Part shown: positions 1 through 64,000 of the stretch, one piece after another
How positions within the stretch are numbered: position 1 is the stretch's first letter
How the letters are laid out: each line of letters begins with the position of its first letter
DNA from: Candidatus Wolfebacteria bacterium
GTDB lineage: Bacteria; Patescibacteriota; Minisyncoccia; UBA6257; UBA9933
DNA: 64,000 nt
Assembly: GCA_016188075.1 (NCBI GenBank)
Contig: JACPIO010000017.1
Coordinates: 23,406 to 87,405 of the forward strand
Reading direction: 5' to 3'
Translations under genes and position numbers: made by a program
The notes under the pieces: model-generated
Databases searched by the model: none
Told to the model about the DNA's origin: nothing
Seen by the model: only the letters and a program-made list of their open reading frames with translations

Positions 1-1367
1 TTCTCGAAGCTCAAGAAAAGGCCGCTGCCCTTCTTGAGGAAATAAAAAAGGAGGAGAAAGAAAGCAAGGTTCAGCTCGGCCGTCTCGAAGAAAGACTCAT
101 TAGAAAAGAAGAGTCGCTCGAAAAACAAGCGGCTGATTTGGTTGACCAAGAAAAGCGGCTGGGAGCGGAGATTGAAAAACTGAAAGGTTTGAAACAAGAG
201 GTTGACAGCTTGAAGCAAAATACAGTAAGAGAGCTTGAAAGAATTTCCGGCTTAAGCCGAGCCGAAGCCAAAGACCTGCTTGTTGCCAAGATTAAATCGG
301 ATTATAACGAAGAGCTGGCTCTTGCCATTCAAAAACTGGAAAGAGAAAAAAGAGACGAACTCGAGAAAAAATCTCTGGAGGTAATGACCGTGGCCATCCA
401 ACGCTACGCGCGTTCTCATGTTTCCGACATAACCACCACGGTCTTCAATCTTAAAGACGAGGATTTGAAAGGTAAGATCATCGGCCGCGAGGGAAGAAAC
501 ATCCGGGCGCTGGAGAGGGCAACCGGAGTGGAGTTTGTGATTGACGAAACGCCGGAGAGTATTCTTATTTCTTCTTTCGATCCGGCGCGCCGCGAGGTGG
601 CGAGGCTGGCTTTGGAAAAGCTGATTAAAGACGGCCGGATTCAGCCGGCTAAGATAGAAGAGAAGGTTGAAGAAGCCAAACAGGAATTAAACAAAAAAAT
701 AATGGAAATCGGGGAGGCCGCCGCTTACGAAGTGGGAATTTACGATCTGCCGAAAGAGATTATTCAGCTTTTGGGCCGGCTTCACTTCCGAACCAGCTAT
801 GGCCAGAACGTTCTTTTAAATTGCATTGAGACGGCGCATTTAGCCGCTATGATAGCCGCGGAGTTGGGTCTTGACCCGGAGGTGGCGAAAAAAGCCGGAC
901 TCCTGCATGATATCGGCAAAGCCATTGATCACGAAGTTCAAGGAAGCCACGTTGATCTCGGCAGAAAAATTCTCAAAAAGTACAACATTCAGAACGAAGT
1001 AATTGAGGCAATGGAAGCCCATCACGAAGAATATCCTTTTGCGTCGCCGGAAGCCTATATAGTGGCGGCAGCCGATGCCCTATCCGCCAGTCGTCCCGGA
1101 GCGCGGAGAGATACGATTGAAAATTATATCAAGCGTCTTGGGGAGTTGGAAAAAATCGCCGCTGGTTTTGACGGAGTAAAAAACGCTTACGCTGTTTCCG
1201 CCGGACGGGAAATAAGGATTTTCGTGGTGCCGGAAAAAATTGATGATTTCGGCGCTCTTCAGCTCGCCAAAAATATTGCCGGTAAAGTGCAGTCGGATTT
1301 AAAATACCCAGGAGAAATCAAGGTAAATGTCATTCGAGAAATAAGAGCGGTGGAATACGCCCGGTAA
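1..1367 (+). CDS. rny: ribonuclease Y (5' end cut by window edge)
   Basis: ORF 138..1367 stays open in the same frame back to nt 3 (LEAQEKAAALLEE... coiled coil). Has a KH-like GREGRNIRALE and an HD motif AGLLHDIGKA. Confidence 0.85.
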   Translation, partial: LEAQEKAAALLEEIKKEEKESKVQLGRLEERLIRKEESLEKQAADLVDQEKRLGAEIEKLKGLKQEVDSLKQNTVRELERISGLSRAEAKDLLVAKIKSDYNEELALAIQKLEREKRDELEKKSLEVMTVAIQRYARSHVSDITTTVFNLKDEDLKGKIIGREGRNIRALERATGVEFVIDETPESILISSFDPARREVARLALEKLIKDGRIQPAKIEEKVEEAKQELNKKIMEIGEAAAYEVGIYDLPKEIIQLLGRLHFRTSYGQNVLLNCIETAHLAAMIAAELGLDPEVAKKAGLLHDIGKAIDHEVQGSHVDLGRKILKKYNIQNEVIEAMEAHHEEYPFASPEAYIVAAADALSASRPGARRDTIENYIKRLGELEKIAAGFDGVKNAYAVSAGREIRIFVVPEKIDDFGALQLAKNIAGKVQSDLKYPGEIKVNVIREIRAVEYAR

Positions 1368-1395
1368 GCCATATTTGACTTTCCACAGGTTATCC

Positions 1396-1424
1396 TTGTT
1401 TTTACCAGATTTTTCCTATATAAT
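1396..1424 (+). promoter_or_regulatory. sigma70-like promoter candidate (TTGTTT-17nt-TATAAT)
   Basis: Perfect -10 hexamer TATAAT at 1419-1424 with TTGTTT 17 nt upstream; lies upstream of hup. No TSS data. Confidence 0.3.
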
Positions 1425-1451
1425 TTGGGGATAAAATAAATTGCCAAAGGT

Positions 1452-1531
1452 CGACGGGAATAGTAAATAGTAAATAGTAATTAGTAAATAGATAAGGAAT
1501 ATAAATTACTAATTACCAATTACTAATTACC
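1452..1531. repeat. inverted pair of TAATTAC-type short repeats (family member, see findings)
   Basis: agtaaatagtaaatagtaattagtaaatag ... attactaattaccaattactaattacc. The arms are reverse complements of each other. The same motif recurs at 5301, 10141, 27831, 41611, 52119 and 63068. Confidence 0.6.
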
Positions 1532-1538
1532 GATCACT

Positions 1539-1814
1539 ATGAATAAAGTTGGACTCGTTGAGGCAGTAATGAAAGCTGCTGGTTTAGAGGTAAAAAAACA
1601 AGCCACTGGCGCCGTTGATGCTGTTTTCGATACCATTACCCAAACAATGAGCCGGGGCGAAGAAGTGGCTATTGCCGGTTTCGGCACCTTTCGAGTGGCG
1701 AAGAGAGCGGCTCGAATGGGTATTAATCCCCGAACAGGCGAGAAGATTCAGATTGCCGCTTCGGTAAAACCAAAATTCCGAGCTGGGAAAGCCTTAAAAG
1801 AGGCCGTAAAATAG
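1539..1814 (+). CDS. hup: DNA-binding protein HU
   Basis: 91 aa; MNK..GLVEAV...FGTFRVAKRAARMGINPRTGEKIQIAASVKPKFRAGKALKEAV is the canonical HU/IHF fold signature. Confidence 0.9.
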   Translation: MNKVGLVEAVMKAAGLEVKKQATGAVDAVFDTITQTMSRGEEVAIAGFGTFRVAKRAARMGINPRTGEKIQIAASVKPKFRAGKALKEAVK

Positions 1815-1840
1815 AGGATTTTTAGCTCGCGAACCAAATT

Positions 1841-1870
1841 AAATAGTCCCGACCGCGGTCGGGACTATTT
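1841..1870 (+). terminator. hairpin terminator after hup (aaatagtcccgaccgcggtcgggactattt)
   Basis: Perfect 13-bp stem with 4-nt loop directly after the hup stop. A related hairpin gtcccgatcgcaatcgggac occurs at 32350. Confidence 0.5.
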
Positions 1871-2007
1871 AATTCAAGCGCCAGCAATTCCTCGCCGCTT
1901 GCGGCGAGGATGAATGGCGTAGATAGGAATTTCGGCGGAGCCGACCCTTATTGGATCGAACCCGCCCTGATGCCGCGTTCCGACTTGTCGGAACGCGGAC
2001 GGGTTCA
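1867..2007 (+). repeat. ~135-nt structured repeat element, copy 1 (long-loop variant)
   Basis: Shares TAATYCAAGCGCCAGCAATTCCTCGCCGCTTGCGGCGAGGATGAATGGCG...GGCGGAGCCGACCCTTATTGGATCGAACCCGCCCTGATGCCGCG-loop-CGCGGACGGGTTCA with copies at 7529, 16025 and 38525. Confidence 0.8.
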
Positions 2008-2493
2008 ATTTCTAATGGCTCTCTCTATTTTCGTAAGTATTTCGCGCGTTTCTTTAATTTTCTCTAATGATTCTTCGATATTGTTATTCTTTAAATTTTC
2101 CTCCGCGATTTTAAAATCATTGACTGCCTCCTGAAGCAGGATGTCGATTTTCGGACCAGGAGAAACGTTCTCCGAAGAAGGTTTATTTTGAAGAATATAT
2201 TTAATCTCGTTCAATTTAAGCTGAATCGAAGCATTAATTTCATCCGCCTGGACTACCAGAGCGTCTTTTCGGGCCTGGTGCGTAAAATAAAAAATCAGGA
2301 GAGTTGAAATAACGACTGCTCCGCCGATCTCGAGGCTGGTTTGTAAGCGAAAGGTTTTTAATACGTCAAAAAAGCGCGCTTTTTCCGCTTTGGGTCCGGA
2401 AGCCAGTATTAAAAATCGGGATCGGGCCGAATACGCCGAATCCGGCTCGATTTTCCTTAGTTCTTTTAAATAAGTTAATAAGTTTTTATTCAT
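2005..2493 (-). CDS. hypothetical membrane/coiled-coil protein, possible anti-sigma factor
   Basis: 162 aa; its start overlaps the stop of the upstream ECF sigma gene by 4 nt; one TM segment plus a coiled-coil C-terminus. Function assigned from position only. Confidence 0.45.
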   Translation of the reverse strand: MNKNLLTYLKELRKIEPDSAYSARSRFLILASGPKAEKARFFDVLKTFRLQTSLEIGGAVVISTLLIFYFTHQARKDALVVQADEINASIQLKLNEIKYILQNKPSSENVSPGPKIDILLQEAVNDFKIAEENLKNNNIEESLEKIKETREILTKIERAIRN

Positions 2494-3044
2494 GCTTCTG
2501 TTTTCACATTTAAGGTTTTTTTGAGCTTTTGGATGGCCCGGTGTTGAAGAAGTCTCACATTCTCGGGCTTTTTTTCTAAAATACGCGCGACTTCATCCGG
2601 CGAAAGCTCCTCCACGAATCTTAGAATAACAATGTCTTGTTCAATTTGATTAAGACATCTCAATGCTTCTTCTACGCGCGCAAGGTCAAGGTTTTGGTCT
2701 ATGATTTTCGAAAGATCATCGTCTCCGGTTTCTTCAAGCTCGTTATTTACCACCTCCTCGAGATCAATATGGATTTTTTTTGTTCGGTAGTAATCAATGA
2801 TTTCGTTGCGGGCAATGCGGTAAAGCCAGCTCGAGAAGGGAAAACCCTCGAACCGGTATTCGATGATTTTCTCGAATCCCTGAAGAAAAACCTGATGGGT
2901 GAGGTCCTCGGCTTCCTCACGAAGGCCTACTTTAAGATAGATAAACCGGTAAATTTGCGGTTGATAATGATCGTAAAGAAGGCCAAAAGCCTGGGCCTCA
3001 CCCTTAATGGCGTGTTTTATGAGATTTTTCTCGCCATCTAACAT
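2490..3044 (-). CDS. RNA polymerase sigma factor, sigma-70 ECF subfamily
   Basis: 184 aa; region 2 (YRFIYLKVG..EDLTHQVFL) and region 4 HTH (ELSPDEVARILEKKPENVRLLQHRAIQKLK). Confidence 0.85.
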   Translation of the reverse strand: MLDGEKNLIKHAIKGEAQAFGLLYDHYQPQIYRFIYLKVGLREEAEDLTHQVFLQGFEKIIEYRFEGFPFSSWLYRIARNEIIDYYRTKKIHIDLEEVVNNELEETGDDDLSKIIDQNLDLARVEEALRCLNQIEQDIVILRFVEELSPDEVARILEKKPENVRLLQHRAIQKLKKTLNVKTEA

Positions 3045-3157
3045 AGATAACGAAGCAGAAAGTGATTAGTTTCCGATTCGGGAAAATGTTGATTTTGGAG
3101 CGGGCCGCCCAAGTAGAACTTGGTCGAGCCTCGCTCAAAATTTTTGCAAAAATTTTG

Positions 3158-3228
3158 AGCGGGTGAAGGGAATCGAACCCTCGTACTCTGATTGGCAACC
3201 AGATGCACTGCCACTGTGCTACACCCGC
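3158..3228 (-). tRNA. tRNA-Gly (GCC)
   Basis: Reverse complement GCGGGTGTAGCACAGTGGCAGTGCATCTGGTTGCCAATCAGAG..GAGGGTTCGATTCCCTTCACCCGCT forms a cloverleaf; anticodon loop TTGCCAA. Confidence 0.85.
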
Positions 3229-3275
3229 ATTCAGTCTTCTTAATATAATCTTGTCCAACTGCTCCGTACAGGCTG

Positions 3276-3359
3276 TGGGCAGAGAGGGACTTGAACCCTC
3301 AAAGGATTACTCCCATAGCGTTCTGAACGCTACGTGTTTGCCAATTTCACCATCTGCCC
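3276..3359 (-). tRNA. tRNA-Leu (CAG)
   Basis: Reverse complement GGGCAGATGGTGAAATTGGCAAACACGTAGCGTTCAGAACGCTA + long variable arm + GAGGGTTCAAGTCCCTCTCTGCCCA; type II tRNA, anticodon loop TTCAGAA. Confidence 0.85.
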
Positions 3360-3369
3360 ATACATTTGG

Positions 3370-5070
3370 TTATTTAAACACCCTTTTCGTCTTCATATAC
3401 CACTTCTCTATAGCAGAGAATCGGTCCGAGGGCAAGGCAATAAAATTTTCTTCAAAACCTTGAAGTCCGCCGCGAATTACATAAAGGTAATTCGGCGAAA
3501 AAAGAAAGATGGCCGGAGCCTCGCCGGAAATAAGCGAGTTTAAACTGGCTAAATCTTTTCTCCGAGCCGTCTCGTCTTCGTCAGTCCGGATCGATTCCAA
3601 GAGCGCGTCGGCCAGCCGGCTTTCGTAAAGAGACAAATTCAGCCCGGGATAAAATCTTTCCGAAGAATGCCAAAAGGAAAAAGGATCGGGATTTTCGCCA
3701 AAAGTGTTTCCAAAAAGAATCATTTCATAGTCGCGAGCTTTGAGCACGCTGTTCGTAATTTCCTCGTGAGACTTCACCGAGACGTTAAGCTTCACGCCGA
3801 TTTTTAACCAGTCGGAAGCAATAAGATTCGCCGCCTCAACCAAAAAGGAATTGTCCGGCACAATTAGATTAAATTCCATTTTGGCAGTTTCTCCGGAACC
3901 GGCAATCAGCCGACCGCCCTTGTCAAGGAGCGGCCCGATTCTTTTTTCCATTATTCCCCCTTCACCCGGGCGCCAGCCGTTTTCCGTGAAAAGAGACAAC
4001 GCTTTGTCCGGCAAAATAAGAGCGGGCTCGCCGTAAGGCGCGGCCTTGTATCCCTCCATTCCGGGAAGAAGCGGCCCCTCTACTCGGAGGGCGTGATTCC
4101 CGAAAACTTTCTCAATAATTTTTTTGCGGTCAACGGCAAGCCCCAAGGCAATTCTTATATTTTTTTCTTGGAGAGCCGGAGCGGAGGCTAAATTAAAGAA
4201 AATGGCGTTGTAGCGGGGCATTCTCAAATCGTACGTCTGCTTCGCGACCGTGATTTTTTCCAAATCCGGCGCGTCGAGATTGCCCGCGCCGTCAACTATC
4301 CCCCTGTTTACCGCTTCAATCAATTCGTCCTTGCTGGGATAGAATTTGAAAATCAGATTATTCAAATACGGCCGCTCCCCTAAATAATTTTCGTTCCTTG
4401 TAAGCTGATATTGACTGATGAATCCGTCTCTTTTTTTCTCGATCGAAAGAAATTTAAACGGTCCGCTCGCGACCGGTTCCAGGTTAAAACTGGAAAGCCG
4501 GATATTGGCCGGCGGCAAAACCCCGAAGATATGCTTGGGAATCGGTCTCAAATCTTTCAAATTGTTTTTAAAGAAGGCGTAAGGAGAAGCTAATTTTAAT
4601 TTGAATTCCAATTCGCTTACTCGCTCGGTCTCCACCCCCTGCCAAGCGAGAAACAAGGGAGAACGAGTATCGGGATCCTGAATCAGATTGATCGTAAAAA
4701 TAACGTCATCGCTCGTAATCTCCACTCCATCATCCCAACGGGCATCGGGCTTAAGCCGGAGATTCCAAGATTTACCCTTGTCGTTCACCTTATAACTCTC
4801 CGCCAAATCCAAAACGTCGCTGAATAAAATTTCCGTCAAATCCCTATCCGGATCGTTCTCGCCCACCAAGACCGGATTCACAAAACTTAATTGCCCGACT
4901 ACGCCTTCGCGGTATTCGCCGCCCAAAGCCGGAATTTCTTTTGTTTTCTCGCCGATAAAATTCGCGCCAATAAAAATTCCGCTTACCGCGAAAACCAAAA
5001 GGCTGGAAGCAAAAATCAACCTCTCAAGGCGCGAAAAAATTTTCCAGATTTTAAGGATTCCCGAAAACAA
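3370..5070 (-). CDS. ABC transporter substrate-binding protein, family 5 (oligopeptide/dipeptide type)
   Basis: 566 aa; N-terminal signal/TM, SBP_bac_5-like body (…DVIFTINLIQDPDTRSPLFLAWQGVE…). Confidence 0.75.
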   Translation of the reverse strand: MFSGILKIWKIFSRLERLIFASSLLVFAVSGIFIGANFIGEKTKEIPALGGEYREGVVGQLSFVNPVLVGENDPDRDLTEILFSDVLDLAESYKVNDKGKSWNLRLKPDARWDDGVEITSDDVIFTINLIQDPDTRSPLFLAWQGVETERVSELEFKLKLASPYAFFKNNLKDLRPIPKHIFGVLPPANIRLSSFNLEPVASGPFKFLSIEKKRDGFISQYQLTRNENYLGERPYLNNLIFKFYPSKDELIEAVNRGIVDGAGNLDAPDLEKITVAKQTYDLRMPRYNAIFFNLASAPALQEKNIRIALGLAVDRKKIIEKVFGNHALRVEGPLLPGMEGYKAAPYGEPALILPDKALSLFTENGWRPGEGGIMEKRIGPLLDKGGRLIAGSGETAKMEFNLIVPDNSFLVEAANLIASDWLKIGVKLNVSVKSHEEITNSVLKARDYEMILFGNTFGENPDPFSFWHSSERFYPGLNLSLYESRLADALLESIRTDEDETARRKDLASLNSLISGEAPAIFLFSPNYLYVIRGGLQGFEENFIALPSDRFSAIEKWYMKTKRVFK

Positions 5071-5076
5071 AGTGGG

Positions 5077-5298
5077 TTAAAAAGATTGCCCGACTATATT
5101 AAAAAGCGAGAGGCCGACAAAAATCAAAGAGAGAACGACGGTGGCGAAAAAGATAACGCGCTCCAGCCCTCGGCGTTGATGATAGACCTCGCCCTCCACG
5201 CCTCCGAAAATAGAAGAGGCGCCGGAAGACCGCTCTTGAAGCAAGATCAAAGCGATCAAAAGAACGGAAACGATAATTTGAACAATAGAGATGAACAT
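5077..5298 (-). CDS. secG: preprotein translocase subunit SecG
   Basis: 73 aa, two TM helices, LLQERSSGASSIFGG...RRGLE signature. Confidence 0.8.
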   Translation of the reverse strand: MFISIVQIIVSVLLIALILLQERSSGASSIFGGVEGEVYHQRRGLERVIFFATVVLSLIFVGLSLFNIVGQSF

Positions 5299-5332
5299 AG
5301 ACGGTAATTGGTAATTAGTAATTAGAAATTTT

Positions 5333-5695
5333 TTACTTGTATACTCTTTTCACGGCAAAGTGGATTAAAAAATTCGTGAGTCCGATAATAAGCGTAGCAT
5401 AAAAAAGAGGCAAAAGTCCATTGATGGTCAAAGTGGCAGAGTAGAGGTCGAGAATGTAGAGTAATATCATATTCACCAAAATTATTCCTAGACCCAAGGT
5501 CAGAAAAATAATCGGGCCCAAAATCAGCTTGAAGACCGGACCCAGAAAGAAGTTAATAAAGGTAAAAATAGCGGCAACCTGGGTCGTTGACCAGAAGTCG
5601 GAGGGAATGCTCACGCCGGACACAAAATTGTTTACCACCCAAAAAGCGACCAGATTGGAAAAAAACGCGATAATGAACCGAGAGGCGATTTTCAT
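5333..5695 (-). CDS. membrane protein, DUF360 / phage-holin-4_2-like family
   Basis: 120 aa, 4 predicted TM helices, LGPIIFLTLGLGIILVN pattern. Confidence 0.55.
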   Translation of the reverse strand: MKIASRFIIAFFSNLVAFWVVNNFVSGVSIPSDFWSTTQVAAIFTFINFFLGPVFKLILGPIIFLTLGLGIILVNMILLYILDLYSATLTINGLLPLFYATLIIGLTNFLIHFAVKRVYK

Positions 5696-5956
5696 AGTTT
5701 TATGATTTTAGCACATCTACGTTATCCACAAAAGACGCTTTCTATATTAAGGTTTGAGATGTATAATATACAAAGGTAATCAAACCCCGTCACCTTTGGA
5801 AGATTGCGTTTCTTATAAACGCCGTGGTTTGACTATATCCGTTTTCCCAAAGACCAAATTTTGGGAATGCGGGGCTAATTAAACAAGAAACGACAATAGC
5901 GTTTACTATCTTCCAAAGGTACGGGGCAAAGGTCGAAAAAACTCGGAAACACAATT

Positions 5957-6646
5957 ATGATACTTCAAAGCTGGGCAGAAGTTACAAGCACTAACCTTCA
6001 GAGAGTCTGGGCAGGGGTTTTAGAAACACTGCCTTTAATTATCGGGGCCATTGTCGTAATTATCGTCGGACTGGTGGTTGCCTCTCTTATTAAATGGCTG
6101 GTCGAGAGCCTGATTAAAGGAATCAAGCTTGACGTTCTCCTTGAAAAATTGGGGCTCACAACCTATTTAAGCCGGGCAGGGCTAAACCTGGACTCGGGGC
6201 GATTTTTCGGCCTTTTGGTTTACTGGTTTTTAGTTATTGTTTTCGTATTGGCCGCGTCCGACATTCTGCATCTCTGGGGCTTATCAATCTTCTTGAGCAA
6301 TGTTTTGGCCTATGTCCCCAACGTAATCGCCGCCATGCTGATGATCCTCGCGGCGGTGGTGGCGGCCAAATTCCTGAAGTCGTTAGTCGGCGCTTCCATT
6401 ATGAGCGCCAAACTTCACGCTTCAAGATTCTTAGGCACTTTCACCTGGTGGGCGGTTGTCATTTTCGGATTACTCGCGGCGCTCTATCAGCTTTTGGGTA
6501 ATTCCGCCACTACCCTAATAAATACCCTGGTTACGGGCGTCATCGCGATGATTGCTCTGGCCGGCGGTATCGCCTTTGGTTTGGGCGGCAAAGAATACGC
6601 GGCGCATCTCTTGGAAAAGCTAAGGGAGCACACCGAAGAAGAATAA
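5957..6646 (+). CDS. hypothetical polytopic membrane protein (conserved TM-helix repeat)
   Basis: 229 aa, several TM helices, no catalytic motif recognised. Confidence 0.55.
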   Translation: MILQSWAEVTSTNLQRVWAGVLETLPLIIGAIVVIIVGLVVASLIKWLVESLIKGIKLDVLLEKLGLTTYLSRAGLNLDSGRFFGLLVYWFLVIVFVLAASDILHLWGLSIFLSNVLAYVPNVIAAMLMILAAVVAAKFLKSLVGASIMSAKLHASRFLGTFTWWAVVIFGLLAALYQLLGNSATTLINTLVTGVIAMIALAGGIAFGLGGKEYAAHLLEKLREHTEEE

Positions 6647-6694
6647 GCGGAGCTCCACGGGAAACGAAGGATCGCCTTTCTAGAAAGACGAAAC

Positions 6695-6726
6695 AAAAAT
6701 TCCCCGCCTTAGGCGGGGAATTTTTG
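6695..6726 (+). terminator. rho-independent terminator
   Basis: aaaaattccccgcc-tta-ggcggggaattttt followed by a T-run; lies 3' of the 5957..6646 gene. Confidence 0.7.
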
Positions 6727-6898
6727 TTGTTGACCCCAACACCAATAGTGGATAGGTTATCATAATAAAGAAAAATTTTGTATATATATTTATAATTTAA
6801 ACCAATTTGGCAGAAATATGGTTAGACGAGAATTTATCAATCCACTATTGGTGTGGGGTTGAAAAAACCCAATTTATATGCTAAGATGTTGAAAACCC

Positions 6899-7531
6899 AT
6901 GACTATTACCTGGTACGGCGAAGGCAGTTTTAAAATTCAGACCGGAGAAACCTCGCTTCTCACGGATCCGTTTGACCCTATAACAGGGCTTACTCCTCCC
7001 CGGTTTAAGCCTCAAATTATTCTCAAAACCCTGAATGCTATCGCTGATCTTTCGGCGAAGGACGCCAAAAATCGAGATGGGCTTTCCATAAACGGCGCGG
7101 GCGAATACAATCTAAGGGGCATAAATATCTTGGGCATTCCGCTCACAGAAGAATCAACCGGCAAATTTTTAAAAACCATCTATATTCTGGAAGCCGAGGA
7201 TATCCGGCTTTGTCTTCTCGGGCACCTGTCCGAAGCGCCGGAAACGGCCACTCTTCAGAAAATCGGGGAGATTGACATTCTTTTTATTCCGGCCGGCGGC
7301 AAACCGTTTCTCGATCAAAAATCAAGTTTTAAGCTCGTGAAGCAGATTGAACCCAAAATAGTCATTCCATCATTTTTTAAACTGCCGGGCCTGAAACGTC
7401 CGGCGGCCGACGTCCAAACCTTCCTCGATGAAGTGAATCACAAAAAAATAGATTCCCAAGAAAAATTATCCATAAAAAGCAAAGAGTTAAGAGAAAGCAA
7501 ATCAATGCAAATCGCGGTTTTAAAAATTTAA
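6899..7531 (+). CDS. MBL-fold metal-dependent hydrolase (UPF0173-like)
   Basis: 210 aa; LTDPFDP... and CLLGHLSE fit the beta-lactamase superfamily pattern. Confidence 0.5.
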   Translation: MTITWYGEGSFKIQTGETSLLTDPFDPITGLTPPRFKPQIILKTLNAIADLSAKDAKNRDGLSINGAGEYNLRGINILGIPLTEESTGKFLKTIYILEAEDIRLCLLGHLSEAPETATLQKIGEIDILFIPAGGKPFLDQKSSFKLVKQIEPKIVIPSFFKLPGLKRPAADVQTFLDEVNHKKIDSQEKLSIKSKELRESKSMQIAVLKI

Positions 7532-7660
7532 TCCAAGCGCCAGCAATTCCTCGCCGCTTGCGGCGAGGATGAATGGCGCGACTAGAAATCTCGGCGGAGC
7601 CGACCCTTATTGGATCGAACCCGCCCTGATGCCGCGCCGCTTGCGGCGCGGACGGGTTCA
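7529..7660 (+). repeat. ~135-nt structured repeat element, copy 2 (short-loop variant)
   Basis: See copy 1. Terminal hairpin is GCCGCGCCGC-ttg-CGGCGCGGAC here versus GCCGCGTTCCGAC-ttg-TCGGAACGCGGAC in copy 1, a compensatory change. Confidence 0.8.
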
Positions 7661-7662
7661 CA

Positions 7663-7953
7663 ATGCAAGCGATAAAAAAATTCCTCGAAAAAATTCAAAA
7701 TTCCGACGAGGCGGCGAAAAAACGCTGGGTGGCGGGCGCGAGCGCCCTTGCCATGATCATGATCATTTTTTTCTGGGCTTTCACAATGAATCCGTTAGCC
7801 GATTCGACCTCTCGTCTTCGCGGAGAGGCGGGGCCGGGTTTCTGGGAAATTTTTACAAGCGGTTTAAGAGAGGTAACGGCGTCGATCAAAAATGAATTGA
7901 AAAATCTGTCTTCAACATTAATCGAAGAGCGATCAATTACCATAGAGAAATAA
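7663..7953 (+). CDS. hypothetical small membrane protein
   Basis: 96 aa, one TM helix; its stop overlaps the gyrA start. Confidence 0.4.
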
Positions 7954-10460
7954 TGATTATGGAAAATCAAAAAAATCAGCGCGTCGAAAAACGCGAAATC
8001 ACGGAAGAATTGAAAGAATCCTATTTGAACTACGCGATGTCCGTTATCGTCTCGCGCGCTCTGCCGGACGTCCGGGACGGCTTAAAGCCGGTGCAGCGCC
8101 GAATTCTCTGGACAATGTGGGACGACGGCTTAACCCACAGCGCCAAATTTCGGAAATCAGCTAACGTAGTCGGGGCGGTTTTGGGCCGTTACCACCCGCA
8201 CGGCGATGCGGCAGTTTACGACGCTCTGGCCCGCATGGCCCAAGACTTTTCGCTGCGGTATCCTTTAGTTGACGGTCAGGGTAATTGGGGCAGCGTTGAC
8301 GGGGACAATCAGGCGGCCATGCGTTACACGGAGGCAAGACTTTCCAAGATTGCCGAGGAAACGCTTTTCGATATCGAAAAGGAAACTGTTGATTGGCAGC
8401 CGAATTATGACGCCACGCGCCAGGAACCAAAAGTTTTACCGGCCAAACTTCCCAGTCTTCTTTTAAACGGCACAATGGGCATTGCCGTGGGCATGGCCAC
8501 GAACATCCCTCCACATAACTTGGGAGAAGTCATTGATGCCGCCGACCACCTAATCGTGAATCCCAAAGCAACGACCGAGGATTTGATGAATCACATCCAA
8601 GGCCCGGATTTCCCGACCGGCGGGATTATTTACAATAAAAAAGCCATTGTCGAAGCTTATATTTCCGGCCGCGGCCCCATCACCTGCCGAGCCAAATCCG
8701 AAATCGAAGAGCGCAAAGCCGGACAATTCAATATCGTAGTTACGGAAATCCCCTATCAAATCAATAAATCCGAACTTTTAATCAAAATCGCCGAGCTCGT
8801 TAACGAGAAAAAAATTGAAGGCATCCGCGACCTTCGAGATGAAAGCGACAGAGACGGAATGAGGATTGTGATTGAACTCAAGACCGACGCGGTGCCGCAG
8901 AAAATTTTAAATCAGCTTTATAAACACACAGACCTCCAAAAAGATTTTCATTTGAATATGATTGCTTTGGTTCGGGGTATCGAACCCCAACTTTTATCCT
9001 TGAAAGAAATTTTGGCCGCCTACCTCGAACACCGAAGAGTGGTGGTGGAAAAACGAACCCGGTTCGAACTTCAGAAAGCCAAAGAAAGGGCTCATATTCT
9101 CGAAGGTTTGTCCCGTGCGCTTTCGGTCATTGATAAAATCATCGCCACCATCAAAAAATCAAAAGACCGGGACGAGGCGCGGGTCAATTTGGTAAAAAAT
9201 TTCAAACTGACGGAAATCCAGGCAACGGCGATTTTGGAGATGCGGCTTCAGACTTTAGCGGCTTTGGAACGCCAGAAAATCGAGGACGAACTCGAAGAAA
9301 AAAGAAAATTGATTATCGAGCTCGAAGCCATTCTCAAAAGCCCGGAGAAAATTCAAAAAATCATAAAAAACGAACTTCAGGAATTGAAAAAAAATTACGG
9401 CGACGAACGCCGAACCCAAGTGGTCGCAGGCGGCCTTCAAGAATTCAAACAGGAAGATTTAGTACCTCAAGAAGAAACCATTATTACTTTCTCGGAAGAC
9501 GGCTACGTGAAACGACTCCCGCCCTCAAGCTTTAAAACGCAGAAACGCGGCGGCAAGGGATTAATTGGTCAGGAAATGAACGAGGAAGACCTTTTGGCGC
9601 ATTTCATTTCCGCCGATACCCACGACAATATTTTATTTTTTACCACCCGGGGCCGGGCCTTTCAGACCAAAGTCTATGAAATACCGGTCGGCAGCCGCAC
9701 TGCCAAGGGAAAACTGATTCAGAATTTTTTGGAAATCCCCGCGGAGGAAACCGTGAGCGCCATTGTTACCTACGCGGCTCACAGACTACAGACTACCGAC
9801 TACAGTAAAAATCAGAAAGCCGTAGACCGTAGTCTGTCGACGCTAGACAATTACTTAGTAATGGCGACTAAAAATGGCTTGATAAAAAAGACTTCGCTCG
9901 CGGATTTTTCTAATGTTCGTCGGAGCGGCATTCTGGCTATGAAACTTCAAAACGACGACCAGCTTAAATGGGCAAAACTTTCTTCGGGCAAAGATGAAAT
10001 CATTTTGGCAACTGGCCGCGGACAAGCCATCAGATTCAAAGAAGCCGATCTCCGGGCCATGGGCAGGACTGCCTCCGGGGTCAAAGCCATAAGGCTAAAG
10101 AGTGGTGATTTTGTCGCTGGACTTGATATAATTAAGACAAGTTCCAAATTACCAATTACCAATTACAAATTACTTATTGTGACCGAAAATGGGTTTGCCA
10201 AACAGACTTCTTTGAAAGATTACAAAATTCAGAAACGCGGGGGCGGCGGCATAAAAACCGCTAAGGTTAATCAAAAAACCGGGCGCGTGATCGCGAGTCA
10301 AATTCTCGAAAATCAGGAAGACTTACTTGCGATCTCAACCAAAGGACAATTGATTCGAACGAAAATCGCGAGTATTCGCTTAGCGGGCCGCGCCACCTCC
10401 GGAGTGCGCATTATGAAATTAAAAGAAGGAGATAAAGTTGCCGGAATAGTATGTCTTTAA
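7953..10460 (+). CDS. gyrA: DNA gyrase subunit A
   Basis: 835 aa; [25 protein letters not shown], active-site region and C-terminal beta-pinwheel repeats. Carries in-frame low-complexity insertions at 9781-9850 and 10141-10175. Confidence 0.95.
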
Positions 10461-11725
10461 CCCGCAATCAAACAATCATCATCGGCGCCGGCGTGGTCGT
10501 TGTTATCGTCATTGTTTTGATTTTAGTCGGCGTTCTGCCCGGGCTTCAGAGCCCGACCGATAAGCCGCCGGCAGTCACGCTTACTGTCTGGGGCATTGAC
10601 GACCAGCCGGCTTTTAACGCTTTGATTGATGGTTATAAAAAAATCCGGCCCAATGCTTCAGTCCTCTACGCCCAAATCCCGGAAGCAAGCTACGAAGAAA
10701 ATCTTGTGAATTCTTTGGCGGCCGGAACCGGCCCGGATGTTTTTATGATCCCAAACGGCCTGATCCGAAAACATGGCGGAAAAATGTTGGCGGCGCCGGC
10801 AAATCAGCTTTCCTTAGGAATGCTTCGCCAGCTTTTCCCTCAAGTTGTCGAGCAAAATTTAGTGGTTCAAAATCAAATTTACAGCCTGCCGCTTTATTTG
10901 GATACCCTGGCGCTTTTTTACAACAAAGACATTTTTGACGCCAAGACCATTTCCCTGCCGCCCCAAACCTGGAAAGATTTTCAAAACATTATTCCTAAAA
11001 TTCGGGAAAATAATGAATCAAATCAGATTGTGAAAGCCGCGGCCGCGATCGGCGGATCAAAAATCAGCATTAAATCCGCCTCGGATATCTTAAATCTTTT
11101 AATGATGCAATTTGGTAATCCCAAAGTAACCACCGAGGAATCTATAAATTTTGACGATCAAGGCCTTCAAGCTTTAAATTTTTATCTCCAATTTGCGAAT
11201 CCCGTAAGTCCGTCCTATACCTGGAACGATAACTTGGGAAATTCGATTGACAATTTCAGTCAGGGAAAAACCGCGATGATTTTCGCCTACAACGGAGACG
11301 CGCCTCTAATTAAAGCTAAAAGTCCGTTTTTGAATTTCGGCATCGCGGCAATGCCCCAATTCAATTTATCCCAACCCGTAAACCAGCCGAATTACTGGGG
11401 ACTCGCTGTTTCCCGCCAAACCAAAAAAGCGGTCTGGGCATGGGATTTTATTATAAATACAACTACGAACCAATTGATTATCGAGAATTACATTCAAATC
11501 AAAGACCAGTCGCCGGGCCTCCGCACTTTAATCCAAAATTATGTTAATGATCCGAATCTCGGTGTTTTCGTAAAACAAGCCCTAACAGCCCGGGCTTGGC
11601 CCGAACCGGATCATAATTTAGTCGGGCAATCGTTTTCCAACGGCATTGCTTCGGTTTTAACCGGCCAAGTTTCGCCAAAACAAGCGCTGGATAGAATTAC
11701 CAATGAAATCAATGCGCTACAATGA
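10451..11725 (+). CDS. ABC transporter substrate-binding protein (family 1, sugar-type)
   Basis: 424 aa; N-terminal TM anchor, SBP_bac_1-like body. Confidence 0.65.
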
Positions 11726-12204
11726 AATATCAAAGATTAAAAATAAAAGATAAGATTTTTCCGTTTTTAATTTGTGTTTTTGCTTTTTGGTTTTTAATTT
11801 TTGATTTATTACCGGCGCATGCCGCCATCCTCCCTGCTCCGAGCGGTCCCGGCGGCCAATATAACTACTGCGACCTACTTCATTTAGGTCAAAACATTAT
11901 TAACTTTATCGTTTCCCTTATCTTCCCTATCGCCACGGTAATGGTTGTTGTCGGCGGAATTTTCATTATGACCGCCCGAGAAAAACCGGATCAAGCCAAG
12001 AAAGGCCGGGAAATCGCAACAGCTGCTGTGATCGGAATTCTTATTACCTTGCTCTCCTGGCTTATATTGGATACAATATTTAAAATAGTGGCTGGTAGGA
12101 GCCCGCAAGCAGGCGGCGGGCCAGCAGTAATTCAAGGGTTGGGCCGCCCATGGAACGAACTAAGATGTGGTAGCCTTCCTTATGGATCAAATCCGGGCTA
12201 CTAG
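11722..12204 (+). CDS. TrbC/VirB2-like pilin-family protein, paralog 1
   Basis: Signal peptide plus two hydrophobic helices separated by a short basic loop (…MTAREKPDQAKKGREIA…), matching VirB2/TrbC topology; first of five tandem paralogs. Confidence 0.45.
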   Translation: MKYQRLKIKDKIFPFLICVFAFWFLIFDLLPAHAAILPAPSGPGGQYNYCDLLHLGQNIINFIVSLIFPIATVMVVVGGIFIMTAREKPDQAKKGREIATAAVIGILITLLSWLILDTIFKIVAGRSPQAGGGPAVIQGLGRPWNELRCGSLPYGSNPGY

Positions 12205-12245
12205 AAATACGGATCAGGGACGTCGCAAGTCCTTAGGTTCAGAAA

Positions 12246-12650
12246 TTGGCGAAGAAAATGAACACCCAAAAATATCAAAAAATATCCATAAGTATCTATA
12301 AGTATCTTTTAATATCTGTAAGTATCTTTTTTTTGATTGCGAATGTTGTTTTGGCTCAAACCTATGACGCCGACCAAGCTGCCCGTGATCTCGCCAGAGG
12401 TTCACCAATTGACAGGCCGGAAAAAGTTTTTCTGGTTCTCAAAAAAATACTTCAGTGGACATACACCATTTTTTTTATAATGGCAGTCTATTTTCTTTTG
12501 CTGGCGGCCTTTACGTATTTGTCCGCCAGCGGTAATCCTGAAAAAATCAAAGCCGCTTCCAGCCAGCTTCTCTGGGGAATGGTCGCTATTGCCGTAGCCT
12601 TAATTTCTGTCGGGGCGGCAGCGATAATCAGGGGTTTTCTTACTCCTTAA
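12246..12650 (+). CDS. TrbC/VirB2-like pilin-family protein, paralog 2
   Basis: Signal peptide (…VVLAQT), helix - SASGNPEKIKAASS - helix. Confidence 0.5.
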   Translation: MAKKMNTQKYQKISISIYKYLLISVSIFFLIANVVLAQTYDADQAARDLARGSPIDRPEKVFLVLKKILQWTYTIFFIMAVYFLLLAAFTYLSASGNPEKIKAASSQLLWGMVAIAVALISVGAAAIIRGFLTP

Positions 12651-12694
12651 ATAAACTTCAGAGATTAAAATCGCTTGATCCTTCCAAATTTATA

Positions 12695-13120
12695 ATGAAT
12701 TTCCAAAAAATTATAAAAAATTCTAAAAAAATCTTGACTTTTTTCATCCTATTTTCCAACTTCTTGTTTCTCGTTCCGCATCCATTAGCTTTAGCGGCCA
12801 TCACTCCGGGCCAAGTTCCGACCGCGGGAGATTTAGACGTTACCCCCTCGCCGGTAAACAGCCCCCAAGACTTGGAACGGGTTACCAAGAACGCTACTAG
12901 CGGTTTTTATGTAAGTTTTTTTATTCTAGCTGTTCTGTTTATTTTAATTGCTGCTTATAAATATCTTTTTGCAATGGGAGACGTTGAAAAACTAAAAAGC
13001 GCTCGCCTTATGCTTATTTATGCGGCAATCGCTATTGCCGTGGCCTTAATGGCTGTTAGTTTCGAGCTGATTATTAAAAATTTTTTAGCTCTTCCCAATG
13101 CCGGGATCCCCAACCAATAA
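12695..13120 (+). CDS. TrbC/VirB2-like pilin-family protein, paralog 3
   Basis: Signal peptide, helix - AMGDVEKLKSARL - helix. Confidence 0.5.
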   Translation: MNFQKIIKNSKKILTFFILFSNFLFLVPHPLALAAITPGQVPTAGDLDVTPSPVNSPQDLERVTKNATSGFYVSFFILAVLFILIAAYKYLFAMGDVEKLKSARLMLIYAAIAIAVALMAVSFELIIKNFLALPNAGIPNQ

Positions 13121-13220
13121 ATAGGAAGTGTTTTATAAATACCTTGAAATTTTCTTCTTAATACCTTAAAATTAAACTATATAAAAGTAAAAAGGTCGAA
13201 ATAAACTTTATCAATCTAAA

Positions 13221-13619
13221 ATGAAATTAACAAACAACAAAAAAATCTTCATAGTCGGCGGAATAACAATTTTAACCTTATTACTAGCAACATCCGCCTT
13301 GGCCCAAAATCCTGATCCTACAACACGGACCGGCATAAGTCGTATAGCGGGAGTCCCAACAAACCCAAACGAACTCCTTACTAGGGTAGGCGACTTCGTA
13401 AGATGGGCATATATTCTCTTTTTTATTCTAGCTGTTCTGTTTGTTCTGATTGCAGCCTATACCTACCTTACAGCTGCTGGCAACCAGGAAAAAATCGATA
13501 AGGCTAAAACTATGCTGATTTACTCTGCCGTTGCGGTTGCTGTGGCCTTAATGGCAATAGTATTTAACACTATTATAGGAGGATTCGTCGGTGGTGGCGG
13601 CGCCATCCCCAATCCATAA
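13221..13619 (+). CDS. TrbC/VirB2-like pilin-family protein, paralog 4
   Basis: Signal peptide (SALAQN), helix - AAGNQEKIDKAKT - helix, Gly-rich C-terminus. Confidence 0.5.
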   Translation: MKLTNNKKIFIVGGITILTLLLATSALAQNPDPTTRTGISRIAGVPTNPNELLTRVGDFVRWAYILFFILAVLFVLIAAYTYLTAAGNQEKIDKAKTMLIYSAVAVAVALMAIVFNTIIGGFVGGGGAIPNP

Positions 13620-13776
13620 GTCATTAACTATCCCCCGCACTCTTGGTTATTTAATGGTTAGTGCGGGGCAGGGCCAAGAACGATATTTTTTATTGTTTTT
13701 CGCCCTGCCCGGTAGTAGACCCTGCCCAATTTTACGATTTAATCTTACGACTTACGATGTCGTAAATAATTAATAC

Positions 13777-14163
13777 TTGCTAATGTCTAAATTTTTTAGA
13801 AAAATTTTTTACGCAGCGGTGGTTTCCTTTTTACCGATCTTTTTTATAAGATTAAAGGTTTTCGCAACAGAGGTTGGTGGCACAAGCGGCCAAACCTATA
13901 CCCTTCAAGACCCTCTCGGCAACCAAAATATTCTTACCATCATAGGCCGGGTTATTGACTACCTAATTTACATTAGCGTTCCGCTCCTTGCCTTATTTAT
14001 TCTCTGGGGCGGTTTTCAGATTTTGGGCGCCAGAGGCGATGTGGAAAAAGTCAAAAACGGCCGGGCCACTATTCAATGGGCAGTCATCGGCTTTACGATT
14101 ATTTTAGTATCAAAAGGAGTAGCTCTTATTCTTTTAAGAATTTTGTACCCTTCTAGCCCCTAA
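13777..14163 (+). CDS. TrbC/VirB2-like pilin-family protein, paralog 5
   Basis: TM, helix - GARGDVEKVKNGRA - helix. Confidence 0.45.
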   Translation: MLMSKFFRKIFYAAVVSFLPIFFIRLKVFATEVGGTSGQTYTLQDPLGNQNILTIIGRVIDYLIYISVPLLALFILWGGFQILGARGDVEKVKNGRATIQWAVIGFTIILVSKGVALILLRILYPSSP

Positions 14164-14263
14164 TTTCTCAAAAAAGAAACCCGTCAGCCAGACAAGAGTC
14201 TCGTAGCGCGTTGCTACGGACCAAAGCCCAGCTGACGGGCAAGACCTAAAACCCGAAAGAGCA

Positions 14264-14719
14264 TTACTTCTTATCGATTGAAACCTCCGCGGCATCACCA
14301 TCGCCGCGGAGCCTGAAGTTCGTAAACTTCACAGCCCCTAACCACTGAGTGGTGTCCGCGCCAAACTCAAGCGCCGGACTCCCGTCCCATGGCAGGAGCC
14401 AAAGACGACCCTGATTCCGTGCCCGGAAGTTAGTCTGGCCAGGGAGCTTCACCCATCCCGACCAGCAATCCAATCTTAACGGGACGCGAATCTGAGGCTG
14501 CAGAAAGCTCAAATGGTAATCTTGAGCATCCCCGCAGGTTGGATATTCCGCCGCCGCCGCTACCTTGGCCGCCGCAGCCGCCTTATTTCGTTCTGCTTCG
14601 GCAGCCTTACCTCTTCCTTCCCAATAGTCGTAACCCTTGACCGCCATAACCAAAAGGGGGCCGGCGATCACAAGCGCCCAGCTAACACCCTTGATCGAAG
14701 AAGTCATCCCGATATGCAT
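14264..14719 (-). CDS. membrane-anchored protein, possible NfeD-like partner of the SPFH protein
   Basis: 151 aa, N-terminal TM segment, C-terminal beta-rich segment; 1-nt junction with the upstream SPFH gene; GC-rich. Confidence 0.4.
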   Translation of the reverse strand: MHIGMTSSIKGVSWALVIAGPLLVMAVKGYDYWEGRGKAAEAERNKAAAAAKVAAAAEYPTCGDAQDYHLSFLQPQIRVPLRLDCWSGWVKLPGQTNFRARNQGRLWLLPWDGSPALEFGADTTQWLGAVKFTNFRLRGDGDAAEVSIDKK

Positions 14720-15811
14720 TTACGGCCTCCTTCCGAGAAGAGCAGTGAGCGCAGCACTCACCACCCCTCGACTCTCGGACGAAATGGTCACTTTTTTCTC
14801 ATCGATCGTCTTCTTTACCTTATCGCGCTCGGTCTGGACGATTTCGAGCGCTTGTTCCGGCGTAAAGTTAAGGGGGGCGGCCATGAGCTCTCGAATCCTC
14901 TCGCGCACATGTTCGAGCTCAATCCGTTCAGCCTCCCTCTGCCGCTCTTCTCGTCGAGCCTTCTCGTAATCCTCCTGTACTTCTGGAGGTCGAGAGAGCT
15001 CACCAACGAGCACTTCGATAACATCAATACCCCATTCGATGGCTCGTTGGTCAGCCCGGCGTTGGATACCGTCGAGTATGAGATCCCTTGCAGCCACCGC
15101 GTCGTCATCGTTTAAAGTCCTGACGGTGGAACGCAGATTCTGTTGGACGAGCTCGACCAAACTTCTGTCGATTACCTCCTCGCCAACAGAGAGTACCTGC
15201 CCGGGGTTTTCAACCCGCCAGCGGATTGCCGACGGCTCCACGGTGATCCGAACGTTATTCGACGAAATCACGGTGAATTTATCGGCCCGAGAACTCCTTT
15301 CGCGTGCATCTACCGCCTCGGCAGCCATAATGGGCCGAGGCAATATCCAACTCCACCCCTCGGAAAGTTCGTAACGGGCGCGAACCAACCCCACTTCTTC
15401 CGGAGTTCCGTCGGGCAACGGACGTATTGCGGTAAACCGTTGCAGCAGACGTCCTCCAAAAATAGTCGGCACACCCCGGTGAGCAATGGGAATCGAGATT
15501 AATCCGGCCACTCCGAAGTAGCCGAAAACGACGAAAGCTACCCCTATATTGTAAGGCCAAGAGATAAGGGTGTATGCGACACCCGTTAATACTCCGACGA
15601 GGAGAATTCCGAGAAGAAACGACCGAACTCGGCTGAGTCTTCGGGGTTCTTCGTCACCGCCCCAAGGCGAGATCGAAGGGGCACTAGGAGGAGTAGGCGG
15701 GGTAGTTATAGCCGTTGTCGGTCGGCGCCCACGGCGCCCAAGAAGGTACCCCAACAAGGCCACGAGAAGCCCTACTACACCGACACCTATCCATGTCCAC
15801 ATCGCATCCAT
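14720..15811 (-). CDS. SPFH/band-7 (stomatin/prohibitin/HflK-C-like) domain protein
   Basis: 363 aa; two N-terminal TM helices, SPFH core and a long Glu/Arg coiled coil (EDYEKARREERQREAERIELEHVRERIREL). Markedly higher GC than the surroundings. Confidence 0.7.
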   Translation of the reverse strand: MDAMWTWIGVGVVGLLVALLGYLLGRRGRRPTTAITTPPTPPSAPSISPWGGDEEPRRLSRVRSFLLGILLVGVLTGVAYTLISWPYNIGVAFVVFGYFGVAGLISIPIAHRGVPTIFGGRLLQRFTAIRPLPDGTPEEVGLVRARYELSEGWSWILPRPIMAAEAVDARERSSRADKFTVISSNNVRITVEPSAIRWRVENPGQVLSVGEEVIDRSLVELVQQNLRSTVRTLNDDDAVAARDLILDGIQRRADQRAIEWGIDVIEVLVGELSRPPEVQEDYEKARREERQREAERIELEHVRERIRELMAAPLNFTPEQALEIVQTERDKVKKTIDEKKVTISSESRGVVSAALTALLGRRP

Positions 15812-16024
15812 CGTCCTTCTCCTTCCGACCCGTGTCGCTCTGGACGACTGGGTCTCATGCGGGTTATTAGGTTATCTTGCTCTCGCGTCCACTAAAGTGA
15901 ACGCGCACTAAGTCAAAGTACAACATCCCGAGTGTCAACTCGGAACTGCCTTAATATAAGCACAAATCGCTAAAAAAGTCAACATCTTGTTTTATTTTAC
16001 TTATTCCCCTTTTTCCCGTTTCTT

Positions 16025-16156
16025 TAATCCAAACGCCAGCAATTCCTCGCCGCTTGTATCGAGGATGAATGGCGCAACTAAGAATCTCGGCGGAGCCGAC
16101 CCTTATTGGATCGAACCCGCCCTGATGCCGCGCCGCTTGCGGCGCGGACGGGTTCA
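16025..16156 (+). repeat. ~135-nt structured repeat element, copy 3
   Basis: First hairpin variant CCTCGCCGCTTGTATCGAGG, short-loop terminal hairpin. An inverted fragment of the same element (catcctcgccgcaagcggcgagg) lies at 16564-16586. Confidence 0.8.
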
Positions 16157-16201
16157 CTCCTCCGCCAATCTTACATTAACCTTGTATTCCCCCAACTCGC
16201 T

Positions 16202-17658
16202 GCTACGTTTAAACGTAGCAGTGAGAACGTAGCAACGAGGGAGGAACGCCGACAGACGAAAAACCCAGGGGAGCAAAAACCATTAAAACTCTTTTCCTTA
16301 GGAGCCGGCTTGATGATAAATCAAACAATTCTGTCCGCTACGTTTAAACGTAGCGGCGAGGCATACATCAAAAATACAGAGAATGACCGACCGAAAGAAA
16401 TCAATCAGTTCCTCCCGTTCGTTCTCCTGCTCGAAATTAATACTCCGTAGTTAACGTTTCGCAAAATTTTAGAGTTGCGCTCGCGTCATTATCTTTCACG
16501 ACATTATCTTTTAAAACTGCCTGCTACGTTTAAACGTAGCAGGCAGGATAACCATAAAACATCCTCGCCGCAAGCGGCGAGGTATTCGGCGATTAGCGCC
16601 ATAAACAAACTTTTGAAAAGATATTCCAATCTAAAAAGATATTCCGGGCGAAAACTAAAGTTGATCAAGAAAATCCCAGCGACCCCTTCCCTTGTAGGCC
16701 GGAATTTTTCTTCTTTTGTACCGCGGTTCGCGGAATCTTAACGGAATATTTTTTAATTTCTTATCCGGGTTGATTTTTTCCCTCCTTTTTAATCCCCTTT
16801 TCACAAAACTAATGGTGTCGGGACTTACGTCAACAATTTCACCTATTTTCCGGTAAGTTAAACCGCGTTCCAAAAGCAAGAGAGTCGCCAATCTTCTTTC
16901 AAGAAGATTAATTTCGCTTCCCGAAAGAAATTTATTTAAACCGCAGAGCAAGTCTTTTTCGGAGGTTGCTCCCCTTATCTCCGTCAAGAACTTTTGCCAT
17001 GCCGCCCTCTTCAAAATCTCCCCTATGTATTTTTTATTAACATTGACCATCTTTTTATTCTTTTAACCATTACTCCGGCTCCATTCACCATTCTAACAGT
17101 CTTTTGCTAATCCTTAAATTATAAAACAAGTAATTATATATTGCTATGTTTAAACATAGCAGGTTAACTGAAAAAGAAGGGTAGAAGGGCTCCGGATTCT
17201 ATTATCTCTATATCAGCATGAGTGACGTCAGTATATCAATATAAACGATATCAGCAGAGATCATTTCGGCGCAGGACGATTCTCTTCGATCTGCTACGTT
17301 TAAACGTAGCAGACAGAGTAAGGATAATCGCAGCTTAGCCAAAAAAACCAGTCCAAATTGCAAAACTATTATTTTCTCTCCACTACGTTTAAACGTAGCG
17401 CGCAGGGTAGGAATAGACAGAAGATGGTCGAGTAACTGGCGCGAATAAACAGCGGCTCCGAATACACGACAGCCGAGAAAGCAAGAGGGGCAAATATTTT
17501 CAGAAAGCAATACTGCGAAAAATACCGCAATGCTACGTTTAAACATAGCAGCGAGACGTAAATCAACTACCTCGCGGTTAGCACTCGCAAAATTTTGAAT
17601 TTATGCTCGTAACGCTATCGTCTAACTTCTAAAATTGCACGCTACGTTTAAACGTAGC
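16202..17658. repeat. array of eight 18-bp perfect palindromes GCTACGTTTAAACGTAGC (irregular spacing)
   Basis: Cores at 16202, 16336, 16523, 17143, 17293, 17382, 17532 and 17641. Flanks extend the palindrome differently in each copy (a perfect 30-mer at 16517-16546). The copy at 17143 carries a compensatory C>T/G>A pair. Confidence 0.85.
16655..17050 (-). CDS. TrpR-like (YerC/YecD family) helix-turn-helix protein
   Basis: 131 aa; ...LTYRKIGEIVDVSPDTISFVKRGLKR matches the Trp-repressor/YerC HTH; basic C-terminal tail. Sits inside the palindrome array. Confidence 0.6.
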   Translation of the reverse strand: MVNVNKKYIGEILKRAAWQKFLTEIRGATSEKDLLCGLNKFLSGSEINLLERRLATLLLLERGLTYRKIGEIVDVSPDTISFVKRGLKRREKINPDKKLKNIPLRFREPRYKRRKIPAYKGRGRWDFLDQL

Positions 17659-17743
17659 ACGTCGCTCTAGGGCGACGAAATTTCAAAAGTGAAAGTAGGA
17701 ATAAAAATGAAAATGAGAAAGAAACGAGGAAGAAAAGATAGAA

Positions 17744-17772
17744 TTGACGACAGGCGACAATTAAATTAAATT
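17744..17772 (+). promoter_or_regulatory. promoter candidate for tRNA-Leu(UAG) (TTGACG-17-TAAATT)
   Basis: -35-like TTGACG at 17744 and -10-like TAAATT at 17767, about 8 nt before the tRNA 5' end. Confidence 0.3.
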
Positions 17773-17779
17773 AAATGGT

Positions 17780-17865
17780 GGGCGAGTGGCGGAACTGGAA
17801 TACGCGTACGCCTTAGAAGCGTATGGACTATGTCCTTGAGGGTTCGAATCCCTCCCCGCCCACCA
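17780..17865 (+). tRNA. tRNA-Leu (UAG), CCA encoded
   Basis: Type II cloverleaf: GGGCGAG/..CCCGCCC acceptor (one A-C mismatch), anticodon loop CTTAGAA, long variable arm, T-arm GAGGGTTCGAATCCCTC, then ACCA. A start at 17777 is an alternative parse. Confidence 0.75.
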
Positions 17866-17876
17866 CAGAATTATCA

Positions 17877-18161
17877 ATGTATTATGTTTACATTTTACAA
17901 AGCTTGAAAGATAATCGCACTTATGTTGGTTATACTCAAAATATCACCAACAGGTTGCATCAACACAATAATGGCGAGGTAAGGGCTACTGCAAACAGGC
18001 AACCATTCAAGTTGTTGTATCTAGAGGAGTGTCAAAACTTAATCGAAGCTAAAAGTAGGGAAAATTATTGGAAATCTGGTGGCGGCAGAAGAAAGCTTAA
18101 AAAATATTTTTTGGATGGGTTCCCGCCCCGATTATCATCGGGGCGAGGCTCGCCCAAATAG
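17877..18161 (+). CDS. GIY-YIG nuclease superfamily protein (YhbQ/UPF0213-like)
   Basis: MYYVYILQSLKDNRTYVGYTQNITNRLHQHNNG...: YVY...YVGYT...RL.QH is the GIY-YIG core. Lies immediately 3' of the tRNA-Leu gene. Confidence 0.65.
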   Translation: MYYVYILQSLKDNRTYVGYTQNITNRLHQHNNGEVRATANRQPFKLLYLEECQNLIEAKSRENYWKSGGGRRKLKKYFLDGFPPRLSSGRGSPK

Positions 18162-18165
18162 ATTT
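18128..18165. repeat. GC-rich multi-hairpin repeat (ccgccccgattatcatcggggcgaggctcgccc)
   Basis: Near-identical unit at 26919-26949, partial at 27012-27031; sits between convergent genes and probably acts as a bidirectional terminator. Confidence 0.55.
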
Positions 18166-18226
18166 GGGCGGCGAATCTCCCCCTCGGCACCTGGGTTAGA
18201 AGTTTGCGATTTAACGCGGGAAGGTT

Positions 18227-21200
18227 TTAGCGCGAGAAGAGTTTCAAAAGCTCCGCGATTTTTGTTTGAAGCAGAGAAACATTGGCTATAAGCTCCGCGG
18301 GATTGGCGTAGAGAGTGGTTGAGGTCGAAATCGGGGTTGAGGTCGCGTACGGCGGAGTCGAAGTAACGGAATAGCCTACTGCAGGAACAACCGTTATTGT
18401 ATTACCAGCTGCTGATTGAATTCCGGCCGGAATAGAGGCGTTGGAGTTTCGTCCGTAAGCCCGGATATCGGAGGCTGAACCAATGGCAAAAATGTATTGT
18501 CCGCCCGAAGAAGCTCCGCCGGAGATAAGTGGAGCGACGTCAGCTCGCAATTCCAACTCAATAGCGCTATTTTGCGGGACAATGGCCGGGATTGAAAGAT
18601 TAAAGACGTAAACCCAAGTGTCTCTATTAGTTGAACTGGCAATGATTGGTCCAGCCACCACCGTGCCGCTATTCAATAATCTGGCATTTTGGAAAGATGG
18701 CGTTGTCGCGTTGTTGGTCGAGACTGCGGTTATGGTTAAAGCGTCAACCCTAATTGGTTCGGCGGAGTTGTTGGCAAAACGAAAGGTGGCTAAACTGTTA
18801 TTGACTGATCCCATCACCACTTGCGTGGACGACGCGGTATTTGGGCTAATGGATACTCTAAGAAAGGCTGACGTATCCGGCGTGGGCGGAGGATTGCCAG
18901 TTGCTGGCGCCCCGGCAACACGGCGGCAAACATCAAATTGAAGCATTTTCTGGATTGTTAGATTCCCGACAATGCCTGTGCCATTCGGGTTAAGTCCTCT
19001 CGCGATTAGAGCATCGCGCAGGTAATCACGTTGAAATGCTTTTACGGCATCAAAGGTTGGATTAAGAATCAAGTCGAATGAGTAATGTCTATCCTCCAGA
19101 TGCCCGATAAATTGACGGATGGATGAATCCGGGTAAGCGCTTGGATTTATATATCCCAAACTCACCAAACACTCCTGGACCTGGGCTTTTTGAGTCGTGG
19201 TTAGATTTACCGCGGAAATATCCGGGTCAAGTGGGCCGCCGAATCTTCTCAATGGCAATCCAGCACCACCACTCCCTGGCCCTCCTATACCACCCATACC
19301 ACCAGCCGTACCTCCTATACCACCTGGTCCACCTCCAGATGCAGCAGCTTCTGCAGCGGCGGCCGTTGCTGCTGCCTCTGCTTGTTCCGCTAGTCCTTGC
19401 GCTCCCGCAGAAGGACCCGCGGTATCTGACGCTCCGCCGCCAGCTTGAGAAACCGTCCCTCCTGCGCCTGTCGAAGAAATAATCGGTCCTTGATTGGCGC
19501 ACAATTGATTTAATTTTCTTTTTGTATAAGTGCCGACAATGCCCGTGCCGTTTTCTCGGCCGCCAGAAGTGTAAATTTCCGAGGAAAATTGATTTTGAAT
19601 TAGTATAACCGATGACGAGGTTTGAGGCCCAAAGGTACCCAAGCCAAGAGCTTCGCTACTAGGCAAAGTAAATTGAGCAGACGGAATCGTTGCCAAACAT
19701 TGTTGTAATCGAACAACTTGGCTTCTATTGTTGTTGGGTGAATCTCGGCGCAACTCCGTTGAATCATTGTAAAGATCAAAAAGCGGTCCCCGAACTGCCG
19801 GCAAAATCTCAAAATTCAAAAGATTAGCTGTGTCAAAAACATTACTACCGGTAATCGCGGTGTGAACTCTTAAGACAAGACTGGAGAGTTCCGAAACGTC
19901 GCGGAAGGTCAAGCGAACCGAAGTACCGCGCGTCAAATCATACTGGGTTTCCGGGTTAAAACTTTCAATCCGGGCGTTTTGAGACACATAACTCCACTTA
20001 ACCCGATCACGGCAAATCTGTCCTTCTCGGCAGAAAGGGGCGGCCCAGGTAAAAGTGGCGGATTCTCCGGCGTTAAATCTGGTTTTTCCGTCCGGCAAAA
20101 GAGAGAAATTAGAGTTGCCTAAGTTGGGAACAAGGGCTTGGGCTGTGGCCGGCGAAGTTAAGGGACCAGAAGTCGGCGCGCCAGAACCAGGAGCAACTAC
20201 TCCGGGACCGCCAGTTCGCGGTCCGACTGTTACTGAAATACTTCTTCTGCCTATTTCGCCTTGGCCAAACGCGGTAGTCGAAAAAAGCGCTCTCAAAACA
20301 ATGTTGACGGTTCTCGAAGTGCTCGTGCTGTTAGTGATTAAAACTTGAGCCGGGAACAAAGTTTCGTGGAAATTATAAGGACCGTTACCTTGTCTTCCGC
20401 AGTATTCTCGGCCGGCATAACCAACGGTCACTGCGTTATCGTCATTTCCTTCACAGCCAAGAGTAATAATGGGAGAAAAACCAAGACCCGGCCGCTTGGA
20501 CGCATTCAGAGCTACCGTGGTTCCGGAATTAATTGTTATAGATGTAACTGGAGTCGGATTGCTTGCGGAGATGGCGGTAAAAGATGAAATAACCGGGCCA
20601 GAGTCAGCAACGCCCGAGTCAGGAGACGGCGCCGAAAGAGTTTGAACCACCCTAAAGATACCCGCGTTAGTGCTTGGGGCAGACCGCGCTCCGGGAATGG
20701 CAACTGGCCTCCCGCCTAACCAGTAGTAACCGTCGGGCACAATATAATACTGATCCGGCATAATCACCCCCAACGTATTTGAGCTTGCCGCTGGAGTGGG
20801 ATTAAGAGGATTACCGATAAAATACGGGTTATCGCCGTTATAATTTACAGCAATAGTGTCGCCGACTTGGGCCCCGGATCCGATATTAGCCTTGATAGTT
20901 AAAAGTCTGTAGCTGCCGCGAGGAATTCTAACCGGAGTTGTTAATTCAATAAAAGTGGCATTAAGAAATGCAGATGCTGAGAAATTTGCGCTGCCGACAT
21001 TGACTGCGCCGTTCCACAAGGTGAGTCCGTTTATAGCCCGCGGGTTGGTGCCACCGAATTTCAATCCAATCCGCCGGAGATCAATGTCATAGCTATCTGA
21101 AGCGAGACGCAAAATTGTTGTTGTAGTATTTTGGGAGTTGGCAAGAACTTCCAAGTTGCCACCGCGCGGCGAGGTATCGTCGAGAGTTATCGTAAAGGCG

Positions 21201-23047
21201 CCGGTCGTTGGAGCAGGAGTCTGGGTAGGCGAAGGAGTGGCGCCCACCGCAGAGCTTGACCCTACGGCAATGGACACGCTTTTTTGGTCGCTCAATACAT
21301 TGCTTGAGGGATTGGTATTGCTATAAACGCTGTAAGTTTTCAGAATCAGAGTAATTGTTTTTTGAGTATTGGCGCTGTTCGTTAAACGAACCAAAGCCGG
21401 AAAAGTGCTAATAATAACTCCATAAGGCCCGTTTATAACATGATTGTCCGCCGGATGATGACCGCAATAAACTTGGTTATTAGAAACCAAGACTAACGAA
21501 ACATCGCCGCTATCATTGCCCTGGCATTCAAGAGTAGCGGCGGCAACGTTTGCTTCGGAATTTAAACGGGCAGTTAAAGTATTAGATCCGCCGGAATTTA
21601 CATACGGAGAAAAGGCGCTGAAGCTTGAAAGGGCCGGCGCAGGCGTTGGAGTTGGAGTTGGTGTTGGTGTTGGTGTTGGTGTTGGTGTTGTGGCTGGCGC
21701 GCTAACCGTTATTGTGAACGGGCTAGTTTGAGCCGAACAATTGCTTTCGTCAGACGAAGCACAAGCCCAGCCGTAGAGATAATAATTGCCCGTCGCAAGG
21801 GTTGGTGAGATATTCAGGATATAAGGATTAGCTGCGCCGACGGAGGTCCGTGGAAAAGATGATACGCCATCATATCTCAAGCTAAAGTGATTGACCGTAC
21901 CACTTACGCCAAGAAAGCTAACCTGGATAGAGGTAGCGCCCTGGGTGACGGCGGAGGGGGCTGAAACCGAAGAAAGAGTTGGCGCCGGAGTCGGGGTTGA
22001 CGAGACCGGCGCGCTCACAGTCGCGGTTGTGGTTTTGTATGGAGAAGGGGTGCCGTCGTTTTTGAAAGCAGCTCCTTGGAGTTCATAAGCTCCGGCGGTA
22101 GTGGGTGTAAAAGAAATTCCGGTACAGAATCCGGTTACGGCAGTAGCAGGATTCCATACGGACGTTCCCTGAACTCTATACTGGAACCCGCAGAAATCAT
22201 TACTGGCGTACCCACTAAAGTTTACGGTCATCTGATTTCCAAGCGTCACCGAGTTCGCCGAGATACTGGTGAGGGTTGGAGTGGTTGGCGTCGGAGTGGG
22301 AGCCGGAGAAACCGTAACAGTAACCACGCTATTGCTGGATCTGCTGTTATCAGCGCCCAGGGCATAAAGAGTAAAAGTGACCAATCCGGGAGATATGCTG
22401 CTATTATTTACGGTAACGACATTACTGGAATTACTAACAACGTTGGCAGGAACATTAGGGGTAAATCCCGGAATAGAAATACTGGGGTTATCCGAAGAAA
22501 AAGAAAGCCAGCCGCTTACGGCATTTTGAGCCGAAGTGTTTAAGGTTACGTTCGATCCAGATGGAACCGTGGTTCCGTTCTGAGGCGAAGAAAGAGAGGC
22601 GGTTACCGGCGGAGCAGCGATGGTAAACGTGTCCGTGGTCGCACCAATTGGCATTGATTGGCCGTCTTTGGATCCATTCCAGTATACGTTAACGGTGTGA
22701 GTGCCGACATTATTGAAAGTGCAGGTGGCGCTATAAGATCCGCCGCAGTTATTAAGATAGGTTCCGTCGAGATTCACGGTCATTATGCCAGCAATCCCCC
22801 AATTGGAAGGCGGCTGACTCGGATAAGTTCCGGTTGAATCACTGCGATAAACCGAAGCATTGAGCGTGGCGGTACTTCCCGAGACGGTAACGGCTGTAAA
22901 GTTGCAAAAACCAAAAGTTGACAAAGTGTAGCCCGGCACCGCGGCGCATTTAGTATCGGCCTGGGCTTCTTTTGTCAAAATCCCCCCGAAAACTCCGAGG
23001 AAAACGACCGCTAATAATATAATGAAAAAATACTTAAAATTTTTCAT
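18227..23047 (-). CDS. giant secreted/cell-surface protein (1606 aa) with PG-binding-like domain
   Basis: Signal peptide MKNFKYFFIILLAVVFLGV; many Thr/Pro linkers (TPTPTPTPTPTPTPTPAP), Ser/Thr/Asn-rich beta-rich segments, a Gly-rich stretch. Near the C-terminus is a PG_binding_1-like segment (TQKAQVQECLVSLGYI...FDAVKAFQRDYL...GTGIVGNLT). Confidence 0.7.
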   Translation of the reverse strand: MKNFKYFFIILLAVVFLGVFGGILTKEAQADTKCAAVPGYTLSTFGFCNFTAVTVSGSTATLNASVYRSDSTGTYPSQPPSNWGIAGIMTVNLDGTYLNNCGGSYSATCTFNNVGTHTVNVYWNGSKDGQSMPIGATTDTFTIAAPPVTASLSSPQNGTTVPSGSNVTLNTSAQNAVSGWLSFSSDNPSISIPGFTPNVPANVVSNSSNVVTVNNSSISPGLVTFTLYALGADNSRSSNSVVTVTVSPAPTPTPTTPTLTSISANSVTLGNQMTVNFSGYASNDFCGFQYRVQGTSVWNPATAVTGFCTGISFTPTTAGAYELQGAAFKNDGTPSPYKTTTATVSAPVSSTPTPAPTLSSVSAPSAVTQGATSIQVSFLGVSGTVNHFSLRYDGVSSFPRTSVGAANPYILNISPTLATGNYYLYGWACASSDESNCSAQTSPFTITVSAPATTPTPTPTPTPTPTPTPAPALSSFSAFSPYVNSGGSNTLTARLNSEANVAAATLECQGNDSGDVSLVLVSNNQVYCGHHPADNHVINGPYGVIISTFPALVRLTNSANTQKTITLILKTYSVYSNTNPSSNVLSDQKSVSIAVGSSSAVGATPSPTQTPAPTTGAFTITLDDTSPRGGNLEVLANSQNTTTTILRLASDSYDIDLRRIGLKFGGTNPRAINGLTLWNGAVNVGSANFSASAFLNATFIELTTPVRIPRGSYRLLTIKANIGSGAQVGDTIAVNYNGDNPYFIGNPLNPTPAASSNTLGVIMPDQYYIVPDGYYWLGGRPVAIPGARSAPSTNAGIFRVVQTLSAPSPDSGVADSGPVISSFTAISASNPTPVTSITINSGTTVALNASKRPGLGFSPIITLGCEGNDDNAVTVGYAGREYCGRQGNGPYNFHETLFPAQVLITNSTSTSRTVNIVLRALFSTTAFGQGEIGRRSISVTVGPRTGGPGVVAPGSGAPTSGPLTSPATAQALVPNLGNSNFSLLPDGKTRFNAGESATFTWAAPFCREGQICRDRVKWSYVSQNARIESFNPETQYDLTRGTSVRLTFRDVSELSSLVLRVHTAITGSNVFDTANLLNFEILPAVRGPLFDLYNDSTELRRDSPNNNRSQVVRLQQCLATIPSAQFTLPSSEALGLGTFGPQTSSSVILIQNQFSSEIYTSGGRENGTGIVGTYTKRKLNQLCANQGPIISSTGAGGTVSQAGGGASDTAGPSAGAQGLAEQAEAAATAAAAEAAASGGGPGGIGGTAGGMGGIGGPGSGGAGLPLRRFGGPLDPDISAVNLTTTQKAQVQECLVSLGYINPSAYPDSSIRQFIGHLEDRHYSFDLILNPTFDAVKAFQRDYLRDALIARGLNPNGTGIVGNLTIQKMLQFDVCRRVAGAPATGNPPPTPDTSAFLRVSISPNTASSTQVVMGSVNNSLATFRFANNSAEPIRVDALTITAVSTNNATTPSFQNARLLNSGTVVAGPIIASSTNRDTWVYVFNLSIPAIVPQNSAIELELRADVAPLISGGASSGGQYIFAIGSASDIRAYGRNSNASIPAGIQSAAGNTITVVPAVGYSVTSTPPYATSTPISTSTTLYANPAELIANVSLLQTKIAELLKLFSR

Positions 23048-23090
23048 ATGTTTTTATTGTAGCAATAATAGCAAAAAATAGAAAAAATTC

Positions 23091-23378
23091 CTATCTTTTT
23101 AATTTTGCCCTAATCGCCGCTTCGATTCTATCGAGGGCATTCGGGGAGGTATTTGATGGCTTAACAGTGGTAGGTTTTGGTATTGGCGCTGGTGCTGGTT
23201 TTGGCGTTAGTATTGGGGTTGAAGTTGGAGTCGGTATAACTTGAACTAGAGGAGTCGGAGAAGCAGTTGCCGGAGCCGACCCCGGCTCTTCGGCTGAATT
23301 ATAAAAAAATCGAACAGCGAATATGCCAGCCACAATCACCGCGATCCCGATAGCAATAACAACAATTATTTTATCCAT
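23091..23378 (-). CDS. small membrane-anchored Pro/Thr-rich protein
   Basis: 95 aa, N-terminal TM helix, then a PTPT-rich linker. Confidence 0.4.
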   Translation of the reverse strand: MDKIIVVIAIGIAVIVAGIFAVRFFYNSAEEPGSAPATASPTPLVQVIPTPTSTPILTPKPAPAPIPKPTTVKPSNTSPNALDRIEAAIRAKLKR

Positions 23379-23384
23379 AAAATT

Positions 23385-23996
23385 TTATTGAGCGGCTGTT
23401 GCGGTTGGAACGCCAGACTGATTAATGGCGTTCGAATCCGCTCCATAGAGATTCTCCGTAGGCAAAGATGACCAAAATTCTGCTGCCGCCTGCTCGCCGT
23501 TACTCGAAAACGAAAGCTGAATAGAATTTATTTGCTGCGAGGCGCTGAAAGTCCGATGAAGGTTTATTGACTTAATCGGCGGAGTAAAATCTTTTACCAC
23601 GCTATTATCAACCAATTTTTTAGCAGACCAGAAAAAAGACTTAATATCTCTGTAATTGGTGGTTCCTTCGTAGTAATTATATACCGCGCTATTCAAGAGA
23701 AATCTTTCGGAGCCGCCCTGACCGCTAACTCTAATAAATTCTTCAACAAGCTGATTTTCGCCACCCCTCTTTAGATTGACAACGCCATAAAGAACCGTAA
23801 TGGGCTGGTCAACGCCACCGGCAATTTGAACTATCCAGTTCCCTGGATCAACGTTTGCTGATCTTGCGGTAAACTCGGCGGCGTATCTCACTTCAACTTC
23901 ATCAAAATCGTATCGGATGCTTTGAGCGACAGAAACGCCGCCAAAAGAAATCAGAGCAAATAAACTAAAAATAAGATATTTTGCGCTTTTGCCCAT
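23385..23996 (-). CDS. hypothetical secreted protein
   Basis: 203 aa with signal peptide (…VSVAQS). Confidence 0.45.
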   Translation of the reverse strand: MGKSAKYLIFSLFALISFGGVSVAQSIRYDFDEVEVRYAAEFTARSANVDPGNWIVQIAGGVDQPITVLYGVVNLKRGGENQLVEEFIRVSGQGGSERFLLNSAVYNYYEGTTNYRDIKSFFWSAKKLVDNSVVKDFTPPIKSINLHRTFSASQQINSIQLSFSSNGEQAAAEFWSSLPTENLYGADSNAINQSGVPTATAAQ

Positions 23997-24095
23997 AAAT
24001 TATTTAATTAAAAACCGTAGCCACTTTTCCTGACGTAATTTTAGCAGGATTCATAGCGGAAAAACAAGATGGGGCGGTTGATAACTAAGCACATG

Positions 24096-24179
24096 TGCCG
24101 GAGGAGGGAGTTGAACCCTCATGAGATTGCTCTCGCACGCTCTTGAGGCGTGTGCGTCTGCCAATTCCGCCACCCCGGC
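24096..24179 (-). tRNA. tRNA-Leu (CAA)
   Basis: Reverse complement GCCGGGGTGGCGGAATTGGCAGACGCACACGCCTCAAGAGCGTG + long variable arm + GAGGGTTCAACTCCCTCCTCCGGCA; anticodon loop CTCAAGA. Confidence 0.85.
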
Positions 24180-24256
24180 AAAATAAAAACACATATTGCT
24201 TGCGGGGTTATTTTACGCTAAAATAAAAAATTAGTAAATCGCGACTGCTTAAATTT

Positions 24257-25270
24257 ATGGAACCAGAAGAAAATTCAAACATTGCGCCTTCCTCATCCCT
24301 TATTCCCGAACCGCCGGAAAAGCCGGTATCCGCGGAAATTTCAGAGCTGGCCGCGCCAACCGAGCCGGTTTCCACTCCGGCTCCTTCTGATATTCCATTT
24401 TCTCCCCGGCCTCCGATAAATCCGCCCGCCCTAAAAAGGAAATTTCCCGAGGCGATTTTTCAGATTGAAACTGACAAAATCAAACCCAATCCGCATCAGC
24501 CGCGCCGCGACTTTGACGAAGACTCCCTAAAGGAACTGGCGGCTTCCATCCGGGAACTGGGCATTCTTCAGCCGCTCGTTGTCTCTAAAATCGAAAAAGA
24601 AACAGATCGCGGCACGGACGTGGAATACGAACTTATAGCCGGCGAACGGCGTTTGATGGCCGTGAAAATACTTGGCTGGGAAAGAGTGCCGGCAATCGTT
24701 CGAACCGTTGATTCCCAATCCGAAAAATTAGAAATGGCCGTGGTGGAAAATCTCCAGCGGTCGAATTTGAATCCGCTGGAAACCGCTCGAGCCTACGCCA
24801 AACTTCAGGACGAATTCCGGCTGACTCAAAGAGAAATCGGCGCCAAAATCGGCAAAAGCCGGGAGACGGTTTCCAACACCTTAAGACTTTTGAATCTGCC
24901 CACGGAAATCCAGGATGCCCTGGCAAAAAACCAAATAAACGAAAGCCAGGCGCGGCTCTTGCTTCAAATCGAAGACCCGAAAGAGCAGCAAATAATTTTC
25001 GAGGATTTATTAAGCCGTAATTTAAGCGTCCGAGAATTAAAATCAAGAATCCGGAAAACCAAACCCCAAAAAACTTCCGGCGAATCCGCTCCGACATTCA
25101 AAGCCACTGATCCGGAAATTCTGAATTTGGAGGAAAAATTAACGGAAATTTTAGGAGCCAAAGTGCAAATTCAAAAAACCGAAGCCGGCGGAAAAATCAT
25201 CATTGATTTTTATTCGGCGGAAGAAATCAAGGGCATTCTCCAGAAATTAAATCCTCATCCGCAAAACTAA
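24257..25270 (+). CDS. parB: chromosome partitioning protein ParB/Spo0J
   Basis: 337 aa; Pro-rich N-terminal extension, ParB box ELIAGERRLMAVKILGWERVPAIV, HTH LTQREIGAKIGKSRETVSNTLRLL. Confidence 0.85.
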   Translation: MEPEENSNIAPSSSLIPEPPEKPVSAEISELAAPTEPVSTPAPSDIPFSPRPPINPPALKRKFPEAIFQIETDKIKPNPHQPRRDFDEDSLKELAASIRELGILQPLVVSKIEKETDRGTDVEYELIAGERRLMAVKILGWERVPAIVRTVDSQSEKLEMAVVENLQRSNLNPLETARAYAKLQDEFRLTQREIGAKIGKSRETVSNTLRLLNLPTEIQDALAKNQINESQARLLLQIEDPKEQQIIFEDLLSRNLSVRELKSRIRKTKPQKTSGESAPTFKATDPEILNLEEKLTEILGAKVQIQKTEAGGKIIIDFYSAEEIKGILQKLNPHPQN

Positions 25271-25274
25271 ACCC

Positions 25275-26819
25275 CTACTTTTTTATTTTCCGCTTTTCCC
25301 GGACATTGGCCCTTATGTGCTTTTTGGCTAATTCGGTTTTGACCGACGCGAGCCACGATTCGGAGGGACGCTTGCCTTTTTGAATTAAAATCTCCACCAC
25401 GTCGCCGGACTGCAGTTTATAGTCCAAAGAAACGATTCGGCTGTTTACTCTCGCGCCGGAACATTGGTCGCCAATATCGCTATGAATATGGTAGGCGAAG
25501 TCAACGGGAGTGGCGCCGGACGGCAAGTCGATCACCGCGCCTTTGGGCGTAATCACAAAAATCCGATCGCGGAAAAAATCAATTTTTAGGGAATCCAAAA
25601 AATTTTCGGAATCCGAAAATTCTTTCTGCCATTCCCGAAGCTGTTCCACCCACGCCAATTCTTTTTTATCGGCGAACATCGGTTGGCGCGAACGATAATC
25701 GCCCGTTTCTTTTTCTTCTTCGTAAAGCCAGTGGGCGGCAATGCCGTTTTCCGCCTGTTCGTGCATTTTTTGCGTCCGAATCTGAAATTCGGTCGGGTGA
25801 TTGTCAACGCAAAAAACCGTCGTGTGAAGACTCTTGTAACCGTTGGGTTTGGGCAGGGCGATGTAGTCTTTGATGCGGCCCGGCAGAGGCGGCCAGAGTT
25901 GATGAATCACTCCCAGGGCGGCATAGCAATCCTCGACGGTCGGGACGATAATCCGCATCGCCACCAAATCGTAAATCTGATCCAAATTCATATCATAACG
26001 TTGAAGTTTTTTATAGAGACTGGCGTAGCGCTTAGCCCGAAAATCGATTTCCAAAACTTTTATTTTATTGTCAGCCAGCGTTTTTTCTATGACGGGCAAA
26101 ACCTTCTCGCGCAAGTATTTCTCCCGCTCTTCGTATTTTTCTTTAACATTTTGAATCAGCCAATCGTAATCTTCCGGATATAAAAACGGGAAGGCCAATT
26201 CTTCGAGTTCGCCGGCCAAGCTCTGCATTCCCAGACGATACGCCAAGGGCGCGTAAATTTCATAGGTTTCCAAAGCAATTCTTTTTTGTTTGGGCGGTGG
26301 GAGCGCGGCCAAAGTTTGCATGTTATGAAGTCGATCAGCCAGTTTGACTAAAACCACCCTTAAATCCCGACTCAAGGCCAAAACCATTTTTCGCAAATTC
26401 TCCGCCTGCGTTTTCGCTCCGCGATATTTGACATGGCCGATTTTCGTCACCCCTTCCACCAAAAAAGCGATTTCTTCGCCGAATTCTTTTTTTATCTCGC
26501 CCAGTCCATGGGGCGTATCTTCTATTACGTCGTGGAGCAGTCCGGCGGCGATGGTCGGCGGATCCAGCCGCCACTGAATCAACTTCATTGCGGTTTTTAC
26601 GACGTGCTTAAAATACGGTTCGCCGGTTTTTCTTTTTTGTCCCTCGTGCGCCTTCTCGGCAAAAAGAAAAGCGCGCCGCAGAAGGTCAGTAATTTGAGGA
26701 TCAATCTCTCCTCCTCTTCGCAGCGCTCTTCTTATAAAGCCGAACCCGCGAAAACCTTTTTCGCCATTGGGTTTTATCGCCGACTTTTTAAATTCTCCGA
26801 GAAAAACTTCGAGTTTCAT
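25275..26819 (-). CDS. RelA/SpoT-family (p)ppGpp synthetase/hydrolase
   Basis: 514 aa; HD domain (AAGLLHDVIEDT), synthetase domain, TGS domain. Confidence 0.85.
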   Translation of the reverse strand: MKLEVFLGEFKKSAIKPNGEKGFRGFGFIRRALRRGGEIDPQITDLLRRAFLFAEKAHEGQKRKTGEPYFKHVVKTAMKLIQWRLDPPTIAAGLLHDVIEDTPHGLGEIKKEFGEEIAFLVEGVTKIGHVKYRGAKTQAENLRKMVLALSRDLRVVLVKLADRLHNMQTLAALPPPKQKRIALETYEIYAPLAYRLGMQSLAGELEELAFPFLYPEDYDWLIQNVKEKYEEREKYLREKVLPVIEKTLADNKIKVLEIDFRAKRYASLYKKLQRYDMNLDQIYDLVAMRIIVPTVEDCYAALGVIHQLWPPLPGRIKDYIALPKPNGYKSLHTTVFCVDNHPTEFQIRTQKMHEQAENGIAAHWLYEEEKETGDYRSRQPMFADKKELAWVEQLREWQKEFSDSENFLDSLKIDFFRDRIFVITPKGAVIDLPSGATPVDFAYHIHSDIGDQCSGARVNSRIVSLDYKLQSGDVVEILIQKGKRPSESWLASVKTELAKKHIRANVREKRKIKK

Positions 26820-26892
26820 AAGGATTGTTTCTTCAATTTTTTATCCTTCTTTTTCTTTATCTTCCTTGTTTTCTCCGGCAGGGGGCGCGGAC

Positions 26893-27031
26893 GGATTTTG
26901 CCACGAGGCAAAATCGCAGCTTGGCCGCCCCGATTTTAATCGGGGCGAGCCTCGCCTGCGACTGGATTTATCCATGAAGCATAGTCGCAGGCGGGCCGCC
27001 CACTATAACGGGCGAGCCTCGCCTGCGGGCT
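26893..27031. repeat. GC-rich palindromic repeat units (…ccgccccgattttaatcggggcgagcctcgcc…)
   Basis: Units at 26893-26950 and 26975-27031 in the rel-topA intergenic region/topA tail; related to 18128-18165; a further partial unit at 27084-27110. Confidence 0.55.
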
Positions 27032-29102
27032 CATCGCTTTTTCTCTCTTTTGCATTAGAATTTTCGGTTACTTGAGGATTGACCCACGAGGCATAATCGC
27101 AGGCGGGATATTTTGAACAGCCGTAGAAAAAACGGCCGCGCTTGGTGCGTTTGCGAACCACTTCACCCTCTGCGCATTTCGGACATTTCATTTTAACGCC
27201 GTTCTCGTCCATCACCACATTTTTTATCGGCTTGGCGTTTTTGCAATCCGGAAAACCCGAGCAAGCCATGAATTTTCCGAAACGGCCGTATTTTATAATC
27301 ATCGGCTTGCCGCATTTTTCGCAATCCTCATCGGTCTTTTCTTCTATGGGTTTTTGCTTTTCCACTTCAAGATATTTTTTTTCCAAATTAACCGAAAACG
27401 GCTCATAAAATTTCCGGATGACATTTTGCCATTTTTCGGCGCCGATCGCGATTTCGTCCAATTCTTCTTCCATCCGGGCCGTAAACTGGATATCGACAAT
27501 TGTCGGGAAATGCTCGGTCAATATTTTATTTACGGCGCAGCCGATTTCGGTTGGCGCGAAACGCCGGTCTTCATTTTTAAGAACGTAATTTCTTTCCTGA
27601 ATCACCGAGATGGTCGGCGCGTAGGTGGAGGGCCGGCCGATGCCGTATTCTTCGAGCGTTTTAATAAGACTGGCTTCGTTGTAGCGCGGAGGCGGTTCGG
27701 TAAAATGCTGAGATGGCAAAACCTCAAGCAGTTTCAATTCTTCTTTTTCCGCGAGCGCCGGCAGTTCTTTTTCCTCGAATTGCGTGGGCCAAATTTTCAA
27801 AAACCCGTCAAATTTTAGAATACTGCCGGTGGTAATTAGTAAATAGTAATTAGCAATTAACGAGTTTTTGGCTTCTATCTCCACCCTTGTGGAGTCAAAA
27901 ATTGCTTGGGGCAGCTGCGAGGCGATAAAACGTCTCCAAATCAATTCGTAAAGTCTTTTTTCTTGATTATTTTCTCCCTGAAATTTTTCCGGAGCAAAGT
28001 CCGGCCGCGTGGGCCGAATAGCCTCATGCGCTTCTTGCGCCAAACGCGACTTTGTTTTAAAAAAGCGCGGGGCTTGACTCGCGTATTCTTTTCCCAATTT
28101 TTTTTCAATCCAGCTTTTAGCGGCCAGAACGGATTCGCGGGAAAGATTCACCGAGTCTGTCCGCATATAAGTGATTAAGCCGTTTTCGTAAAGACTCTGG
28201 GCGAACCGCATTGTTTGCTTAGCCGAACAGCGGAGGCGGCGAGACGCTTCCTGCTGAAGAGTCGATGTGGTAAAAGGCGGTAAGGGATTTCTTTTTAACT
28301 CTTTCTTTTCAATTTTGGAAACTCTAAAATCGCATTGCTTCAAATCAATGGCTATTTTATCCGCCTCCTCTTTTGTTTTAATTCCCAGCTTCGGAACAAC
28401 TTCGCCGTTTATTTTATGAAGCAGCGCAGTAAATTTATTTTCCGCGCCTGCCCCGAGTTTTACCGAGGGGTCGTTCCGCGCTGACTTCCGCGTTATTCCG
28501 CGCGATTGAAGCAGAGCTTCAATCGACCAGTATTCCTCCGGTTTGAAATTTTCAATCTCTTCTTCTCTTTCCGCAATCAAACGAAGCGCCACTGACTGCA
28601 CTCGGCCGGCCGAAAGCCGTCTCATCACCTTTTCCCACAAAAATGGCGAGAGTTTGTATCCCACCAAACGATCCAAAACGCGGCGCGCCTGTTGGGCGTC
28701 CACCAAACTCATATTAACTCCGCGAGGATTTTTTAAAGCTTCCTCAATGGCGGACTTGGTAATTTCGTGAAAAACGATTCTTTGGACCTTTGCCGTCCCC
28801 TCCTCATTTAATCCGAGCGCCTGGATTAAGTGATAGGCAATGGCTTCTCCTTCTCTGTCTTCGTCCGTTGCCATGATGACGGCATCGGCTTTTTCCGCTT
28901 CTTTTTTCAGCTGATTGACGCGCTTTTTGGACCTAATCGGAATGATATAGTGGGGTTCGAAATTTTTCTCAACATCAATTCCGATCTTGCTTTTCGGTAG
29001 ATCGCGAATATGACCCATGGTCGCAAGAACTTCATATTCTTTCCCAAGAAACCCTTTTAAGGTTTTTGATTTAGTTGGACTTTCCACTAAAATTAGTTTC
29101 AT
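27003..29102 (-). CDS. topA: DNA topoisomerase I
   Basis: 699 aa; TOPRIM N-terminus (MKLILVESPTKSKTLKGFLG...GHIRDLP) and C-terminal C4 zinc ribbons. In-frame insertion IANYYLLIT encoded by the TAATTAC repeat at 27831-27864. The 3' end runs into the GC-rich repeat, so the exact stop is uncertain. Confidence 0.9.
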   Translation of the reverse strand: MKLILVESPTKSKTLKGFLGKEYEVLATMGHIRDLPKSKIGIDVEKNFEPHYIIPIRSKKRVNQLKKEAEKADAVIMATDEDREGEAIAYHLIQALGLNEEGTAKVQRIVFHEITKSAIEEALKNPRGVNMSLVDAQQARRVLDRLVGYKLSPFLWEKVMRRLSAGRVQSVALRLIAEREEEIENFKPEEYWSIEALLQSRGITRKSARNDPSVKLGAGAENKFTALLHKINGEVVPKLGIKTKEEADKIAIDLKQCDFRVSKIEKKELKRNPLPPFTTSTLQQEASRRLRCSAKQTMRFAQSLYENGLITYMRTDSVNLSRESVLAAKSWIEKKLGKEYASQAPRFFKTKSRLAQEAHEAIRPTRPDFAPEKFQGENNQEKRLYELIWRRFIASQLPQAIFDSTRVEIEAKNSLIANYYLLITTGSILKFDGFLKIWPTQFEEKELPALAEKEELKLLEVLPSQHFTEPPPRYNEASLIKTLEEYGIGRPSTYAPTISVIQERNYVLKNEDRRFAPTEIGCAVNKILTEHFPTIVDIQFTARMEEELDEIAIGAEKWQNVIRKFYEPFSVNLEKKYLEVEKQKPIEEKTDEDCEKCGKPMIIKYGRFGKFMACSGFPDCKNAKPIKNVVMDENGVKMKCPKCAEGEVVRKRTKRGRFFYGCSKYPACDYASWVNPQVTENSNAKERKSDEPAGEARPL

Positions 29103-29114
29103 ATTCTATTTCTA

Positions 29115-30230
29115 TTATATAGAGATATTATATTTATAAATACCAGATTTCGAAGCTTGATGTTGAATGCTATTCCAATTTCGATTAGGCAACATTGACA
29201 AAATCTCGGTTTTGGATAAGAGGGGATAAAATTGTTTAATAACTTGTTTTTCCTTTTGCGAATAATTTTTTCTATATTTCATTTCAATTTTTATACACCG
29301 TTTTGCCGCCTGAAATTTTCTTTCTATATATAAATAAGCATTGGTATAGAGATAACCTAAGAGAGTTTTAGCAGAATTACACCGATAAGCAATGTGGCAT
29401 AAATTATACTTCCCGTCTTTAGATATAGATTTTGTAACAGTAGAGTAAATATTAAATTTTTTAAGAAAATAGTTTCGGATAAAAGTTACAGTATTTTCTC
29501 CGCCACAAATACTTAAGTTGGGATAGCCTAGTTTATCAATCGAAATGCCCCCATCTCCATCTACAATGCCGCGAATAAAATGTCTAACATATTTTCCGGG
29601 GATATCTGGAATTTTTTCGCGAAGGCTTTTTTGATAAGAAATTTTAAGAATTTTTAAATCATCAACAATTTTTTGGCTGGTAATACATAAATAGGCCGCA
29701 CTTTTAACTAAAGATATTTTATGTTGAGAAGAAAGTTCCCTTTTTATTTTTTCTAAAATATCGACATCTCGTTTTTGAACACCAAATTTCAAAGCATCGC
29801 TATATCCCTCATGCGTTCCTCTAGTAATACAGCCATCAGCCAAGGTAAAACCAAGAACATAAGCCATATTGGGCGACCACTTTTGGAAATAAGATTCATT
29901 GACGTTTATTTTTGGTTTATTAGTACTCCGTTTCAATCCCAATCTCTCTCCTTGAGCTAAGATAGCCGACCACGATCTTTTGGGTAAAAAATTTAACAAT
30001 TCGCCCTCGGTAGAATCTTTAAAATATTTTTTAAGTATTTCATTTTCTTCTCGCTGCCATAATTTTGCGGATGACAAACTAAGACTTAGGGCTTTTGCGA
30101 CTATCGTATCCCTGGTACGCCCAGGGAATTTTTCTGCTATATCTTTGACCCTGAATTTTGGATATAAGGCTATTAAGAGCTCGACTTCTTTATCAGACCA
30201 ATAATGATATTTAATACTTCTATTACCCAT
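29115..30230 (-). CDS. free-standing LAGLIDADG-family homing endonuclease
   Basis: 371 aa; two LAGLIDADG motifs (LGFTLADGC and IRGIVDGDGGIS) with flanking helical W..E..L..Y repeat modules. Very AT-rich gene between topA and dprA. Confidence 0.75.
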   Translation of the reverse strand: MGNRSIKYHYWSDKEVELLIALYPKFRVKDIAEKFPGRTRDTIVAKALSLSLSSAKLWQREENEILKKYFKDSTEGELLNFLPKRSWSAILAQGERLGLKRSTNKPKINVNESYFQKWSPNMAYVLGFTLADGCITRGTHEGYSDALKFGVQKRDVDILEKIKRELSSQHKISLVKSAAYLCITSQKIVDDLKILKISYQKSLREKIPDIPGKYVRHFIRGIVDGDGGISIDKLGYPNLSICGGENTVTFIRNYFLKKFNIYSTVTKSISKDGKYNLCHIAYRCNSAKTLLGYLYTNAYLYIERKFQAAKRCIKIEMKYRKNYSQKEKQVIKQFYPLLSKTEILSMLPNRNWNSIQHQASKSGIYKYNISI

Positions 30231-30329
30231 CTTTACATTTTAGTATATTTTGCGGGAAATTCAACGATAACGAGATTCATAAAACATAAAACATTTGCGC
30301 TTCATGCTTTATGCTTCATGATTTGTGAA

Positions 30330-31214
30330 TCATATCGTATATCCTCTTTCCGACTCCTTTATAAAATTATTGATTACCAGCATCGCGACTGTTTGACTTA
30401 CGACTTGCGGTTCCAGTTTAGTGAGCTCAATAATTTTGTCAATTCGAACCGGCTCCCCCGCCCCTTCAATAACTCTTAAAACCATTAATTGTTTCTCGTC
30501 TTTAATTTTTTGTGATTTCGTATTTTCGTATATTCGTACCTTTTCGTATTTCGTAGCCAGATTGAGGTCTTCCATTATATCTTCCGCCGAAGCAACCAAT
30601 CTCGCCCCGTCCCTGATTAAAGCGTGCGATCCCTTATAGTTGGGGTGCTCGACCGGTCCGGGAAAAACAAAAACTTCGCGACCCTGTTCAGCCGCGAGCC
30701 GCGCCGTAACCAAAGCGCCAGACTCCCTGGGAGCTTCGATTATAATGGCGGCCAAAGAAAGACCGCTTACGATTCTATTTCGTTCAAGAAATCGGTGCGG
30801 CAGGACCGGCGTCCCCGGAGAATATTCCGAGATAATCGCTCCGCCGGCTTGGAGAATCTGATTGGCTAAATTTTCATTCTGCTCAGGATAAATAGAATCG
30901 AGGCCGTTTCCAAGAACGGCAATGGTCGGCGATCCGCCGCGCAAACTGCCTTGGTGAGCCGCGGTGTCAATACCCATCGCCAAACCGCTTACGACAACGA
31001 GTCCCCGGCGCGACAAATCTTCGGCTAATCGTTTGGCCATATTTTTTCCGGCTTCGGTGGCTTTTCTCGTTCCCACAATGGCAACGCGCGGAATGTCGTA
31101 AGCGGGCAATTTCCCCAAAAAATAGAGCCCAGACGGCGCGCCTCGTATTTCCGAAAGCAAGGCCGGATAGCGGCTATCGCCCCTCTCTAAAAAATTTATT
31201 TCCGCTTTTGACAT
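30330..31214 (-). CDS. dprA: DNA processing protein DprA (Smf)
   Basis: 294 aa; ...VAIVGTRKATEAGKNMAKRLAEDLSRRGLVVVSGLAMGIDTAAHQGSL... Carries an in-frame (ttcgta)n insertion at 30521-30570. Confidence 0.85.
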   Translation of the reverse strand: MSKAEINFLERGDSRYPALLSEIRGAPSGLYFLGKLPAYDIPRVAIVGTRKATEAGKNMAKRLAEDLSRRGLVVVSGLAMGIDTAAHQGSLRGGSPTIAVLGNGLDSIYPEQNENLANQILQAGGAIISEYSPGTPVLPHRFLERNRIVSGLSLAAIIIEAPRESGALVTARLAAEQGREVFVFPGPVEHPNYKGSHALIRDGARLVASAEDIMEDLNLATKYEKVRIYENTKSQKIKDEKQLMVLRVIEGAGEPVRIDKIIELTKLEPQVVSQTVAMLVINNFIKESERGYTI

Positions 31215-31297
31215 AGACTAAAACATTGAATAATATTATAAATGAGTAAGCGCGAATTGGCGAATTCTCGCGAATATCGCAAATTAAATCTTTTGGC

Positions 31298-31825
31298 ATG
31301 CAATTCAAAAAATATTTTTTAACTCGAGTCGGAATTGATCTCGCGATCATTATTGCCGCTGCCATCCTCGCGGTCTTTATCGGCTCCGACATGCGAAACC
31401 GCGCCGCCAAAATTACTTCATTAAGAGACGACATTGATTTCTGGACTCAATCAACCGAATCCCTGGCCTTGCTCCGCGAGGACCGGGCTCGAGCCCAAAA
31501 CTATTCCGCCGAACTTCAGAATAGGTTGCCCAGCCGAGACGAGCTTTTAAATTTTTCACGGGATTTAAACATCATCGCCAATCAAAATAAGGTGGGTTTT
31601 AATTCTTCTTTGGGAAACGAAGAGAGGGGCGCCAACGATAAATTGGGCAGAGTGTCTTTTAATTTGACAGCCGAAGGCGCGCTTGATAACATTTTAAACC
31701 TTGCGAAGGGAATAAAAAACAGCCGATACTTTGTCAATACGACCAATTTCGATCTTGTGGCGAAACCCGGAGACGGTTTCCGGCTTTCTATGAACGGACA
31801 GGTATTTTCGTTTTATTCACGCTAA
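31298..31825 (+). CDS. hypothetical membrane-anchored protein (PilO-like topology, speculative)
   Basis: 175 aa; N-terminal TM helix, coiled coil, beta-rich C-terminus. Confidence 0.35.
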   Translation: MQFKKYFLTRVGIDLAIIIAAAILAVFIGSDMRNRAAKITSLRDDIDFWTQSTESLALLREDRARAQNYSAELQNRLPSRDELLNFSRDLNIIANQNKVGFNSSLGNEERGANDKLGRVSFNLTAEGALDNILNLAKGIKNSRYFVNTTNFDLVAKPGDGFRLSMNGQVFSFYSR

Positions 31826-32028
31826 TGACTAAACTATTAAAAAACAGAGAGGTAATTTTTATTGCCCTTAGCCTGCTTTTCCTTTTTCTCGTGGGACTCG
31901 CCGTCTTTTACTCCGTGAGTTTTCTTTTGGACAATTTCCAAAAAGCAATTTCGGAAAACGGGGCAACTGACCAGCAGATTTCCAAATTCAATTTAAAAGG
32001 ATTGGAAGAATTGGGAATTATAAAGTAA
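31825..32028 (+). CDS. hypothetical small membrane protein
   Basis: 67 aa, one TM helix; translationally coupled to the preceding ORF. Confidence 0.3.
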   Translation: MTKLLKNREVIFIALSLLFLFLVGLAVFYSVSFLLDNFQKAISENGATDQQISKFNLKGLEELGIIK

Positions 32029-32038
32029 GCCTTTTTTC

Positions 32039-32294
32039 GGGCGCGTAGTTCAGCTTGCCCCGCCACCTCTGGGCATGTAGCTCAGTGGTAGAGCACAGTC
32101 CTGATAAGACTGGGGTCGGAGGTTCGATCCCTCCCATGCCCACAGAGGTGGCGGGGTGAAGTAGAACGCGTCTCTGATAAAGACGAGGTCGGAGGTTTTC
32201 CCGCATTCATCCCGAACGCAGTGAGGTTAAGCAAGCGCAATCCCGCACAATCCGCCTCTGACAGATTTGTGCGGGACGATCCTTCCCGCGCCCA
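32039..32294 (+). pseudogene. tRNA-Ile(GAU)-like gene interrupted in the D-loop and T-loop (outer copy)
   Basis: 5' GGGCGCG-TA-GTTC (32039-32051) ... GAAC-G-CGTCT-CTGATAA-AGACG-AGGTC-GGAGG-TT (32164-32197) ... CGATC-CTTCC-CGCGCCC-A (32277-32294). Acceptor, D-stem, anticodon arm, V-loop and T-arm all pair. Insertion 1 (32058-32156) is the inner tRNA-Ile with 13-bp IR flanks; insertion 2 (32198-32276) has 7-bp terminal IRs tcccgca/tgcggga. Confidence 0.5.
32071..32142 (+). tRNA. tRNA-Ile (GAU)
   Basis: GGGCATGTAGCTCAGTGGTAGAGCACAGTCCTGATAAGACTGGGGTCGGAGGTTCGATCCCTCCCATGCCCA; flanked directly by perfect 13-bp inverted repeats ccccgccacctct / agaggtggcgggg. Confidence 0.85.
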
Positions 32295-32298
32295 CACG

Positions 32299-32375
32299 AA
32301 TTCCGCTAAAATTTTTAACAAAAATTTTATAGCGGAATTCAGTGTCCCGAGCGAGTCCCGATCGCAATCGGGACG
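32299..32375 (+). terminator. two consecutive hairpins after the tRNA-Ile locus
   Basis: gaattccgctaaaatttttaacaaaaattttatagcggaattc is an AT-core hairpin like the one after tRNA-Gly at 3133-3160. gtcccgatcgcaatcgggac is the same family as the hup terminator. Confidence 0.45.
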
Positions 32376-32466
32376 ACGAGGGGCTACATAAGCCACCCGG
32401 GTGGCGTATTGAATTGTATTACAAAACCCCTATCAAATTGAACCGATTTCTATTAGAATATTTAGA

Positions 32467-32838
32467 ATGGCTCTCATTCTTTACCTTGGCAATCGTTTTT
32501 TCTATCGGCTCGCCGAATTCTTCCGACATTGGTACAAAAACAGCTTCCGGATTTACGGCCACTTTGTAATTTCCACTCTTGAAAAACTCGACCAAAGTTT
32601 AGCTTGGAGAATCACTCTCAAGCACCTTTTTGAACCCCTTTATCAAGACCGCAGTTTTATCGGCTATATTTTGGGTTTCATTTTTCGAGTGGGGAGGCTC
32701 ATAATCGGCGGCGCAATCCATCTCTTCCTCATAACCATCGCCCTTCTACTCTATCTATCTTGGCTCGTCATTCCCGTTTTCATAATTTCTAAAATACTCA
32801 ATCTGCCGATCCCCATAAATATTCCAAACTTTTTCTAA
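32467..32838 (+). CDS. hypothetical membrane protein
   Basis: 123 aa; C-terminal TM helices; its stop abuts the start of the Clp ATPase. Confidence 0.35.
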   Translation: MALILYLGNRFFYRLAEFFRHWYKNSFRIYGHFVISTLEKLDQSLAWRITLKHLFEPLYQDRSFIGYILGFIFRVGRLIIGGAIHLFLITIALLLYLSWLVIPVFIISKILNLPIPINIPNFF

Positions 32839-35354
32839 TGCCAGAATTTAAGATGCAAAATTTATATCTCAAGGATGCGCGGATCGAGATGGCGACCGCC
32901 CTCCGTTTCGTCCTTCGCCTTATCACCTATTCTTTTTATACCTTATTTACGGCGGCTGTTTTATCCCTGCTCCTCACTGATATCCCCTCTCTGTTTTGGC
33001 TGGGAGTTTTGGGCGCTTTATTTTTAGCGGACAGAATGCTCCACGTTGGCGAAGCCGAGAGGACGCTCAACGACCCGGGGGCGAGCACCGACGAGACAAT
33101 CAATATTGCCAACCATCTCGCTCCAAAAACTTTATCGATTCTCGAAAGGGCGATCGAGCGGTCATCCATCACCGGAAGCAATCTCCATCTCTCGCTTCTC
33201 AAAATTTTAATCAAAGAAAAAGACGTCGCGGAGGCGCTCGCAAGATTGGAAATATCCAGCAAAGAATTTGAGACGAAGATTGACGACTTGCTGAAAAGCG
33301 AATTGACTCAAAAGATTTTTAGGGAGAAATTATTCGACGATGTCGCGGCCTTAACCAAAATTGCTTTTGTCCTCGGCCAGGCCTCGAAAGAAAAATTCAT
33401 TGAGCCCAGAGTTTTATTTGCCGCCGCCCCCCTGGCTCAAGACGCGAAACTAAACAGACTTTTCGGCGTTTTCGGAATAGATTCCCAAGATCTCCAAAAC
33501 GCGATGCTTTTCGGCCGGTTCAGCCGAGACTCTGGCTGGCTTAAAAACTTGCCGGCTTCTTTGGCTGGTTTCGCGAACAGTCCCTCGAGAATCCGCAAAC
33601 GCTTTATGAATCGCGCCTGGACAGCCCGACCCACGCCCACCCTTGACAAATACTCCATAGATTTCACCAATCTCGCGAGACGGGAAAAAATAGGATTTCT
33701 CATAGGCCACAAGGAAGAATACAATCGCCTGATTGACATTCTCTCTCGTCCGTCAAAGCCAAACGCGCTTTTAGTGGGCGACCCGGGCAGCGGCAAAGAA
33801 ACGATTATCGCTCATCTCGCTTTTAAAATCGCGAAAGACGAAGTCCCGGCGGCCCTTTTTGACAAAAGATTGATTTCTCTGCAGATCGGTAATTTGGTTT
33901 CCGGCGCCACCTCGGATGAAGTTTCGAAGCGCGTCAATGACGTCATCGGCGAAATTTTGGCGGCCGGAAACGTCATCCTGCACATTCCCGACATTCATAA
34001 TCTCACCAAAACTTCAGGGCCTCAATATCTAAGCGCGGCTGACATCTTAATCCCGGCAGTGACCACCGACGAATTTCCGCTCGTCGGCTCCACCTATCCC
34101 AGAGAATTTAAAGCAATGATAGAATCGCAAAGTGATTTTTCTTCGGCGTTTGAGATAATCCGCGTTAACGAAATAAGCGAAGAGGAAGCAACCCAAATTT
34201 TAACTTACGAGAGCTTGGTTTTGGAAAAACAATATCACCTGACAATAACCATCGGCGCCGTGAACCAAGCAGTCAATCTGGCGCATAAATATTTTCGGCA
34301 AAAATTTCTGCCGTCGAGCGCCGAAGAACTGCTGAAAGAAGCTCTGGCCTGGGCTAGCCAAAAAGGCGACCGAATCCTCCGGTCCGACGATTTGATTCAA
34401 ATCGCCGAGCGAAAAATCAACATTCCTCTTCATCGCACCAACAAAGAAGAAACGGAAAAACTGCTTAATCTGGAAAGCCTCATCCACGAAAGACTGGTTG
34501 ATCAGGAAGAAGCGGTCAAAGCCGTGAGCAGCGCTCTTCGAGAATACCGGAGCGGCCTGGCGCGCCAAGGCGGACCCATGGCGGCGTTTCTTTTTGTCGG
34601 ACCCACGGGCGTGGGCAAAACCGAACTCGCCAAAACCTTGGCGAAAATCCAATTTGGCTCGGAGAAAATGATGATCCGCTTTGACATGTCCGAATACCAG
34701 GATAAACAAAGCATCTACCGCTTTATCGGCTCTCCGGACGGCAGGATGGCCGGCAATTTGACCGAATCCGTTATTCAAAAACCCTACTCGTTAATTCTTT
34801 TGGATGAATTTGAAAAAGCCAATTCGGACATCTTAAATCTTTTTCTTCAAGTATTTGACGACGGCCGACTAACCGATAACCTGGGACGCACCATTGATTT
34901 CGTAAATACGATGATCATTGCCACTTCGAACGCGCATTCGGAATTCATAAAAACGCACATTGAAGCCCATACGCCGATGCCCGTGATCGCCGAAGAGCTC
35001 AAAAAGAAATTGACGGACTATTTCCGGCCGGAATTATTAAATCGCTTCTCCAATATAATTGTCTTTAAAACCTTAAGCCGTGAGGACATTGAGGCGATTG
35101 CGCGGATTCAGCTTAAAAACCTGGCCCAAGACGTACTCGAAACCAACGCCATCAATTTATTCTACGATGACGCCGTGGTAAAAAAAGTTGCCGAACTCGG
35201 TTTTGATCCGGTCTTCGGCGCCCGACCTTTGCGCGGCGTTATTTCCGACAAAATCCGGAGTGTTCTGGCGGAGAAAATCTTGAAAGGCGAAATCGTAAAA
35301 GGGAGCGAAATAAAAATATCCCTGGAAGCCGATGAGTTAAAATTCTCTTTTTGA
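32838..35354 (+). CDS. Clp/Hsp100-family AAA+ ATPase (ClpB/ClpC-like) with hydrophobic N-terminus
   Basis: 838 aa; Clp_N-like repeats. D1 has a degenerate Walker A (GDPGSGKE) and Walker B (VILHIPDIH, no DE). D2 is canonical (FLFVGPTGVGKTELAK; LILLDEFEKAN) and a C-terminal D2-small domain is present. Confidence 0.75.
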   Translation: MPEFKMQNLYLKDARIEMATALRFVLRLITYSFYTLFTAAVLSLLLTDIPSLFWLGVLGALFLADRMLHVGEAERTLNDPGASTDETINIANHLAPKTLSILERAIERSSITGSNLHLSLLKILIKEKDVAEALARLEISSKEFETKIDDLLKSELTQKIFREKLFDDVAALTKIAFVLGQASKEKFIEPRVLFAAAPLAQDAKLNRLFGVFGIDSQDLQNAMLFGRFSRDSGWLKNLPASLAGFANSPSRIRKRFMNRAWTARPTPTLDKYSIDFTNLARREKIGFLIGHKEEYNRLIDILSRPSKPNALLVGDPGSGKETIIAHLAFKIAKDEVPAALFDKRLISLQIGNLVSGATSDEVSKRVNDVIGEILAAGNVILHIPDIHNLTKTSGPQYLSAADILIPAVTTDEFPLVGSTYPREFKAMIESQSDFSSAFEIIRVNEISEEEATQILTYESLVLEKQYHLTITIGAVNQAVNLAHKYFRQKFLPSSAEELLKEALAWASQKGDRILRSDDLIQIAERKINIPLHRTNKEETEKLLNLESLIHERLVDQEEAVKAVSSALREYRSGLARQGGPMAAFLFVGPTGVGKTELAKTLAKIQFGSEKMMIRFDMSEYQDKQSIYRFIGSPDGRMAGNLTESVIQKPYSLILLDEFEKANSDILNLFLQVFDDGRLTDNLGRTIDFVNTMIIATSNAHSEFIKTHIEAHTPMPVIAEELKKKLTDYFRPELLNRFSNIIVFKTLSREDIEAIARIQLKNLAQDVLETNAINLFYDDAVVKKVAELGFDPVFGARPLRGVISDKIRSVLAEKILKGEIVKGSEIKISLEADELKFSF

Positions 35355-36040
35355 ATTCGCGACGAAACCCTACAATGAAAATAAAAATTGACATTAATTT
35401 AGAAAATTTCAAGATTAACCGGATTGCTAAATACCTGATACTGGCAGACTTGTTCTTCTTGGGCGGCTGGAGCTTGATTGATCCGATTTTCGCGATTTTC
35501 GTGATTCAAAAAATCGCCGGCGCCACGATTGTGACAGTGGGCATCGCCACAGCCATTACACTTTTAACCAAGTCAATTTTCCAGATACCCGTCGCGATTT
35601 ATTTGGATAAAAAAGCTGGCGAGAAAGACGATTTTTATGCTTTGGTTTTGGGTCTTATGCTTACCGGACTTACCGCGATTTTATTTGTGCTTACCAAAAA
35701 CATCGCTGTGCTTTATTTAATAGTTTTTTTGAAAGGTATGGCTTTTGGGTTATACGTGCCTTCGTGGTCAGCGATTTTTTCGCGCCATCTTGATCCGGAT
35801 CGCTATGCCTTTGATTGGTCCCTTGATAGCACCACGGCCGGACTCGCGGCCGGGGTGGCTTCGTTTACCGGAGGGATTTTGGCGAGCGTCTGGGGATTCG
35901 AAGCGGTGTTTATTTTGACGAGTGCTTTATCTTTCGCGAGCGCCTTTCTTTTATTTTTCGTGCCGAACTTAATTATTCCTCGCGCCTCATCCCAGACACC
36001 AATTATCAAAAACTACACGCCGCCAACTTTGAGCAAATGA
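35351..36040 (+). CDS. hypothetical polytopic membrane protein (MFS-half-like)
   Basis: 229 aa with about 6 TM helices. Confidence 0.4.
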   Translation: MNSRRNPTMKIKIDINLENFKINRIAKYLILADLFFLGGWSLIDPIFAIFVIQKIAGATIVTVGIATAITLLTKSIFQIPVAIYLDKKAGEKDDFYALVLGLMLTGLTAILFVLTKNIAVLYLIVFLKGMAFGLYVPSWSAIFSRHLDPDRYAFDWSLDSTTAGLAAGVASFTGGILASVWGFEAVFILTSALSFASAFLLFFVPNLIIPRASSQTPIIKNYTPPTLSK

Positions 36041-36047
36041 TCTATTA

Positions 36048-37862
36048 ATGCTCAATCAAGAACTCGCCAAAATTTTTTACGAGATCGCTCTCTACCTCCA
36101 AATGGATGAAGTGGCTTTCAAACCGCAGGCTTACGAGCGGGTCGGGGCGAGCTTAGAAAATTTATCCCAAAGCGTTGACTCTATTTATAAAAAAGAAGGT
36201 CTGATGGGACTCGAGAAAATTCCCGGCGTGGGCCGGGGCATCGCGGAAAAAATCATAGAGTACTTAGAAAACGGTCAAATTGACGAACACGAAAAATTAA
36301 AAAAGAAAATTCCGGTGAATCTGGAGGAGCTTTCAGCCATCGAAGGACTGGGGCCCAAAAGCATAAAAAAACTCTATCACAAACTCGGCGTTAAAAATCG
36401 TGAGGATTTAGAGAGTGCGGCTCGTAAACACAAAATCCGCGACCTCGAAGGTTTTGGCGAAAAAAGCGAAGAGAGAGTTTTAAAAAGCATTGAATTTTTG
36501 AAAAAATCCAAGGGCCGATTTATTTTGGGTTTTATTATGCCTGCGGTGCGCGAAATTGAAAATCAGCTTGGGCGACTTAAGGAGACTAAAAAAATCGTTG
36601 TTGCCGGCTCGGTTCGGCGCCGCAAAGAAACCATCGGCGACGTGGATATATTAATTGTCTCGGATACACCGCGACCTCTGATGGATTTTTTTATAAAAAT
36701 GCCTGAAGTGATTCAGGTTTGGGCTCATGGCGAAACCAAATCCAGCATTAAGCTTCAAAACGGCTTAGATATTGATTTAAGGGTGGTGCCGGAAAAATCC
36801 TACGGCGCGGCTCTAAATTATTTTACCGGCTCCAAAGAACACAATATAGCTTTACGGGAAATCGCTATTAAAAAAGGATATAAATTGAATGAATACGGAC
36901 TCTTTGGATACGGTAGGGGCCGAGCTTCCCGAGGTTCAACCTCCCAAATATTAAAGTCGATTCGCGAGGAGGTTGAACCTCGCAAAAATTGGCGTCAGAT
37001 CGCCGGCACGACCGAAGAGGAAATTTACAAATTACTGGGCCTTGATTATATTGAACCGGAACTGCGGGAAAACACCGGAGAAATCGAAGCGGCTAAAGCT
37101 GATAAACTACCCAAACTGATAAACTACTCTAATCTCCAAGGCGATCTTCAAATTCAAACCAACTGGACTGACGGAAAAAATTCCATCGAAGAAATGGCCC
37201 GGGCGGCAATGGAGGCTGGCCTTAATTACATCGCGATCACGGATCACAGCAAAAGATTAGCAATGACCGGCGGACTGGACGAGAAAAAAATCCAAAAGCA
37301 ATGGCAGGAAATCGACAGAGTTAATAAAAAGCTTCATGCTTCAGGCTTCAAGTTTCATGTTCTTAAAGGCAGTGAGTGCGATATTTTGAAAGACGGATCG
37401 CTTGATTTACCGGATGAAATTTTATCCAAGCTTGATGTCTGTGGAGCCGCGATTCATTCTTACTTTAACTTATCGCGCAAAGACCAGACCGAGCGATTAA
37501 AAAGAGCGATGCGAAATCCGAACGTGGATATTATTTTTCACCCGACCGGTCGAAAAATCCAATCCCGGGAGCCGTATGATTTAGATATTGACGAAATTAT
37601 CAAAACCGCCAAAGAAACCAACACGATTTTGGAAGTCGATTCTTACCCGGACCGACTGGACCTGAAAGACGAGCACATTCGAAAATGCGTGGAGGCCGGA
37701 GTCATGCTCGCGATTGATTCGGACGCGCATTCCGTAAGCCATCTCCCCTATCTTGAATACGGCATCGCGCAGGCGAGACGCGGGTGGTGTGAAAAAAAAG
37801 ATATTATAAATACAAGACCATTACCAGAGATGCTAAAATTGCTAAAAGACAAACAAGAATAA
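36048..37862 (+). CDS. polX: DNA polymerase X family protein with C-terminal PHP domain
   Basis: 604 aa; HhH motifs, Pol-beta nucleotidyltransferase core (GSVRRRKETIGDVDILIV), PHP domain (ITDHSK..., HPTGRKI...). In-frame insertion KLHASGFKFHVLKG at 37336-37370. Confidence 0.85.
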   Translation: MLNQELAKIFYEIALYLQMDEVAFKPQAYERVGASLENLSQSVDSIYKKEGLMGLEKIPGVGRGIAEKIIEYLENGQIDEHEKLKKKIPVNLEELSAIEGLGPKSIKKLYHKLGVKNREDLESAARKHKIRDLEGFGEKSEERVLKSIEFLKKSKGRFILGFIMPAVREIENQLGRLKETKKIVVAGSVRRRKETIGDVDILIVSDTPRPLMDFFIKMPEVIQVWAHGETKSSIKLQNGLDIDLRVVPEKSYGAALNYFTGSKEHNIALREIAIKKGYKLNEYGLFGYGRGRASRGSTSQILKSIREEVEPRKNWRQIAGTTEEEIYKLLGLDYIEPELRENTGEIEAAKADKLPKLINYSNLQGDLQIQTNWTDGKNSIEEMARAAMEAGLNYIAITDHSKRLAMTGGLDEKKIQKQWQEIDRVNKKLHASGFKFHVLKGSECDILKDGSLDLPDEILSKLDVCGAAIHSYFNLSRKDQTERLKRAMRNPNVDIIFHPTGRKIQSREPYDLDIDEIIKTAKETNTILEVDSYPDRLDLKDEHIRKCVEAGVMLAIDSDAHSVSHLPYLEYGIAQARRGWCEKKDIINTRPLPEMLKLLKDKQE

Positions 37863-37870
37863 AATTATCG

Positions 37871-37888
37871 GTGCAGTTAACTGCACCA
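37871..37888 (+). terminator. hairpin ggtgcagttaactgcacc after polX
   Basis: Perfect 7-bp stem directly after the polX stop; a second GC hairpin at 37920-37950 (gccccggctcgctgaatgacgaaaccggggc). Confidence 0.4.
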
Positions 37889-37975
37889 CTTTCGTTTATT
37901 GTCTTATTAAAAAAGAACGCCCCGGCTCGCTGAATGACGAAACCGGGGCTCACTGCAGGCGCGGTGCAATATCCG

Positions 37976-38317
37976 TCACGCCATTCGACGGACGCACATG
38001 ATGTTTAACTCATCCGACCAGTATCCCAAGATGAATGAGGCGTCACCGCGAGTGATGGTAACCTCCGTCGTCTCGCCTGCACGAATCTTCCCTTTCGCCT
38101 CGGCGATCTCGCTCCGAATTGCCACCTCGTCGCGTGCTTCGACGCCACCTGCTTCGAGTGACGCCGACAAGAGCAAGTGGACCAATTTCTCCAGCCGCTC
38201 TCTGACGAGTGGTGCAGGGAATTCGTCAATCCCACTCAACTTCCGCATCAAGCTACCACCGCATTCACTCACGACCGGCCTCCTTTCGGATTCTTGGCTA
38301 CAATCAATAGCCATAGG
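37976..38317 (-). CDS. hypothetical protein in a GC-rich islet
   Basis: About 113 aa from the internal Met (MAIDCSQESERRP...); the ORF-track N-terminal extension to 38485 is AT-rich and probably spurious. Local GC is clearly above the window average. Confidence 0.35.
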   Translation of the reverse strand, partial: PMAIDCSQESERRPVVSECGGSLMRKLSGIDEFPAPLVRERLEKLVHLLLSASLEAGGVEARDEVAIRSEIAEAKGKIRAGETTEVTITRGDASFILGYWSDELNIMCVRRMA

Positions 38318-38524
38318 AAAGAACTGCTTCTGGCACCATTGCCATTGCGGAAATCCTAACACGAACTTTCTATTTTTGTAAAGAAAAGTGGGAGAGATGA
38401 TAAAGGCGTAGATAATAAAAAATGAAAGAAAAAGAACAAGGAGAAAGAATAAGGAGGGGGTATGTCTGTATAGCGCACTATACACCTAAATTTGAGGTAA
38501 GATAATGACCGATATCAGAAATCT

Positions 38525-38663
38525 TTAATCCAAGCGCCAGCAATTCCTCGCCGCTTGTATCGAGAATGAATGGCGCAACTAGAAATCTCGGCGGAGCCGA
38601 CCCTTATTGGATCGAACCCGCCCTGATGCCGCGTTCCGACTTGTCGGAACGCGGACGGGTTCA
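38525..38663 (+). repeat. ~135-nt structured repeat element, copy 4 (long-loop variant)
   Basis: First hairpin is the copy-3 type (ttgtatcgag), terminal hairpin is the copy-1 type (ttccgacttgtcggaac); mosaic of the variants. Confidence 0.8.
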
Positions 38664-38990
38664 CTCTCTGAAATCTCTAAAAAATATCTAAAGCAGAAAT
38701 ATCACCCCGCCCCGCATCTCGCTGTATAGGACACTATACAGATAAAATCACCGCGAAAACTCGTCTCGTAAACCCCGTTAGAACGGGCGCTTCGCGGCCG
38801 GCTGATGGGAGCATTATACTCCCCATCAGCTATTTTATCTCTACCGCCGACAGAGTCGGCGGCGTTCTAACGGGGTAAATCTCTAAAATAAAAAATCTGT
38901 CGGTTCGCTATTCACTCTATTCCGCTGTATAGCACACTATACAGCTCAAATTGAGACGGGAAGTCATAAGCAAATCGCTTCATAAACGAA

Positions 38991-39386
38991 TTACCAATGG
39001 GGTCTGCGTCGTTCTTTTCTGATAAATCTGTATTTTCTAAATTTCAGCTTTAAGGGGTCGCGCCAGCCGGATCGGGCATTATTTTTAGTTTCAGAATATT
39101 TCCGTTTTTTCCAAACCGGTCTTTTGAAGTTGTTTTTAACAAAATTTACAGTTGCCCTTGTTACGTCCGCCCTCCTCGCAATCTCCGAATAGGAGATTTT
39201 TTCCTTCAATAGACTTTTGACCGCCAGTCGTTTTTCCATCAAGACAATTTCCTCATCGGTCAAGCCGCGCCTCAAGGCATTTTTGAGTTCGTTTTCATTC
39301 CTCGACGCCCGAAGGTTTACAAAAAATCCCTCCCAGATTTCTTTTTTAAATTTTTCATCAAAATACTTCCTACTCGTCCTGCTCAT
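38991..39386 (-). CDS. TrpR-like (YerC/YecD family) helix-turn-helix protein, paralog 2
   Basis: 131 aa; ...ISYSEIARRADVTRATVNFVKNNFKR is a Trp-repressor-like HTH; basic C-terminal tail as in 16655..17050. Confidence 0.6.
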   Translation of the reverse strand: MSRTSRKYFDEKFKKEIWEGFFVNLRASRNENELKNALRRGLTDEEIVLMEKRLAVKSLLKEKISYSEIARRADVTRATVNFVKNNFKRPVWKKRKYSETKNNARSGWRDPLKLKFRKYRFIRKERRRPHW

Positions 39387-39519
39387 CTGTATAGTATACT
39401 ATACGGTTAAAAGGAAAACAATGCCCGCAGGTCTTCCGTGGTCATACATTTTTGGCAAATTCCAAATCGCGTGATAAAATAGAAGAGGAATCCCGAGAAT
39501 TATGTTAAAATGAAAACTT

Positions 39520-40065
39520 ATGGAACAAACAAAAGGAGCAATCCGGCCGCAGCGCCGAATAAAAAAGCAGGTTGTGGCGGGTTTTGTAATTTATCGACGC
39601 ACCTCCGAGGGAATAAAATTTCTTTTATTGTATCGCCGGGGCAATTACTGGAATTTCCCCAAGGGACATTTTGACCGCGGAGAAAATAGCATAGCCACTG
39701 CGCTTCGCGAAACAGAAGAAGAAACCGGGATAAAGAAATCCGAGCTCCGAATCATTTCTGGTTTTCGAACCTACGAGCAATTTTATTTTCACCGAGGAGA
39801 CCAAAAAATTCATGATACCGTAATTCTCTATTTGGCCGAAACTCACAAAGCAGACATAAAAATCGCGGCCAGAGAACACAGCGGCTTTGCCTGGTTTCTC
39901 TACAAAGATGCTATTCGTGTTTTGGGCGATAAATATTCCGCCACGCAAGAAGTACTAAAACAAGCTCACGATTTTATTTACCGACGGCATAGCCGCCATC
40001 GCCTAAATAAGCAAAATCTAAGAATCACGACCAAAAAACACTTTCAAGAAAAAATTAGATTCTAA
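39520..40065 (+). CDS. NUDIX hydrolase
   Basis: 181 aa; Nudix box GHFDRGENSIATALRETEEETGI. Confidence 0.8.
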   Translation: MEQTKGAIRPQRRIKKQVVAGFVIYRRTSEGIKFLLLYRRGNYWNFPKGHFDRGENSIATALRETEEETGIKKSELRIISGFRTYEQFYFHRGDQKIHDTVILYLAETHKADIKIAAREHSGFAWFLYKDAIRVLGDKYSATQEVLKQAHDFIYRRHSRHRLNKQNLRITTKKHFQEKIRF

Positions 40066-40066
40066 G

Positions 40067-40460
40067 ATGGAAAAACAGGTTGAAATCGGCACATCTCCCA
40101 GCGCAGTAGCGGCTCTCGTAATATCTCCCAAGGGGATTCCTTTAATCCGCGATCCAAAAAAACCGGCGCCTCATTACTGGAAACTGCCGGGCGGGAGAAG
40201 CGGGGGAAGTAGAAGAAGAAATCGGTCTTATCTTAAAAAAAGACGAGCTCAAAATTGTCTACCGAGAAGAAAGAGAGAGCCACGCCTTTTATCTTTTCCG
40301 GGACGAGGTTTTTTCTCTGGAGGGTTTAAAATCCAAAGGCGACGAGGGCGAAGAGGTCAAATTGTTTTTACCGGAAGAATTAAAAAATCTCCCGGATCTT
40401 TTCCCGCCTCACCGAGAGATTTTAGAAGAAATCAAATTTATCCCCCACACCTATACATAG
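40067..40460 (+). pseudogene. second NUDIX paralog, frameshifted with truncated Nudix box
   Basis: Frame 2 gives ...VAALVISPKGIPLIRDPKKPAPHYWKLPGG. After about 40200 the Nudix-like sequence continues in another frame (GEAGEVEEEIGLILKKDELKIVYREE...FIPHTYT*). The box lacks the x7-RE segment. Confidence 0.5.
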
Positions 40461-40479
40461 GTGCGCGGATTTATTTAGT

Positions 40480-40824
40480 TCATTTCGCCATTTCCACGAT
40501 TTTTTCAAAAACTGCTGGCTCGTTTTTTGCCAAATCTGCCAAGATTTTGCGGTCAAGTAGAATATCGCGCTTTTTTAAGCCGGCGATGAAACGGCTGTAG
40601 CTTAGGCCGTGCAGCCGGACTCCGGGGTTAATTTGCGTTTGCCAAAGCGTCCGGAAATCCCTTTTCTTTTTTTTTCGGCCGTGGAAGGCGCGAGGCAACG
40701 CGTGAAGCAAGGCTTCCTTGGCCGCGCGTTCTTTGGATTTCCGGCCCCACCGAAAACCCTTAGTGTATTTGAGCAGACGTTCCCGCTTTTTATGGGCTAT
40801 TGTACCTCGTTTAACGCGTGTCAT
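40480..40824 (-). CDS. rplT: 50S ribosomal protein L20
   Basis: 114 aa; MTRVKRGTIAHKKRERLLKYTKGFRWGRK... Confidence 0.95.
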   Translation of the reverse strand: MTRVKRGTIAHKKRERLLKYTKGFRWGRKSKERAAKEALLHALPRAFHGRKKKKRDFRTLWQTQINPGVRLHGLSYSRFIAGLKKRDILLDRKILADLAKNEPAVFEKIVEMAK

Positions 40825-40932
40825 TTTAGCTTTTTAGCATATCGATACCAATATACAAATGTACGAATTATACTAATCACAAGCCATCGATTCATTCGTA
40901 TCATTAGTAAATTCGTATATTCGCATCGATAC

Positions 40933-41106
40933 TTACAAATACCTCTTTACTATCTTTTTTCCGATTACTTCCAATGTTCTTAATCCTTTTTTTCTTTTAA
41001 CCTGCTGCGTTCTTTTCTTAGCTAAAAAATGGCCTTGAGCCATGGCCCGCCTCAAAATTTTTCCGGTTCTGGTCACCTTGAAACGATCCGAGATAAATTT
41101 ACGCAT
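40933..41106 (-). CDS. rpmI: 50S ribosomal protein L35
   Basis: 57 aa, MRKFISDRFKVTRTGKILRRAMAQGHFLAKKRTQQVKRKK...; absent from the ORF track (below its size cut-off); completes the conserved infC-rpmI-rplT order. Confidence 0.8.
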   Translation of the reverse strand: MRKFISDRFKVTRTGKILRRAMAQGHFLAKKRTQQVKRKKGLRTLEVIGKKIVKRYL

Positions 41107-41110
41107 AAAA

Positions 41111-41597
41111 CTACTTTTTCATGATTTGCAGCATCAATCCTCTGCCTCCGAACTTCGGCTCAAAAGTTATTTGGTAGGGAACGCTAATCATTTTCATAAA
41201 TTCTTCTAACTTTTGCATAGCCCAATCCCTGTTGAATTTCTCTCTGCCCCGAAGCCGGAGCGTAATTCCCACCTTGTGCCCTTCGTCTAAAAACGACTCC
41301 GTCTTTCTCGCCTTAACCCGCAAGTCATTTTGCGCCTCTCGGACGCCTATCTGAACCTGTTTTAGTTCGCTCGCTCTCTGGCTGGCTTTTTGTTTTTGAA
41401 GTTCTTTCTCTTTCTGATAACGGAATTTATCGAAGCTGATGATCTTCGCGACCGGCGGTTTGGCGGCGGGAGCGATTTCGATTAAATCCAATCCCCGCTC
41501 TTTGGCGAGCCGGAGGGCGTCGTCTCTCTGCATTATGTCCAAATTTTTCCCGGCCTCGTCAAGCACGCGGAGTTCAGACGCGGTTATTTGATTGTTG
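41111..41597 (-). CDS. infC: translation initiation factor IF-3 (probable non-AUG, ATT start)
   Basis: IF-3 N- and C-domains. Homology extends upstream of the track's GTG start (INYRINNQITASELRVLDEAGK...) to an in-frame ATT at 41597 preceded by GGGAAAAGAG. Confidence 0.8.
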
Positions 41598-41641
41598 ATG
41601 CGGTAATTAATACTCTTTTCCCTAACTACTAATTACTAATT

Positions 41642-41990
41642 TGGTGGAGATGAGGGTATTGAAACCCTGTCCAAAAATTAACTTTAAAAATTTCTACAGG
41701 TTTAGTCCCGATGAATGAAGGATTAAGGAATGAAATCGGGACGAAAAATCCTTAATTCTTTGCCGATTTTTGTCCCCGCCAAAATTGGCAATTTAGGCGG
41801 GCTAGTCTAATTTATTACACCCGAACCTCTTGATTCAGACACCCAAGAGCGGATGCCGCTTAGGCAAAAGCGAAAGCGGGAGCTAATCTGTTATTGGCAG
41901 ATATAGTTTTGATTCGATGATTTTCAAGGTGACGAATCATCCTTGACCTGCGATTTTTAAAGATCATTTCTGTCGAGGCCTTGCATCCCC
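41642..41990 (-). ncRNA. ssrA: tmRNA (SsrA)
   Basis: 5' GGGGATGCAAGGCCTCGACAG... and 3' ...GGACAGGGTTTCAATACCCTCATCTCCACCA. G3-U70 wobble in the acceptor (Ala identity), T-arm-like hairpin. Candidate tag ORF GCC AAT AAC AGA TTA GCT CCC GCT TTC GCT TTT GCC TAA (ANNRLAPAFAFA*). Adjacent to smpB. Confidence 0.75.
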
Positions 41991-42074
41991 GCGAATTTTT
42001 CCTACGAACGAAGCGAGTAGCTGAAAAATTCAGCGCCTCGCCGAAGCAATACGTAGGCGGGCTACCGAATCTAA

Positions 42075-42512
42075 CTACAACCTTCTCCCGATTTCCCTTT
42101 CGACATCCCTTTTCTTGATCAATTCTCTCTTATCGCCCTTCTTTCGCGACTTACCCAATCCAATTTCTATCTTGATTCGGTGCGCTTTAGTATAAACTTT
42201 CAAGGGTACCAAAGTCAAGCCTTTTTCCTTTGTGCGGCCGATTAAACTTTTAATCTCGGATTTTCTAAGAAGCAGGCGCCGGGTTCTTTTGGAATCGTAA
42301 TCTGCCGGAGTATTCAAGGGTTGATAAGGCGGAATATCGGCGTTTAAAAGCCAGATTTGATTATCTTTTATGATCGCATAGGCGCCGGCCAAGTTAATCC
42401 GACCGGATTTTACGGCTTTCACTTCAAACCCGCGAAGCTCAATACCGGCTTCGTAGGCTTCGAGGATCTCGTAATCAAACCGGGCTCGTCTATTTTCGGA
42501 AAGCGTGGACAT
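42075..42512 (-). CDS. smpB: SsrA-binding protein SmpB
   Basis: 145 aa; ...RRARFDYEILEAYEAGIELRGFEVKAVKSGRINLAGAYA... Confidence 0.9.
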   Translation of the reverse strand: MSTLSENRRARFDYEILEAYEAGIELRGFEVKAVKSGRINLAGAYAIIKDNQIWLLNADIPPYQPLNTPADYDSKRTRRLLLRKSEIKSLIGRTKEKGLTLVPLKVYTKAHRIKIEIGLGKSRKKGDKRELIKKRDVEREIGRRL

Positions 42513-42608
42513 AGATTAAGTATCGAGAATTTTATGGATAGTAGCAAGCAGAAAATCGAATATAATCAAATTTTGCAATTTAGCAGCTCGTCGCTTAATA
42601 TAAATACA

Positions 42609-44327
42609 ATGCTCCAAACCAAAATCGCTGAACAATTAAAAAGAATTATAAAAGCAAAATCTGTGGAGATAGAAGTTTTCGCGCCGGAGAATCCGAAACA
42701 CGGGCATTATTCGACGAACGCGGCTTTGAAATTGGCGAAGGTTCTCAAAAAAAATCCGTTCGAGATCGGAGAAAAAATTAAGAAATTACTGGAAACTAAG
42801 AAATTTTTTGAACGGATCGAGGTGGTGCCGCCGGGATTTATCAACTTTTGGATTTCGGAGGAAATTTTAGAAACGGAGCTAAAAACAATAATAAAATCCG
42901 AGGATGACTACGGCCAATCAGAAAATCTCAAAGGCAAAAAGGTGATGCTTGAATTTACCGACCCGAATCCCTTTAAAGAATTTCATATTGGCCATTTATA
43001 CACGAATATCGTGGGCGAATCTTTGGCCAGAATTCTCGAAGCGAACGGGGCAAGGGTAAAAAGAGCCAATTATCAAGGGGACGTGGGCATGCACGCGGCC
43101 AAAGCCATTTGGGGAATAAAAAAGAAAATGGCAAGCGAGAAAATGAACTTAACTGAACTCGCCAAGCGAACGCTGGATTATCGAATTAAATTTATGGGCG
43201 TGGGATACGCGCTGGGAGACAAGGGGTTTACGGAAAACGAAGCGATCAAGCTAGAAATAGTAGACCTTAATAAAAAAATTTTCGCGCTTGATAAAGATAT
43301 TAAAGAAATTTATCAAAAGGGCCGGAAGTGGAGTCTGGACTATTTTGAAAAAATCTACAAGCGGCTGGGGACAAAATTTGATTTTTATTATTTCGAGCGG
43401 GAAGCAGGCGAGGTGGGATTCAAAATCGTAAAAGATGGCCTTAAAAGGGGGTTATTCGAAGAGAGCGATGGAGCAATTATTTTTCCGGGTGAAAAATACG
43501 GTTTGCACCGCCGGGTTTTCATAAATAGCCAAGGATTGCCGACGTATGAAGCGAAGGAATTGGGACTCGCGCCCACCAAATACAAAGATTTTAAATATGA
43601 TCTTTCTTTAATTATCACCGCCAATGAAATCATCGATTATTTTAAGGTTTTGATTATGGCTTTAAAGCAAATTTATCCGAAACTGGGGGCACGGACGCGG
43701 CATATCCCGCATGGGATGGTGCGGTTCGCTTCTGGAAAAATGTCCAGCCGAACCGGCAATGTTGTTAAAGGCGAGGATTTATTAGAAGAAGTTAAAAAGG
43801 GGGTTTTGAAAATTATCGAAAAGGGAGAACGAAAAATTTCCGCCAAAGAAAGAGGTGACGTCGCTGAAGCGGTGGCTTTGGCTGCGATAAAATACGCGTT
43901 TCTTAAAACCTCTATTGGCAGTGATATGGTTTTTGATTTTAAGAGAGCGTTGAGTTTGGAAGGCGATTCCGGGCCGTATATTCAATACACCTATGCCCGA
44001 CTAAAAAGCGTTTTACGGAAGGCGAGCGGCTGGCCGAAAAAAATTGACTTTATGCTTTTAGACACCGAACCAGAGAAGGCGGTCGTGCGGGAATTGATTT
44101 ATTTTCCGGACGCGGTCAGCCGAGCGGCCGAGAGATTGGAAACAAATATCATCACCGAATATCTTTATAAATTGGCTGGCGCCTTAAATGTTTTTTACGA
44201 AACCACGCCGATTTTGAAAGCCGACCGACCCTTGCGCGAAAACCGATTGAATTTAATCCGAGCCGCCACAATTGTCTTAAAAAACAGCCTGCGGCTTTTG
44301 GGTATCAAAGCGCCGGAGAGGATGTAG
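42609..44327 (+). CDS. argS: arginine--tRNA ligase
   Basis: Class I HIGH (EFHIGHLYTN) and ArgRS anticodon-binding C-terminus. Start placed at the Met of MLQTKIAEQLKR; the track ORF begins at 42357 and overlaps smpB. Confidence 0.85.
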   Translation: MLQTKIAEQLKRIIKAKSVEIEVFAPENPKHGHYSTNAALKLAKVLKKNPFEIGEKIKKLLETKKFFERIEVVPPGFINFWISEEILETELKTIIKSEDDYGQSENLKGKKVMLEFTDPNPFKEFHIGHLYTNIVGESLARILEANGARVKRANYQGDVGMHAAKAIWGIKKKMASEKMNLTELAKRTLDYRIKFMGVGYALGDKGFTENEAIKLEIVDLNKKIFALDKDIKEIYQKGRKWSLDYFEKIYKRLGTKFDFYYFEREAGEVGFKIVKDGLKRGLFEESDGAIIFPGEKYGLHRRVFINSQGLPTYEAKELGLAPTKYKDFKYDLSLIITANEIIDYFKVLIMALKQIYPKLGARTRHIPHGMVRFASGKMSSRTGNVVKGEDLLEEVKKGVLKIIEKGERKISAKERGDVAEAVALAAIKYAFLKTSIGSDMVFDFKRALSLEGDSGPYIQYTYARLKSVLRKASGWPKKIDFMLLDTEPEKAVVRELIYFPDAVSRAAERLETNIITEYLYKLAGALNVFYETTPILKADRPLRENRLNLIRAATIVLKNSLRLLGIKAPERM

Positions 44328-44471
44328 TTTATTTTCTAATTCGCGCGAATAGAGAATAAAAAATGCCGGCTTTTGACATAAGATAGTTTCTCAAGTAAGG
44401 TTTTTATATCCGCAAAAGGCGGATTGAATAGCAACTTGGCAACCACATAGAGGAAGAAGGGAGGAAAAGCC

Positions 44472-46079
44472 ATGCTCCAGACATTTCAGAAAGCGACCGA
44501 GCAGGCACTTGCGGCAATCCGCGAAGAGATGACCGTTCGAAAAACCACAGAGGTGTTTCTGCTTTTTACTATGGGCAGCCAGTTTGATCATCTGATCAAG
44601 ATGGCGCTCGAGAGGCTCGGAGTGTATTGTCTAGTGGCTGACCCAGCAAAGACGACCGTGGATGACGTTCGTATACTCTGGCCAACCGGGATTGTAATTT
44701 CCGGTGGTCCAGCCTCTGTCCACAGCGAACCACCACCGTTTGATTACCTCATTTTCGACCTTGGCATTCCAGTACTCGGAATCTGTCTTGGTTACCAGAT
44801 GTGGGCGAAACACATCGGCGTCGAGGTGAAGGCGGCGGACAAACGAGAATTTGGGCCGCACGATCTCGTCGTGACGAGCCCTGACTACACCCTATTCTAC
44901 GGATGTCCTCGTCGCATGAAAGTCCTCGAGAGTCACGGCGATCGGGTGGAGCCCTGTCCGCATTTCGAAATTACCGCTTCGACGGATAACGCGTTAGCGG
45001 CGGCCGCGCGGCATAACCATCTACACGGTCTGCAGTTTCACCCGGAATGCACGGAAACCGAGTACGGACCGCAGATCTTCGAGAATTTTTGTTTTCGAAT
45101 CTGCGGTGCTCGGGATCGTTACCCGGCCCAAGATGTCGCCCAGCAAAAGATAGCGCATCTCCGGGAGCAAACCCGAGACAAACGAGTGCTTTTGGCCCTC
45201 TCGGGCGGGTCGGATTCGTCGACCGTTGCCTATCTTTTGAAAGAGGCGATGCGGGACAATGGCGGAAAACTCCGCGGCGTCTATATCAAGGGTATTGACC
45301 GGCCAGATGACGAAGCTCACGCTAGGCAATACTTCGGCCACGAAGATTGGCTGGAGTTTCGAGTTGTAGACGAAACCGAAGCGTTCCTTGCGGCAGTCAA
45401 AGGCAAAACCTCGATGAGCGATAAGCGGTTAGCAATGAAGTTCGGGGTTTACCAAAGGGTTCTGGAGCGCGAAATCCAGGAGTACGCCGCCTCGCTCGTG
45501 GCGCAGGGCACGCTTTATACAGACAATAGCGAGAGCGGCCTTGGCTACACGGGTGGAGCCAGGAAGGCGGTGATCAAGCATCACCACAATACCGGCCTTC
45601 AATTCTCGGTGCCAGAACTCACGCCGCTTGACGACTGCGTGAAGGATAGCGGACGGAACATTGGCCGGTCGATCGGCGTGCCGGAAGCGTTACTCACCCG
45701 CCACCCGTTTCCGGGGCCAGGCCTCTTGCTCCGCGTTGAAGGAGAAGTAACCGCCGAGAAACTCGCGATGGCTCACTGGATCGACGACATCTACATTTCC
45801 GAACTCCGGAAGTGGAATCTCTACGATTCGGTTTGGCAAGCCGGAGCAGTGGTTACCGTCTCCACCCACACGGTCAGCATGGGAGATGATGCTGGCAGTC
45901 ACGCGGTCGTATGTCTTTGGGCAGTCTGGAGCGTAAACGGCTTTACTGCCCGATGGGCGGAACTGCCGGTTGATTTCCAACGGCATGTTTCCCGCCGAAT
46001 CACCAACGAAGTGAAAGGAGCGGGAGCGGTTACGTACCGCATCTCCGACAAGCCGCCGACCACGATTGAGTCGGGGTAA
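44472..46079 (+). CDS. guaA: GMP synthase (glutamine-hydrolysing), GATase + ATP-PPase + dimerisation domains
   Basis: 535 aa; GATase Cys (GICLGYQM) and HPE; PP-loop SGGSDSS; GMP-synthase C-terminal ...TRHPFPGPGLLLRV.../...RISDKPPTTIE. GC content and third-position GC clearly above neighbouring genes. Confidence 0.85.
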   Translation: MLQTFQKATEQALAAIREEMTVRKTTEVFLLFTMGSQFDHLIKMALERLGVYCLVADPAKTTVDDVRILWPTGIVISGGPASVHSEPPPFDYLIFDLGIPVLGICLGYQMWAKHIGVEVKAADKREFGPHDLVVTSPDYTLFYGCPRRMKVLESHGDRVEPCPHFEITASTDNALAAAARHNHLHGLQFHPECTETEYGPQIFENFCFRICGARDRYPAQDVAQQKIAHLREQTRDKRVLLALSGGSDSSTVAYLLKEAMRDNGGKLRGVYIKGIDRPDDEAHARQYFGHEDWLEFRVVDETEAFLAAVKGKTSMSDKRLAMKFGVYQRVLEREIQEYAASLVAQGTLYTDNSESGLGYTGGARKAVIKHHHNTGLQFSVPELTPLDDCVKDSGRNIGRSIGVPEALLTRHPFPGPGLLLRVEGEVTAEKLAMAHWIDDIYISELRKWNLYDSVWQAGAVVTVSTHTVSMGDDAGSHAVVCLWAVWSVNGFTARWAELPVDFQRHVSRRITNEVKGAGAVTYRISDKPPTTIESG

Positions 46080-46108
46080 GAACGGCGCTCGAGTAGCAGA
46101 ACGCATCA

Positions 46109-46143
46109 GGGCTCGACTAAGACTCTATATCTCGGTCGAGCCC
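46109..46143 (+). terminator. hairpin terminator after guaA
   Basis: gggctcgactaagactctatatctcggtcgagccc followed by ttccattttta. Confidence 0.5.
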
Positions 46144-46202
46144 TTCCATTTTTATTTAATAGAATAACGGCCTTCCTCTCAAAGTTTATCTTAAGATAAA
46201 CT

Positions 46203-46826
46203 TTATTGTCCAAAAAATTGACTAACTTTTTCAATCAATTCTTCGGGTTTATTAGCCAACGCTATTGGGTTGCCGCGGCTTAAGGTTTCTTTATCGTGAA
46301 AACCCCAGGCAACGGCAATACTTTCTACTCCGGCTTTTTCGGCTTCGCGGAGATCACCCAAGGTATCGGTTATAGAAAGGCAGTCCTCCGGCCCGACGCC
46401 GTATTTTTCGAAAATCATTTTTATTTTTTCGACCTTGCTTCGATGGATATCATTGCCCATAATTTCCGTAAAATATTGAGCGGCGTTGCGATTCTCTAAA
46501 TACTTCCGAATCGGGCTGGAGATACTTGAAGAAACAACCATTAGGATATAATTCTCGGCTAAATTTTTTATACATTCCAATATCCCTCTGAATATCGGAC
46601 TTTTCATAAGCGCGGGAACGTATCTATCGAAAAAATATTTCTCATCTTCGTCGGTCAAAGGCCGACCATTCGCTTCAGCCCAACTCTCATTAATATTGCC
46701 CTCAAAACGCCTTTTCATTTCCTCGCGAGTAAGCGATGGCTCAAACGATCTATTTACCTCATAGGCGCCCTCAAAAGAATCCACAATGACGCCGTCGAAA
46801 TCGAATAAGATAATTTGGCGATTCAT
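46203..46826 (-). CDS. HAD-superfamily hydrolase (beta-phosphoglucomutase-like phosphatase)
   Basis: 207 aa; motif I ILFDFDGVIVDS. Confidence 0.7.
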   Translation of the reverse strand: MNRQIILFDFDGVIVDSFEGAYEVNRSFEPSLTREEMKRRFEGNINESWAEANGRPLTDEDEKYFFDRYVPALMKSPIFRGILECIKNLAENYILMVVSSSISSPIRKYLENRNAAQYFTEIMGNDIHRSKVEKIKMIFEKYGVGPEDCLSITDTLGDLREAEKAGVESIAVAWGFHDKETLSRGNPIALANKPEELIEKVSQFFGQ

Positions 46827-46830
46827 AGCT

Positions 46831-47382
46831 TTACGACGTGCTTTCTTTAGAATTATTTAGGAGATTGTAAAATTTTTCTTTGAGTTTGTCGAGCTTGGGA
46901 CTAATGACAACTTGGCAATAAGGAGCGTTAGAATTTTTTTGATAATAATTCCGATGATAATTTTCCGCTTCGTAAAATTTTTCCAAAGGCTTTAATTCGG
47001 TTACCACGCGCTTGCCTGGTTGACTTAATTCTTCGATGAATTGTTTTGCTTCTTTTTCTTGCTCGGGAGTTGTATAAAAAATGATAGAACGATATTGCGT
47101 GCCCACATCGTTGCCTTGACGATTTAAAGTGGTCGGATCATGCGTGGCGAAAAAAACCGTTAAAAGATCCTGATAAAAAATTTGAATAGGATCGTATTCG
47201 AGTTTAATTACTTCGGCATGGCCAGTCTTACCACTCAATACTTCTTCATAGATGGGGTTAGTTTTTCCGCCGCCGGCATATCCGGGCACAACCGAAACCA
47301 CGCCCTTCAAGCCTTTGAAAACCGCTTCGGTGCACCAAAAGCAGCCGCCGCCAAAAACCGCGATTTCATTTTTTTCTGCCAT
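46831..47382 (-). CDS. msrA: peptide methionine sulfoxide reductase MsrA
   Basis: 183 aa; active-site GGGCFWCTE. Confidence 0.9.
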   Translation of the reverse strand: MAEKNEIAVFGGGCFWCTEAVFKGLKGVVSVVPGYAGGGKTNPIYEEVLSGKTGHAEVIKLEYDPIQIFYQDLLTVFFATHDPTTLNRQGNDVGTQYRSIIFYTTPEQEKEAKQFIEELSQPGKRVVTELKPLEKFYEAENYHRNYYQKNSNAPYCQVVISPKLDKLKEKFYNLLNNSKESTS

Positions 47383-47386
47383 AAGA

Positions 47387-49913
47387 TTATTTTCGGCGGT
47401 TCATCAACTTCTCCAGCTCGTAAACCATCTCGGTGGTTTTTATAATCGCGTCCGGGTTCAAAGACATTGATTCGATTCCTTCTTCAATCAAAAACTTGGC
47501 GAATTCCGGAAAAGTCGAGGGCGCGTCGCCGCAGATACCGACATACTTTTTGGCTTTACGGCATTTACGGATTACTTCGGCAATAAGTTTTTTTACTGAT
47601 TCGTCGCGTTCGTCGGCAATTCCTTTAATTTGGCCGCCGGCGTCGCGGTCAATGCCAACCGCAAGTTGGGTTAAATCATTCGAACCAATACTCATTCCGT
47701 CAAAAATTTTCAAAAACTCGTCGGCTAAAATGACGTTCGAGGGAATCTCGGCCATCACGTAGACTTTCAACGCAGACTCACGCTGACTTTTTTCCGCGTA
47801 GTTCCGCGTTAGTTTCCGCGTAGTTCCGCGAAAAAGTCCTTGCTTTGCCATAATGGCAAGGACTTTTTGTCCTTCCTCGGCTGTTCGGCAAAAGGGAATC
47901 ATCACCGCGATATTATCCAATCCCATTTCCTCGCGGACTTTTTTAATAGCCTTAATCTCTAAAATAAAGGCCGGCGCGAAATCCGGATGGTAATAGCGGG
48001 AGGCGCCGCGCCAGCCAATCATCGGATTCTCTTCTTGCGGTTCGTAGAGCTCGCCGCCGATTAAAGTGCGATATTCGTTAGTTTTAAAATCGGAGAATCG
48101 GACAATCACCTCTTTGGGATAAAAAGCCGCCCCGATTTTTGCGATACCATAAGCGAGTTTGTCAATATAAAATTGGGTTTTATCATTGTAGCCGATAGTC
48201 CGCTTTTCAATCTCTTTTATGATTTGTTTTAGATATTTAGTATTTTTGAATTTAGAATTTATTTGAAACTTGGAAATTGGAAATTGGAAATTCCTCTTCT
48301 TGATTTTTTCAAAATCAAGAATGAGGTTCGGATGTATTCCGATTTCCGAAGCGATAATAAACTCTTCCCGAGCCAATCCCACTCCATCGTTTGGCAAAAA
48401 CGATTTTTCAAAGGCTGTGTCCGGGGTCGCGATATTCATCGTGATTTTTGTTTTGGGCCGAGGGATTTTTTTGATATTGTGCTCGACTATTTTGAATTTC
48501 AGTACGCCGGAATAAACCAGGCCATCGCTCCCGGAACAGTCCACTGTAATCATCTCGCCGGTTTTAATTTTCCGCGTGGCGTTTTCCGTCCCCACAACAC
48601 AGGGAATTCCCAGATTGATGAATATTTTTCGTGTCTAAGATCACGCGGGCAAGGCCTGTCGCGATTTTACTCCCAACCGACGCGCCTTTGACGAGTAATT
48701 TCGGATTTCGGATTGCGGATTGCGGATTTTCTAACTTATATTCTTTTACTTTTGAATAATCGCGTTCCGCGTGAATTGTTTCCGGTCGGGCTTGGACAAT
48801 AAAAAGCTTCCCGGTTTTTCCGTCTTTGGCCCATTCCAAATCCATGGGCGTCCATTTTTTATGCCTTTTAGTATAATGTTCTTCAATTAAAACCGCCCAG
48901 CGAGCCAATTTTAGAATTTCTCCATCGTTTAAAATAAAATTTTCTTTTTCTTTTTGGGAGGTTGATACGATTTTTGTGTTTTTGATGGTTCGACGCGGCT
49001 CACCACTGGTGGTTCGACGCCGCCGACCACCAGTGCCGCTGGCTTCTCCATAAATCATCTTTCGATTTTTTACCCCCAATCTTTTATCGATAATCGGCAC
49101 AAGCGCGGACTGACGCTGACTTGACGCGGACTGACGCGAAATATCTCTGCGTAGGTCTGCGTGTAGTCCGCGTTGTTCTGCGAGTTTTGGTTTAAAAACT
49201 AAAAATTCGTCCGGCGTTACTTCGCCCTGAACAATCATTTCGCCCAAGCCCCACGAACCGTTAATGATAATTAAATCTTTGAACCCGGACTCGGTGTCAA
49301 GAGTGAATATCACGCCGGATGAACCTAAATCCGAACGCACCATTTTTTGAACGCCAACAGATAGAGCAACCTTAAAATGATCGAATCCTTTGTCGACGCG
49401 GTAAGAGATCGCCCGATCGGTAAAAAGCGAAGCCATGGCGGAGCGAACCGCGAGCAAAATTTCTTGCGAGCCCCGAATGTTTAAATACGTTTCGTGCTCC
49501 CCGGCAAAAGAAGCTCCGGGCAAATCCTCGGCCGTAGCAGAAGAGCGGACAGCCGTATCGGTATTTTTGCCGTACTTTTTTTCCATTTCGGCGCAGGCTT
49601 GCGCGATGTCTTTCTCGAGATCTTTGGGAAAATTTTTGGAACGAATTTCCTCGCGGATGAGCTTGGCGCGTTTTTCCAAATCATGAAGATTTTTTGTGTC
49701 CAATCCCTTTAAGGCAGTTTTAATAAATTTTTTTAGGCCGGTTTTGTCAAGAAAATAGCGGTAAGCAGTCGCGGTTACGACAAATCCGCCGGGGATATTA
49801 ATGCCCTTTAATTCCAGCTTTTGAATCATCTCGCCCAAAGAGGCATTTTTTCCGCCGACTTCCGGAACGTCTTTAATGGAGACCGCAGAAAGATTTTTAA
49901 TAAAAGGCTTCAT
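47387..49913 (-). pseudogene. ppsA: phosphoenolpyruvate synthase-like gene, disrupted (two ORF fragments 48564..49913 and 47387..48595)
   Basis: N-fragment has the PEP/pyruvate-binding domain and ends ...IATGLARVILDTKNIHQ. C-fragment begins at the ...ELGIPCVVGTENATRKIKTGEMITVDC motif of the phospho-His domain and continues into the TIM-barrel PEP-utilising domain. The frame changes at about 48610 and the ~55 codons that normally carry the catalytic His are absent. Several in-frame low-complexity insertions. Confidence 0.65.
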
Positions 49914-50003
49914 GGAGGCGTAATACCAATCTACGAATGCGCACGAATGATACGAATAGCTGCGAATTGATTCGTGACATTCGTATTAATTCGTAGATTC
50001 GTA

Positions 50004-51323
50004 TTATATCTTTAATACTACCATCAAATCCGCCACGTTGAAACTTTTCGGTTCGACAAAAAGCAAATCTCCGGTTTTTTCGAAAAAATGGAATGAATCG
50101 TGGTTATCCAGAAATTCTCCCTTGTCGAGATTTAAATTTCGCGCGGCCTCGATTGTTTTCGCGTCCGCGATGGCGCCGGCGGCCTCCGTCGCGTCGTGGC
50201 CATCGCTCGCGAAGGACATCATCACCGCGCCATCTTTTATGCCGGATTCGAAACTGCAGATTGCCCCTAAAACCGCCTCCATATTTCTTCCGCCTTTACC
50301 TAATTTGTGATTTTTGATAGTTACCGTTGTTTCTCCGGCAGCCAAAAAAACTTGATTCGATTTTATATTCCGCAGCATAGGCTCGAATATATCTTTTGCT
50401 TCGCCCTCTAGGGCCAGCGAGTAAATCTTACTTAAAAAGCCCAGTTTCTCCGCTTCCGCAAGCATGGCCATGACCGCGTCCTGGTTACAGACAAAAAGCA
50501 TGTTGGTTGTTTTTTTAAAAAGCGCTTTTTCTTTGGGCGTTTCAATCAAATGAAAATCCGCCGGATTCAAATTGTATTTTTTCAAAATTGTTTCCGCGTC
50601 AGCTTTTGTGGTTTCGTCAAAAACAGTGGGGCCGGACGCGATTATTCCCAAGTGATTGCCGCAGACGTCGGAAACAATCAGAGAAACGATTGTTGCTCTC
50701 GAAGCCATCTTTACTAACCCGCCGCCCTTCAAGATAGAAAGGTGTTTCCGTACCGTATTTAATTCTTCGATATTAGCTCCGGCTTTTGTCAGTTCTTTGG
50801 TAATTAAACTGGAATCTTTCAACTCTTCTTCGGAAACGCAGGTTAAGGAAGATCCGCCGCCTCCCACAAAAACAAGCAATAAATCTTCCTTAGTTAAAGA
50901 CTGGGCCAGCTTGATAATTTCTTTGGTCGCGACGATATTAGGCTCCGAAGGCAAGGGATGGGTACCTTTTAAAATTTCTAATTTCAAATTTCTGATTTCA
51001 AATTGCGGATTGCCAATATCAAGAGCGATGCCTTTTTCCAGTCGCTCGCCTAAAATATTAGCAATGGCATTGGAAGCCAAAGACGATCCCTTACCGATGC
51101 CGACCAGAAAGACCTTTTGAAATTTTGCCAAATCGATTTTAAATCCGCGATCAAAAAATAATCCCCTTGAACCAAAGTGTTTTATGACAAGCCGGTCTTT
51201 TTTCAAACTGACTTTTCGTAAAATTGCCGACTCAATCTCAATGGCCCGATAACCGGCTTCGGCGATTTTCAGGGCTTTTTCCCGTAAAGGCGTTTTCGCT
51301 AAATCTTTAAAATTGGTAATCAT
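50004..51323 (-). CDS. glycerate 2-kinase (MOFRL family)
   Basis: DUF4147 + MOFRL domains (…LLLVFVGGGGSSL…, …GGRNMEAVLGA…); start placed at internal Met (MITNFKDLAK), which avoids overlap with the ROK gene. Confidence 0.7.
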   Translation of the reverse strand: MITNFKDLAKTPLREKALKIAEAGYRAIEIESAILRKVSLKKDRLVIKHFGSRGLFFDRGFKIDLAKFQKVFLVGIGKGSSLASNAIANILGERLEKGIALDIGNPQFEIRNLKLEILKGTHPLPSEPNIVATKEIIKLAQSLTKEDLLLVFVGGGGSSLTCVSEEELKDSSLITKELTKAGANIEELNTVRKHLSILKGGGLVKMASRATIVSLIVSDVCGNHLGIIASGPTVFDETTKADAETILKKYNLNPADFHLIETPKEKALFKKTTNMLFVCNQDAVMAMLAEAEKLGFLSKIYSLALEGEAKDIFEPMLRNIKSNQVFLAAGETTVTIKNHKLGKGGRNMEAVLGAICSFESGIKDGAVMMSFASDGHDATEAAGAIADAKTIEAARNLNLDKGEFLDNHDSFHFFEKTGDLLFVEPKSFNVADLMVVLKI

Positions 51324-51333
51324 CCCCAAAAAT

Positions 51334-52101
51334 TTATTTTTTAAATAAAAGCGCTGCGCCGATAGCCGAAGAAGCTTCACCCAAGCGGCCCTCAAGGATG
51401 GGTATCCGCTTTAGGGGCGGGAGAACGCGTCTTGCCGCAGCCTGCCGAACCATGTTGATTTTAACGCCCTTGCTTGCGACTCCGCCGCCGCCCAAAACCA
51501 CCGCCTCCGGATCAAAAGCGTTTATTAAATTAGCCGCGGCAATCCCGATTATTTTACTCCGATCGCCTATTTTCAAAAAAGTCGATTTGGCGCCCAGGTC
51601 CTCCAATGTTTTACCCCCGTCAATTATCATATTGCCGAATTCTCCGGCGGTATTGTTTTCTCCGGAATAAATTTTTCCATCAATCATTATTCCTCCGCCG
51701 ATTCCGGTTCCAATAGTCAAGCTGACCGCGTTTTTATATTTCCGCGCGGCGCCCCACGCCGCCTCTCCCCGAAGAAAACAGCGGCTGTCGTTATCCACCA
51801 AAACCGACTGACAAAATTTCTCAAAAAAATTTTTAATGTTCCAGCCTTTTAAAAACGGCAAAATTTTATCGTAAAGTAAAACGCCGCGTTTTGAATCCAC
51901 TGCGCCTCTTATTCCCACTCCGATGCCTTTAATTTTTTTGCCAGCCGTAACCGAGGCAACGAATTTCTCAAGAGTTTTTAAAAAGTCTTTTTTATTTTTC
52001 GGCGTCGGTAAGACGAAATACGCCGGCTTATGCCGCTTAAAATTACTCATTAAAACCGCTCCGATTTTTGTCCCTCCGATATCGATTCCGAGATAATACA
52101 T
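51334..52101 (-). CDS. ROK-family sugar kinase (glucokinase-like)
   Basis: 255 aa; MYYLGIDIGGTKIGAVL ATP-binding N-terminus. Confidence 0.75.
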   Translation of the reverse strand: MYYLGIDIGGTKIGAVLMSNFKRHKPAYFVLPTPKNKKDFLKTLEKFVASVTAGKKIKGIGVGIRGAVDSKRGVLLYDKILPFLKGWNIKNFFEKFCQSVLVDNDSRCFLRGEAAWGAARKYKNAVSLTIGTGIGGGIMIDGKIYSGENNTAGEFGNMIIDGGKTLEDLGAKSTFLKIGDRSKIIGIAAANLINAFDPEAVVLGGGGVASKGVKINMVRQAAARRVLPPLKRIPILEGRLGEASSAIGAALLFKK

Positions 52102-52118
52102 ACCAAAATTTTTAATTT

Positions 52119-53945
52119 TTAATTATTACTAATTACTTTTTTTGCCTCTTCCCAAATAAGCGGATCGTTGTGCTTTTCTTTCAAAAGATACCACCATTCG
52201 GCGCCCCAGAGATAGTAATCTTCAAAACCAGTCTGTTTGGCATATTCTATTGTATCCCGAAAATAATCCGGACTAAAGAGGGCAATTTGTTCCTCGTAAG
52301 TTAATTCCGGAATTTCCTTCGCGCCCCACGGCTCGGCCTGAAGCTCAATCACAATAAACTTCTTTTCGTCATCGCGAGTAAGCCATCGAACCGCTCTTTC
52401 TTTTAACGGAAAATATTTTGGATCGATATGGTAATCAATTGGTCCAAGAATCGGACCGATAAAGCGCGGGTAAGCTTTCCGGTACATTGTTGTTCCAAAA
52501 ACATCGCCGGCGGCCGCCGCCTTGTGCCACAATCCAAACTCGCCGCCGTCGGTTATAAGCACCGGCCGCGATCCATCGAGATTTTTTACTATTTTAACTT
52601 CTTCTTCCAAAAATTTTTCGCCGCGGGAAGGACACTTGCCAAACATTAAAAAGGGTTCGTTTTCCACTTGCCACATTTCTATTGCCGAATCGTTCTTGTA
52701 TTTATTAACAAGTATTTCTATGTAATCCCGCAGAGCGATTTCCCGATCTCCGGTTTTTAAATTTTTTGCCCATTCCGGGATATGACATTCCGGCCAGCGC
52801 GGCGCCTTCATGCCTAAAGTTAAAATAATCTTAATTCCTTTTCCCCGGGCTTGATTAAGCTGCCAATCTAAATCGGAAAAATCATAGCTGGTTCTGTTTT
52901 TTTCAATTTTATCCCAATAAGCGACCAATCGAATTTTTTTCGGCCTTAAGTCGTCGACGATGGCCGTAAAATTTTCCCGCCAATTCAAATTCAGCTGTTC
53001 GGAAAATTTTTGAGAAAAAGTAACGCCCCATCTTAAGGGTCGGTTGGGATCAATGGCAATGCCCCGACCGTATTCCACGGAACCGAGCATTATCAATCCC
53101 GCGGCAATAAAAATAAGAGCGACAATCTTGCCCAAAAGCGCCCGGCCTCGAAATCGCTCGCGGAGCAATAACCAGCCGGCGAAAAAAACCACAATGTATT
53201 TAAAACTTTGCGTGGCGTCAACCAGGGCCGGCTGGCTTAGAAACAAAGCGTAGGAAAAAAGCAAAGAACCTAATCCGGCGTAGGCGCGGTTCATAAAATA
53301 AAGAGAATTATTGGAGATTTCGGCTTTTCCGGTTTCGGCAAAAAATCTCTTTCGCAAACGAGGAATCAAAAGAAGAATTAACACAAAGGCGATGGCGCCA
53401 AGCTTCAACCAAATAAAACCATTGATAAAGGCCGTGTTCTCAAAAACAATCTTGGCTAAAACCAAATAAAAGCCAAGGCCAAGAGCGCTGCCGACCGCGT
53501 AGATTAAAAGCGATAAGCGCTTAACCTTCCGCTCGGCAAAAAAAAGAATCAAAGTGGCAATACCCAAAAAGACAAACCCGATTATCTGCCCTAAATCCAA
53601 GGAATATTCCAAGAATATCGAACTAAGCACCAAAGTAAAAATGGGAGATAACCCGCCGATGAACGGTATGGTTTCCGACGCCTCGGTCACGACTAATCCC
53701 GAATAAAGAAGAAAAATCGAAAGCATTAAAGCCGCCCCGGCCGCAAAACAGAGCAAAATTATTTTTAAAGGCAAAAGAGCAAAGCCAAAAGGGACAAGAA
53801 CCAAGGCAAACCCGCCCACGAGCCCGAGCCAGAAAGTATAAACCCAGGGATCAAAAAACTTTCGCCTTAAAAGAATTCTGTCAAAAACCGAAGAAGTGCC
53901 GGCGATAAACTGCGAACCAACGGCAAAGGTAAGCCAGTCAAACAT
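52119..53945 (-). CDS. fusion protein: polytopic membrane domain + glycoside hydrolase (GH5-like) domain
   Basis: 608 aa; N-terminal ~290 aa with about 10 TM helices; C-terminal domain has the WQVENEP acid/base motif and a later ELQAEPW motif typical of clan GH-A. Last codons (KKVISNN*) are encoded by a TAATTAC-type repeat. Confidence 0.5.
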   Translation of the reverse strand: MFDWLTFAVGSQFIAGTSSVFDRILLRRKFFDPWVYTFWLGLVGGFALVLVPFGFALLPLKIILLCFAAGAALMLSIFLLYSGLVVTEASETIPFIGGLSPIFTLVLSSIFLEYSLDLGQIIGFVFLGIATLILFFAERKVKRLSLLIYAVGSALGLGFYLVLAKIVFENTAFINGFIWLKLGAIAFVLILLLIPRLRKRFFAETGKAEISNNSLYFMNRAYAGLGSLLFSYALFLSQPALVDATQSFKYIVVFFAGWLLLRERFRGRALLGKIVALIFIAAGLIMLGSVEYGRGIAIDPNRPLRWGVTFSQKFSEQLNLNWRENFTAIVDDLRPKKIRLVAYWDKIEKNRTSYDFSDLDWQLNQARGKGIKIILTLGMKAPRWPECHIPEWAKNLKTGDREIALRDYIEILVNKYKNDSAIEMWQVENEPFLMFGKCPSRGEKFLEEEVKIVKNLDGSRPVLITDGGEFGLWHKAAAAGDVFGTTMYRKAYPRFIGPILGPIDYHIDPKYFPLKERAVRWLTRDDEKKFIVIELQAEPWGAKEIPELTYEEQIALFSPDYFRDTIEYAKQTGFEDYYLWGAEWWYLLKEKHNDPLIWEEAKKVISNN

Positions 53946-55203
53946 TAAAATGATTTTCGATTATTTTTTTATATTCCCAGGCGCTCGGCCGGATTTTGCG
54001 CTCGAGAGTTCGATAATCAATTTCCACCAAGCCAAAGCGAGGCCAGAAACCATTGTCCCACTCGAAATTATCCGAAAGCGACCAGTGAAAATAGCCGCGG
54101 ACGGGAACGCCGCGCGCTAAAGCTCTCCCCGCGGCCTCAATGGTTTCCTTAATAAACCAAGCGCGATTTTTATCGCGCGCATCGGCCAAGCCGCTTTCCG
54201 TTATATAAATCGGCCTCTCGTAAACTTGGAGGTCCCGCAAAATGGATTCTATCCCTTCGGGATGAAGATCCCAGCCGACATCGGAGATAACTTCATTGGC
54301 GCTTCTCAATCCGTAACGGATGCGATGATGAAAGTAAAAGTTGAGTCCAATGGCGTCAATTTCGTTTTTTATTTTTTGGAGAAAACGATGATTCCAGAAA
54401 CGCTCAAATAATACTTTAAGAAAAGCGTTAACGGGGCCGCCGGACGATTTGAAATCCGAAAGGTTGCAAACGATGCCAATGGTAAACCTTGAACTGATTT
54501 TTTTCATCGCGCGGTAAGCCAACCGATGAGCCAAAATCAGAGAATTGAATCCGCGATAAAAATAAAAGAATCCATTTTTTTGAGGCGGCCGCCTCCCTCT
54601 ATAGTAAGCGTTTAAACAATAAATTTCCGGTTCGTTGATGGTAAACCAAAATTGAACATCGTTTTTAAAGGCGACGGCTAACCTTTCGGCGTAACGGACG
54701 AAATATCTTTGAAAATCTTCAGTCAATATTCCGCCCTTGTTTTCGAGCCACCGAGGCAAGGTCCAATGCCATAAAGTTACAAACGGCTCCATGTCCCGCT
54801 CGCGGAGCGCCCTAATTACTTCGCGATAATGCTCAATTTCTTTGCCGTTGAATTTTCCCTCTTCGGGCTCTATCCGCGACCACTCGATGGAAAAGCGATG
54901 GGCGTTGTGGCCCAATGATTGGGCAATATCAAAATCTTCTTTAAAGCGGTTGTAGTGGTCGCATGCTTGTCCGGAAATATAATTTTCAACTTGGAACGGA
55001 TTAGGGTGATTATTTAAAATATAATCCGGCCAGTGCTTTTTTTGCGCGCTTTGCGATAGGCGCTTTGCGTTTTGCCTTTCGAATAAAGTCCAATCATTTT
55101 GGTTGCCGCCCTCTACCTGGTGGGCTGACGTCGCCGCTCCCCAAAAAAATCCCGCCGGAAAAACAGATTTCCGGGCGCTTTTAGTGTTATCTTTAAATTC
55201 CAT
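53938..55203 (-). CDS. glycoside hydrolase family 1 (beta-glucosidase-like)
   Basis: FPAGFFWGAATSAHQVEGG, TLWHWTLPRWL, acid/base TINEPE and nucleophile region ITESGLAD (ESG in place of the usual ENG). Start placed at internal Met MEFKDN...; the track extends to 55356. Confidence 0.75.
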   Translation of the reverse strand: MEFKDNTKSARKSVFPAGFFWGAATSAHQVEGGNQNDWTLFERQNAKRLSQSAQKKHWPDYILNNHPNPFQVENYISGQACDHYNRFKEDFDIAQSLGHNAHRFSIEWSRIEPEEGKFNGKEIEHYREVIRALRERDMEPFVTLWHWTLPRWLENKGGILTEDFQRYFVRYAERLAVAFKNDVQFWFTINEPEIYCLNAYYRGRRPPQKNGFFYFYRGFNSLILAHRLAYRAMKKISSRFTIGIVCNLSDFKSSGGPVNAFLKVLFERFWNHRFLQKIKNEIDAIGLNFYFHHRIRYGLRSANEVISDVGWDLHPEGIESILRDLQVYERPIYITESGLADARDKNRAWFIKETIEAAGRALARGVPVRGYFHWSLSDNFEWDNGFWPRFGLVEIDYRTLERKIRPSAWEYKKIIENHFNV

Positions 55204-55204
55204 T

Positions 55205-56140
55205 TTAGTAGCAAATTTCACGGCCGGAAAATTTCGACTGGATTTTAATGACGCCGGCGCCGGGGACGACCTCGCCGATGATTTCGGCATCCAAAGAATG
55301 AAGCATCGGGAGGTATTGAATAGCGTCATATTTAGACATCCCCAAAATAAAACCAATGCCGCAGTTGAACGTTTGGTACATTTCCTCGTCGGTTATTCCG
55401 TGTCCGTAAATTTCATAAAATATCCGATGGGGCCGAAGGTTGTAATTAGAGCCGATGTTGATGTCGGCATCCGGCGGAAGAATATCTTTCAATTTCGTAA
55501 AAGCGCCGCCGGTTATATGCATCATTCCGTGGATATTGATTTTATCGAGGAGCGACCAAACATTTTTAAAATAGATTTTGGTCGGGAAAATAAATTCGGG
55601 CCGAGGCTCTTCGCCGAACAATTCCCGAACCTTGGTAAAACCATTCGAATGAAGACCATTGCTCGTGAACCCCACCAGAAGATCGCCGACTTGAAGCTCA
55701 TTCGCTTTTATTTCTTTCACGAAGCCAAGCATCGCGATACCGATCTCCAACCCTTCCTGGGTATCGTGAATAGCGGTTTCGCCGCGCGGAATCACAATTT
55801 GCCGCTCCCGACACTCCAAGACCAAACTGCTTAAAATTCCCAAAATGGCGTCCTTGTCGTCTCTGGGCAAAAAAACATGATCAATCAAGGCGTAAGGCAT
55901 CGCCCGCGCCATCAACATATCGTTTAAATTCATCGCCATGGCGTCAAGGACGGCGTTCTTAAAAGTTCGCCTCTTCCAGTGATAGATCCCCTTGGTGCCG
56001 ACGCCGTCCGCGTGGTGAAATTCCGGATAGAAAAATTTTTTGTAAAGCACGCCGTCTTTGACCAAGGCGTAGGGCGTTTCCCATGTTTGCCTCACCAAAG
56101 AGACAATCTCGTCTTTATAAGGCTTGGTCGGATTGTACAT
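55205..56140 (-). CDS. AIR-synthase-related (PurM-like) protein
   Basis: 311 aa; ADGVGTK motif and PurM-like N/C domains; cannot distinguish PurM from ThiL/HypE-like from sequence alone. Confidence 0.55.
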   Translation of the reverse strand: MYNPTKPYKDEIVSLVRQTWETPYALVKDGVLYKKFFYPEFHHADGVGTKGIYHWKRRTFKNAVLDAMAMNLNDMLMARAMPYALIDHVFLPRDDKDAILGILSSLVLECRERQIVIPRGETAIHDTQEGLEIGIAMLGFVKEIKANELQVGDLLVGFTSNGLHSNGFTKVRELFGEEPRPEFIFPTKIYFKNVWSLLDKINIHGMMHITGGAFTKLKDILPPDADINIGSNYNLRPHRIFYEIYGHGITDEEMYQTFNCGIGFILGMSKYDAIQYLPMLHSLDAEIIGEVVPGAGVIKIQSKFSGREICY

Positions 56141-59100
56141 TAAGAAATTTTTTTCAAGCCCATCCAGATTGGTTGATTTTCGAATTGAGTTTCGAGTTCC
56201 GCGTCAAATTTTTCTGATTTCCTAAACTCCACATTTTTCGCTCCGATTTTCAACTTAAATTGATTGACCTGCTTCCCGAGTGCTTCCCGGACCCACGGCG
56301 GCGCCTCGAGCCATAAATAAATTTTGTCTTTGGGCAAATAACCGGCCTTCTGCCGCAAATCCTGAACAATTCGAACAAAATCTCTTAAAATTCCTTCTTC
56401 GCGCAAGGCCGGAGTGATTTTCGTGTCCAGCTCGACCTCATTTTTAATTTTCGCATCGAAAATAATTTTTTTGACGTTAATTTCGTCGGCAAGAATTTTT
56501 AATAGTTCCTGATTTTTTCTAATTTCTAACTTCTCATTTTTAATTTCTAATTTCTGTAGCGGCTGCCTGATTTTGACCCTGGCTTGGGCCCGCGCTTCAA
56601 GCGCCAAAGAAGCAAGGCGCCGAATTTCTTTCATCTGATAAATCAGTTTTTTTTCGGATGGGCTTAATTTTTCTACCTTAGGCCAACCCGCCAAATGGAC
56701 CGATTCGTGATGCGCGCCCTCTGAATCCTTGTTTAATTTTAAATGCAAAAGGTCGGCCAAAAATGGCACAAAGGGCGCCGTGACTTTGGAAAGTTCGCTT
56801 AGAATAAATTGGGTCGTCGCGATTGCTTCTTTTTTATTTTTCGCGCCCCTTGAGCCATTGTCCGATTTAAATCTTTCGCGGGAGCGGCGGATGTACCACG
56901 TTGACAGGTCGTCGATAAAATCAGCGATGGGGCGAACCGCTTGGTCGAGTTCGTAACCATCCATAGCTTTTGAGACGGAACCAACCAACTCTTTAAGCCG
57001 CCCTAAAATCCATAAGTCTAAAAGATTTTTAGTCGTTTGTCGTTTGTCGTTAGTCGTTAGTATTTTCCGACCTGCGTAGATTTCGTAAAAACTAAAAACA
57101 TTTAAAAGCCGCAAAATTACTTTTTTATAAATTTCGTCCACTCCTTTTTCGGAAAAATTGAGATCTTCGGCGCGGACGGCCGGCGAAGATAAAAGATAGA
57201 AACGAAGAGTGTCAACGCCGTATTTAGCCACAATATCCATCGGGTCGGGGTAATTTTTAAGCCGTTTGCTCATTTTCTGGCCGTCTTCGGCGAGGACGAT
57301 ACCGTTTACAATCACATTTTTAAAAGCTGGCTTGCCAAAAAGAGACGTTCCTAAAACATGGAGCGTGTAGAACCAACCGCGAGTCATGTCAACTCCTTCG
57401 GCGATAAATTTCGCCGGAAAGTTCTTTTCGAATTTGGCTTTGTTTTCAAAAGGATAATGCGATTGGCCGTAGGGCATGGCGCCGGACTCAAACCAACAAT
57501 CAAAAACATACTCCACGCGCTTCATCTTGCTACCGCAGGAGCAATTAATCTCAAATTCATCAATATAAGGACGATGGAGGTCAAGCTCAAAATTATCGTT
57601 ATGCGGCAATGGAGAAAAATCCAGCCTCATCATTGCTCCGGTTTTTATAAAATCGTCTTCTTGCGCTTTTTTGATCACGACTGATTTTTTGTCGTCAGCG
57701 CCAATGGCGCCGGCCGCCATTAGCCAAATCGGATACTCGTGGCTCACAATTAAAATCTTTTTATTTTTATAACGGGAATTAATCTCATAAAGAAATTCTG
57801 TTACGCGGTTTTTCAGTTCGGTTAAATTTTCGCCTTGAGGAGGATTTTTCACGAATCTTTCTAAAAGAGGGGCGTAGGCGCGGTAATTCCGGATTGATTC
57901 GCCGTCAAACGCGCCCGTATTTACCTCGCGCAATCGCTTATCAAAAATAATTTTTTCTCTTGGCAGATTAAGCGCTTCTTTTAAGATAAAAGTTGTTTCT
58001 TTGGATCGGAAAAAGTCCGAAGAAAAAATTAAATCAATTTTTTCTTTTCGGAGTTTTTTGGCCGTCTCCCTAACCTCTTCGCGGCCGCGCGGAGTTAAAG
58101 GATACTTAGTGCTTTTTTTAACATCAGAACTTAAAACATTTAATACGTTGTGCCGAGCTTCGCCGTGCCGCATCAAAAAATATTGATTGTCGGATTTGGG
58201 AAGGGCATCCTTTAATTCCTGAAGCGAACCAATTATTTTAATTCCATTGCAGGATTTAGGATTTAGGATTTCGGATTTCCCTGCTTGGCAGCGCCAAACA
58301 GGGATGGGCGCTCCCCAATAGCGCGAACGGGAAATAGCCCAATCCGGCGCGTCCTCGAGCCCTCTGCCAAAACGACCATCTTTCAAGTGTTTCGGAACCC
58401 AATTTATTTTTTGATTATTGGAGAGCAAGTCATTTTTTATTGCCGTCACCTTCACAAACCAGGACGAGGCGGCATAATTCAAAAGAGGCGTTTCGCACCG
58501 CCAGCAATGCGGATAAGAATGAGTGATTCTTTCAGATTTAAAAAGCTTGTCTTTTTTTTCTAAAAGCTCAATGATTTTGTTGTCAGTGGACTCGTGCTCG
58601 CCCTTGGGTTTTACGGGCAAGCCGGAAAAATCTTTGACTTCCGGTTTGAACCTGCCGTCCATTCCCACGTGCTGAATAAAAGGCAGATCATATTTTTGGC
58701 CGAGGGCCATATCATCTGCTCCGAAAGCCGGTGCAATATGAACAATGCCCGTGCCTTCATCGGTTTTTACAAAATCCGCCGGATAAATCCTCCAACCATT
58801 TCTGCGTTGTTCTGCGTTTATTTCCGCGTCGTTCTGCGGTTTAGCATAATAGTCAAAAAGCGGTTTGTATTTTTTACCGATAAGATCGCGGGCGTCTACG
58901 CTTCGGACAATTTTATATTCTTTGCCAAAAACAGATTCTACGCGAGACTCGGCAAGAATATACGCGTTGCCGGGAATTTGCCCTTCGACTTTTACATATT
59001 TAACCTTTGGATTTACCGCGAGCGCCGCGTTGCCCGGCAGGGTCCAAGGAGTAGTGGTCCAAGCGAGTAAATAGTTTTTAGTTTTCGGTTTTTGGTTTTT

Positions 59101-59763
59101 GGTTTCTTCCAATTCAAATTCAACAATCACTGACGAATCCTCAATATCCTTATATCCCTGGGCCACCTCGAAATTGGAAAGGGTGGTTTCGCAGCGCGGA
59201 CAAATGTGCATTGACTTGTAGCCCTCGTAAATCAGTTTTTTGTCGTAAAGGGTCTTGAAAACCCACCAGACCGATTCGGTGTATTCCGAATCCATTGTCC
59301 GATAGTCATTTTCCATATCTACCCAACGGCCGATCCGCGGGATAATTTTTTTCCAGTCACTTACGTAGCGGAGCACTTCGTTCCGCGCCGCTTCGTTAAA
59401 TTTTCCGACGCCGAATTTTTCAATGTCTTTTTTAGTTTCGAGACTTAAATTCTGCTCGATGATATTTTCAATAGGCAAACCATGGCAATCCCAACCCCAT
59501 TTACGCTCCACGCGATAGCCTTTCATCGTTTGATAACGGGGGATAACGTCCTTAATCACGCTCGCCAAAATATGGCCGTAGTGCGGCAGGCCGGTCGCAA
59601 AAGGCGGGCCATCGTAGAAAACGTAGTCTTTCCGCGTTAATCCGCGTCCAGTCCGCGTAGTTCTGCTCTTGAAAGATTTCTCGAAAATCCGATGCTCCTG
59701 CCAGTATTTCAGGATTTTTTCCTCAAGTTCGAAGGGTTTAAGATTTTTAAGATCGCCAAACAT
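56140..59763 (-). CDS. ileS: isoleucine--tRNA ligase with an inserted histidine-phosphatase (PGAM-like) domain
   Basis: 1207 aa; HIGH (PHYGH), CP1 editing (TTTPWTLPGNAALAV), WRCETPLL..., KMSKR. An RHG phosphatase domain (LMRHGEARHN...ILIVSHEYP; about aa 527-718, nt ~57610-58185) lies between WGAPIPVWRC and DLHRPYIDEF. Several low-complexity in-frame insertions. Confidence 0.85.
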   Translation of the reverse strand: MFGDLKNLKPFELEEKILKYWQEHRIFEKSFKSRTTRTGRGLTRKDYVFYDGPPFATGLPHYGHILASVIKDVIPRYQTMKGYRVERKWGWDCHGLPIENIIEQNLSLETKKDIEKFGVGKFNEAARNEVLRYVSDWKKIIPRIGRWVDMENDYRTMDSEYTESVWWVFKTLYDKKLIYEGYKSMHICPRCETTLSNFEVAQGYKDIEDSSVIVEFELEETKNQKPKTKNYLLAWTTTPWTLPGNAALAVNPKVKYVKVEGQIPGNAYILAESRVESVFGKEYKIVRSVDARDLIGKKYKPLFDYYAKPQNDAEINAEQRRNGWRIYPADFVKTDEGTGIVHIAPAFGADDMALGQKYDLPFIQHVGMDGRFKPEVKDFSGLPVKPKGEHESTDNKIIELLEKKDKLFKSERITHSYPHCWRCETPLLNYAASSWFVKVTAIKNDLLSNNQKINWVPKHLKDGRFGRGLEDAPDWAISRSRYWGAPIPVWRCQAGKSEILNPKSCNGIKIIGSLQELKDALPKSDNQYFLMRHGEARHNVLNVLSSDVKKSTKYPLTPRGREEVRETAKKLRKEKIDLIFSSDFFRSKETTFILKEALNLPREKIIFDKRLREVNTGAFDGESIRNYRAYAPLLERFVKNPPQGENLTELKNRVTEFLYEINSRYKNKKILIVSHEYPIWLMAAGAIGADDKKSVVIKKAQEDDFIKTGAMMRLDFSPLPHNDNFELDLHRPYIDEFEINCSCGSKMKRVEYVFDCWFESGAMPYGQSHYPFENKAKFEKNFPAKFIAEGVDMTRGWFYTLHVLGTSLFGKPAFKNVIVNGIVLAEDGQKMSKRLKNYPDPMDIVAKYGVDTLRFYLLSSPAVRAEDLNFSEKGVDEIYKKVILRLLNVFSFYEIYAGRKILTTNDKRQTTKNLLDLWILGRLKELVGSVSKAMDGYELDQAVRPIADFIDDLSTWYIRRSRERFKSDNGSRGAKNKKEAIATTQFILSELSKVTAPFVPFLADLLHLKLNKDSEGAHHESVHLAGWPKVEKLSPSEKKLIYQMKEIRRLASLALEARAQARVKIRQPLQKLEIKNEKLEIRKNQELLKILADEINVKKIIFDAKIKNEVELDTKITPALREEGILRDFVRIVQDLRQKAGYLPKDKIYLWLEAPPWVREALGKQVNQFKLKIGAKNVEFRKSEKFDAELETQFENQPIWMGLKKIS

Positions 59764-60003
59764 AGCACACGAATAGCACTCGCTCGCACTTCATACTCGC
59801 GAAACACGAACGTGCCCACTCGAATAAGATTCTATAAAAATAGCGGAAAAATGAGAATTTGTCTAATTGAACTTTATTGGATTTTATGGAAAACAAAAGA
59901 GGGGTGAAAGGCAATAAGACAACGACACGCCCACAAGGGTCCCAAAATGTTTACCTCTTAAAAGATTAATCTTTTATAATATACAAACTTTTGGGGACAT
60001 TCT

Positions 60004-60912
60004 TTATTTTCTTCGCCTCCCGTGAAACGCTCGGTGAACTTCTTTCAACTCTTTATTAGTAATGTGAGTGTAAATTTGAGTGGTGGAAATGTTGGAGTGA
60101 CCCAAGAGTTCTTGAACTGAACGCAGATCCGCGCCGCCGATTAATAAATCCGTTGCGAATTGGTGGCGAAGCTGGTGCGGGGTAACGTGATCCGGAATAC
60201 CGGCTTTCCTTGTGTAAAAATTTACCAATCTCTGCACTGCCCGCGGAATAATCCGGCCTATCACCCTTGGTTGTTTGTTGTTAGTTGTTCGTTGTGAGTT
60301 TTTGCTCAAACTCACAAACATCGCTTCTTCGGCGTCACCTCTTTTATCCAAATAATTTTTGATGGCTTTTTTGGCCCGGTCGGAGAAAAAAACCACCCGC
60401 AATTTATCGCCTTTGCCCCGCACGCTGATTTCGCCTCTTTCCAAATCAAGATAGCGATTCAAACCGCAAAGTTCGGAAATCCGGAGGCCGGTGGAAAATA
60501 GAGTTTCCAAAATGGCTTTGTCCCGAAGCGAGCGCAAATCATTGCCCTTGGGTGCGTCCAGCAATCTTTCCAAATCTTTATATTCCAGGATTTCAATCTG
60601 GCGCTCCGGAATTTTCGGCAGTTCGATTTTATCAGGAGATAAAACCGGAATATCGCGCTTGATTAAATATTTTAAAAAACTCCGCAAAGCAATAATATAA
60701 TAGCTTTGGGTATTTTTTTTGATATTTCTTCGCGCTAAGTCGAGTCGAAAGTCGCGCACCGCCTCCGCCGTAACGTCTTTTTCATTTTTTATTTTCGCAA
60801 AATTTAAAAACGCCGCAAGATACCTTTCATAATTTTCCCGCGTTTTAATCGAACGATTTTTCTCGATTTCGAGGTAATTAAGGTAATCAATGAGAAGTTT
60901 ATTTATATCCAT
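60004..60912 (-). CDS. tyrosine recombinase XerC/XerD family
   Basis: 302 aa; ...LRISELCGL..., HQLRHQFATDLL, LGHSNISTTQIYTHI catalytic Tyr region. In-frame insertion at 60261-60310. Confidence 0.85.
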   Translation of the reverse strand: MDINKLLIDYLNYLEIEKNRSIKTRENYERYLAAFLNFAKIKNEKDVTAEAVRDFRLDLARRNIKKNTQSYYIIALRSFLKYLIKRDIPVLSPDKIELPKIPERQIEILEYKDLERLLDAPKGNDLRSLRDKAILETLFSTGLRISELCGLNRYLDLERGEISVRGKGDKLRVVFFSDRAKKAIKNYLDKRGDAEEAMFVSLSKNSQRTTNNKQPRVIGRIIPRAVQRLVNFYTRKAGIPDHVTPHQLRHQFATDLLIGGADLRSVQELLGHSNISTTQIYTHITNKELKEVHRAFHGRRRK

Positions 60913-61023
60913 AAGTCATGATTCAAGATTTATGATTTAGGATTTATGAAGAGATGTCGCACATTAATTTTAGCACATGCGAGTTTACTTATCTATCGAT
61001 TTGGTATTATTATGGAAATAACT

Positions 61024-62307
61024 ATGCGAGACAAAATTTTGAAAAAATTAGTGAGGGAAGAAGCAAGGCGGCAGGCGGAGACGCTTGACCTTATTCCCTC
61101 GGAAAACATTGTTTCCAAGGAAATTTTGCGGATTCTGGGGTCGCCCTTAACAAATAAATATTCCGAAGGGTACCCGGGAAAGCGCTATTATGCTGGCAAC
61201 AAAATCGTTGACGAGATCGAACTTCTGGCGCAGGAGCGGGCACGAAAGGTTTTTCGATTAGGGAAAAACTGGCATGTGAATGTTCAGCCGTATTCAGGAT
61301 CGCCGGCTAACGCCGCCGTGTATCTGGCGCTCCTCAAACCGAAAGACAAAATTATGGGAATGAATCTCTCCTCGGGCGGCCACCTTACCCATGGATCGCG
61401 CGTGAGCTTTTCCGGAAAATTTTTCACCTCTGTTCCATTTGACGTCGAGCGAGACGGATTTCTAAATTACAGCAATCTCCGAAAACTTGCCCGAAAAGAA
61501 AAACCAAAAATCATCGTGGCCGGATTTACCGCTTATCCACGCATTGTTGATTTCAAAAAATTTAGCGCGATCGCGAAGGAAATCGGTGCTTATTTAATGG
61601 TTGATATGGCGCATATTGCCGGGCTCGTAGCTTCAGGAGCGCATCCCTCGCCATTCCCTTACGCAGATGTAGTAACAACGACCACCCACAAAACTTTGCG
61701 CGGACCCAGAGGAGCAATCATATTTGTAAACAAAAATTCAAAATTCATTTTTGCGAAACAAATCCCCGGAGGGTCAAATCAAAAATCAAAATTATCAATC
61801 GCCGATGCGATTGATCGGGCGGTTTTCCCGGGTCTTCAGGGCGGCCCGCACGATAATCAGACTGCGGCTATTGCCCAATGTCTTTACGAAGCAATGCAAC
61901 CATCATTTAAAAAATACGGCTGGCAGATTGTCAAAAACGCCAAGGCGCTGGCTCGGGAATTAATAAAATTGGGTTTCAATTTGGTTTCCGGCGGCACGGA
62001 TAATCATTTAATGTTAATTGATTTAACCAATATGGGAATTTCCGGACGCGAGGCACAGGACGCACTCGAAGAAGTCGGGATTATTGTAAACAGGAATACT
62101 ATCCCTTATGACACCCGCTCGCCATTTGATCCATCCGGAATCAGAATCGGCACGCCGAGTTTAACCACGCGCGGAATGAAAGAAAGAGAAATGAAAAGAA
62201 TCGCGGAGCTAATTTATTTAACCCTGACCAAAAAAGAAAAACCGGCTCTAATCAAAAAAGAGATTCAAAAACTCTGCCAAAAATTTCCAATCGAGCGGCA
62301 GCTTTAA
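61024..62307 (+). CDS. glyA: serine hydroxymethyltransferase
   Basis: SHMT motifs (YSEGYPGKRYYAG, TTHKTLRGPRG). Start placed at MRDKILKK; in-frame A/T-rich insertion at about 61721-61800. Confidence 0.9.
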   Translation: MRDKILKKLVREEARRQAETLDLIPSENIVSKEILRILGSPLTNKYSEGYPGKRYYAGNKIVDEIELLAQERARKVFRLGKNWHVNVQPYSGSPANAAVYLALLKPKDKIMGMNLSSGGHLTHGSRVSFSGKFFTSVPFDVERDGFLNYSNLRKLARKEKPKIIVAGFTAYPRIVDFKKFSAIAKEIGAYLMVDMAHIAGLVASGAHPSPFPYADVVTTTTHKTLRGPRGAIIFVNKNSKFIFAKQIPGGSNQKSKLSIADAIDRAVFPGLQGGPHDNQTAAIAQCLYEAMQPSFKKYGWQIVKNAKALARELIKLGFNLVSGGTDNHLMLIDLTNMGISGREAQDALEEVGIIVNRNTIPYDTRSPFDPSGIRIGTPSLTTRGMKEREMKRIAELIYLTLTKKEKPALIKKEIQKLCQKFPIERQL

Positions 62308-62324
62308 AGCTACCGCTTTAAAAA

Positions 62325-63190
62325 ATGATTATTGACGGGAAAGCGATAGCGGAAAAAATTATCGCCGATTTAAAAAAACAACCAATTCCCAAAAAGATTC
62401 TGGCGGCGGTTTTGGTGGGCGAAAATGCGGCTTCGGTTTCATTTTTAAAACAAAAAGAAAAAATTGCCAAGGAATTAGGGGTAGATTTTAGAATTTATAA
62501 ACTTAGCGAAGGCCTGAAAAGCGACGGTCTGCGAAAGGAAGTTGGAAGAATCGCGAGGCAAAGTAGGGTGGGCGGGATTATCGTCCAATTACCTCTGCCT
62601 CAAGGCATAAACCGGCGATATGTTTTAAACGCCATTCCCTTGGAAAAAGACGTTGATGTTTTGAGCGAAAAAGCGCAGGAAGCGTTTCGGCTGGGAAAAA
62701 GCAAAATTTTGCCGCCGAAGCGTTTCGGCTGGGAAAAAGCAAAATTTTGCCGCCGGCAGTTGGCGTCGTTGAAGAAATTATTCATGCTTCAGGCTTCACG
62801 CTTCATGATTCACGAGTTGCCGTCGTGGGCCTTGGCTTTTTAGTTGGAAAGCCGATTTCCGAATGGCTTAGGGACAAAACCAAAGAATTGTATTTATTAG
62901 ATAAAGGCGATGATTTTTCTGTTTTGAAAAACGCTGACTTAGTGATTACTGGTGTTGGCCAAGCCGGAATTATAAAGCCCGAGATGTTAAAAGACGGCGC
63001 CGGCGTAGTTGATTTCGGGTACTCCATTGATACGGCCGGCAAAATCCACGGCGACTTCGACACTCAATTACCAGTTACTAATTACCAATTACTGCGTTTT
63101 TATACAAAAACTCCGGGCGGCACCGGCCCGATACTGGTCGCGAAACTTTTTGAGAATTTTTATAGTTTGTGCTTACATCAAAAATCTTAA
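62325..63190 (+). pseudogene. folD: methylenetetrahydrofolate dehydrogenase/cyclohydrolase FolD, frameshifted by a 38-bp tandem duplication
   Basis: Two track ORFs (62325..62843, 62747..63190) are both FolD-like. The unit gaagcgtttcggctgggaaaaagcaaaattttgccgcc is duplicated head-to-tail at 62669-62706 and 62707-62744. Removing one copy restores ...GKSKILPPAVGVVEEII.... Confidence 0.7.
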
Positions 63191-63259
63191 TTAATGAAGC
63201 ACAAAATATATCGCTGGCTACCTTAATTAAAACACTGAAAGCCAGCGATATAGGTTGAA

Positions 63260-64000
63260 TCAGGAAACGGTTTGAGTTTTCATCGCCGCCAGCGTTTTCT
63301 TTTTTATTTCCTCCAGAAGTTTTTTGTCTCCTTTTAATTTTTCGCGGCTGGCCTCCGCTCCAACTCCTAATTTTTCATTCTCGAAACTTAAAGTGTTGCC
63401 GGTTTTTTTAACAACCCCGGCCCTCAAAGCCACGTTCAAAACATCGCCTTCATAAGAAATCCCTTCGCCGTACATAATATCAAACTCGGCGATCTTGAAG
63501 GGCGGGGCCACCTTGTTCTTCGCCACTTTGGCGCGGGTGCGATTGCCAATGACGTCTTCGCCTTTTTTTATCTGGGCAATGCGTCTTAAATCAATTCTCA
63601 CTGACGCGTAAAATTTTAAGGCCCGGCCGCCCGGAGTGGTCGTCGGATCGCCATAACCCATCATTCCGATTTTATCCCGAAGCTGGTTTATAAAAATAAT
63701 CAAGGTGTTGGCGCGGTCGGCGATGGCCGTGATTTTGCGAAGACATTGACTCATCATCCGCGCCTGAAGTCCGATAAACTGGGCGCCCATTTCGCCTTCA
63801 ATTTCGGCCTTGGGAGTCAAAGCCGCGACCGAGTCAACAACCACAATGTCAATCATTTGCGACCGGACCAAACTTTCCAAGATATTTAAAGCGTCTTCCC
63901 CGGAATCCGGCTGGGAAATGATAAGATCACTAAGCTTCACTCCTAATTTTTGGGCGTACTCGGGATCCAAGGCGTGCTCCGCGTCAATGTAAGCGGCTTT
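63260..64000 (-). CDS. recA: recombinase RecA (N-terminus beyond window end)
   Basis: C-terminal two-thirds of RecA (…[11 protein letters not shown]…[20 protein letters not shown]…); homology continues to the last nt (…[10 protein letters not shown]). Confidence 0.9.

Follow-up and report, generated by a model that had tools for sequence, protein, structure and literature searches.

The origin of interrupted and split tRNA genes has so far been debated for Archaea. In Caldiarchaeum subterraneum, disruption of a tRNA-Thr gene was attributed to mobile-element activity at the DNA level; a 1.8-kb element encoding a recombinase lies between the tRNA fragment and the full gene, and the new gene carries BHB introns (PMC3293823). 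In Bacteria, tRNA genes of Patescibacteria contain group I introns, including at position 35/36 (PMC13011429). A tRNA gene replaced by another one nested inside it was not described in the literature that we searched. The locus analyzed here, positions 32039-32294 of a 64-kb stretch of DNA (called the window throughout), comes from a metagenome-assembled genome of Candidatus Wolfebacteria (CPR) from a groundwater community, and a tmRNA at 41642-41990 of the same stretch marks the host as a bacterium. The tRNA-in-tRNA arrangement at this locus is real, and is composed of the following features:

32039..32057, + strand: outer tRNA-Ile(GAU), piece 1 (acceptor 5′ strand GGGCGCG, TA, D-stem GTTC, D-loop AGCTTG up to G18)
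32058..32070, + strand: cassette inverted repeat, left arm CCCCGCCACCTCT, perfect complement of 32144-32156
32071..32142, + strand: inner tRNA-Ile(GAU), intact, presumed working gene (ARAGORN; Rfam RF00005)
32144..32156, + strand: cassette inverted repeat, right arm AGAGGTGGCGGGG, with one C at 32143 between arm and tRNA
32157..32160, + strand: TGAA, right end of insertion 1, whose removal with the cassette is needed to restore the G18G19 D-loop
32161..32197, + strand: outer tRNA-Ile, piece 2, with a 5′ part (GTA, D-stem GAAC, anticodon arm CGTCT-CTGATAA-AGACG) and a 3′ part (variable loop AGGTC, T-stem GGAGG, T-loop TT)
32198..32276, + strand: second insertion, 79 nt, in the outer T-loop (10-bp hairpin and upstream TCCCGCA direct repeat)
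32277..32294, + strand: outer tRNA-Ile, piece 3 (T-loop CGATC, T-stem CTTCC, acceptor 3′ strand CGCGCCC, discriminator A)

The inner gene, which an earlier note made from the sequence alone had read as intact, is the only tRNA-Ile(GAU) called at the locus by both ARAGORN and Rfam (32071-32142/3; RF00005, 73.6 bits). Every stem is perfectly paired, CCA is not encoded, and 68 of its 72 positions are identical in the inner tRNA of L040, one of the loci of relatives considered below. The 13-bp arms that bracket it are exact reverse complements, as had been claimed, and each is unique in the window; about 0.12 perfect 13-bp inverted repeats (spacer ≤130 nt) are expected by chance per 64 kb. They adjoin the tRNA with a gap of 0-1 nt on either side and provide insertion 1 with a terminal inverted repeat of MITE type. 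The insertion as a whole (left arm, tRNA, one C, right arm and TGAA) measures 103 nt, from 32058 to 32160, and is located between G18 and G19 of the outer D-loop. The nesting proposed in the earlier note was thus confirmed and only its right boundary had to be moved, to include the extra TGAA. The borders of insertion 1 repeat TG alone. The 103-bp cassette leaves no space for a promoter of its own. In a promoter and terminator scan, no sigma-70-like site immediately preceded the locus; the closest was at 31208, ahead of a pilO-like gene. In the minimum free energy fold, the 4-bp D-stem, a 1×1 internal loop, 4 bp, a one-base bulge and 14 bp form a nearly continuous helix, a single long structure stacked on the inner acceptor stem (z = -4.9).

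Removal of 32058-32160 and 32198-32276 in silico joins the three outer pieces into a canonical 74-nt tRNA-Ile, the cloverleaf that the earlier note had proposed to look for. Its acceptor stem has 7 bp, the D-stem is GTTC/GAAC, the 9-nt D-loop AGCTTGGTA contains G18G19 again, and the anticodon stem and T-loop are CGTCT/AGACG and TTCGATC. All four stems are intact despite the two insertions, and the molecule agrees with real tRNA-Ile genes of relatives at 62-64 positions. Even with the boundaries first drawn, the 78-nt remainder is called tRNA-Ile(gat) by ARAGORN, in support of the paralogous tRNA-Ile(GAU) claimed earlier. On the raw region, ARAGORN run with intron options detects the inner gene alone, and the outer sequence gives a partial, weak Rfam tRNA match (32152-32215, 17.1 bits). 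An ordinary tandem duplication of tRNA-Ile was rejected because ARAGORN sees one gene, the second being called only after the insertions are removed in silico.

The 79-nt insertion does split the outer T-loop, as had been reported. The end-pairing tcccgca/tgcggga attributed to it did not hold: the right-hand TGCGGGA is part of a local hairpin of 10 bp (32241-32250 / 32267-32276), and the left-hand TCCCGCA at 32199 is a direct repeat of the left arm of this hairpin. Since the right arm of the 7-bp 'terminal' repeat sits in the local hairpin, it is weak evidence for pairing of the two ends. The insertion is identical in two contigs of the Logan assemblies, L001 and L002, and BLAST gave no homologue of it in any fetched locus. 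In the same BLAST search against all fetched loci, the downstream spacer and two hairpin elements of the window had homologues only in the same organism.

Loci of relatives (L numbers) were collected with a ClpC search of genome contigs, which gave 8 loci, and with a metagenome search using the 123-aa protein family, which was far more productive. Relatives have the gene order relA/spoT-topA-dprA-pilO-small ORF-tRNA-Ile-123-aa protein-clpC-polX in common with the window, the neighbours of the tRNA-Ile being the pilO-like gene and a 67-aa ORF on one side and the 123-aa protein and a ClpC-like gene on the other; the compared loci are therefore orthologous. At this position, relatives carry a plain single tRNA-Ile, D-loop nests, or nests between anticodon positions 35 and 36 (L114, L006/L070/L074, L052 and L040). 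One locus, L044, is a triple nest with three levels. Homologous D-loop cassettes at the G18/G19 site, also trailed by TGAA, occur in L036 (with a tRNA) and L040 (without), and L018 has a cassette within a decayed shell. In total, three cassette families were distinguished, with CCC...GGG inverted termini. The qualification 'highly unusual' given earlier to the arrangement is thus justified with respect to published bacteria and fails within the lineage, where nesting is recurrent.

Exactly one tRNA-Ile is detectable by ARAGORN at each locus, always the innermost and always intact. Outer shells are in various states. They are intact in L114, L006 and the middle level of L044, as in the window, and show stem mismatches in L052, L040 and the outermost level of L044. 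Others are truncated or half-deleted: L036 lacks the 3′ part, L065 and L050 the matching 5′ half, L018 and L019 the 3′ half. In each of at least six decayed nests, the outer copy is the decayed one, never the inner. L044 and L005/L050 are near each other on the ClpC tree, yet whole shell segments have been lost between them, and shell erosion appears to be fast. Nests are patchy on this tree, nested loci having close relatives with a single tRNA. An uninterrupted counterpart of one outer shell is found in L057, which carries the intact form of the outermost L044 tRNA (5′ half 34/34 identical, read by eye). Partial tRNA copies were also seen near the full gene in several loci, such as a 3′ fragment in L022 and a 5′ fragment in L019.

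The commonest cassettes, at position 35/36, are almost invariant over the outer 17 nt of both flanks in five lineages. The acceptor stem G(G/C)GTGTG is common to their inner tRNAs, the outer tRNAs being different, and the cassette behaves as a single unit. An AT-rich helix beside the inner tRNA covaries (CCGAAATTTT/AAAATTTCGG vs TCAAAATTTTT/AAAAATTTTGA). In these cassettes, a 4×3 internal loop leads straight into a 13-bp helix, and no target-site duplication is present. A hammerhead-like motif considered around CUGA...GAAC in these cassettes was discarded because its core does not fit. Of 47 tRNAs examined, only the inner tRNA-Ile genes of nests have flanking helices of at least 8 bp. Between the window, L036 and L040, the D-loop inverted repeats show 3-6 differences, each compensated on the opposite arm, which points to pairing (of RNA or single-stranded DNA) and not to a fixed protein-binding end. 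Every insertion lies in an RNA loop, and none in a stem.

Elements of the same style occur outside tRNA genes, two of them in the window:

6733..6860, no strand assigned: intergenic hairpin element CCCCAACACC...GGTGTGGGG, with TTGA on both sides, outside the tRNA locus
38773..38875, no strand assigned: hairpin element CCCCGTTAGAACG...CGTTCTAACGGGG, bounded on either side by a TAAA direct repeat; its family has members in many relatives

Many more are present in relatives. These intergenic elements are 100-160 bp long, have CCC...GGG arms of 12-19 bp and carry 4-6-bp direct repeats at both ends (e.g. TTGA, TAAA, TGAA, ATGAAT); the part that they have in common is the CCCC...GGGG ends, not the internal sequence. 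In L055 and L088, related hairpin elements are flanked by TGAA repeats. In addition, the tRNA-less elements vary on both arms together. The end sequences relevant to a comparison with IS elements are CCCGTTAGAA, CCCCCACACC and CCTGCCCGCCGAA. No transposase or obvious homing enzyme was found in the 64-kb window. A LAGLIDADG ORF is located 1.8 kb upstream of the locus; a tie to the nests was dismissed because it is absent from the nested relatives L114 and L005. A tyrosine recombinase gene, of Xer-like size and domains, is found at 60004-60912.

We favour replacement of the gene by insertion at the DNA level, through promoter-less, helix-bracketed tRNA-Ile cassettes that leave the outer copy as a relic, and give this reading a probability of roughly 0.6. 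The cassette would have entered as DNA between G18 and G19 of the resident tRNA-Ile gene, knocking it out while bringing its replacement, and the inner tRNA would be the working gene. The resident copy would persist as a shell, presumably inactive as a tRNA, whose T-loop later received a further, unrelated hairpin insertion of 79 bp. The inner tRNA would be transcribed through the shell, from the promoter of the resident gene. In this transcript, the inverted repeat and the D-arm remnants would form a helix of ~22 bp stacked on the inner acceptor stem, and the mature inner tRNA could be freed by RNase P and by processing at its 3′ end, possibly following a double-strand cut, the outer pieces being by-products and not a spliced tRNA. 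The cassette might be inserted by a transposase acting in trans, or by homing-like gene conversion with the tRNA halves as homology arms. The process would have been repeated within the lineage: because each cassette brings a fresh tRNA-Ile, every insertion recreates its own target, which would explain nesting up to three deep.

The same nesting in relatives points to repeated replacement by insertion, not to splicing. Synteny, recurrence, intactness of the innermost copy only, shell erosion, the patchy distribution and the unit-like 35/36 cassette all count for insertional replacement, as do the helices confined to nested tRNAs, the intergenic elements of the same style and the lack of any BHB, intron or ribozyme signature. 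As an alternative, the earlier note had proposed that the outer copy was a pseudogene into which small TIR-bearing elements had inserted. This turned out to be the best fit, homologous shells being decayed with all inner tRNAs intact, and CCC...GGG hairpin elements with target-site duplications being present elsewhere in the window and in relatives. Several observations run against it. The intact outer stems of the window fit a recent insertion and equally selection on a functional outer tRNA. Insertions restricted to loops are also expected from a process acting on RNA, and the compensated changes on both arms are to be counted here as well. The cassette has no clean target-site duplication (those at 35/36 have none at all), and no inserting enzyme was encountered in the window.

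The pairing of the arms could also mean that a dead shell has acquired a new role, in which selection maintains the inverted repeat and the outer fragments as a stem that serves to process or insulate the inner tRNA, either like the RNase III stems flanking rRNAs or as a clamp against mispairing of the near-identical outer halves with the inner tRNA. As a later step, this is compatible with insertional replacement; on its own account we hold it to be unlikely. In its favour, pairing stays perfect through the 3-6 compensated changes of the D-loop helices, the AT-rich helix of the 35/36 cassettes covaries too, the predicted fold stacks the long helix on the inner acceptor stem, and RNase Y is encoded in the window. 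However, the single tRNA-Ile genes of relatives and other tRNAs do without such helices, and none is therefore needed for processing. Moreover, since tRNA-less hairpin elements of the same genomes show the same variation on both arms, pairing may belong to the element family and not to tRNA processing. A helix sealing the 5′ leader to the 3′ trailer should also hinder RNase P, not help it.

It is improbable, in our judgement, that the insertions are true helix-bounded introns, cut at the base of the helix by a bacterial endonuclease and religated (e.g. by RtcB). Two tRNA-Ile molecules would in that case come from the locus, the inner one freed from the intron like archaeal intron-encoded RNAs. 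Patescibacteria are known to be rich in tRNA introns (PMC13011429). When both insertions are cleanly removed, a canonical tRNA with G18G19 and TTCGATC results, the four outer stems are intact here as in L114, L006 and the middle level of L044, insertions are confined to loops and the helix arms covary. The 13-bp GC-rich complementary arms also resemble the leader and trailer sequences of split tRNAs in Nanoarchaeum. Against this, the geometry is neither BHB nor relaxed BHB, and the archaeal-type intron suggested in the earlier note was abandoned for this reason: the 4+4+14-bp helix is nearly continuous and lacks the required bulges. No BHB or relaxed hBH motif (two 3-nt bulges 4 bp apart on opposite strands) was seen, and in no register does the 5′ end of the intron pair with the beginning of exon 2, which is also true of the 35/36 cassettes. 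The search for a tRNA-splicing endonuclease or RtcB that the note had called for gave neither EndA nor RtcB among all 57 ORFs of ≥90 aa in the window. At the gathering threshold, Rfam detected neither intron nor ribozyme families in the window, and at E up to 5 between 31800 and 32500 only the inner tRNA and noise. A group I intron was rejected, as no Intron_gpI core was found and the inserts are of 103 and 79 nt against at least about 200 nt. With two working copies, loss of the inner one would sometimes be expected, yet in at least six decayed nests the loss is always that of the outer one. In addition, shells are truncated or deleted in close relatives, the TGAA of insertion 1 resembles a DNA-level footprint and insertion 2 is not convincingly end-paired. 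The broader proposal, that Wolfebacteria splice tRNAs by recognizing GC-rich helices of ~13 bp instead of BHB motifs and that their introns deliver a second tRNA, is a shade more doubtful still.

Scars of the integration and excision of an island or phage using tRNA-Ile as attachment site are very improbable. tRNA genes are classic integration sites, partial copies lie near the full gene (as in L022 and L019) and a tyrosine recombinase gene is present in the window, but this Xer-like gene is 28 kb away. After integration, one end of the tRNA is directly repeated on a single side of a large element, whereas at this locus a complete third copy is enclosed by a 5′ piece and a 3′ piece, in a nested and not a direct-repeat arrangement. 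The junctions have no common core sequence, and the inserts (79-135 bp) are non-coding and carry no integrase. Viral contigs were scanned three times for signatures of the cassettes, with patterns for the right end of the 35/36 cassette, for its left junction and for any tRNA-Ile within a tRNA-Ile; all matches were unrelated or due to chance.

Logan contigs from five runs match 31955-32105, and those from two runs match from 32167 onward, including insertion 2. The join 32106-32166 is found in the source contig only; L036, from another dataset, has the same architecture. A look-up of the spurious antisense ORF 32082-32396, aimed at further assemblies spanning the locus, found no record. The breaks at 32105/32106 and 32166/32167 were considered as a sign of strains without the cassette; this was dropped, the break at 32105/32106 being explained by a co-occurring organism that shares the inner tRNA core, and such an organism, with an almost identical core, is probably present in the samples. 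That the locus is a metagenome join of tRNA-Ile genes from co-occurring species, as these breaks and this organism might suggest, is the least credible possibility, since cassette-specific junctions lie inside Logan contigs of five and two separate runs and must therefore occur in reads, the two arms are exactly complementary, assemblies of unrelated sites in NCBI, ENA, JGI and Logan contain these architectures as well, and path switching in an assembly graph is unable to make unique inverted-repeat flanks.

If insertional replacement is correct, the insertion is selfish or semi-selfish and avoids counter-selection because it brings along a functional copy of the essential gene that it destroys, unlike introns and inteins, which splice. 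An essential tRNA gene would undergo rapid turnover in very small CPR genomes, and the locus would be a bacterial, DNA-level case for how interrupted and split tRNA genes arise. For annotation, tRNA fragments around CPR tRNA genes are meaningful, and tRNA finders report the innermost gene only. If splicing were true instead, it would constitute a new bacterial RNA-processing pathway, a third kind of tRNA intron after the self-splicing and BHB ones, and the first protein-spliced tRNA intron in Bacteria.

Among known systems, the locus resembles the non-canonical, multiple and split introns of Archaea (Thermoproteales; Nanoarchaeum and Caldivirga split tRNAs, tri-split tRNAs), which share the insertions in D-, anticodon- and T-loops, GC-rich complementary sequences of ~13 nt at exon ends and a tRNA restored by clean removal. 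It differs in being bacterial, with no BHB and no endonuclease found in the window, and in an insert that holds a complete isoacceptor tRNA while outer copies decay in relatives. rRNA intervening sequences, excised by RNase III without religation, are likewise helix-bounded loop insertions in a bacterial structural RNA gene. However, rRNA tolerates fragmentation, a tRNA cut in its D- or T-loop should not, and here the useful product is the insert and not the host RNA. The group I introns of Patescibacteria (PMC13011429) belong to the same phylum, insert precisely without target duplication and use the unusual position 35/36, which is also occupied by the cassette family most common among relatives; the outer shell of L052, chimeric in appearance, would be consistent with co-conversion of exons of the kind seen in homing. 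In contrast to them, the inserts have no ribozyme core and are far too small, the window cassette lies in the D-loop, the exon base before the insertion is A and not U, and harm to the host would be avoided by a spare gene instead of by splicing. With MITEs, the cassettes share their short size, the absence of protein coding, terminal inverted repeats of 13-19 bp and related copies with 4-6-bp target duplications in the same genomes. They differ by carrying a functional tRNA inside the gene that it duplicates, by the lack of a clean target duplication, by arms that vary through compensated changes with no conserved end, and by the absence of a transposase from the window. The Caldiarchaeum tRNA-Thr (PMC3293823) also shows heterogeneity both between populations and between lineages and a tRNA fragment beside a full replacement gene; in the locus studied here, the inserts are of 79-135 bp, non-coding and nested, and the replacement tRNA lies inside the old one.

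One tRNA-Ile(GAU) was called in the whole window by ARAGORN and Rfam. The earlier note had described it as nested within a second, interrupted tRNA-Ile; with the boundaries proposed there, in silico removal leaves a 78-nt remainder which ARAGORN calls as tRNA-Ile(gat), with an odd D-arm. Removal of 32058-32160 and 32198-32276 gives a better reconstruction, a 74-nt outer tRNA-Ile(GAU) that folds into a fully canonical cloverleaf, and the nesting is thus confirmed and sharpened. The outer gene is therefore interrupted between G18 and G19 by the first insertion and between T55 and C56 by the second.

Components of the nested tRNA-Ile locus
32058-32160: first insertion, 103 nt, consisting of arm, tRNA, C, arm and TGAA
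32058-32070: left arm of the inverted repeat, CCCCGCCACCTCT
32071-32142: inner tRNA-Ile(GAU), 73.6 bits
32144-32156: right arm of the inverted repeat, AGAGGTGGCGGGG
32198-32276: second insertion, 79 nt
Reconstructed outer tRNA: acceptor stem GGGCGCG/CGCGCCC; D-stem GTTC/GAAC; D-loop AGCTTGGTA, with G18G19 restored; anticodon arm CGTCT-CTGATAA-AGACG; T-arm GGAGG-TTCGATC-CTTCC

Compared with real tRNA-Ile genes of relatives, the reconstructed outer tRNA agrees at 62-64 positions and the inner tRNA at 61. Both insertions had been thought to be bounded by inverted repeats. This is exact for the first, whose 13-bp arms are perfect reverse complements, each unique in the window (chance expectation for such pairs at most 130 nt apart: about 0.12 per 64 kb). 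The second is less neatly end-paired: its right end belongs to a local 10-bp hairpin (32241-32250/32267-32276), the left arm of which recurs, in direct orientation, as TCCCGCA close to the left end of the insertion. The TGAA following the right arm (32157-32160) has no counterpart on the left side of the first insertion.

The ClpC-like protein encoded at 32838-35354 has an identical counterpart in a Candidatus Wolfebacteria MAG, and identity falls to about 66-68% in the next relatives; the window also contains a tmRNA and therefore derives from a bacterium (CPR/Patescibacteria). Comparison loci (L numbers) comprised 8 from species-representative genomes found via ClpC, 80 further metagenome loci found by alignment of a 123-aa protein family, and several more added by exact-protein look-ups. 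The order common to relatives is relA/spoT, topA, dprA, pilO-like, a small ORF (66-69 aa), tRNA-Ile, a conserved membrane protein (113-125 aa), clpC-like and polX.

At this position L003, L007, L014/L117, L041-43/L115, L057 and L027/28 carry a plain single tRNA-Ile(GAU). In L114 (the closest relative by ClpC), L006/L070/L074, L052 and L040, an outer tRNA-Ile is interrupted exactly between anticodon positions 35 and 36 by a complete tRNA-Ile, splitting CTGA from TAA, with flanks CCTGCCCGCCGAAC... on the left and ...CGGCTTTGGCAGGCGGG on the right. L044 (2100-2500, JGI contig Ga0315279_10008245) has three levels, tRNA-Ile within tRNA-Ile within tRNA-Ile, built from two different cassette types both at 35/36; its outer level is of a second type, CCCCGATACT...AGTACGGGG, and its outermost T-arm contains a small hairpin, CCCCGTAGTGAAC...GTTCTACTATGGGG. 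The second type recurs in L018 within a decayed 5′ shell, the 3′ half being absent. L036 shares the G18/G19 site and trailing TGAA of the window (GTTC-AACCTG, then CCCCGCTACATTT-tRNA-Ile-...AAATGTAGCGGGG-TGAA, then GTAGAA); the remainder of its outer gene is gone and the following gene begins 12 nt later. In L040 the same D-loop insertion lacks a tRNA and forms a hairpin (16-bp stem, 31-nt loop); the presumed working tRNA lies in the 35/36 cassette (68/72 identical to the inner tRNA of the window). TGAA follows the right arm in all three loci with this insertion. In an unrelated setting, a viral IMG/VR contig (L118, 3300049218_000083, 167 kb) carries at 6770-6870 a tRNA-Ile(GAU)-like gene with an enlarged, 24-nt D-loop, AGGGGAGACCCTCAGAAAGTCACA, miscalled tRNA-Thr by ARAGORN.

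Each locus has exactly one ARAGORN tRNA-Ile, always the innermost, with all stems perfect. The shells around it range from fully paired (window, L114, L006, L044 middle level) through one or two anticodon-stem mismatches (L044 outermost level, L052) to mismatches in all four stems (L040), truncation (L036), a missing or replaced 5′ half (L065, L005/L050) and a mere 5′ relic (L019, L018, an extra fragment in L006). L044 and L005/L050 are near each other on the ClpC tree, yet whole shell segments have been lost between them; shells therefore erode quickly. One outer tRNA is also present in uninterrupted form: the single gene of L057 corresponds to the outermost shell of L044 (5′ half 34/34, 3′ half 35/38 identical by eye) and serves as its empty-site reference. 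Nested loci lie scattered over the neighbour-joining trees built from ClpC and from the 123-aa protein, and each has close single-gene relatives. The outer 17 nt of both 35/36 flanks are almost invariant across five lineages with only 55-65% identity between their neighbouring proteins, and the inner tRNAs of these cassettes have in common a G(G/C)GTGTG acceptor stem from which the surrounding outer tRNAs differ; the 35/36 cassette thus behaves as a coherent unit. Up to the T-arm, the L052 shell has a 3′ half of the L050/L065 kind, yet its acceptor strand fits its own 5′ half. Such a seemingly chimeric shell would result from exon co-conversion in homing-like recombination, which is only suggestive.

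Of the 47 tRNAs contained in the DNA retrieved, only the inner tRNA-Ile genes of nests have flanks that are complementary over 8 bp or more. Although the D-loop inverted repeats pair perfectly in each of the window, L036 and L040, they diverge from one another (3, 4 and 6 of 13 positions), and each change is mirrored on the opposite arm; the AT-rich helix adjoining the inner tRNA in 35/36 cassettes covaries too. Pairing thus matters, whether in RNA or in single-stranded DNA. The same genomes contain tRNA-less hairpin elements of 100-160 bp whose CCC...GGG arms (12-19 bp) vary from copy to copy and remain complementary. Their flanking direct repeats are ATGAAT (L047, L080), TGAA (L055, L088), CTAAT (L079), TAAA (window 38773-38875) and TTGA (window 6733-6860). 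Since these elements show the same covarying arms, and the D-loop arm of L040 begins with 10 nt identical to the arm of the L088 element, we place the window cassette in this putatively mobile family. TGAA, the flanking repeat of related elements elsewhere, looks at the cassette right end like flank brought from a previous site. Other repeats and neighbouring ORFs were observed.

L018:1244-1500: many GC-rich palindromes 5′ of the nested tRNA; one, CCTGCCTGCC/GGCAGGCAGG, resembles 35/36 cassette arms fused with nothing between
16202-17658: 18-nt palindrome GCTACGTTTAAACGTAGC, eight copies (0 expected by chance) scattered among small ORFs
16655-17050: one of these ORFs, a TrpR-like HTH protein
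38991-39386: paralogous HTH ORF, adjoining the hairpin element at 38773-38875

We favour, with a probability of about 0.6, replacement of a resident tRNA-Ile at the DNA level. A promoter-less, inverted-repeat-bounded cassette carrying a tRNA-Ile would have entered the resident gene, by transposition in trans or by recombination with the conserved tRNA halves as homology, killing the resident copy and supplying its function, which would explain why the insertion was tolerated. The inner gene would be transcribed by read-through from upstream (in a promoter scan no promoter-like site adjoins the locus, the nearest being at 31208), and RNase P together with 3′ trimming would free the inner tRNA from a precursor clamped by the helix. 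The T-loop of the shell, by then dead, would have received the second hairpin insertion afterwards. As every cassette supplies a new intact tRNA-Ile, the process could be repeated, hence the three-level nest of L044. The suggestion of a pseudogene hit by small inverted-repeat elements came close to this and understated how recurrent and lineage-wide the nesting is.

That the helix has been co-opted for processing seems doubtful, and would be compatible with replacement. In the predicted fold (-118 kcal/mol, z = -4.9), the outer D-stem runs on into a long helix (4 bp, 1x1 loop, 4 bp, 1-nt bulge, 14 bp) that is capped by the inner tRNA. A functional outer tRNA restored by splicing would fit its intact stems in the window, the location of every insertion in a loop and the covarying helices. 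However, this fold lacks paired 3-nt bulges 4 bp apart, and pairing of the intron 5′ end with the downstream-exon start is impossible at the D-loop and 35/36 junctions; the BHB geometry of archaeal-type introns, raised earlier, is therefore absent. Moreover, if both copies were functional and redundant, occasional loss of the inner one would be expected, and in decayed nests it is never the copy lost. We regard splicing as improbable. Group I or II introns were rejected, the inserts being too short; neither these nor a small ribozyme gave an Rfam match, even at E up to 5. Pfam searches of all 57 window ORFs of at least 90 aa detected RNase Y, a Xer-like recombinase, a LAGLIDADG protein and a small GIY-YIG protein, and no EndA-type endonuclease, RtcB or transposase. 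Scars left by an integrase are an unlikely origin of the nests.

17823-18161 (+): 112-aa ORF with a GIY-YIG nuclease domain, directly past the GCTACGTTTAAACGTAGC cluster, beginning within the 3′ part of tRNA-Leu(UAG) (17780-17865); it may be a homing-type nuclease tied to a tRNA gene
29115-30230 (-): ORF of 371 aa, with a LAGLIDADG_3 domain and, weakly, a Myb-like match, between topA and dprA, 1.8 kb from the tRNA-Ile locus; an insertion, since topA and dprA are adjacent in L005 and L114; a link to the nesting was rejected, as these two nested relatives lack the ORF

An assembly artefact is likewise an unlikely source. Logan contigs from five sequencing runs reproduce the sequence from the upstream genes through the first outer piece and the left arm to 32105, halfway into the inner tRNA, and contigs from two runs match from 32167 on, T-loop insertion included. 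From the 32105/32106 break on, the inner tRNA is identical to the L040-type tRNA, so that a co-occurring organism is probably behind this graph branch. The identical architecture of L036, from an unrelated JGI sample, argues that the join across the breaks is real. Contigs L001 and L002 (two runs) both start at 32167, where no repeat is evident among the loci examined; a strain variant differing upstream, for example without the cassette, may exist.

Further features of the window
11722-14163 (+): tandem array of five consecutive ORFs (128-160 aa), each of the T4SS_pilin family, pilin-like paralogues
18227-23047 (-): ORF of 1606 aa, no Pfam match (E up to 0.001)
47387-49913 (-): pyruvate phosphate dikinase as two overlapping ORFs (PPDK_N 48564-49913, PEP-utilizers_C 47387-48595), which may reflect a frameshift, a split gene or a sequencing error
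56140-59763 (-): class I aminoacyl-tRNA synthetase of 1207 aa, whose Anticodon_1 and DUF5915 domains make it IleRS-like, with a His_Phos_1 (histidine-phosphatase) domain at residues 529-691 splitting the catalytic domain

The window is one case of a recurrent, lineage-wide nesting of tRNA-Ile which appears undescribed, the full-text literature searched describing no bacterial tRNA nested within another. The closest published parallel is the mobile-element model for tRNA-Thr disruption in Caldiarchaeum (PMC3293823), the likeness being the disruption of a tRNA gene by a mobile element.

Follow-up and report, generated by a model that had tools for sequence, protein, structure and literature searches.

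The short DNA element shared by the polX and folD genes of this Candidatus Wolfebacteria bacterium is best described as a heptanucleotide simple-sequence repeat (SSR), that is, an array of some 30 bases made of about 4-5 imperfect copies of one 7-base unit, which lies in frame in core genes and would be renewed by misalignment and shuffled by short-patch recombination. We give this reading as a whole a probability of about 0.6. The habit is genome-wide in this tiny, uncultured Wolfebacteria/CPR bacterium and its relatives, and the arrays are not mobile insertions. A bias towards heptamer repeats is already known in bacteria; here the repeats are embedded in frame in core genes. The window referred to below is the whole stretch of 64,000 nucleotides (64 kb) that was analysed.

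In polX (ORF 36048-37862, identified by its match to the Thermus PolX 3au2, E ~6e-59) the array occupies 37331-37361 on the plus strand and consists of the units GCTTCAT, GCTTCAG, GCTTCAA and GTTTCAT followed by GTT. Its product, K428-V438 (..KLHASGFKFHV..), is part of a PHP-domain loop, and 37329-37370, from the codons AAG CTT CAT to AAA GGC, reads KLHASGFKFHVLKG. The first array of folD, site 1, lies at 62781-62815 on the plus strand (TTCATGC, TTCAGGC, TTCACGC, TTCATGA, TTCACGA). In the frame of ORF 62747-63190, positions 62777-62815 run from ATT ATT CAT to TCA CGA and are translated as IIHASGFTLHDSR. The array itself encodes IHASGFTLHDSR. Judged from a model of the orthologue P0126 (pLDDT 92.6), this stretch takes in the last part of a helix, then a loop of 7 residues and then the opening residues of the NADP-binding domain's first strand. 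Each array holds about 4.5 tandem copies of GCTTCAN, and the two have 25 of 27 bases in common, the shared stretch on direct reading being TTCATGCTTCAGGCTTCA[A/C]G[T/C]TTCATG. The exact 16-mer CATGCTTCAGGCTTCA is found at 37335 in polX and at 62783 in folD. With up to three mismatches it has nine matches in the window against 0.32 expected, a number reached in 0 of 100 shuffles, several of the nine being the polX and folD arrays matching themselves shifted by 7 bases.

Two further arrays of the same kind lie between genes. One, at 30299-30335, is made up of GCTTCAT, GCTTTAT, GCTTCAT, GATTTGT and GAATCAT and belongs to the GCTTCAN unit family; it is preceded by CATAAAA repeated 2.4 times at 30278-30294, and the spacer that holds it, 99 bases long, separates dprA (30330-31214, minus strand) from ORF 29115-30230 (minus strand). 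The other, at 60916-60949 between an integrase-family gene (60004-60912, minus strand) and glyA, is a drifted relative with the units GATTCAA, GATTTAT, GATTTAG and GATTTAT (from its first base, TCATGAT TCAAGAT TTATGAT TTAGGAT TTA) and has TCATGATTCA in common with the folD array. Tandem Repeats Finder recovers all four at period 7, with 4.1 copies in polX (37331-37359), 4.9 in folD (62781-62814), 3.1 at 30299-30320 and 4.6 at 60918-60949. The repeats are imperfect, with 81% matches.

Three 7-base units make 21 bases or 7 codons, so that an in-frame array is read in all three phases and each unit specifies one heptapeptide and its cyclic permutations. GCTTCAN gives H-A-S-[C/G]-F-x-[L/F] and AATTACC gives Q-L-P-I-T-N-Y. 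For GCTTCAN only one coding orientation is available, because the reverse strand always contains TGA. Equal units therefore give equal peptides in unrelated proteins and nothing further is needed; the encoded peptides are probably tolerated by-products without specific function. The initial annotation had claimed that the same short DNA motif gives nearly the same peptide in the unrelated PolX and FolD and that it has intergenic relatives, and both claims hold on reanalysis. It had located the right objects, with coordinates a few bases off from the direct reading given above. That the motif sits in the same frame in both genes is also correct as an observation, but it is automatic for any in-frame 7-base array.

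The arrays in polX and folD are part of a much larger set. At a looser threshold the 64 kb contain at least 24 period-7 arrays, of which 16 lie inside genes and eight between genes, and the 16 coding arrays drop to about zero after codon shuffling within genes. Although 16 of the 24 are intragenic, the density of arrays per base is about four times higher between genes than inside them. Tandem Repeats Finder returns about 28 rows at period 7. In a stricter scan of the window there are 11 arrays at period 7 compared with 0-3 at any other period and about none in shuffles. These counts measure the over-representation of period 7 in this genome on 64 kb only. The initial annotation had noted neither the tandem-heptamer nature of the repeats nor the presence of at least 24 arrays with many different units. 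In relatives (371 kb from 64 distinct loci) we found 100 arrays at period 7. Every other period gave 0-18, except for period 14, the doubled period 7, with 86. Their lengths peak at 25-35 bases; two arrays of 52-53 bases are about 21 above the usual 31. The census of relatives gives 72 canonical units among 121 arrays. AATTACY, AAAATTG and GCTTCAN are recurrent units. Arrays are short (about 4-5 units) even in intergenic DNA, where expansion is not forbidden. An assembly artefact was considered and rejected, as identical arrays recur in independent assemblies (ENA, JGI, Logan). The GCTTCAN unit is not specific to this lineage but generic across Bacteria: arrays made purely of GCTTCAC, GCTTCAG, GCTTCAA or GCTTCAT are found in Pseudomonas, Xanthomonas, Nostoc, Planctomycetota and Acidobacteriota as well as in several CPR groups, and a scan of genome collections for GCTTCANGCTTCANGCTTCA gave at least 120 stretches, with no further contig of this genome among those listed, which shows a widespread unit and is not a taxonomic census.

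Several of the other arrays in the window use the AATTACY family. A second array in folD, site 2 (63065-63092, plus strand; CAATTAC, CAGTTAC, TAATTAC, CAATTAC), encodes QLPVTNYQLL; in many orthologues this site is QLPITNYQLL, and in L006 it is a perfect (CAATTAC)x4. In gyrA the AATTACC unit at 10147-10173 (plus strand) encodes a 10-residue peptide and thus yields the equal peptide in a third protein, and a second gyrA array, at 9781-9803, has the unit ACAGACT. An AATTAC-family array in topA (27832-27859, minus strand) encodes LIANYYLLIT. Between genes, an AATTACY array of 3.9 copies (1504-1530) adjoins one of AATAGTA with 4.7 copies (1459-1491), the pair (1459-1530) lying directly upstream of ORF 1539-1814, and GGTAATT, the reverse complement of AATTACC, is repeated four times at 5303-5330. 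The two ORFs for pyruvate phosphate dikinase contain AATTTCC at 48263-48292 (NFQFPISKFQ) and AATCCGM at 48698-48728 (NPQSAIRNPKL), both on the minus strand. The tmRNA gene (41642-41990, minus strand) is followed, directly from its CCA end, by AATTAGT AATTAGT AGTTAG (41622-41641, minus strand), and at the orthologous spot L001 has an ATAGTAA array. In glyA (SHMT) there is a small array of AAATCAA with 2.3 copies (61776-61791, plus strand); the one glyA site at which relatives have strong period-7 arrays is about 70 bases upstream of it. Four arrays on the minus strand, at 56516-56555, 57032-57061, 58251-58279 and 59072-59105, lie in the 1207-residue ORF 56140-59763, which was considered as rpoB and is instead ileS, isoleucyl-tRNA synthetase. 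Compared with the human IleRS, the first (aa 1070-1083) is gap-free with no extra residues, the second (aa 901-911) adds no residues and follows directly on a part in which the sequence studied here is shorter by 5 residues, the third (aa 495-505) lies where a section without alignment to the human protein begins, and the fourth (aa 220-231) coincides with 6 additional residues.

The arrays are not insertions but occupy sequence-variable, length-constrained segments of housekeeping enzymes. The FolD site-1 segment aligns without gaps to the solved structure of C. jejuni FolD (3p2o), and 55 of 57 orthologues have this segment at one and the same length. In PolX all 22 aligned orthologues have residues at the site and differ there only by a length class of 3 residues, the loop as a whole varying by only 3-4 residues, and relatives at 66-74% protein identity have a decayed version of the polX array at the equivalent site; four genomes have decayed versions of one array there. 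The initial annotation had implied a family of elements inserted in frame and had named orthologue alignment as a check on it. The alignments show the peptide segment present in orthologues, with the PolX and FolD sites occupied in all of them, and the reading as an inserted element does not hold. Presence in some orthologues with clean absence in others, the pattern of an RPE- or SDR-like mobile mini-element, was found neither at FolD site 1 nor in PolX, and the arrays have neither defined ends nor a hairpin. We found no conserved termini and no inverted repeats in the arrays, only direct repeats, and no palindrome, hairpin or RNA structure in the polX and folD coding arrays, which fold worse than shuffles (z = +0.97 and +1.17). 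What is found is at least three head-to-tail copies of a 7-base unit and an excess of period 7, both features of a heptanucleotide SSR; described heptamer SSRs (Xanthomonas, Nostoc, Beggiatoa) are mostly intergenic, and these arrays are not, but this is a habit and not part of the definition. They are not phase-variable coding repeats of the neuO type either, being imperfect and in core genes, with no copy-number variants found between near-identical contigs.

Comparison of relatives shows that it is the periodicity, rather than the sequence, that is kept. FolD site 1 lies above the 99th percentile of the background for period 7 in 43 of 47 distinct orthologues and site 2 in 27 of 47, and the self-match at period 7 for site 1 is 0.62 against a background of 0.26. 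Within folD, windows of high period 7 are nearly confined to sites 1 and 2, and within glyA to a single site. The units at FolD site 1 include CTACAAA, CTTACAA, CCTACGA, ATTGAAA, CTTAAAT and CATGCTT, and some orthologues have perfect arrays at the folD sites, for example (CTACAAA)x4.5. Since equivalent sites are arrays in most orthologues with different units, the whole array must change in concert. Several FolD orthologues are without arrays at these sites, with no obvious consequence.

Arrays are swapped as cassettes of about 55-60 bases between genomes that are otherwise 95% identical. L147 and L149, at 95.4% identity, have entirely different site-1 cassettes, and the replaced patch reaches about 15 bases past the array, as expected for allelic recombination. 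Among close relatives mismatch density is 5.3% inside arrays against 1.6% outside, and L134 and L006, which are 99.1% identical within folD, differ by eight substitutions crowded into 25 bases. Site-1 identity is nearly uncorrelated with that of the backbone (r = 0.20): the window and L005 are 67% identical overall and match at 29 of 30 bases at the array, and in genes that are otherwise 65-68% identical, nucleotide identity peaks at the arrays and their 3' flank. An identical array of 29-32 bases, GAAAATTGTAAATTGAAAATTGAAAATTT, occupies folD site 1 in some lineages and site 2 in other lineages, and L165 has it in both places. The folD sequence also has an apparent 38-base duplication. Units are shared at 3.5% within a locus and 1.9% between loci, compared with 0.3% for random heptamers. 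Recurring units and whole identical arrays at different sites exceed what local slippage alone predicts. dprA, which we count towards recombinational exchange, is among the genes of the window. There were no indels of 7, 14 or 21 bases in about 140 kb of contig pairs at least 93% identical, only ones of 1-6, 10 and 15 bases; ongoing slippage is therefore not demonstrated, and the arrays are not length-hypermutable in the short term. Over longer distances a change in copy number is hinted at by the two arrays of 52-53 bases in relatives and by L007 and L159, which have an expansion of an 8-base unit, about 8-10 residues, at folD site 2. As a separate observation, GC-rich hairpin insertions of 20-21 bases occur in or next to arrays of relatives (L202 compared with L195, L205 compared with L161).

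We suggest that repeat units misalign while DNA is replicated or repaired, and that this both gives rise to arrays and maintains their period. It could result in slippage, which would survive only as in-frame steps of three units, and in length-neutral templated correction. Selection would then retain those products that keep the frame, have no stops and fit the length of the segment. Variants may pass between lineages by short-patch homologous recombination at the conserved flanks, and ectopic copying between arrays of one genome probably also spreads them; such copying would account for the 25 of 27 bases shared by polX and folD. Classical slippage fits poorly with length-neutral renewal in essential genes, since a step of one unit changes the frame, and slippage does not account for why the period is 7. 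Neither diversity-generating-retroelement (DGR) type mutagenic homing, considered since the replacement is length-neutral, nor transposon footprints (7-base target duplications) nor telomerase-like addition has a pointer in the data, and all were set aside; among the annotated ORFs of the window neither a reverse transcriptase nor, in the sequence, a template repeat was noticed, and a period of 7 is not a DGR trait.

The alternative closest to the idea of the initial annotation is a miniature mobile or copy-paste element, in which heptamer cassettes of about 30 bases from donor arrays, including intergenic ones, overwrite tolerant gene segments by gene conversion or template switching, so that the polX, folD and intergenic copies share descent. 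The polX and folD arrays agree not only in 25 of 27 bases but in the order of variants at the seventh position of the unit (T, G, A/C, T), and this fits such copying, as do the GAAAATTGTAAATTGAAAATTGAAAATTT array at both folD sites, the sharing of units at 6-10 times the random level (more within a locus than between loci), the intergenic arrays of matching families in the window and the whole cassettes replaced between 95%-identical genomes. We nevertheless regard it as unlikely. The PolX and FolD sites show no insertion relative to orthologues, the arrays lack conserved termini and inverted repeats and are less structured as RNA than shuffled sequence, the many different units at equivalent sites fit evolution in place, and the polX array is old, being common to relatives at 66-74% protein identity. 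Some of the identity is also forced by the single coding orientation, the three phases and the avoidance of stops (TGA to TGT in AAAATTG arrays), and avoidance of Cys (TGC to GGC) probably forces more, while the L147/L149 patch extends past the array as in allelic recombination. A related conjecture, of which we are similarly doubtful, is that in these Parcubacteria all heptamer arrays of a genome form one exchanging pool, with length-neutral rewriting of tolerant segments of essential genes by copy-choice or short-patch template switching over about 30 bases. If true, core enzymes would carry interchangeable cassettes that give new peptide sequence in all three phases, a previously undescribed mutational mechanism and a handle on the bacterial preference for 7 bases.

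The persistence of periodicity at equivalent sites over deep divergence while the sequence changes, the peak of nucleotide identity at arrays and their 3' flank and the low RNA structure could also suggest a functional nucleic-acid signal. The 7-base repeats might be read by, for example, a cold-shock-type single-strand-binding protein with one heptamer per monomer, and B. subtilis CspB can bind heptamer direct repeats (PMC4679880); or repeat RNA that stays unstructured might adjust translation where domains meet. With 72 canonical units in 121 arrays there is no common sequence to recognise, placement in many unrelated genes and between genes is inconsistent, array-free orthologues show no obvious consequence and this analysis identified no candidate reader protein, all of which makes a signal very improbable. 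Coincidence or a cause at the protein level, with similar structural needs (helix end, turn, strand) and codon bias making the likeness of the DNA secondary, is effectively refuted. Both peptides do precede a beta-strand (VLKG in PolX, VAVVG in FolD), at the turn that leads into it from a helix, and one 16-base repeat in 64 kb is not very improbable (about one expected pair, by our estimate). However, protein constraints act at multiples of 3 bases and cannot give a 7-base period, codon shuffling abolishes essentially all coding arrays, perfect (CTACAAA)x4.5 and (CAATTAC)x4 arrays occur at the folD sites, and identity at 25 of 27 bases is expected in the window only at the order of 1e-3 (also an estimate).

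The reading as a heptanucleotide SSR has wider consequences. That bacteria have too many heptanucleotide repeats was recognised in 2007 and is still unexplained, and most of the cases described lie between genes and are difficult to compare across species. Arrays at fixed codons of universally conserved enzymes can be aligned base by base between orthologues over hundreds of metagenomic genomes, and thereby array birth, homogenisation, exchange and decay become directly measurable. They indicate that mutational bias alone can replace 10-12 residues of an essential protein and leave its length as it was. Heptamer arrays may explain some of the odd low-complexity peptides of CPR bacteria, such as QLPITNY, IENCKLK and HASGF, and they are a warning that such shared peptides are not evidence for mobile elements, domain homology or horizontal transfer.

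Among known systems, the model behind the initial annotation is that of the Rickettsia palindromic elements (RPEs), reportedly described by Ogata et al. in 2000 as selfish repeats inserted in frame in protein-coding genes. RPEs are palindromes of 100-150 bases that add 30-50 residues and show presence or absence between orthologues. Like them, the arrays are a repeated DNA family inside unrelated conserved proteins, translated and tolerated at surface sites; unlike them, they are direct repeats of about 30 bases with no hairpins and no net insertion. The small dispersed repeats (SDRs) of Nostoc punctiforme, said to have been described by Elhai et al. in 2008, are reportedly 21-27 bases long and associated with tandem heptameric repeats. 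Here the likeness is in very small repeats found in many contexts including genes, and the GC-rich mini-insertions of 20-21 bases in relatives resemble SDRs; SDRs are discrete, with defined ends and hairpin potential, and are seen as insertions, whereas GCTTCAN arrays are neither discrete in this way nor inserted. Phase-variable coding heptamers share the 7-base unit in coding sequence, with read-through only at a multiple of three units, and slippage is their established mutational mechanism; they include AAGACTC in neuO (PMC13001214) and GGTGCCC evolved in pflu0185 of Pseudomonas fluorescens (bioRxiv 10.1101/2024.05.01.592015), the two sources that document heptanucleotide-repeat slippage within coding sequence. 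Such repeats are perfect and vary from cell to cell; many are long (3-53 copies), and they lie at the 5' end of accessory genes. The arrays described here, in contrast, are imperfect, have 4-5 units and lie within core enzymes, where a frameshift would be lethal, and near-identical contigs show no variation in copy number.

The closest relatives are the bacterial heptamer SSRs, which PMC4679880 and PMC4692102, citing Mrazek 2007, give as the most abundant class of long SSR in most genomes, with polymerase slippage as the hypothesis. Known examples are the STRR of heterocystous cyanobacteria and GGGAATC of Xanthomonas (PMC4692102) and TAACTGA of Beggiatoaceae and cyanobacteria (PMC4679880). A literature search on heptamer or 7-bp repeats in CPR, Parcubacteria and Patescibacteria found nothing specific to these groups. 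As in the known examples, the arrays here are short head-to-tail runs of few 7-base copies, many and dispersed, with period 7 favoured and a few preferred units per genome. They are likewise kept between the same genes in relatives with varying length and sequence, and occasional arrays in ORFs of those systems also give heptapeptide repeats, for example LSVISYQ for reversed TAACTGA. The described heptamer SSRs are overwhelmingly intergenic, occur mostly in large genomes and use one or three units, whereas here many units are used and two thirds of the arrays lie in frame in conserved housekeeping genes (gyrA, topA, ileS, folD, glyA, polX) of a small-genome CPR bacterium. Also unlike the described cases, native sequence is replaced without a change in segment length, and orthologous codons keep their arrays while the unit turns over.

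The 604-residue ORF at 36048-37862 has the domain content of PolX and matches Thermus PolX (3au2) with an E value of about 6e-59. At 37329-37370 it reads AAG CTT CAT GCT TCA GGC TTC AAG TTT CAT GTT CTT AAA GGC (KLHASGFKFHVLKG), and at 62777-62815 folD reads ATT ATT CAT GCT TCA GGC TTC ACG CTT CAT GAT TCA CGA (IIHASGFTLHDSR). The loci have an exact 16-mer (CATGCTTCAGGCTTCA) in common and by direct reading are identical at 25 of 27 bases. Both peptides that the initial annotation ascribed to an in-frame element family are thereby recovered, as are its intergenic copies of the motif (30299-30335 and 60916-60949). Both arrays were assigned period 7 by Tandem Repeats Finder, the one in PolX dividing into the units GCTTCAT GCTTCAG GCTTCAA GTTTCAT GTT and the one in FolD into TTCATGC TTCAGGC TTCACGC TTCATGA TTCA. 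The repeat family is real, but it is not an inserted element and its common frame is a matter of arithmetic. Three units of seven bases make 21 bases, or seven codons, so an in-frame array cycles through all three phases and arrays of one unit encode cyclic permutations of one heptapeptide: H-A-S-C-F-M-L for (GCTTCAT)n and Q-L-P-I-T-N-Y for (AATTACC)n. On the reverse complement GCTTCAN always has TGA and AATTACC has TAA, and these stops leave a single coding orientation. These two points, which can be read off the sequence itself, account for HASGF being common to PolX and FolD and LPITNY to GyrA and FolD. Deviations from the pure units (TGC to GGC; ATG to AAG or ACG; in AAAATTG arrays, in-frame TGA to TGT, TAT, TTA or TCA) are changes that selection on the coding sequence would be expected to favour. 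The GCTTCAN unit is not peculiar to the lineage of the window, Candidatus Wolfebacteria (Parcubacteria/CPR): GCTTCANGCTTCANGCTTCA has at least 120 matches in species-representative genomes, with a chance expectation, by our own estimate, of about 17 for the whole collection. Among the matches listed are Pseudomonas, Xanthomonas, Nostoc, Planctomycetota, Acidobacteriota, Nitrospirota, Uhrbacteria, Moraniibacteria and Peribacteria, and the arrays among them are mostly pure GCTTCAC, GCTTCAG, GCTTCAA or GCTTCAT.

The reading as inserted elements fails by the criterion that the initial annotation itself set against it, a peptide that belongs to a conserved domain in orthologues. In an alignment of 23 FolD sequences the segment HASGFTLHDSR is hypervariable and constant in length, with extra residues in one sequence only. 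The first of the two array positions of folD (site 1, 62781-62815; site 2, 63065-63092) aligns without gaps to C. jejuni FolD 3p2o ('llkayeidlegkd'). The orthologue P0126 has the identical peptide, and in its AlphaFold model (pLDDT 92.6) this is predicted to take up five residues at the end of helix 132-144, all of the 7-residue loop 145-151 and one residue at the start of strand 152-156; the strand would precede the glycine-rich NADP-binding motif. The PolX array lies in a loop of the PHP domain, with four more residues than Thermus PolX; 22 aligned PolX orthologues fall into two length classes three residues apart, and many members of the long class have 7-residue periodic peptides, for example SKFKIQNSKFKI and LKLKTNNLKLKI, typical of other heptamer units. 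In IleRS, the array at residues 1070-1083 aligns gap-free with human IleRS and adds no residues; that at 901-911 adds none either and comes directly after a stretch five residues shorter than in the human protein; the third coincides with six additional residues, and the fourth is in a stretch without alignment to human IleRS.

Arrays of period 7 occur throughout the window, with about 28 further rows of many units in Tandem Repeats Finder (AATAGTA, AATTACY, ACAGACT, ATTTCGG, GTCGTTT, AGGATTT and GTTGTTN, for example). A self-match scan gave 11 strong arrays of period 7 and almost none in shuffles; the other periods in the range 2-24 gave 0-3 each. A looser threshold gave 24 arrays of 16-40 bases, mostly of about four units, with 16 intragenic and 8 intergenic or at gene edges. 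When codons were shuffled within genes a mean of 7.35 arrays remained, which are the unshuffled intergenic ones only; the coding arrays vanish, indicating that they are no by-product of codon or amino-acid usage. Core genes with arrays are gyrA (2), topA, ileS (4), folD (2), glyA, polX and pyruvate phosphate dikinase (2), and further hosts include an integrase-family (tyrosine recombinase) gene. The tmRNA gene (41642-41990, minus strand, tag ANNRLAPAFAFA) has an array directly after its CCA end (41622-41641), and at the orthologous spot upstream of infC in a relative (L001, 6950-7010) there is an array with a different unit.

The sites persist while their units turn over. In three PolX orthologues of 66-74% protein identity the window's array (CTTCAT GCTTCAG GCTTCAA GTTTCAT) is found at the same codons, progressively decayed: CTTCAT GCTTCAG GCTCCGA GCTTCAA in L001, CTTCAT GCTTCAG GTTCCAT GTTTTGT in L002 and CTTTAT GTTTCAG GTTATAA GTTTCAA in L003. 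FolD site 1 has a period-7 array in every orthologue of a first set, with the unit CATGCTT in the window and L005, CTTAAAT in L006, CATGCTA/CAAACTA in L007 and CAAATTG/CAGATTT in L008. A metagenome scan added 80 folD loci, and in the 47 distinct genes used for statistics the period-7 self-match was 0.62 at site 1, 0.52 at site 2 and 0.26 in the remaining gene, with echoes at periods 14 and 21 and other periods flat. Site 1 exceeded the 99th percentile of background windows in 43 of the 47 and site 2 in 27. Strongly periodic stretches of folD are almost confined to these two sites, and those of glyA to one, just past the TTHKTLRGP motif, with a single exception at the 5' end of the window's own extended glyA ORF. 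Perfect arrays exist, such as (CTACAAA)x4.5, (CCTACGA)x4 and (CAATTAC)x4. Lineages differ by identical changes in every unit; the array evolves in concert within a segment of fixed length. The sampled relatives have this tendency to form arrays in common: in 371 kb, drawn from 64 distinct loci, we counted 100 period-7 arrays and 0-18 of other periods, apart from 86 of period 14, which are period 7 doubled. Array lengths peak at 25-35 bases, with two arrays of 52-53 bases, and some of the sampled relatives have no period-7 array.

Arrays also change faster than their flanks, with a mismatch density in contigs of 85-99.95% identity of 5.3% within arrays and 1.6% outside. Two loci that are 95.4% identical over 2.5 kb, L147 and L149, differ at folD site 1 by a whole cassette, with a CTTACAA-type array (ETILTTYNLQLTTLK) in one and an AAAATTG-type array (QEIIENCKLKIENLR) in the other; a patch of about 55-60 bases has been replaced, which takes in about 15 bases on the upstream side of the array and lies between near-identical flanks. 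Both types are found at folD site 1 in further lineages. Identity at site 1 is almost uncorrelated with that of the backbone (r = 0.20), and some pairs have backbones 62-70% identical and arrays 88-95% identical. The window's folD is 67% identical to that of L005 overall and matches it at 29 of 30 array bases, and with L008 it has a 33-base exact run in common at site 2. In the 99.1% identical folD genes of L134 and L006, eight mostly synonymous substitutions lie within 25 bases (alignment columns 644-668); such clustering is evidence of recombination in very short patches, of only a few tens of bases. We conclude that the array variants behave as alleles shuffled by short-patch homologous recombination through conserved flanks. 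The exchange itself is shown, and transformation is its inferred route; the gene dprA (DNA processing for transformation) is present in the window. As a separate observation, the last 45 bases of the window's folD (63146-63190), encoding an unusual C-terminus (SLCLHQKS and stop), are identical to those of L007 (protein P0125), with the genes otherwise 68% identical and other orthologues having KLNQ-type tails.

Arrays may also be copied ectopically between sites, which is the main rival reading and the more novel one, and the same process would explain the 25/27 identity between PolX and FolD. Such copying is suggested by identical arrays with identical ends at two sites: GAAAATTGTAAATTGAAAATTGAAAATTT (IENCKLKIEN) occupies folD site 1 in L142, L149 and L158 and site 2 in a further set that includes L146, L152 and L185, and L165 has it at both positions of one gene. 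Exact sharing of a canonical unit is far commoner among arrays than among composition-matched random heptamers (0.3%), reaching 3.5% for arrays of one locus and 1.9% for those of different loci, the latter figure taking in orthologous sites. Coding constraints force part of this. As to the origin of the periodicity, misalignment of repeat units in replication or repair would create it and keep restoring it. Slippage by a single unit shifts the frame, so that within genes only two outcomes would survive. One would be steps of three units (21 bases), of which the 52-53-base arrays and an expansion at site 2 in L007 and L159 (8-10 residues, 8-base units) are hints. The other would be length-neutral, either transient misalignment with templated substitution or template switching. 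Published work supports slippage at heptamers and remarks on a general heptamer excess. Mrazek 2007, in the summaries of PMC4679880 and PMC4692102, proposed that the stretch gripped by the polymerase may be seven bases long. Heptamer slippage inside genes is on record for neuO (PMC13001214) and for an experimentally evolved locus (bioRxiv 10.1101/2024.05.01.592015). Three observations count against simple slippage: about 140 kb of alignments between near-identical contigs contain no 7n-base indel, arrays are short even in intergenic DNA, and a few units recur. The best explanation overall, to which we give a probability of roughly 0.6, is that these are in-frame heptanucleotide repeats renewed by misalignment and shuffled by short-patch recombination.

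Other repeats and inserted sequences were also seen. About 26-30 residues of PolX (36919-36993, GYGRGRASRGSTSQILKSIREEVEPRKNWR) are an in-frame insertion absent from most orthologues, with a similar one in the orthologue P0002. The insertion has inverted arms of 26 bases and contains two copies, 38 bases apart, of the palindromic GAGGTT[C/G]AACCTC; unlike the heptamer arrays, it looks like a true hairpin-type inserted element. GC-rich hairpin insertions set near-identical relatives apart and behave like very small mobile elements: CTCGCCTCACAGCGAAGCGGG (21 bases, seven residues) within the heptamer array of folD site 1 between L202 and L195, CCTGCCTGCCGGCAGGCGGG (20 bases) upstream of folD between L205 and L161, and a CCCGCC..GGCGGG insert adding ten residues in L132. 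In-frame repeats of period 10-11 with CGCGGAA-like units form a separate class (28474-28507, 47770-47830, 49104-49138 and 58798-58843, in topA, both pyruvate phosphate dikinase ORFs and ileS), encoding peptides of the types RGTTRKLTRNYAEK and AKPQNDAEINAEQRRN; the ileS copy coincides with nine additional residues relative to human IleRS, and similar TRTNAE/TRINAD insertions are present in FolD orthologues. Period-10/20 repeats (TATCTATAAG) lie at 12266-12330, at the start of ORF 12246-12650, and GTTGGT is repeated 7.7 times at 21645-21690 within a 1606-residue ORF (18227-23047). Several genes have an unusual structure. A perfect 38-base tandem duplication in folD (62679-62754, GAAGCGTTTCGGCTGGGAAAAAGCAAAATTTTGCCGCC x2) breaks it into ORFs 62325-62843 and 62747-63190; removal of one copy restores an intact 275-residue FolD, and the duplication could have arisen recently by real mutation, vary within the population or be an artefact of assembly. 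Pyruvate phosphate dikinase (47387-49913, minus strand) is divided between two ORFs that overlap, one with PPDK_N and the other with PEP-utilizers_C. The frame changes near 48564-48595 and the central phosphohistidine swivel domain is apparently missing, so that a pseudogene or a misassembly is possible. In ileS (56140-59763), residues 493-727 (about 235) separate blocks that are about 25 residues apart in human IleRS and are probably a large lineage-specific insertion or divergent domain. Three successive ORFs of 608, 472 and 311 residues, overlapping end to end at 52119-56140 (minus strand), may represent a single large gene disrupted by frame changes.

What is surprising here is not the coincidence of HASGF in two proteins but that 7-base microsatellites evolve at fixed codons of core enzymes with their length unchanged. 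No account of heptamer arrays in genes of CPR bacteria turned up in the part of the literature covered. The arrays do not fit RPE- or SDR-like in-frame mobile elements as regards insertion polymorphism and structure, nor phase-variable coding repeats as regards perfection and variability. The closest known class is that of the heptanucleotide SSRs (STRR, GGGAATC, TAACTGA), with which the arrays have in common a tandem 7-base unit, three or more copies and an excess of period 7, but the intergenic habit of that class is not shared by the arrays of the window.

Follow-up and report, generated by a model that had tools for sequence, protein, structure and literature searches.

The window, a 64-kb stretch of a Candidatus Wolfebacteria genome that was analysed at its full length, carries a gene for a TrpR-fold helix-turn-helix (HTH) protein (locus 2) that is accompanied by four copies of a 20-bp palindrome of the form CTGTATAG-N4-CTATACAG (P1 to P4) and by two structured non-coding elements, and a paralogous gene (locus 1) with eight copies of a different palindrome (Table 1).

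Table 1. Features of the two TrpR-like loci in the window
Feature	Position	Strand	Remarks
TrpR-fold helix-turn-helix gene, 131 aa (HYV91_02680, Candidatus Wolfebacteria)	38991..39386	-	Pfam PF01371
Palindrome P4 (CTGTATAGTATACTATACGG)	39387..39406		Directly abuts start codon; putative autoregulatory operator
Palindrome P3 (CTGTATAGCACACTATACAG)	38925..38944		46 nt past stop codon; 'downstream operator' (predicted)
Palindrome P2 (CTGTATAGGACACTATACAG)	38722..38741		Extra site, 250 nt past stop
Palindrome P1 (CTGTATAGCGCACTATACAC)	38466..38485		Extra site, 506 nt past stop
105-nt element, two hairpins inside perfect 14-bp closing stem	38772..38876		Inverted repeat 38772-38785 / 38863-38876
~140-nt structured repeat copy	38522..38666	+	One of four copies in the window
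Paralogous TrpR-like gene, 131 aa (HYV91_02585)	16655..17050	-	PF01371
Eight copies of GCTACGTTTAAACGTAGC	16202..17658		Flank the locus-1 gene

Palindromes and structured elements at the two loci

A search of the window for CTGTATAGNNNNCTATACAG returned four matches, two perfect and two with one mismatch, where shuffled sequence (100 shuffles) predicts none, and thereby recovered both the four palindromes of the preliminary description and the abutment of one of them on the start codon. No further copy was found in the 64 kb with up to two mismatches, and a single additional match, at chance level, appeared at three. The GCTACGTTTAAACGTAGC copies of locus 1, three past the stop codon (16202, 16337, 16523) and five upstream of the start (17143, 17293, 17382, 17532, 17641), likewise have no counterpart elsewhere in the 64 kb, so that all four and all eight palindromes lie within ~600 bp of their own gene. 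The sites at these loci are 18-20-bp palindromes of the TGTA...TACA type, and the window holds no third palindrome family. An internal ~210-bp tandem duplication that had been described at locus 2 did not materialize, as Tandem Repeats Finder reported nothing of that period and the supposed units have in common only the palindrome, a few flanking bases and the 12-mer AAATCTCTAAAA, at a spacing of 203-206 nt. A promoter-like TATACA-16-GATAAT (38479..38506, + strand) overlaps P1.

Two of the palindrome intervals at locus 2 hold structured elements, P2 and P3 enclosing the 105-nt element and P1 and P2 the copy of the ~140-nt repeat, and these were the only structured elements in the non-coding DNA that we folded from the loci. 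The 105-nt element had been described as two hairpins within a 13-bp inverted repeat; its fold is indeed stable relative to shuffles (z = -7.7 on the + strand and -8.2 on the - strand), and the repeat is perfect and 14 bp long instead of 13. BLAST found no copy of it in the window or in the fetched loci, nor any homologue; the element may be an RNA gene, a MITE-like insert or a DNA structure. The presence of the ~140-nt repeat at locus 2 was confirmed. Its four copies in the window (1868-2007, 7527-7661, 16021-16159 and 38522-38666) are all on the + strand and have a consensus fold of 39 pairs, three of them compensatory, with CUUG loops and with U.G wobbles that are valid only on that strand, and the repeat probably represents either an RNA of the + strand or a MITE-like element. 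It does lie beside both TrpR-like loci, as had been pointed out, but with only two of the four copies there the link is weak, and the loci of relatives contain no copy; the repeat is probably a neighbour rather than a part of the module, and its adjacency looks incidental. At gathering thresholds, Rfam gave no match for the repeat, the 105-nt element or the locus-1 spacers, the best sub-threshold match of the 105-nt element being RAGATH-4 (21.6 bits versus a cut-off of 104.4).

At locus 1 the spacers between the palindromes are mutually unrelated, and we discarded the idea that they form a series of structured small RNAs, as the seven spacers and the DNA between the last palindrome and the tRNA folded with z-scores of -2.0 to +2.0. 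A terminator hairpin (16582..16563) is located between the stop codon and the downstream site. Within the array, the copy at 17143 carries a symmetric double change (GCTATG...CATAGC) and the copy at 17532 a one-sided intermediate.

A CPR subfamily of Trp-repressor-fold proteins

Both proteins match the Pfam Trp_repressor family (PF01371) above its cut-off of 27 bits, with 35.5 bits for locus 2 and 34.5 bits for locus 1, and precomputed PF01371 matches exist for 49 of 52 database relatives. Neither the TrpR equivalog model of NCBIfam (TIGR01321; 15.2 and 16.5 bits, cut-off 67.25) nor the YerC/YecD model, that is HisR (TIGR02531; 20.6 and 20.1 bits, cut-off 42.2), reached its threshold. Of the earlier assignment of the gene as TrpR-like and YerC/YecD-like, the TrpR family thus stands and YerC/YecD does not, and since the locus-2 protein falls under both cut-offs, it belongs to a separate subfamily. 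Members of this subfamily are ~125-131 aa long, the lengths of most proteins compared falling within 119-131 aa, and share a conserved basic C-terminal extension that ends in a GRGRW-x-FL motif in most of them; two long representatives (P0112 and P0180) proved to be unrelated tandem-HTH proteins.

In the locus-2 protein, the HTH spans approximately residues 66-84 and is followed by the basic tail (~90-131), which TrpR and HisR do not have. Its AlphaFold model (pLDDT 82) has helices at residues 11-27, 31-39, 44-61, 66-73 and 77-84, with the tail modelled at low confidence. Foldseek against the PDB returned TrpR or TrpR-like structures for all of the top 22 matches (3g1c, 3frw, 3kor, 1trr/1tro), at target-normalised TM-scores of at most 0.71 and an rmsd of 1.3-2.5 A for 3frw and 3g1c, that of 3frw alone being 1.3-2.1 A across 71-77 aligned columns. 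Among these best matches, 1trr/1tro are TrpR-operator complexes, and 3g1c is the HisR of E. eligens (PMC9413887). The gene most likely encodes a dimeric DNA-binding protein of the Trp-repressor fold that belongs to a CPR-specific subfamily.

The two TrpR-like genes are the only family members among the six-frame ORFs of the 64-kb window. They share 35% identity over the N-terminal 89 aa and 28% overall, and the locus-1 protein is nearer (41-46%) to proteins of other CPR lineages than to its paralog. Judged by these identities, the paralogs are ancient and not the product of a recent local duplication, and of the preliminary proposal of regulator-palindrome pairs that duplicated and co-diverged it is the co-divergence that agrees with the sequences. 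As a check of that proposal, the recognition helices of the two paralogs had been suggested for comparison, and they do differ (TRATVNF versus SPDTISF).

Bracketing palindromes and recognition helices in relatives

The comparison took in 17 non-redundant loci of the family, drawn from Wolfe-, Jorgensen- and Brennerbacteria, Saccharibacteria and other CPR bacteria. Most of the relatives were retrieved by exact-protein look-ups; peptide-pattern scans of genomes and metagenomes yielded only four and two loci. Sites were searched for in 64 kb of the present genome and in 3-10 kb at each of the other loci. At 16 of the 17 loci, at least two copies of a private 18-26-bp palindrome bracket the gene, one at the promoter or start codon and one at or just past the stop (at -11 to +215 nt relative to it); the remaining locus, L013, combines one full site with a downstream half-site. 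In L007, L012 and L014 the palindrome past the coding sequence overlaps the stop codon itself. Most relatives have two or three sites per locus, with operator spacings of 405-654 bp and no helical phasing, and no further cognate site was detected in 3-5 kb of flanking DNA at 15 other loci. An exact 12-mer common to the upstream and downstream flanks was present in 10 of 15 automatically called family genes versus 5 of 113 other ORFs.

The palindromes are conserved where their surroundings are not. Orthologues at 60-65% identity (L001/L006 and L005/L010) keep TGTATAG-N4-CTATACA both at the start codon and past the stop, despite diverged flanks and neighbouring genes, and L007 and L012, whose proteins are 82% identical, keep both sites within diverged flanks, with synteny in common. 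In L016, ~95-bp direct repeats that end in the palindrome flank the gene. Paralogs with different palindromes occur within one genome not only in the window but also in bin65 (L006 and L007).

Across the 17 loci the palindrome tracks the first four residues of the recognition helix, a different helix going with a different site and the same helix with the same site, with one exception. Helices TRAT and TRTT go with the half-site TGTATAG, TRVT with GGTATAG, TRRT with GGTATAC and TLKT with GATATAC; the site is GCTACGTTTAAACGTAGC for SPDT, GCTTTGTTTAAACAAAGC for SSTM, GCTCTGTTTAAACAGAGC for SSDT, GCTACAGTTAACTGTAGC for SPVT and GCTTCGATTAATCGAAGC for GPAA, a helix that was met twice. The exception is L014 (helix SQET), which has the same site as L016 and L017 (helix GPAA). 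As identical helices occur in those loci that are most closely related, the co-variation is not phylogenetically independent. Palindromes already differ between proteins that are 58-61% identical (L015, L016, L018). Together with the conservation among orthologues, this co-variation supports the earlier claim that each TrpR-like protein has its own palindrome with which it co-diverged, and it predicts a family of self-regulating proteins whose DNA specificity changes fast.

The downstream palindrome was also considered as the gene's intrinsic terminator and rejected, because most downstream copies have no T-run and because, in L012, L014 and L016, they are followed by canonical terminator hairpins distinct from the palindrome. 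Some downstream copies in L001, L015 and L017 are extended to palindromes of 26-44 bp between A and T runs. A phage, plasmid or defence origin was likewise abandoned, there being no significant PHROG or PADLOC match, and a single exact palindrome in one viral contig, with no TrpR-like gene nearby, was taken as chance.

Predicted autoregulation, alternatives and meaning

On the gene strand, the centre of P4 reads TATACT (39398..39393) and lies exactly 6 nt before the ATG, a distance that is invariant in seven TATA-centred loci, the same TATA-centred palindrome recurring at the same ATG distance in L001/L006, L005/L010, L007 and L012. In L015, L017 and L018 the palindrome is immediately followed by TGTGGTAT(AAT/GCT/TTA), and in L016 by GTGATATAAT. 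Elements resembling a -35 box upstream of TATACT are poor or absent. The position of TATACT 6 nt before the ATG suggests that it is the -10 box of a leaderless, autorepressed mRNA. We dropped the absence of a Shine-Dalgarno sequence as a sign of a leaderless mRNA, because few ORFs of this genome (6 of 44) have a motif of this kind.

In our view, the TrpR-fold protein probably has the adjoining palindromes as its cognate operators, to which it is predicted to bind as an autorepressor; the sequence evidence thus agrees with the preliminary reading of the copy at the start codon as autoregulatory. What a cell would gain from a protein whose sites all surround its own gene is not obvious, and this speaks against the view. 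The predicted cognate site of the locus-2 protein would be the 20-bp palindrome, transcription would start at the A of the ATG to give a leaderless mRNA, and a dimer on P4 would occlude the promoter, resulting in negative autoregulation. The copy just past the stop codon would most likely cooperate with that at the start, either in a repression loop or as a roadblock to transcription from the neighbourhood, by which the small gene would be insulated. With P1 and P2, the bound region would reach across ~520 bp of non-coding DNA and its two structured elements, and the protein may gate the transcription of these as well. We place far less confidence in looping or insulation, and in such gating, than in the cognate operators themselves. 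The loops formed by LacI on O1 and O2, by GalR on OE and OI, and by DeoR are two-operator repression loops that also rely on at least two identical palindromic operators a few hundred bp apart; unlike these, the operators predicted here bracket the coding sequence of the regulator rather than a target promoter and have no helical phasing, an observation that is neutral with regard to looping.

Among known regulators, E. coli TrpR resembles the locus-2 protein in fold, in Pfam family and in the ~20-bp TGTA...TACA operator overlapping its own promoter (as predicted here). The locus-2 protein is ~25 aa longer with its basic C-terminal tail, a second operator past the stop codon is the rule in its family, no target operon is visible, and each paralog has a predicted specificity of its own, which turns over quickly. 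The trp operator is TGTACTAGTTAACTAGTACA, and the L015 site TGCTACAGTTAACTGTAGCA presumably has the AGTTAACT centre in common with it. As published, the operators of TrpR and HisR are 20-bp palindromes, printed only as a degenerate consensus for TrpR (TGTAcTnGTnnACnAgTACA) and as TGTAnTArnnnnyTnTTACA for HisR (PMC9413887). HisR (YerC of B. subtilis) is also a small TrpR-family protein, with the nearest solved structures (3g1c, 3frw, 3kor), and its 20-bp palindromic operators and frequent autoregulation (approximately half of the hisR genes are preceded by a site; PMC9413887) have their predicted counterparts here. In contrast to HisR, whose sites are located upstream of histidine biosynthesis and transport genes and whose length is below 100 aa (PMC9413887), the present proteins mostly have 119-131 aa, their motif differs at 58-61% identity, the sites found are only those around the regulator gene, no his genes adjoin the loci, and no trp or aro genes lie near any of them.

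These comparisons bear on the possibility that the protein is an ordinary metabolite-sensing repressor of the TrpR/HisR type, whose nearby sites are only the autoregulatory part of a distal regulon with its true targets elsewhere in the genome, for example at genes for transporters, tRNAs or aminoacyl-tRNA synthetases (aaRS). TrpR and HisR do respond to amino acids, control several operons and in many cases regulate themselves (PMC9413887), and only ~64 kb of the genome is visible. Family loci also often adjoin translation genes, with tRNA genes within ~200 bp at locus 1 of the window, L005/L010 and L014, and class II aaRS genes as immediate neighbours in L013, L015, L016, L017 and L022. However, the aaRS genes of L015-L017 are convergent, so that the sites do not lie in aaRS promoters, and the tRNA promoters do not overlap a site. 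Further sites are absent from the 64 kb for both proteins and from the flanks of the 15 other loci, and a turnover of specificity at ~60% identity (L015, L016, L018) is hard to square with a multi-operon regulon, the HisR motif, by contrast, being conserved across Firmicutes, Actinobacteria and Synergistetes upstream of his genes (PMC9413887). We therefore regard a distal regulon of this kind, including targets at translation or transporter genes, as unlikely.

The tight bracketing, with its overlap of stop codons, also recalls a self-contained and possibly selfish or mobile palindrome-gene-palindrome cassette, RAYT/REP-like or acting as an immunity or incompatibility determinant, in which a private, fast-evolving specificity would avoid cross-talk and the arrays would reflect local multiplication of the terminal palindromes. 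RAYTs are HUH/Y1 (IS200-like) transposases, and REPs are dispersed in many copies over a genome. The likeness extends to a small gene bracketed by copies of a short palindrome, its presumed target, and to paralogs paired with different palindrome families, as in the window and in bin65, and such a cassette would fit the neighbouring genes that differ among orthologues at 62-65% identity, the direct repeats around the L016 gene and the perfect palindromes within otherwise unrelated spacers. Against it, the protein has the fold of an HTH repressor with no catalytic motifs, Pfam and NCBIfam scans gave only HTH families, without a domain of the transposase, recombinase or HUH type, and within the 64 kb the palindromes are confined to their locus instead of being dispersed. 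The family has no relatives in phage, plasmid and IMG/VR collections (searched by tblastn for phages and plasmids), L007 and L012 have synteny in common, and empty sites were not found, which makes such a cassette improbable.

It is more improbable still that the palindromes function as hairpins of RNA or single-stranded DNA in which the neighbouring protein has no part, for example as terminators, as processing sites or as REP-like elements. Their perfect inverted symmetry around four variable central nucleotides would suit a stem and loop, and the extended downstream palindromes with A and T runs point the same way, but a sequence that tracks the recognition helix of the neighbouring protein over 17 loci would not be expected of a hairpin, the copy that is always at the promoter or start makes no sense for a terminator, most copies have no T-run while separate terminators are present, and the stems are short and AT-rich in the locus-2 subfamily. 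The symmetric change at 17143, with its one-sided intermediate at 17532, would fit a hairpin; it lies in a CpG, however, and is explicable by deamination on both strands.

A chromosome-structure device (a centromere-like, nucleoid-anchoring or replication-fork-barrier locus) is scarcely credible: arrays of four and eight sites in 0.9-1.5 kb of non-coding DNA beside the gene and a basic flexible tail that may recall small centromere-binding proteins are set against two loci of different specificity 22 kb apart on one chromosome, only two or three sites in most relatives, no adjoining gene for a partner NTPase, no GC-skew switch or DnaA-box cluster, and perfect palindromes that are incapable of polar fork arrest. 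ParB/parS is a comparable case of chromosome structure, and in the Tus/TerB and RTP/Ter systems the gene adjoins, and is autoregulated by, a binding site, the Ter sites being asymmetric and spread over the terminus. The locus resembles these two in having a small site-specific DNA-binding protein gene beside a cluster of its own (predicted) sites, and differs in its perfect palindromes, its two independent loci and the lack of a terminus signature. A replication origin or terminus was rejected, as DnaA boxes numbered 13 versus 10.3 expected with none in the loci and there is no GC-skew switch.

The most likely reading, as far as sequence comparison can tell, is therefore that of a CPR TrpR-family autorepressor with private operators. 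We are doubtful about a broader version, in which such genes would be widespread self-contained regulator-operator cassettes of CPR bacteria whose only targets are their private palindromes, with no metabolic role and serving as a selfish, semi-mobile or a boundary/silencing device; fast evolution of specificity would then avoid cross-talk between paralogs, and the boundary device would, again doubtfully, have expanded into arrays of four and eight sites that gate structured RNAs.

To our knowledge, CPR bacteria (Patescibacteria) have very few transcription factors, almost none with a known site. From the present comparison, a protein can be paired with its predicted DNA site in 17 members of a family that comprises approximately a thousand 50%-identity clusters. 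The pairs offer a natural series for the re-specification of TrpR-type helices, for example from A to V with TGTATAG to GGTATAG between the paralogs of one genome, and, for synthetic biology, predicted repressors and operators that would be orthogonal to one another. The layout of operators at start plus stop and the arrays of non-coding palindromes go beyond textbook autoregulation, and if the sites are confined to the regulator's own locus, the biological role of this family would become a real question.

The two TrpR-like loci of the window

Palindrome searches confirmed that the TrpR-like gene of locus 2 is accompanied by four copies of CTGTATAGNNNNCTATACAG (P1 to P4), where shuffled sequence gives an expectation of zero, and found no further copy in the 64 kb with up to two mismatches allowed. 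P4 begins at the base adjoining the start codon, as the preliminary description had claimed, and P2 and P1 lie 250 nt and 506 nt past the stop. The protein exceeds the Pfam threshold that supports the TrpR-like assignment, but the proposed YerC/YecD-like affiliation did not hold: it scores under the NCBIfam cut-offs for both TrpR and YerC/YecD and therefore belongs to a separate subfamily, within the Pfam TrpR family and in neither characterised subfamily. Its exact match, from a Candidatus Wolfebacteria MAG, is annotated only as 'hypothetical protein'. An AlphaFold model built with 51 relatives (pLDDT 82) consists of five helices followed by a tail of low confidence that begins near residue 90, and its top PDB matches are all TrpR-like, namely 3g1c (HisR of E. 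eligens; PMC9413887), 3frw, 3kor and the TrpR-operator complexes 1trr/1tro.

Features of the two window loci and of related loci from other CPR genomes (window positions unless a locus is named)
Feature	Location	Strand	Remarks
TrpR-like gene, locus 2 (131 aa)	38991..39386	-	Pfam Trp_repressor 35.5 bits, threshold 27
Palindromes P1 to P4	38466, 38722, 38925, 39387		two perfect, two with one mismatch
Perfect inverted repeat, 14 bp	38772-38785 / 38863-38876		encloses two-hairpin fold
12-mer AAATCTCTAAAA	38671-38682, 38877-38888		5 nt past the 140-nt repeat; directly past the 105-nt fold
140-nt structured repeat, four copies	1868-2007, 7527-7661, 16021-16159, 38522-38666	+
Paralogous TrpR-like gene, locus 1	16655..17050	-	35% identical to locus-2 protein over first 89 residues
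Palindromes GCTACGTTTAAACGTAGC, eight copies	16202 to 17658		three past stop, five upstream of start
Locus-1 palindrome closest to gene start	17143-17160		symmetric double change GCTATG...CATAGC
Locus-1 palindrome	17532-17549		only one of those two changes
Inverted fragment of first hairpin of 140-nt repeat, CCTCGCCGCTTGCGGCGAGGATG, then T-run	16560-16586	-	70 nt past locus-1 stop
Terminator hairpin, locus 1	16582..16563		between stop and site
tRNA-Leu	17780-17865; L005 4750-4836; L010 3750-3836		~120 nt past last palindrome
tRNA-Gly	L014 2832-2903		upstream
Small GIY-YIG nuclease-domain gene	17823-18161	+	directly downstream of tRNA-Leu, right edge of locus 1
GC-rich left neighbours of loci 1 and 2	14720-15811, 37976-38278	-	~54% and 57% GC (window 45.5%)
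Direct repeats, ~95 bp (Jorgensenbacteria MAG)	L016 ~2870-2970, ~3510-3612		~90% identical, flank TrpR-like gene
Non-coding DNA between two palindromes, ~530 bp	L018 2330-2855
Reverse transcriptase (RVT_1) gene beside bAvd gene	L017 400-1740		~1.3 kb upstream of Brennerbacteria family member

Locus 1, with its eight palindromes, is likewise as described, and the window holds no third family gene; CTGTATAGNNNNCTATACAG and GCTACGTTTAAACGTAGC are its only repeated palindrome families aside from hairpins within the 140-nt repeat and a few chance matches of 2-3 copies. The two proteins are 28% identical overall, while that of locus 1 is 41-46% identical to proteins from other CPR lineages. The proposal that the two regulator/palindrome pairs duplicated and co-diverged agrees with the comparative data, as helix and site both differ, with the correction that the window paralogs are ancient. 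Since both deviations in the two variant locus-1 palindromes are C-to-T transitions at CpG, they could reflect methyl-C deamination or selection for dyad retention. The hairpin and T-run past the stop of locus 1 look like an intrinsic terminator of the gene.

At locus 2 a structured element lies in each of the two outer intervals, the 140-nt repeat between P1 and P2 and a 105-nt two-hairpin fold between P2 and P3, and the palindrome cluster in this genome is expanded. The fold lies 7.7 to 8.2 sd under shuffles in energy on either strand, and its enclosing inverted repeat is perfect and 14 bp long, not 13 bp as first proposed. A reported ~210-bp tandem duplication was rejected: TRF detected none, and similarity between the supposed units is confined to the palindrome, a few adjoining bases and the 12-mer AAATCTCTAAAA, which follows both elements 3' and may represent either a 3' flank or an insertion target common to the two. 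The 140-nt repeat copy is real, but two of the four copies (~92-93% identical), those at 1868-2007 and 7527-7661, lie far from any TrpR-like gene. Two fully compensated forms of the third hairpin, CGCGTTCCGAC...GTCGGAACGCG and CGCGCCG...CGGCGCG, are mixed mosaic-fashion among the copies, and the U.G wobbles and CUUG loops of the repeat are compatible only with plus-strand RNA; it matched no Rfam family and has no copy in the relatives' loci or IMG/VR. A GC-rich minus-strand gene is the left-hand neighbour of both loci, one encoding a Band_7/SPFH protein and one being a 100-aa ORF without a Pfam match; at locus 1 the repeat copy separates this neighbour from the first palindrome, and at locus 2 it sits near the neighbour, just past P1.

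Bracketing palindromes and recognition helices in CPR relatives

Searching 1.8 billion representatives with a profile returned 986 clusters at E <= 1e-10 and 46 at E <= 1e-30, the named organisms being Wolfebacteria, Jorgensenbacteria, Brennerbacteria, Saccharibacteria and unclassified Patescibacteria. The relatives whose DNA could be retrieved gave 17 non-redundant loci, both window loci counted. In 16 of these an 18-26-bp palindrome flanks the gene on both sides in two or more copies, one located 1-92 nt before the start and one between stop-codon overlap and ~200 nt past the stop; in L013 the upstream site is complete and the downstream one is a half-site. No more copies were found in the 3-5 kb flanks of the relatives' loci. 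As a crude control, an exact 12-mer common to the 160 nt upstream and 260 nt downstream was present for 10 of 15 automatically called family genes versus 5 of 113 other ORFs of the same DNA, the latter mostly A/T-rich words; the five family genes without one reflect mis-called ORFs or copies differing by few bases.

Palindromes and -10-like motifs at relatives' loci
Locus	Palindrome	Arrangement	-10-like motif
L001/L006	TTGTATAGTATACTATACAG	abuts ATG; TGTATAGTATACTATACA recurs 99 nt past stop
L007, L012	TGGTATAGTATACTATACCA	abuts ATG; second copy contains TAG stop codon
L009 (Saccharibacteria)	GCTTTGTTTAAACAAAGC	two copies
L015	GGTGCTACAGTTAACTGTAGCACC	three copies	TGTGGTATTTA
L016	GCTTCGATTAATCGAAGC		GTGATATAAT
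L017	GCTTCGATTAATCGAAGC		TGTGGTATAAT (extended)
L018	GCTCTGTTTAAACAGAGC	three copies	TGTGGTATGCT (weaker)
L019	GATATACTTAAGTATATC	three copies
L021	GCGCTCTAACGCGTTAGAGCGC	two copies

Half-sites or full sites were matched to the opening tetrapeptide of the predicted recognition helix: TRAT/TRTT goes with TGTATAG, TRVT with GGTATAG, TRRT with GGTATAC, TLKT with GATATAC, SPDT with GCTACGTTTAAACGTAGC, SSTM with GCTTTGTTTAAACAAAGC, SSDT with GCTCTGTTTAAACAGAGC, SPVT with GCTACAGTTAACTGTAGC and GPAA, at two loci, with GCTTCGATTAATCGAAGC; the exception is L014, with helix SQET and a GPAA-type site. Same-genome paralogs are unlike in both helix and site, in the window pair as well as in L006/L007 of bin65 (61% identity), where an A-to-V exchange in the helix accompanies a T-to-G exchange in each half-site. 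Identical recognition helices in the window pair would have refuted the preliminary reading of paired, co-diverged modules; as they differ, it survives and is supported at the sequence level. Specificity changes fast: L015, L016 and L018, at 47-61% mutual identity, have three different sites, whereas the HisR motif is conserved across phyla (PMC9413887). The CPR palindromes share the geometry, and partly the sequence, of the TrpR and HisR operators, which are 20-bp palindromes, TGTAcTnGTnnACnAgTACA and TGTAnTArnnnnyTnTTACA (PMC9413887).

Unlike TrpR and HisR, most family members end in the peptide P-x-[YF]-x-G-[RK]-G-R-W-x-F-L (F-R-K-Y-R-F in the locus-2 clade), part of a conserved, basic C-terminal extension (about residues 90-131 of the locus-2 protein) in which a basic, low-confidence linker precedes the peptide. 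This peptide may act as an AT-hook-like arm in the minor groove, or serve in oligomerisation or docking.

Some relatives' loci hold further elements. The L016 direct repeats terminate in the palindrome, and 43 nt past the stop is a third, degenerate copy, GCCTTGATTAATCAAAGC. The L018 inter-palindrome DNA contains tandem repeats (13-nt AAACACCGTACCT, ~4 copies; 15-nt CTTACAACCAATGGG, ~3 copies), and a perfect DnaA-box 9-mer, TTATCCACA, adjoins its promoter-proximal palindrome. RVT_1 and bAvd of L017 are core genes of a diversity-generating retroelement. Family loci are frequently beside translation genes, including tRNA genes and, immediately adjoining L013, L015, L016, L017 and L022, class II aminoacyl-tRNA synthetase genes; with marginal statistics, these neighbours may reflect only CPR gene content.

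Candidate autorepression and rival readings

Seven loci make up the TATA-centred class (window locus 2, L001/L006, L005/L010, L007, L012); in each, the palindrome centre on the gene strand is TATACT, exactly six bases from the ATG. Were TATACT the -10 box, the first transcribed base would be the A of ATG, and a dimer on the start palindrome would obstruct RNA polymerase, yielding a leaderless, autorepressed gene, an arrangement we infer for this class. In the GC-rich class the operator would also be placed over the promoter, because a -10-like motif directly follows the palindrome. The -35 boxes are weak, and a missing SD is uninformative on leaderless mRNA since this genome has few SD-like motifs.

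The downstream palindrome was rejected as a simple terminator, as the majority of copies are without T-runs and L012, L014, L016 and window locus 1 have terminator hairpins of their own, separate from the palindrome. For these reasons we favour, with low confidence, cooperation of two operators, which would form a repression loop or a roadblock insulating the gene. A promoter-like TATACA-16-GATAAT overlaps P1 and is directed into the 140-nt repeat, and the TTTAAA centres of two locus-1 palindromes act as -35 boxes of promoter-like sites directed away from the gene; because of these overlaps, the protein may gate short non-coding transcripts from the expanded site cluster, although the seven locus-1 spacers that were folded show no unusual structure.

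A selfish or mobile cassette, by analogy with a RAYT gene flanked by its REPs, would account for a gene so closely bracketed, for private specificities, for the L016 direct repeats and for orthologues without synteny, but the protein has no catalytic domain, the palindromes are not dispersed in the 64 kb and no relative occurs among the phages, plasmids and viruses searched. An ordinary regulon with distal targets elsewhere in the genome is less likely, given rapid specificity turnover and sites restricted to the regulator locus, both in the 64-kb window and in the relatives' flanks. That the palindromes function purely as hairpins is contradicted by their co-variation with the protein, and nothing supports a role as origin, terminus or centromere.

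The preliminary observation is real except for the tandem duplication. Autoregulatory operators as such are known. About half of hisR genes bear a site upstream of themselves (PMC9413887). Our literature search returned no paper that connects the Trp repressor family to CPR bacteria. What appears new is that the gene is invariantly bracketed by its own palindrome, that helix and site co-diverge rapidly throughout a large CPR family, and that sites expand into non-coding arrays.
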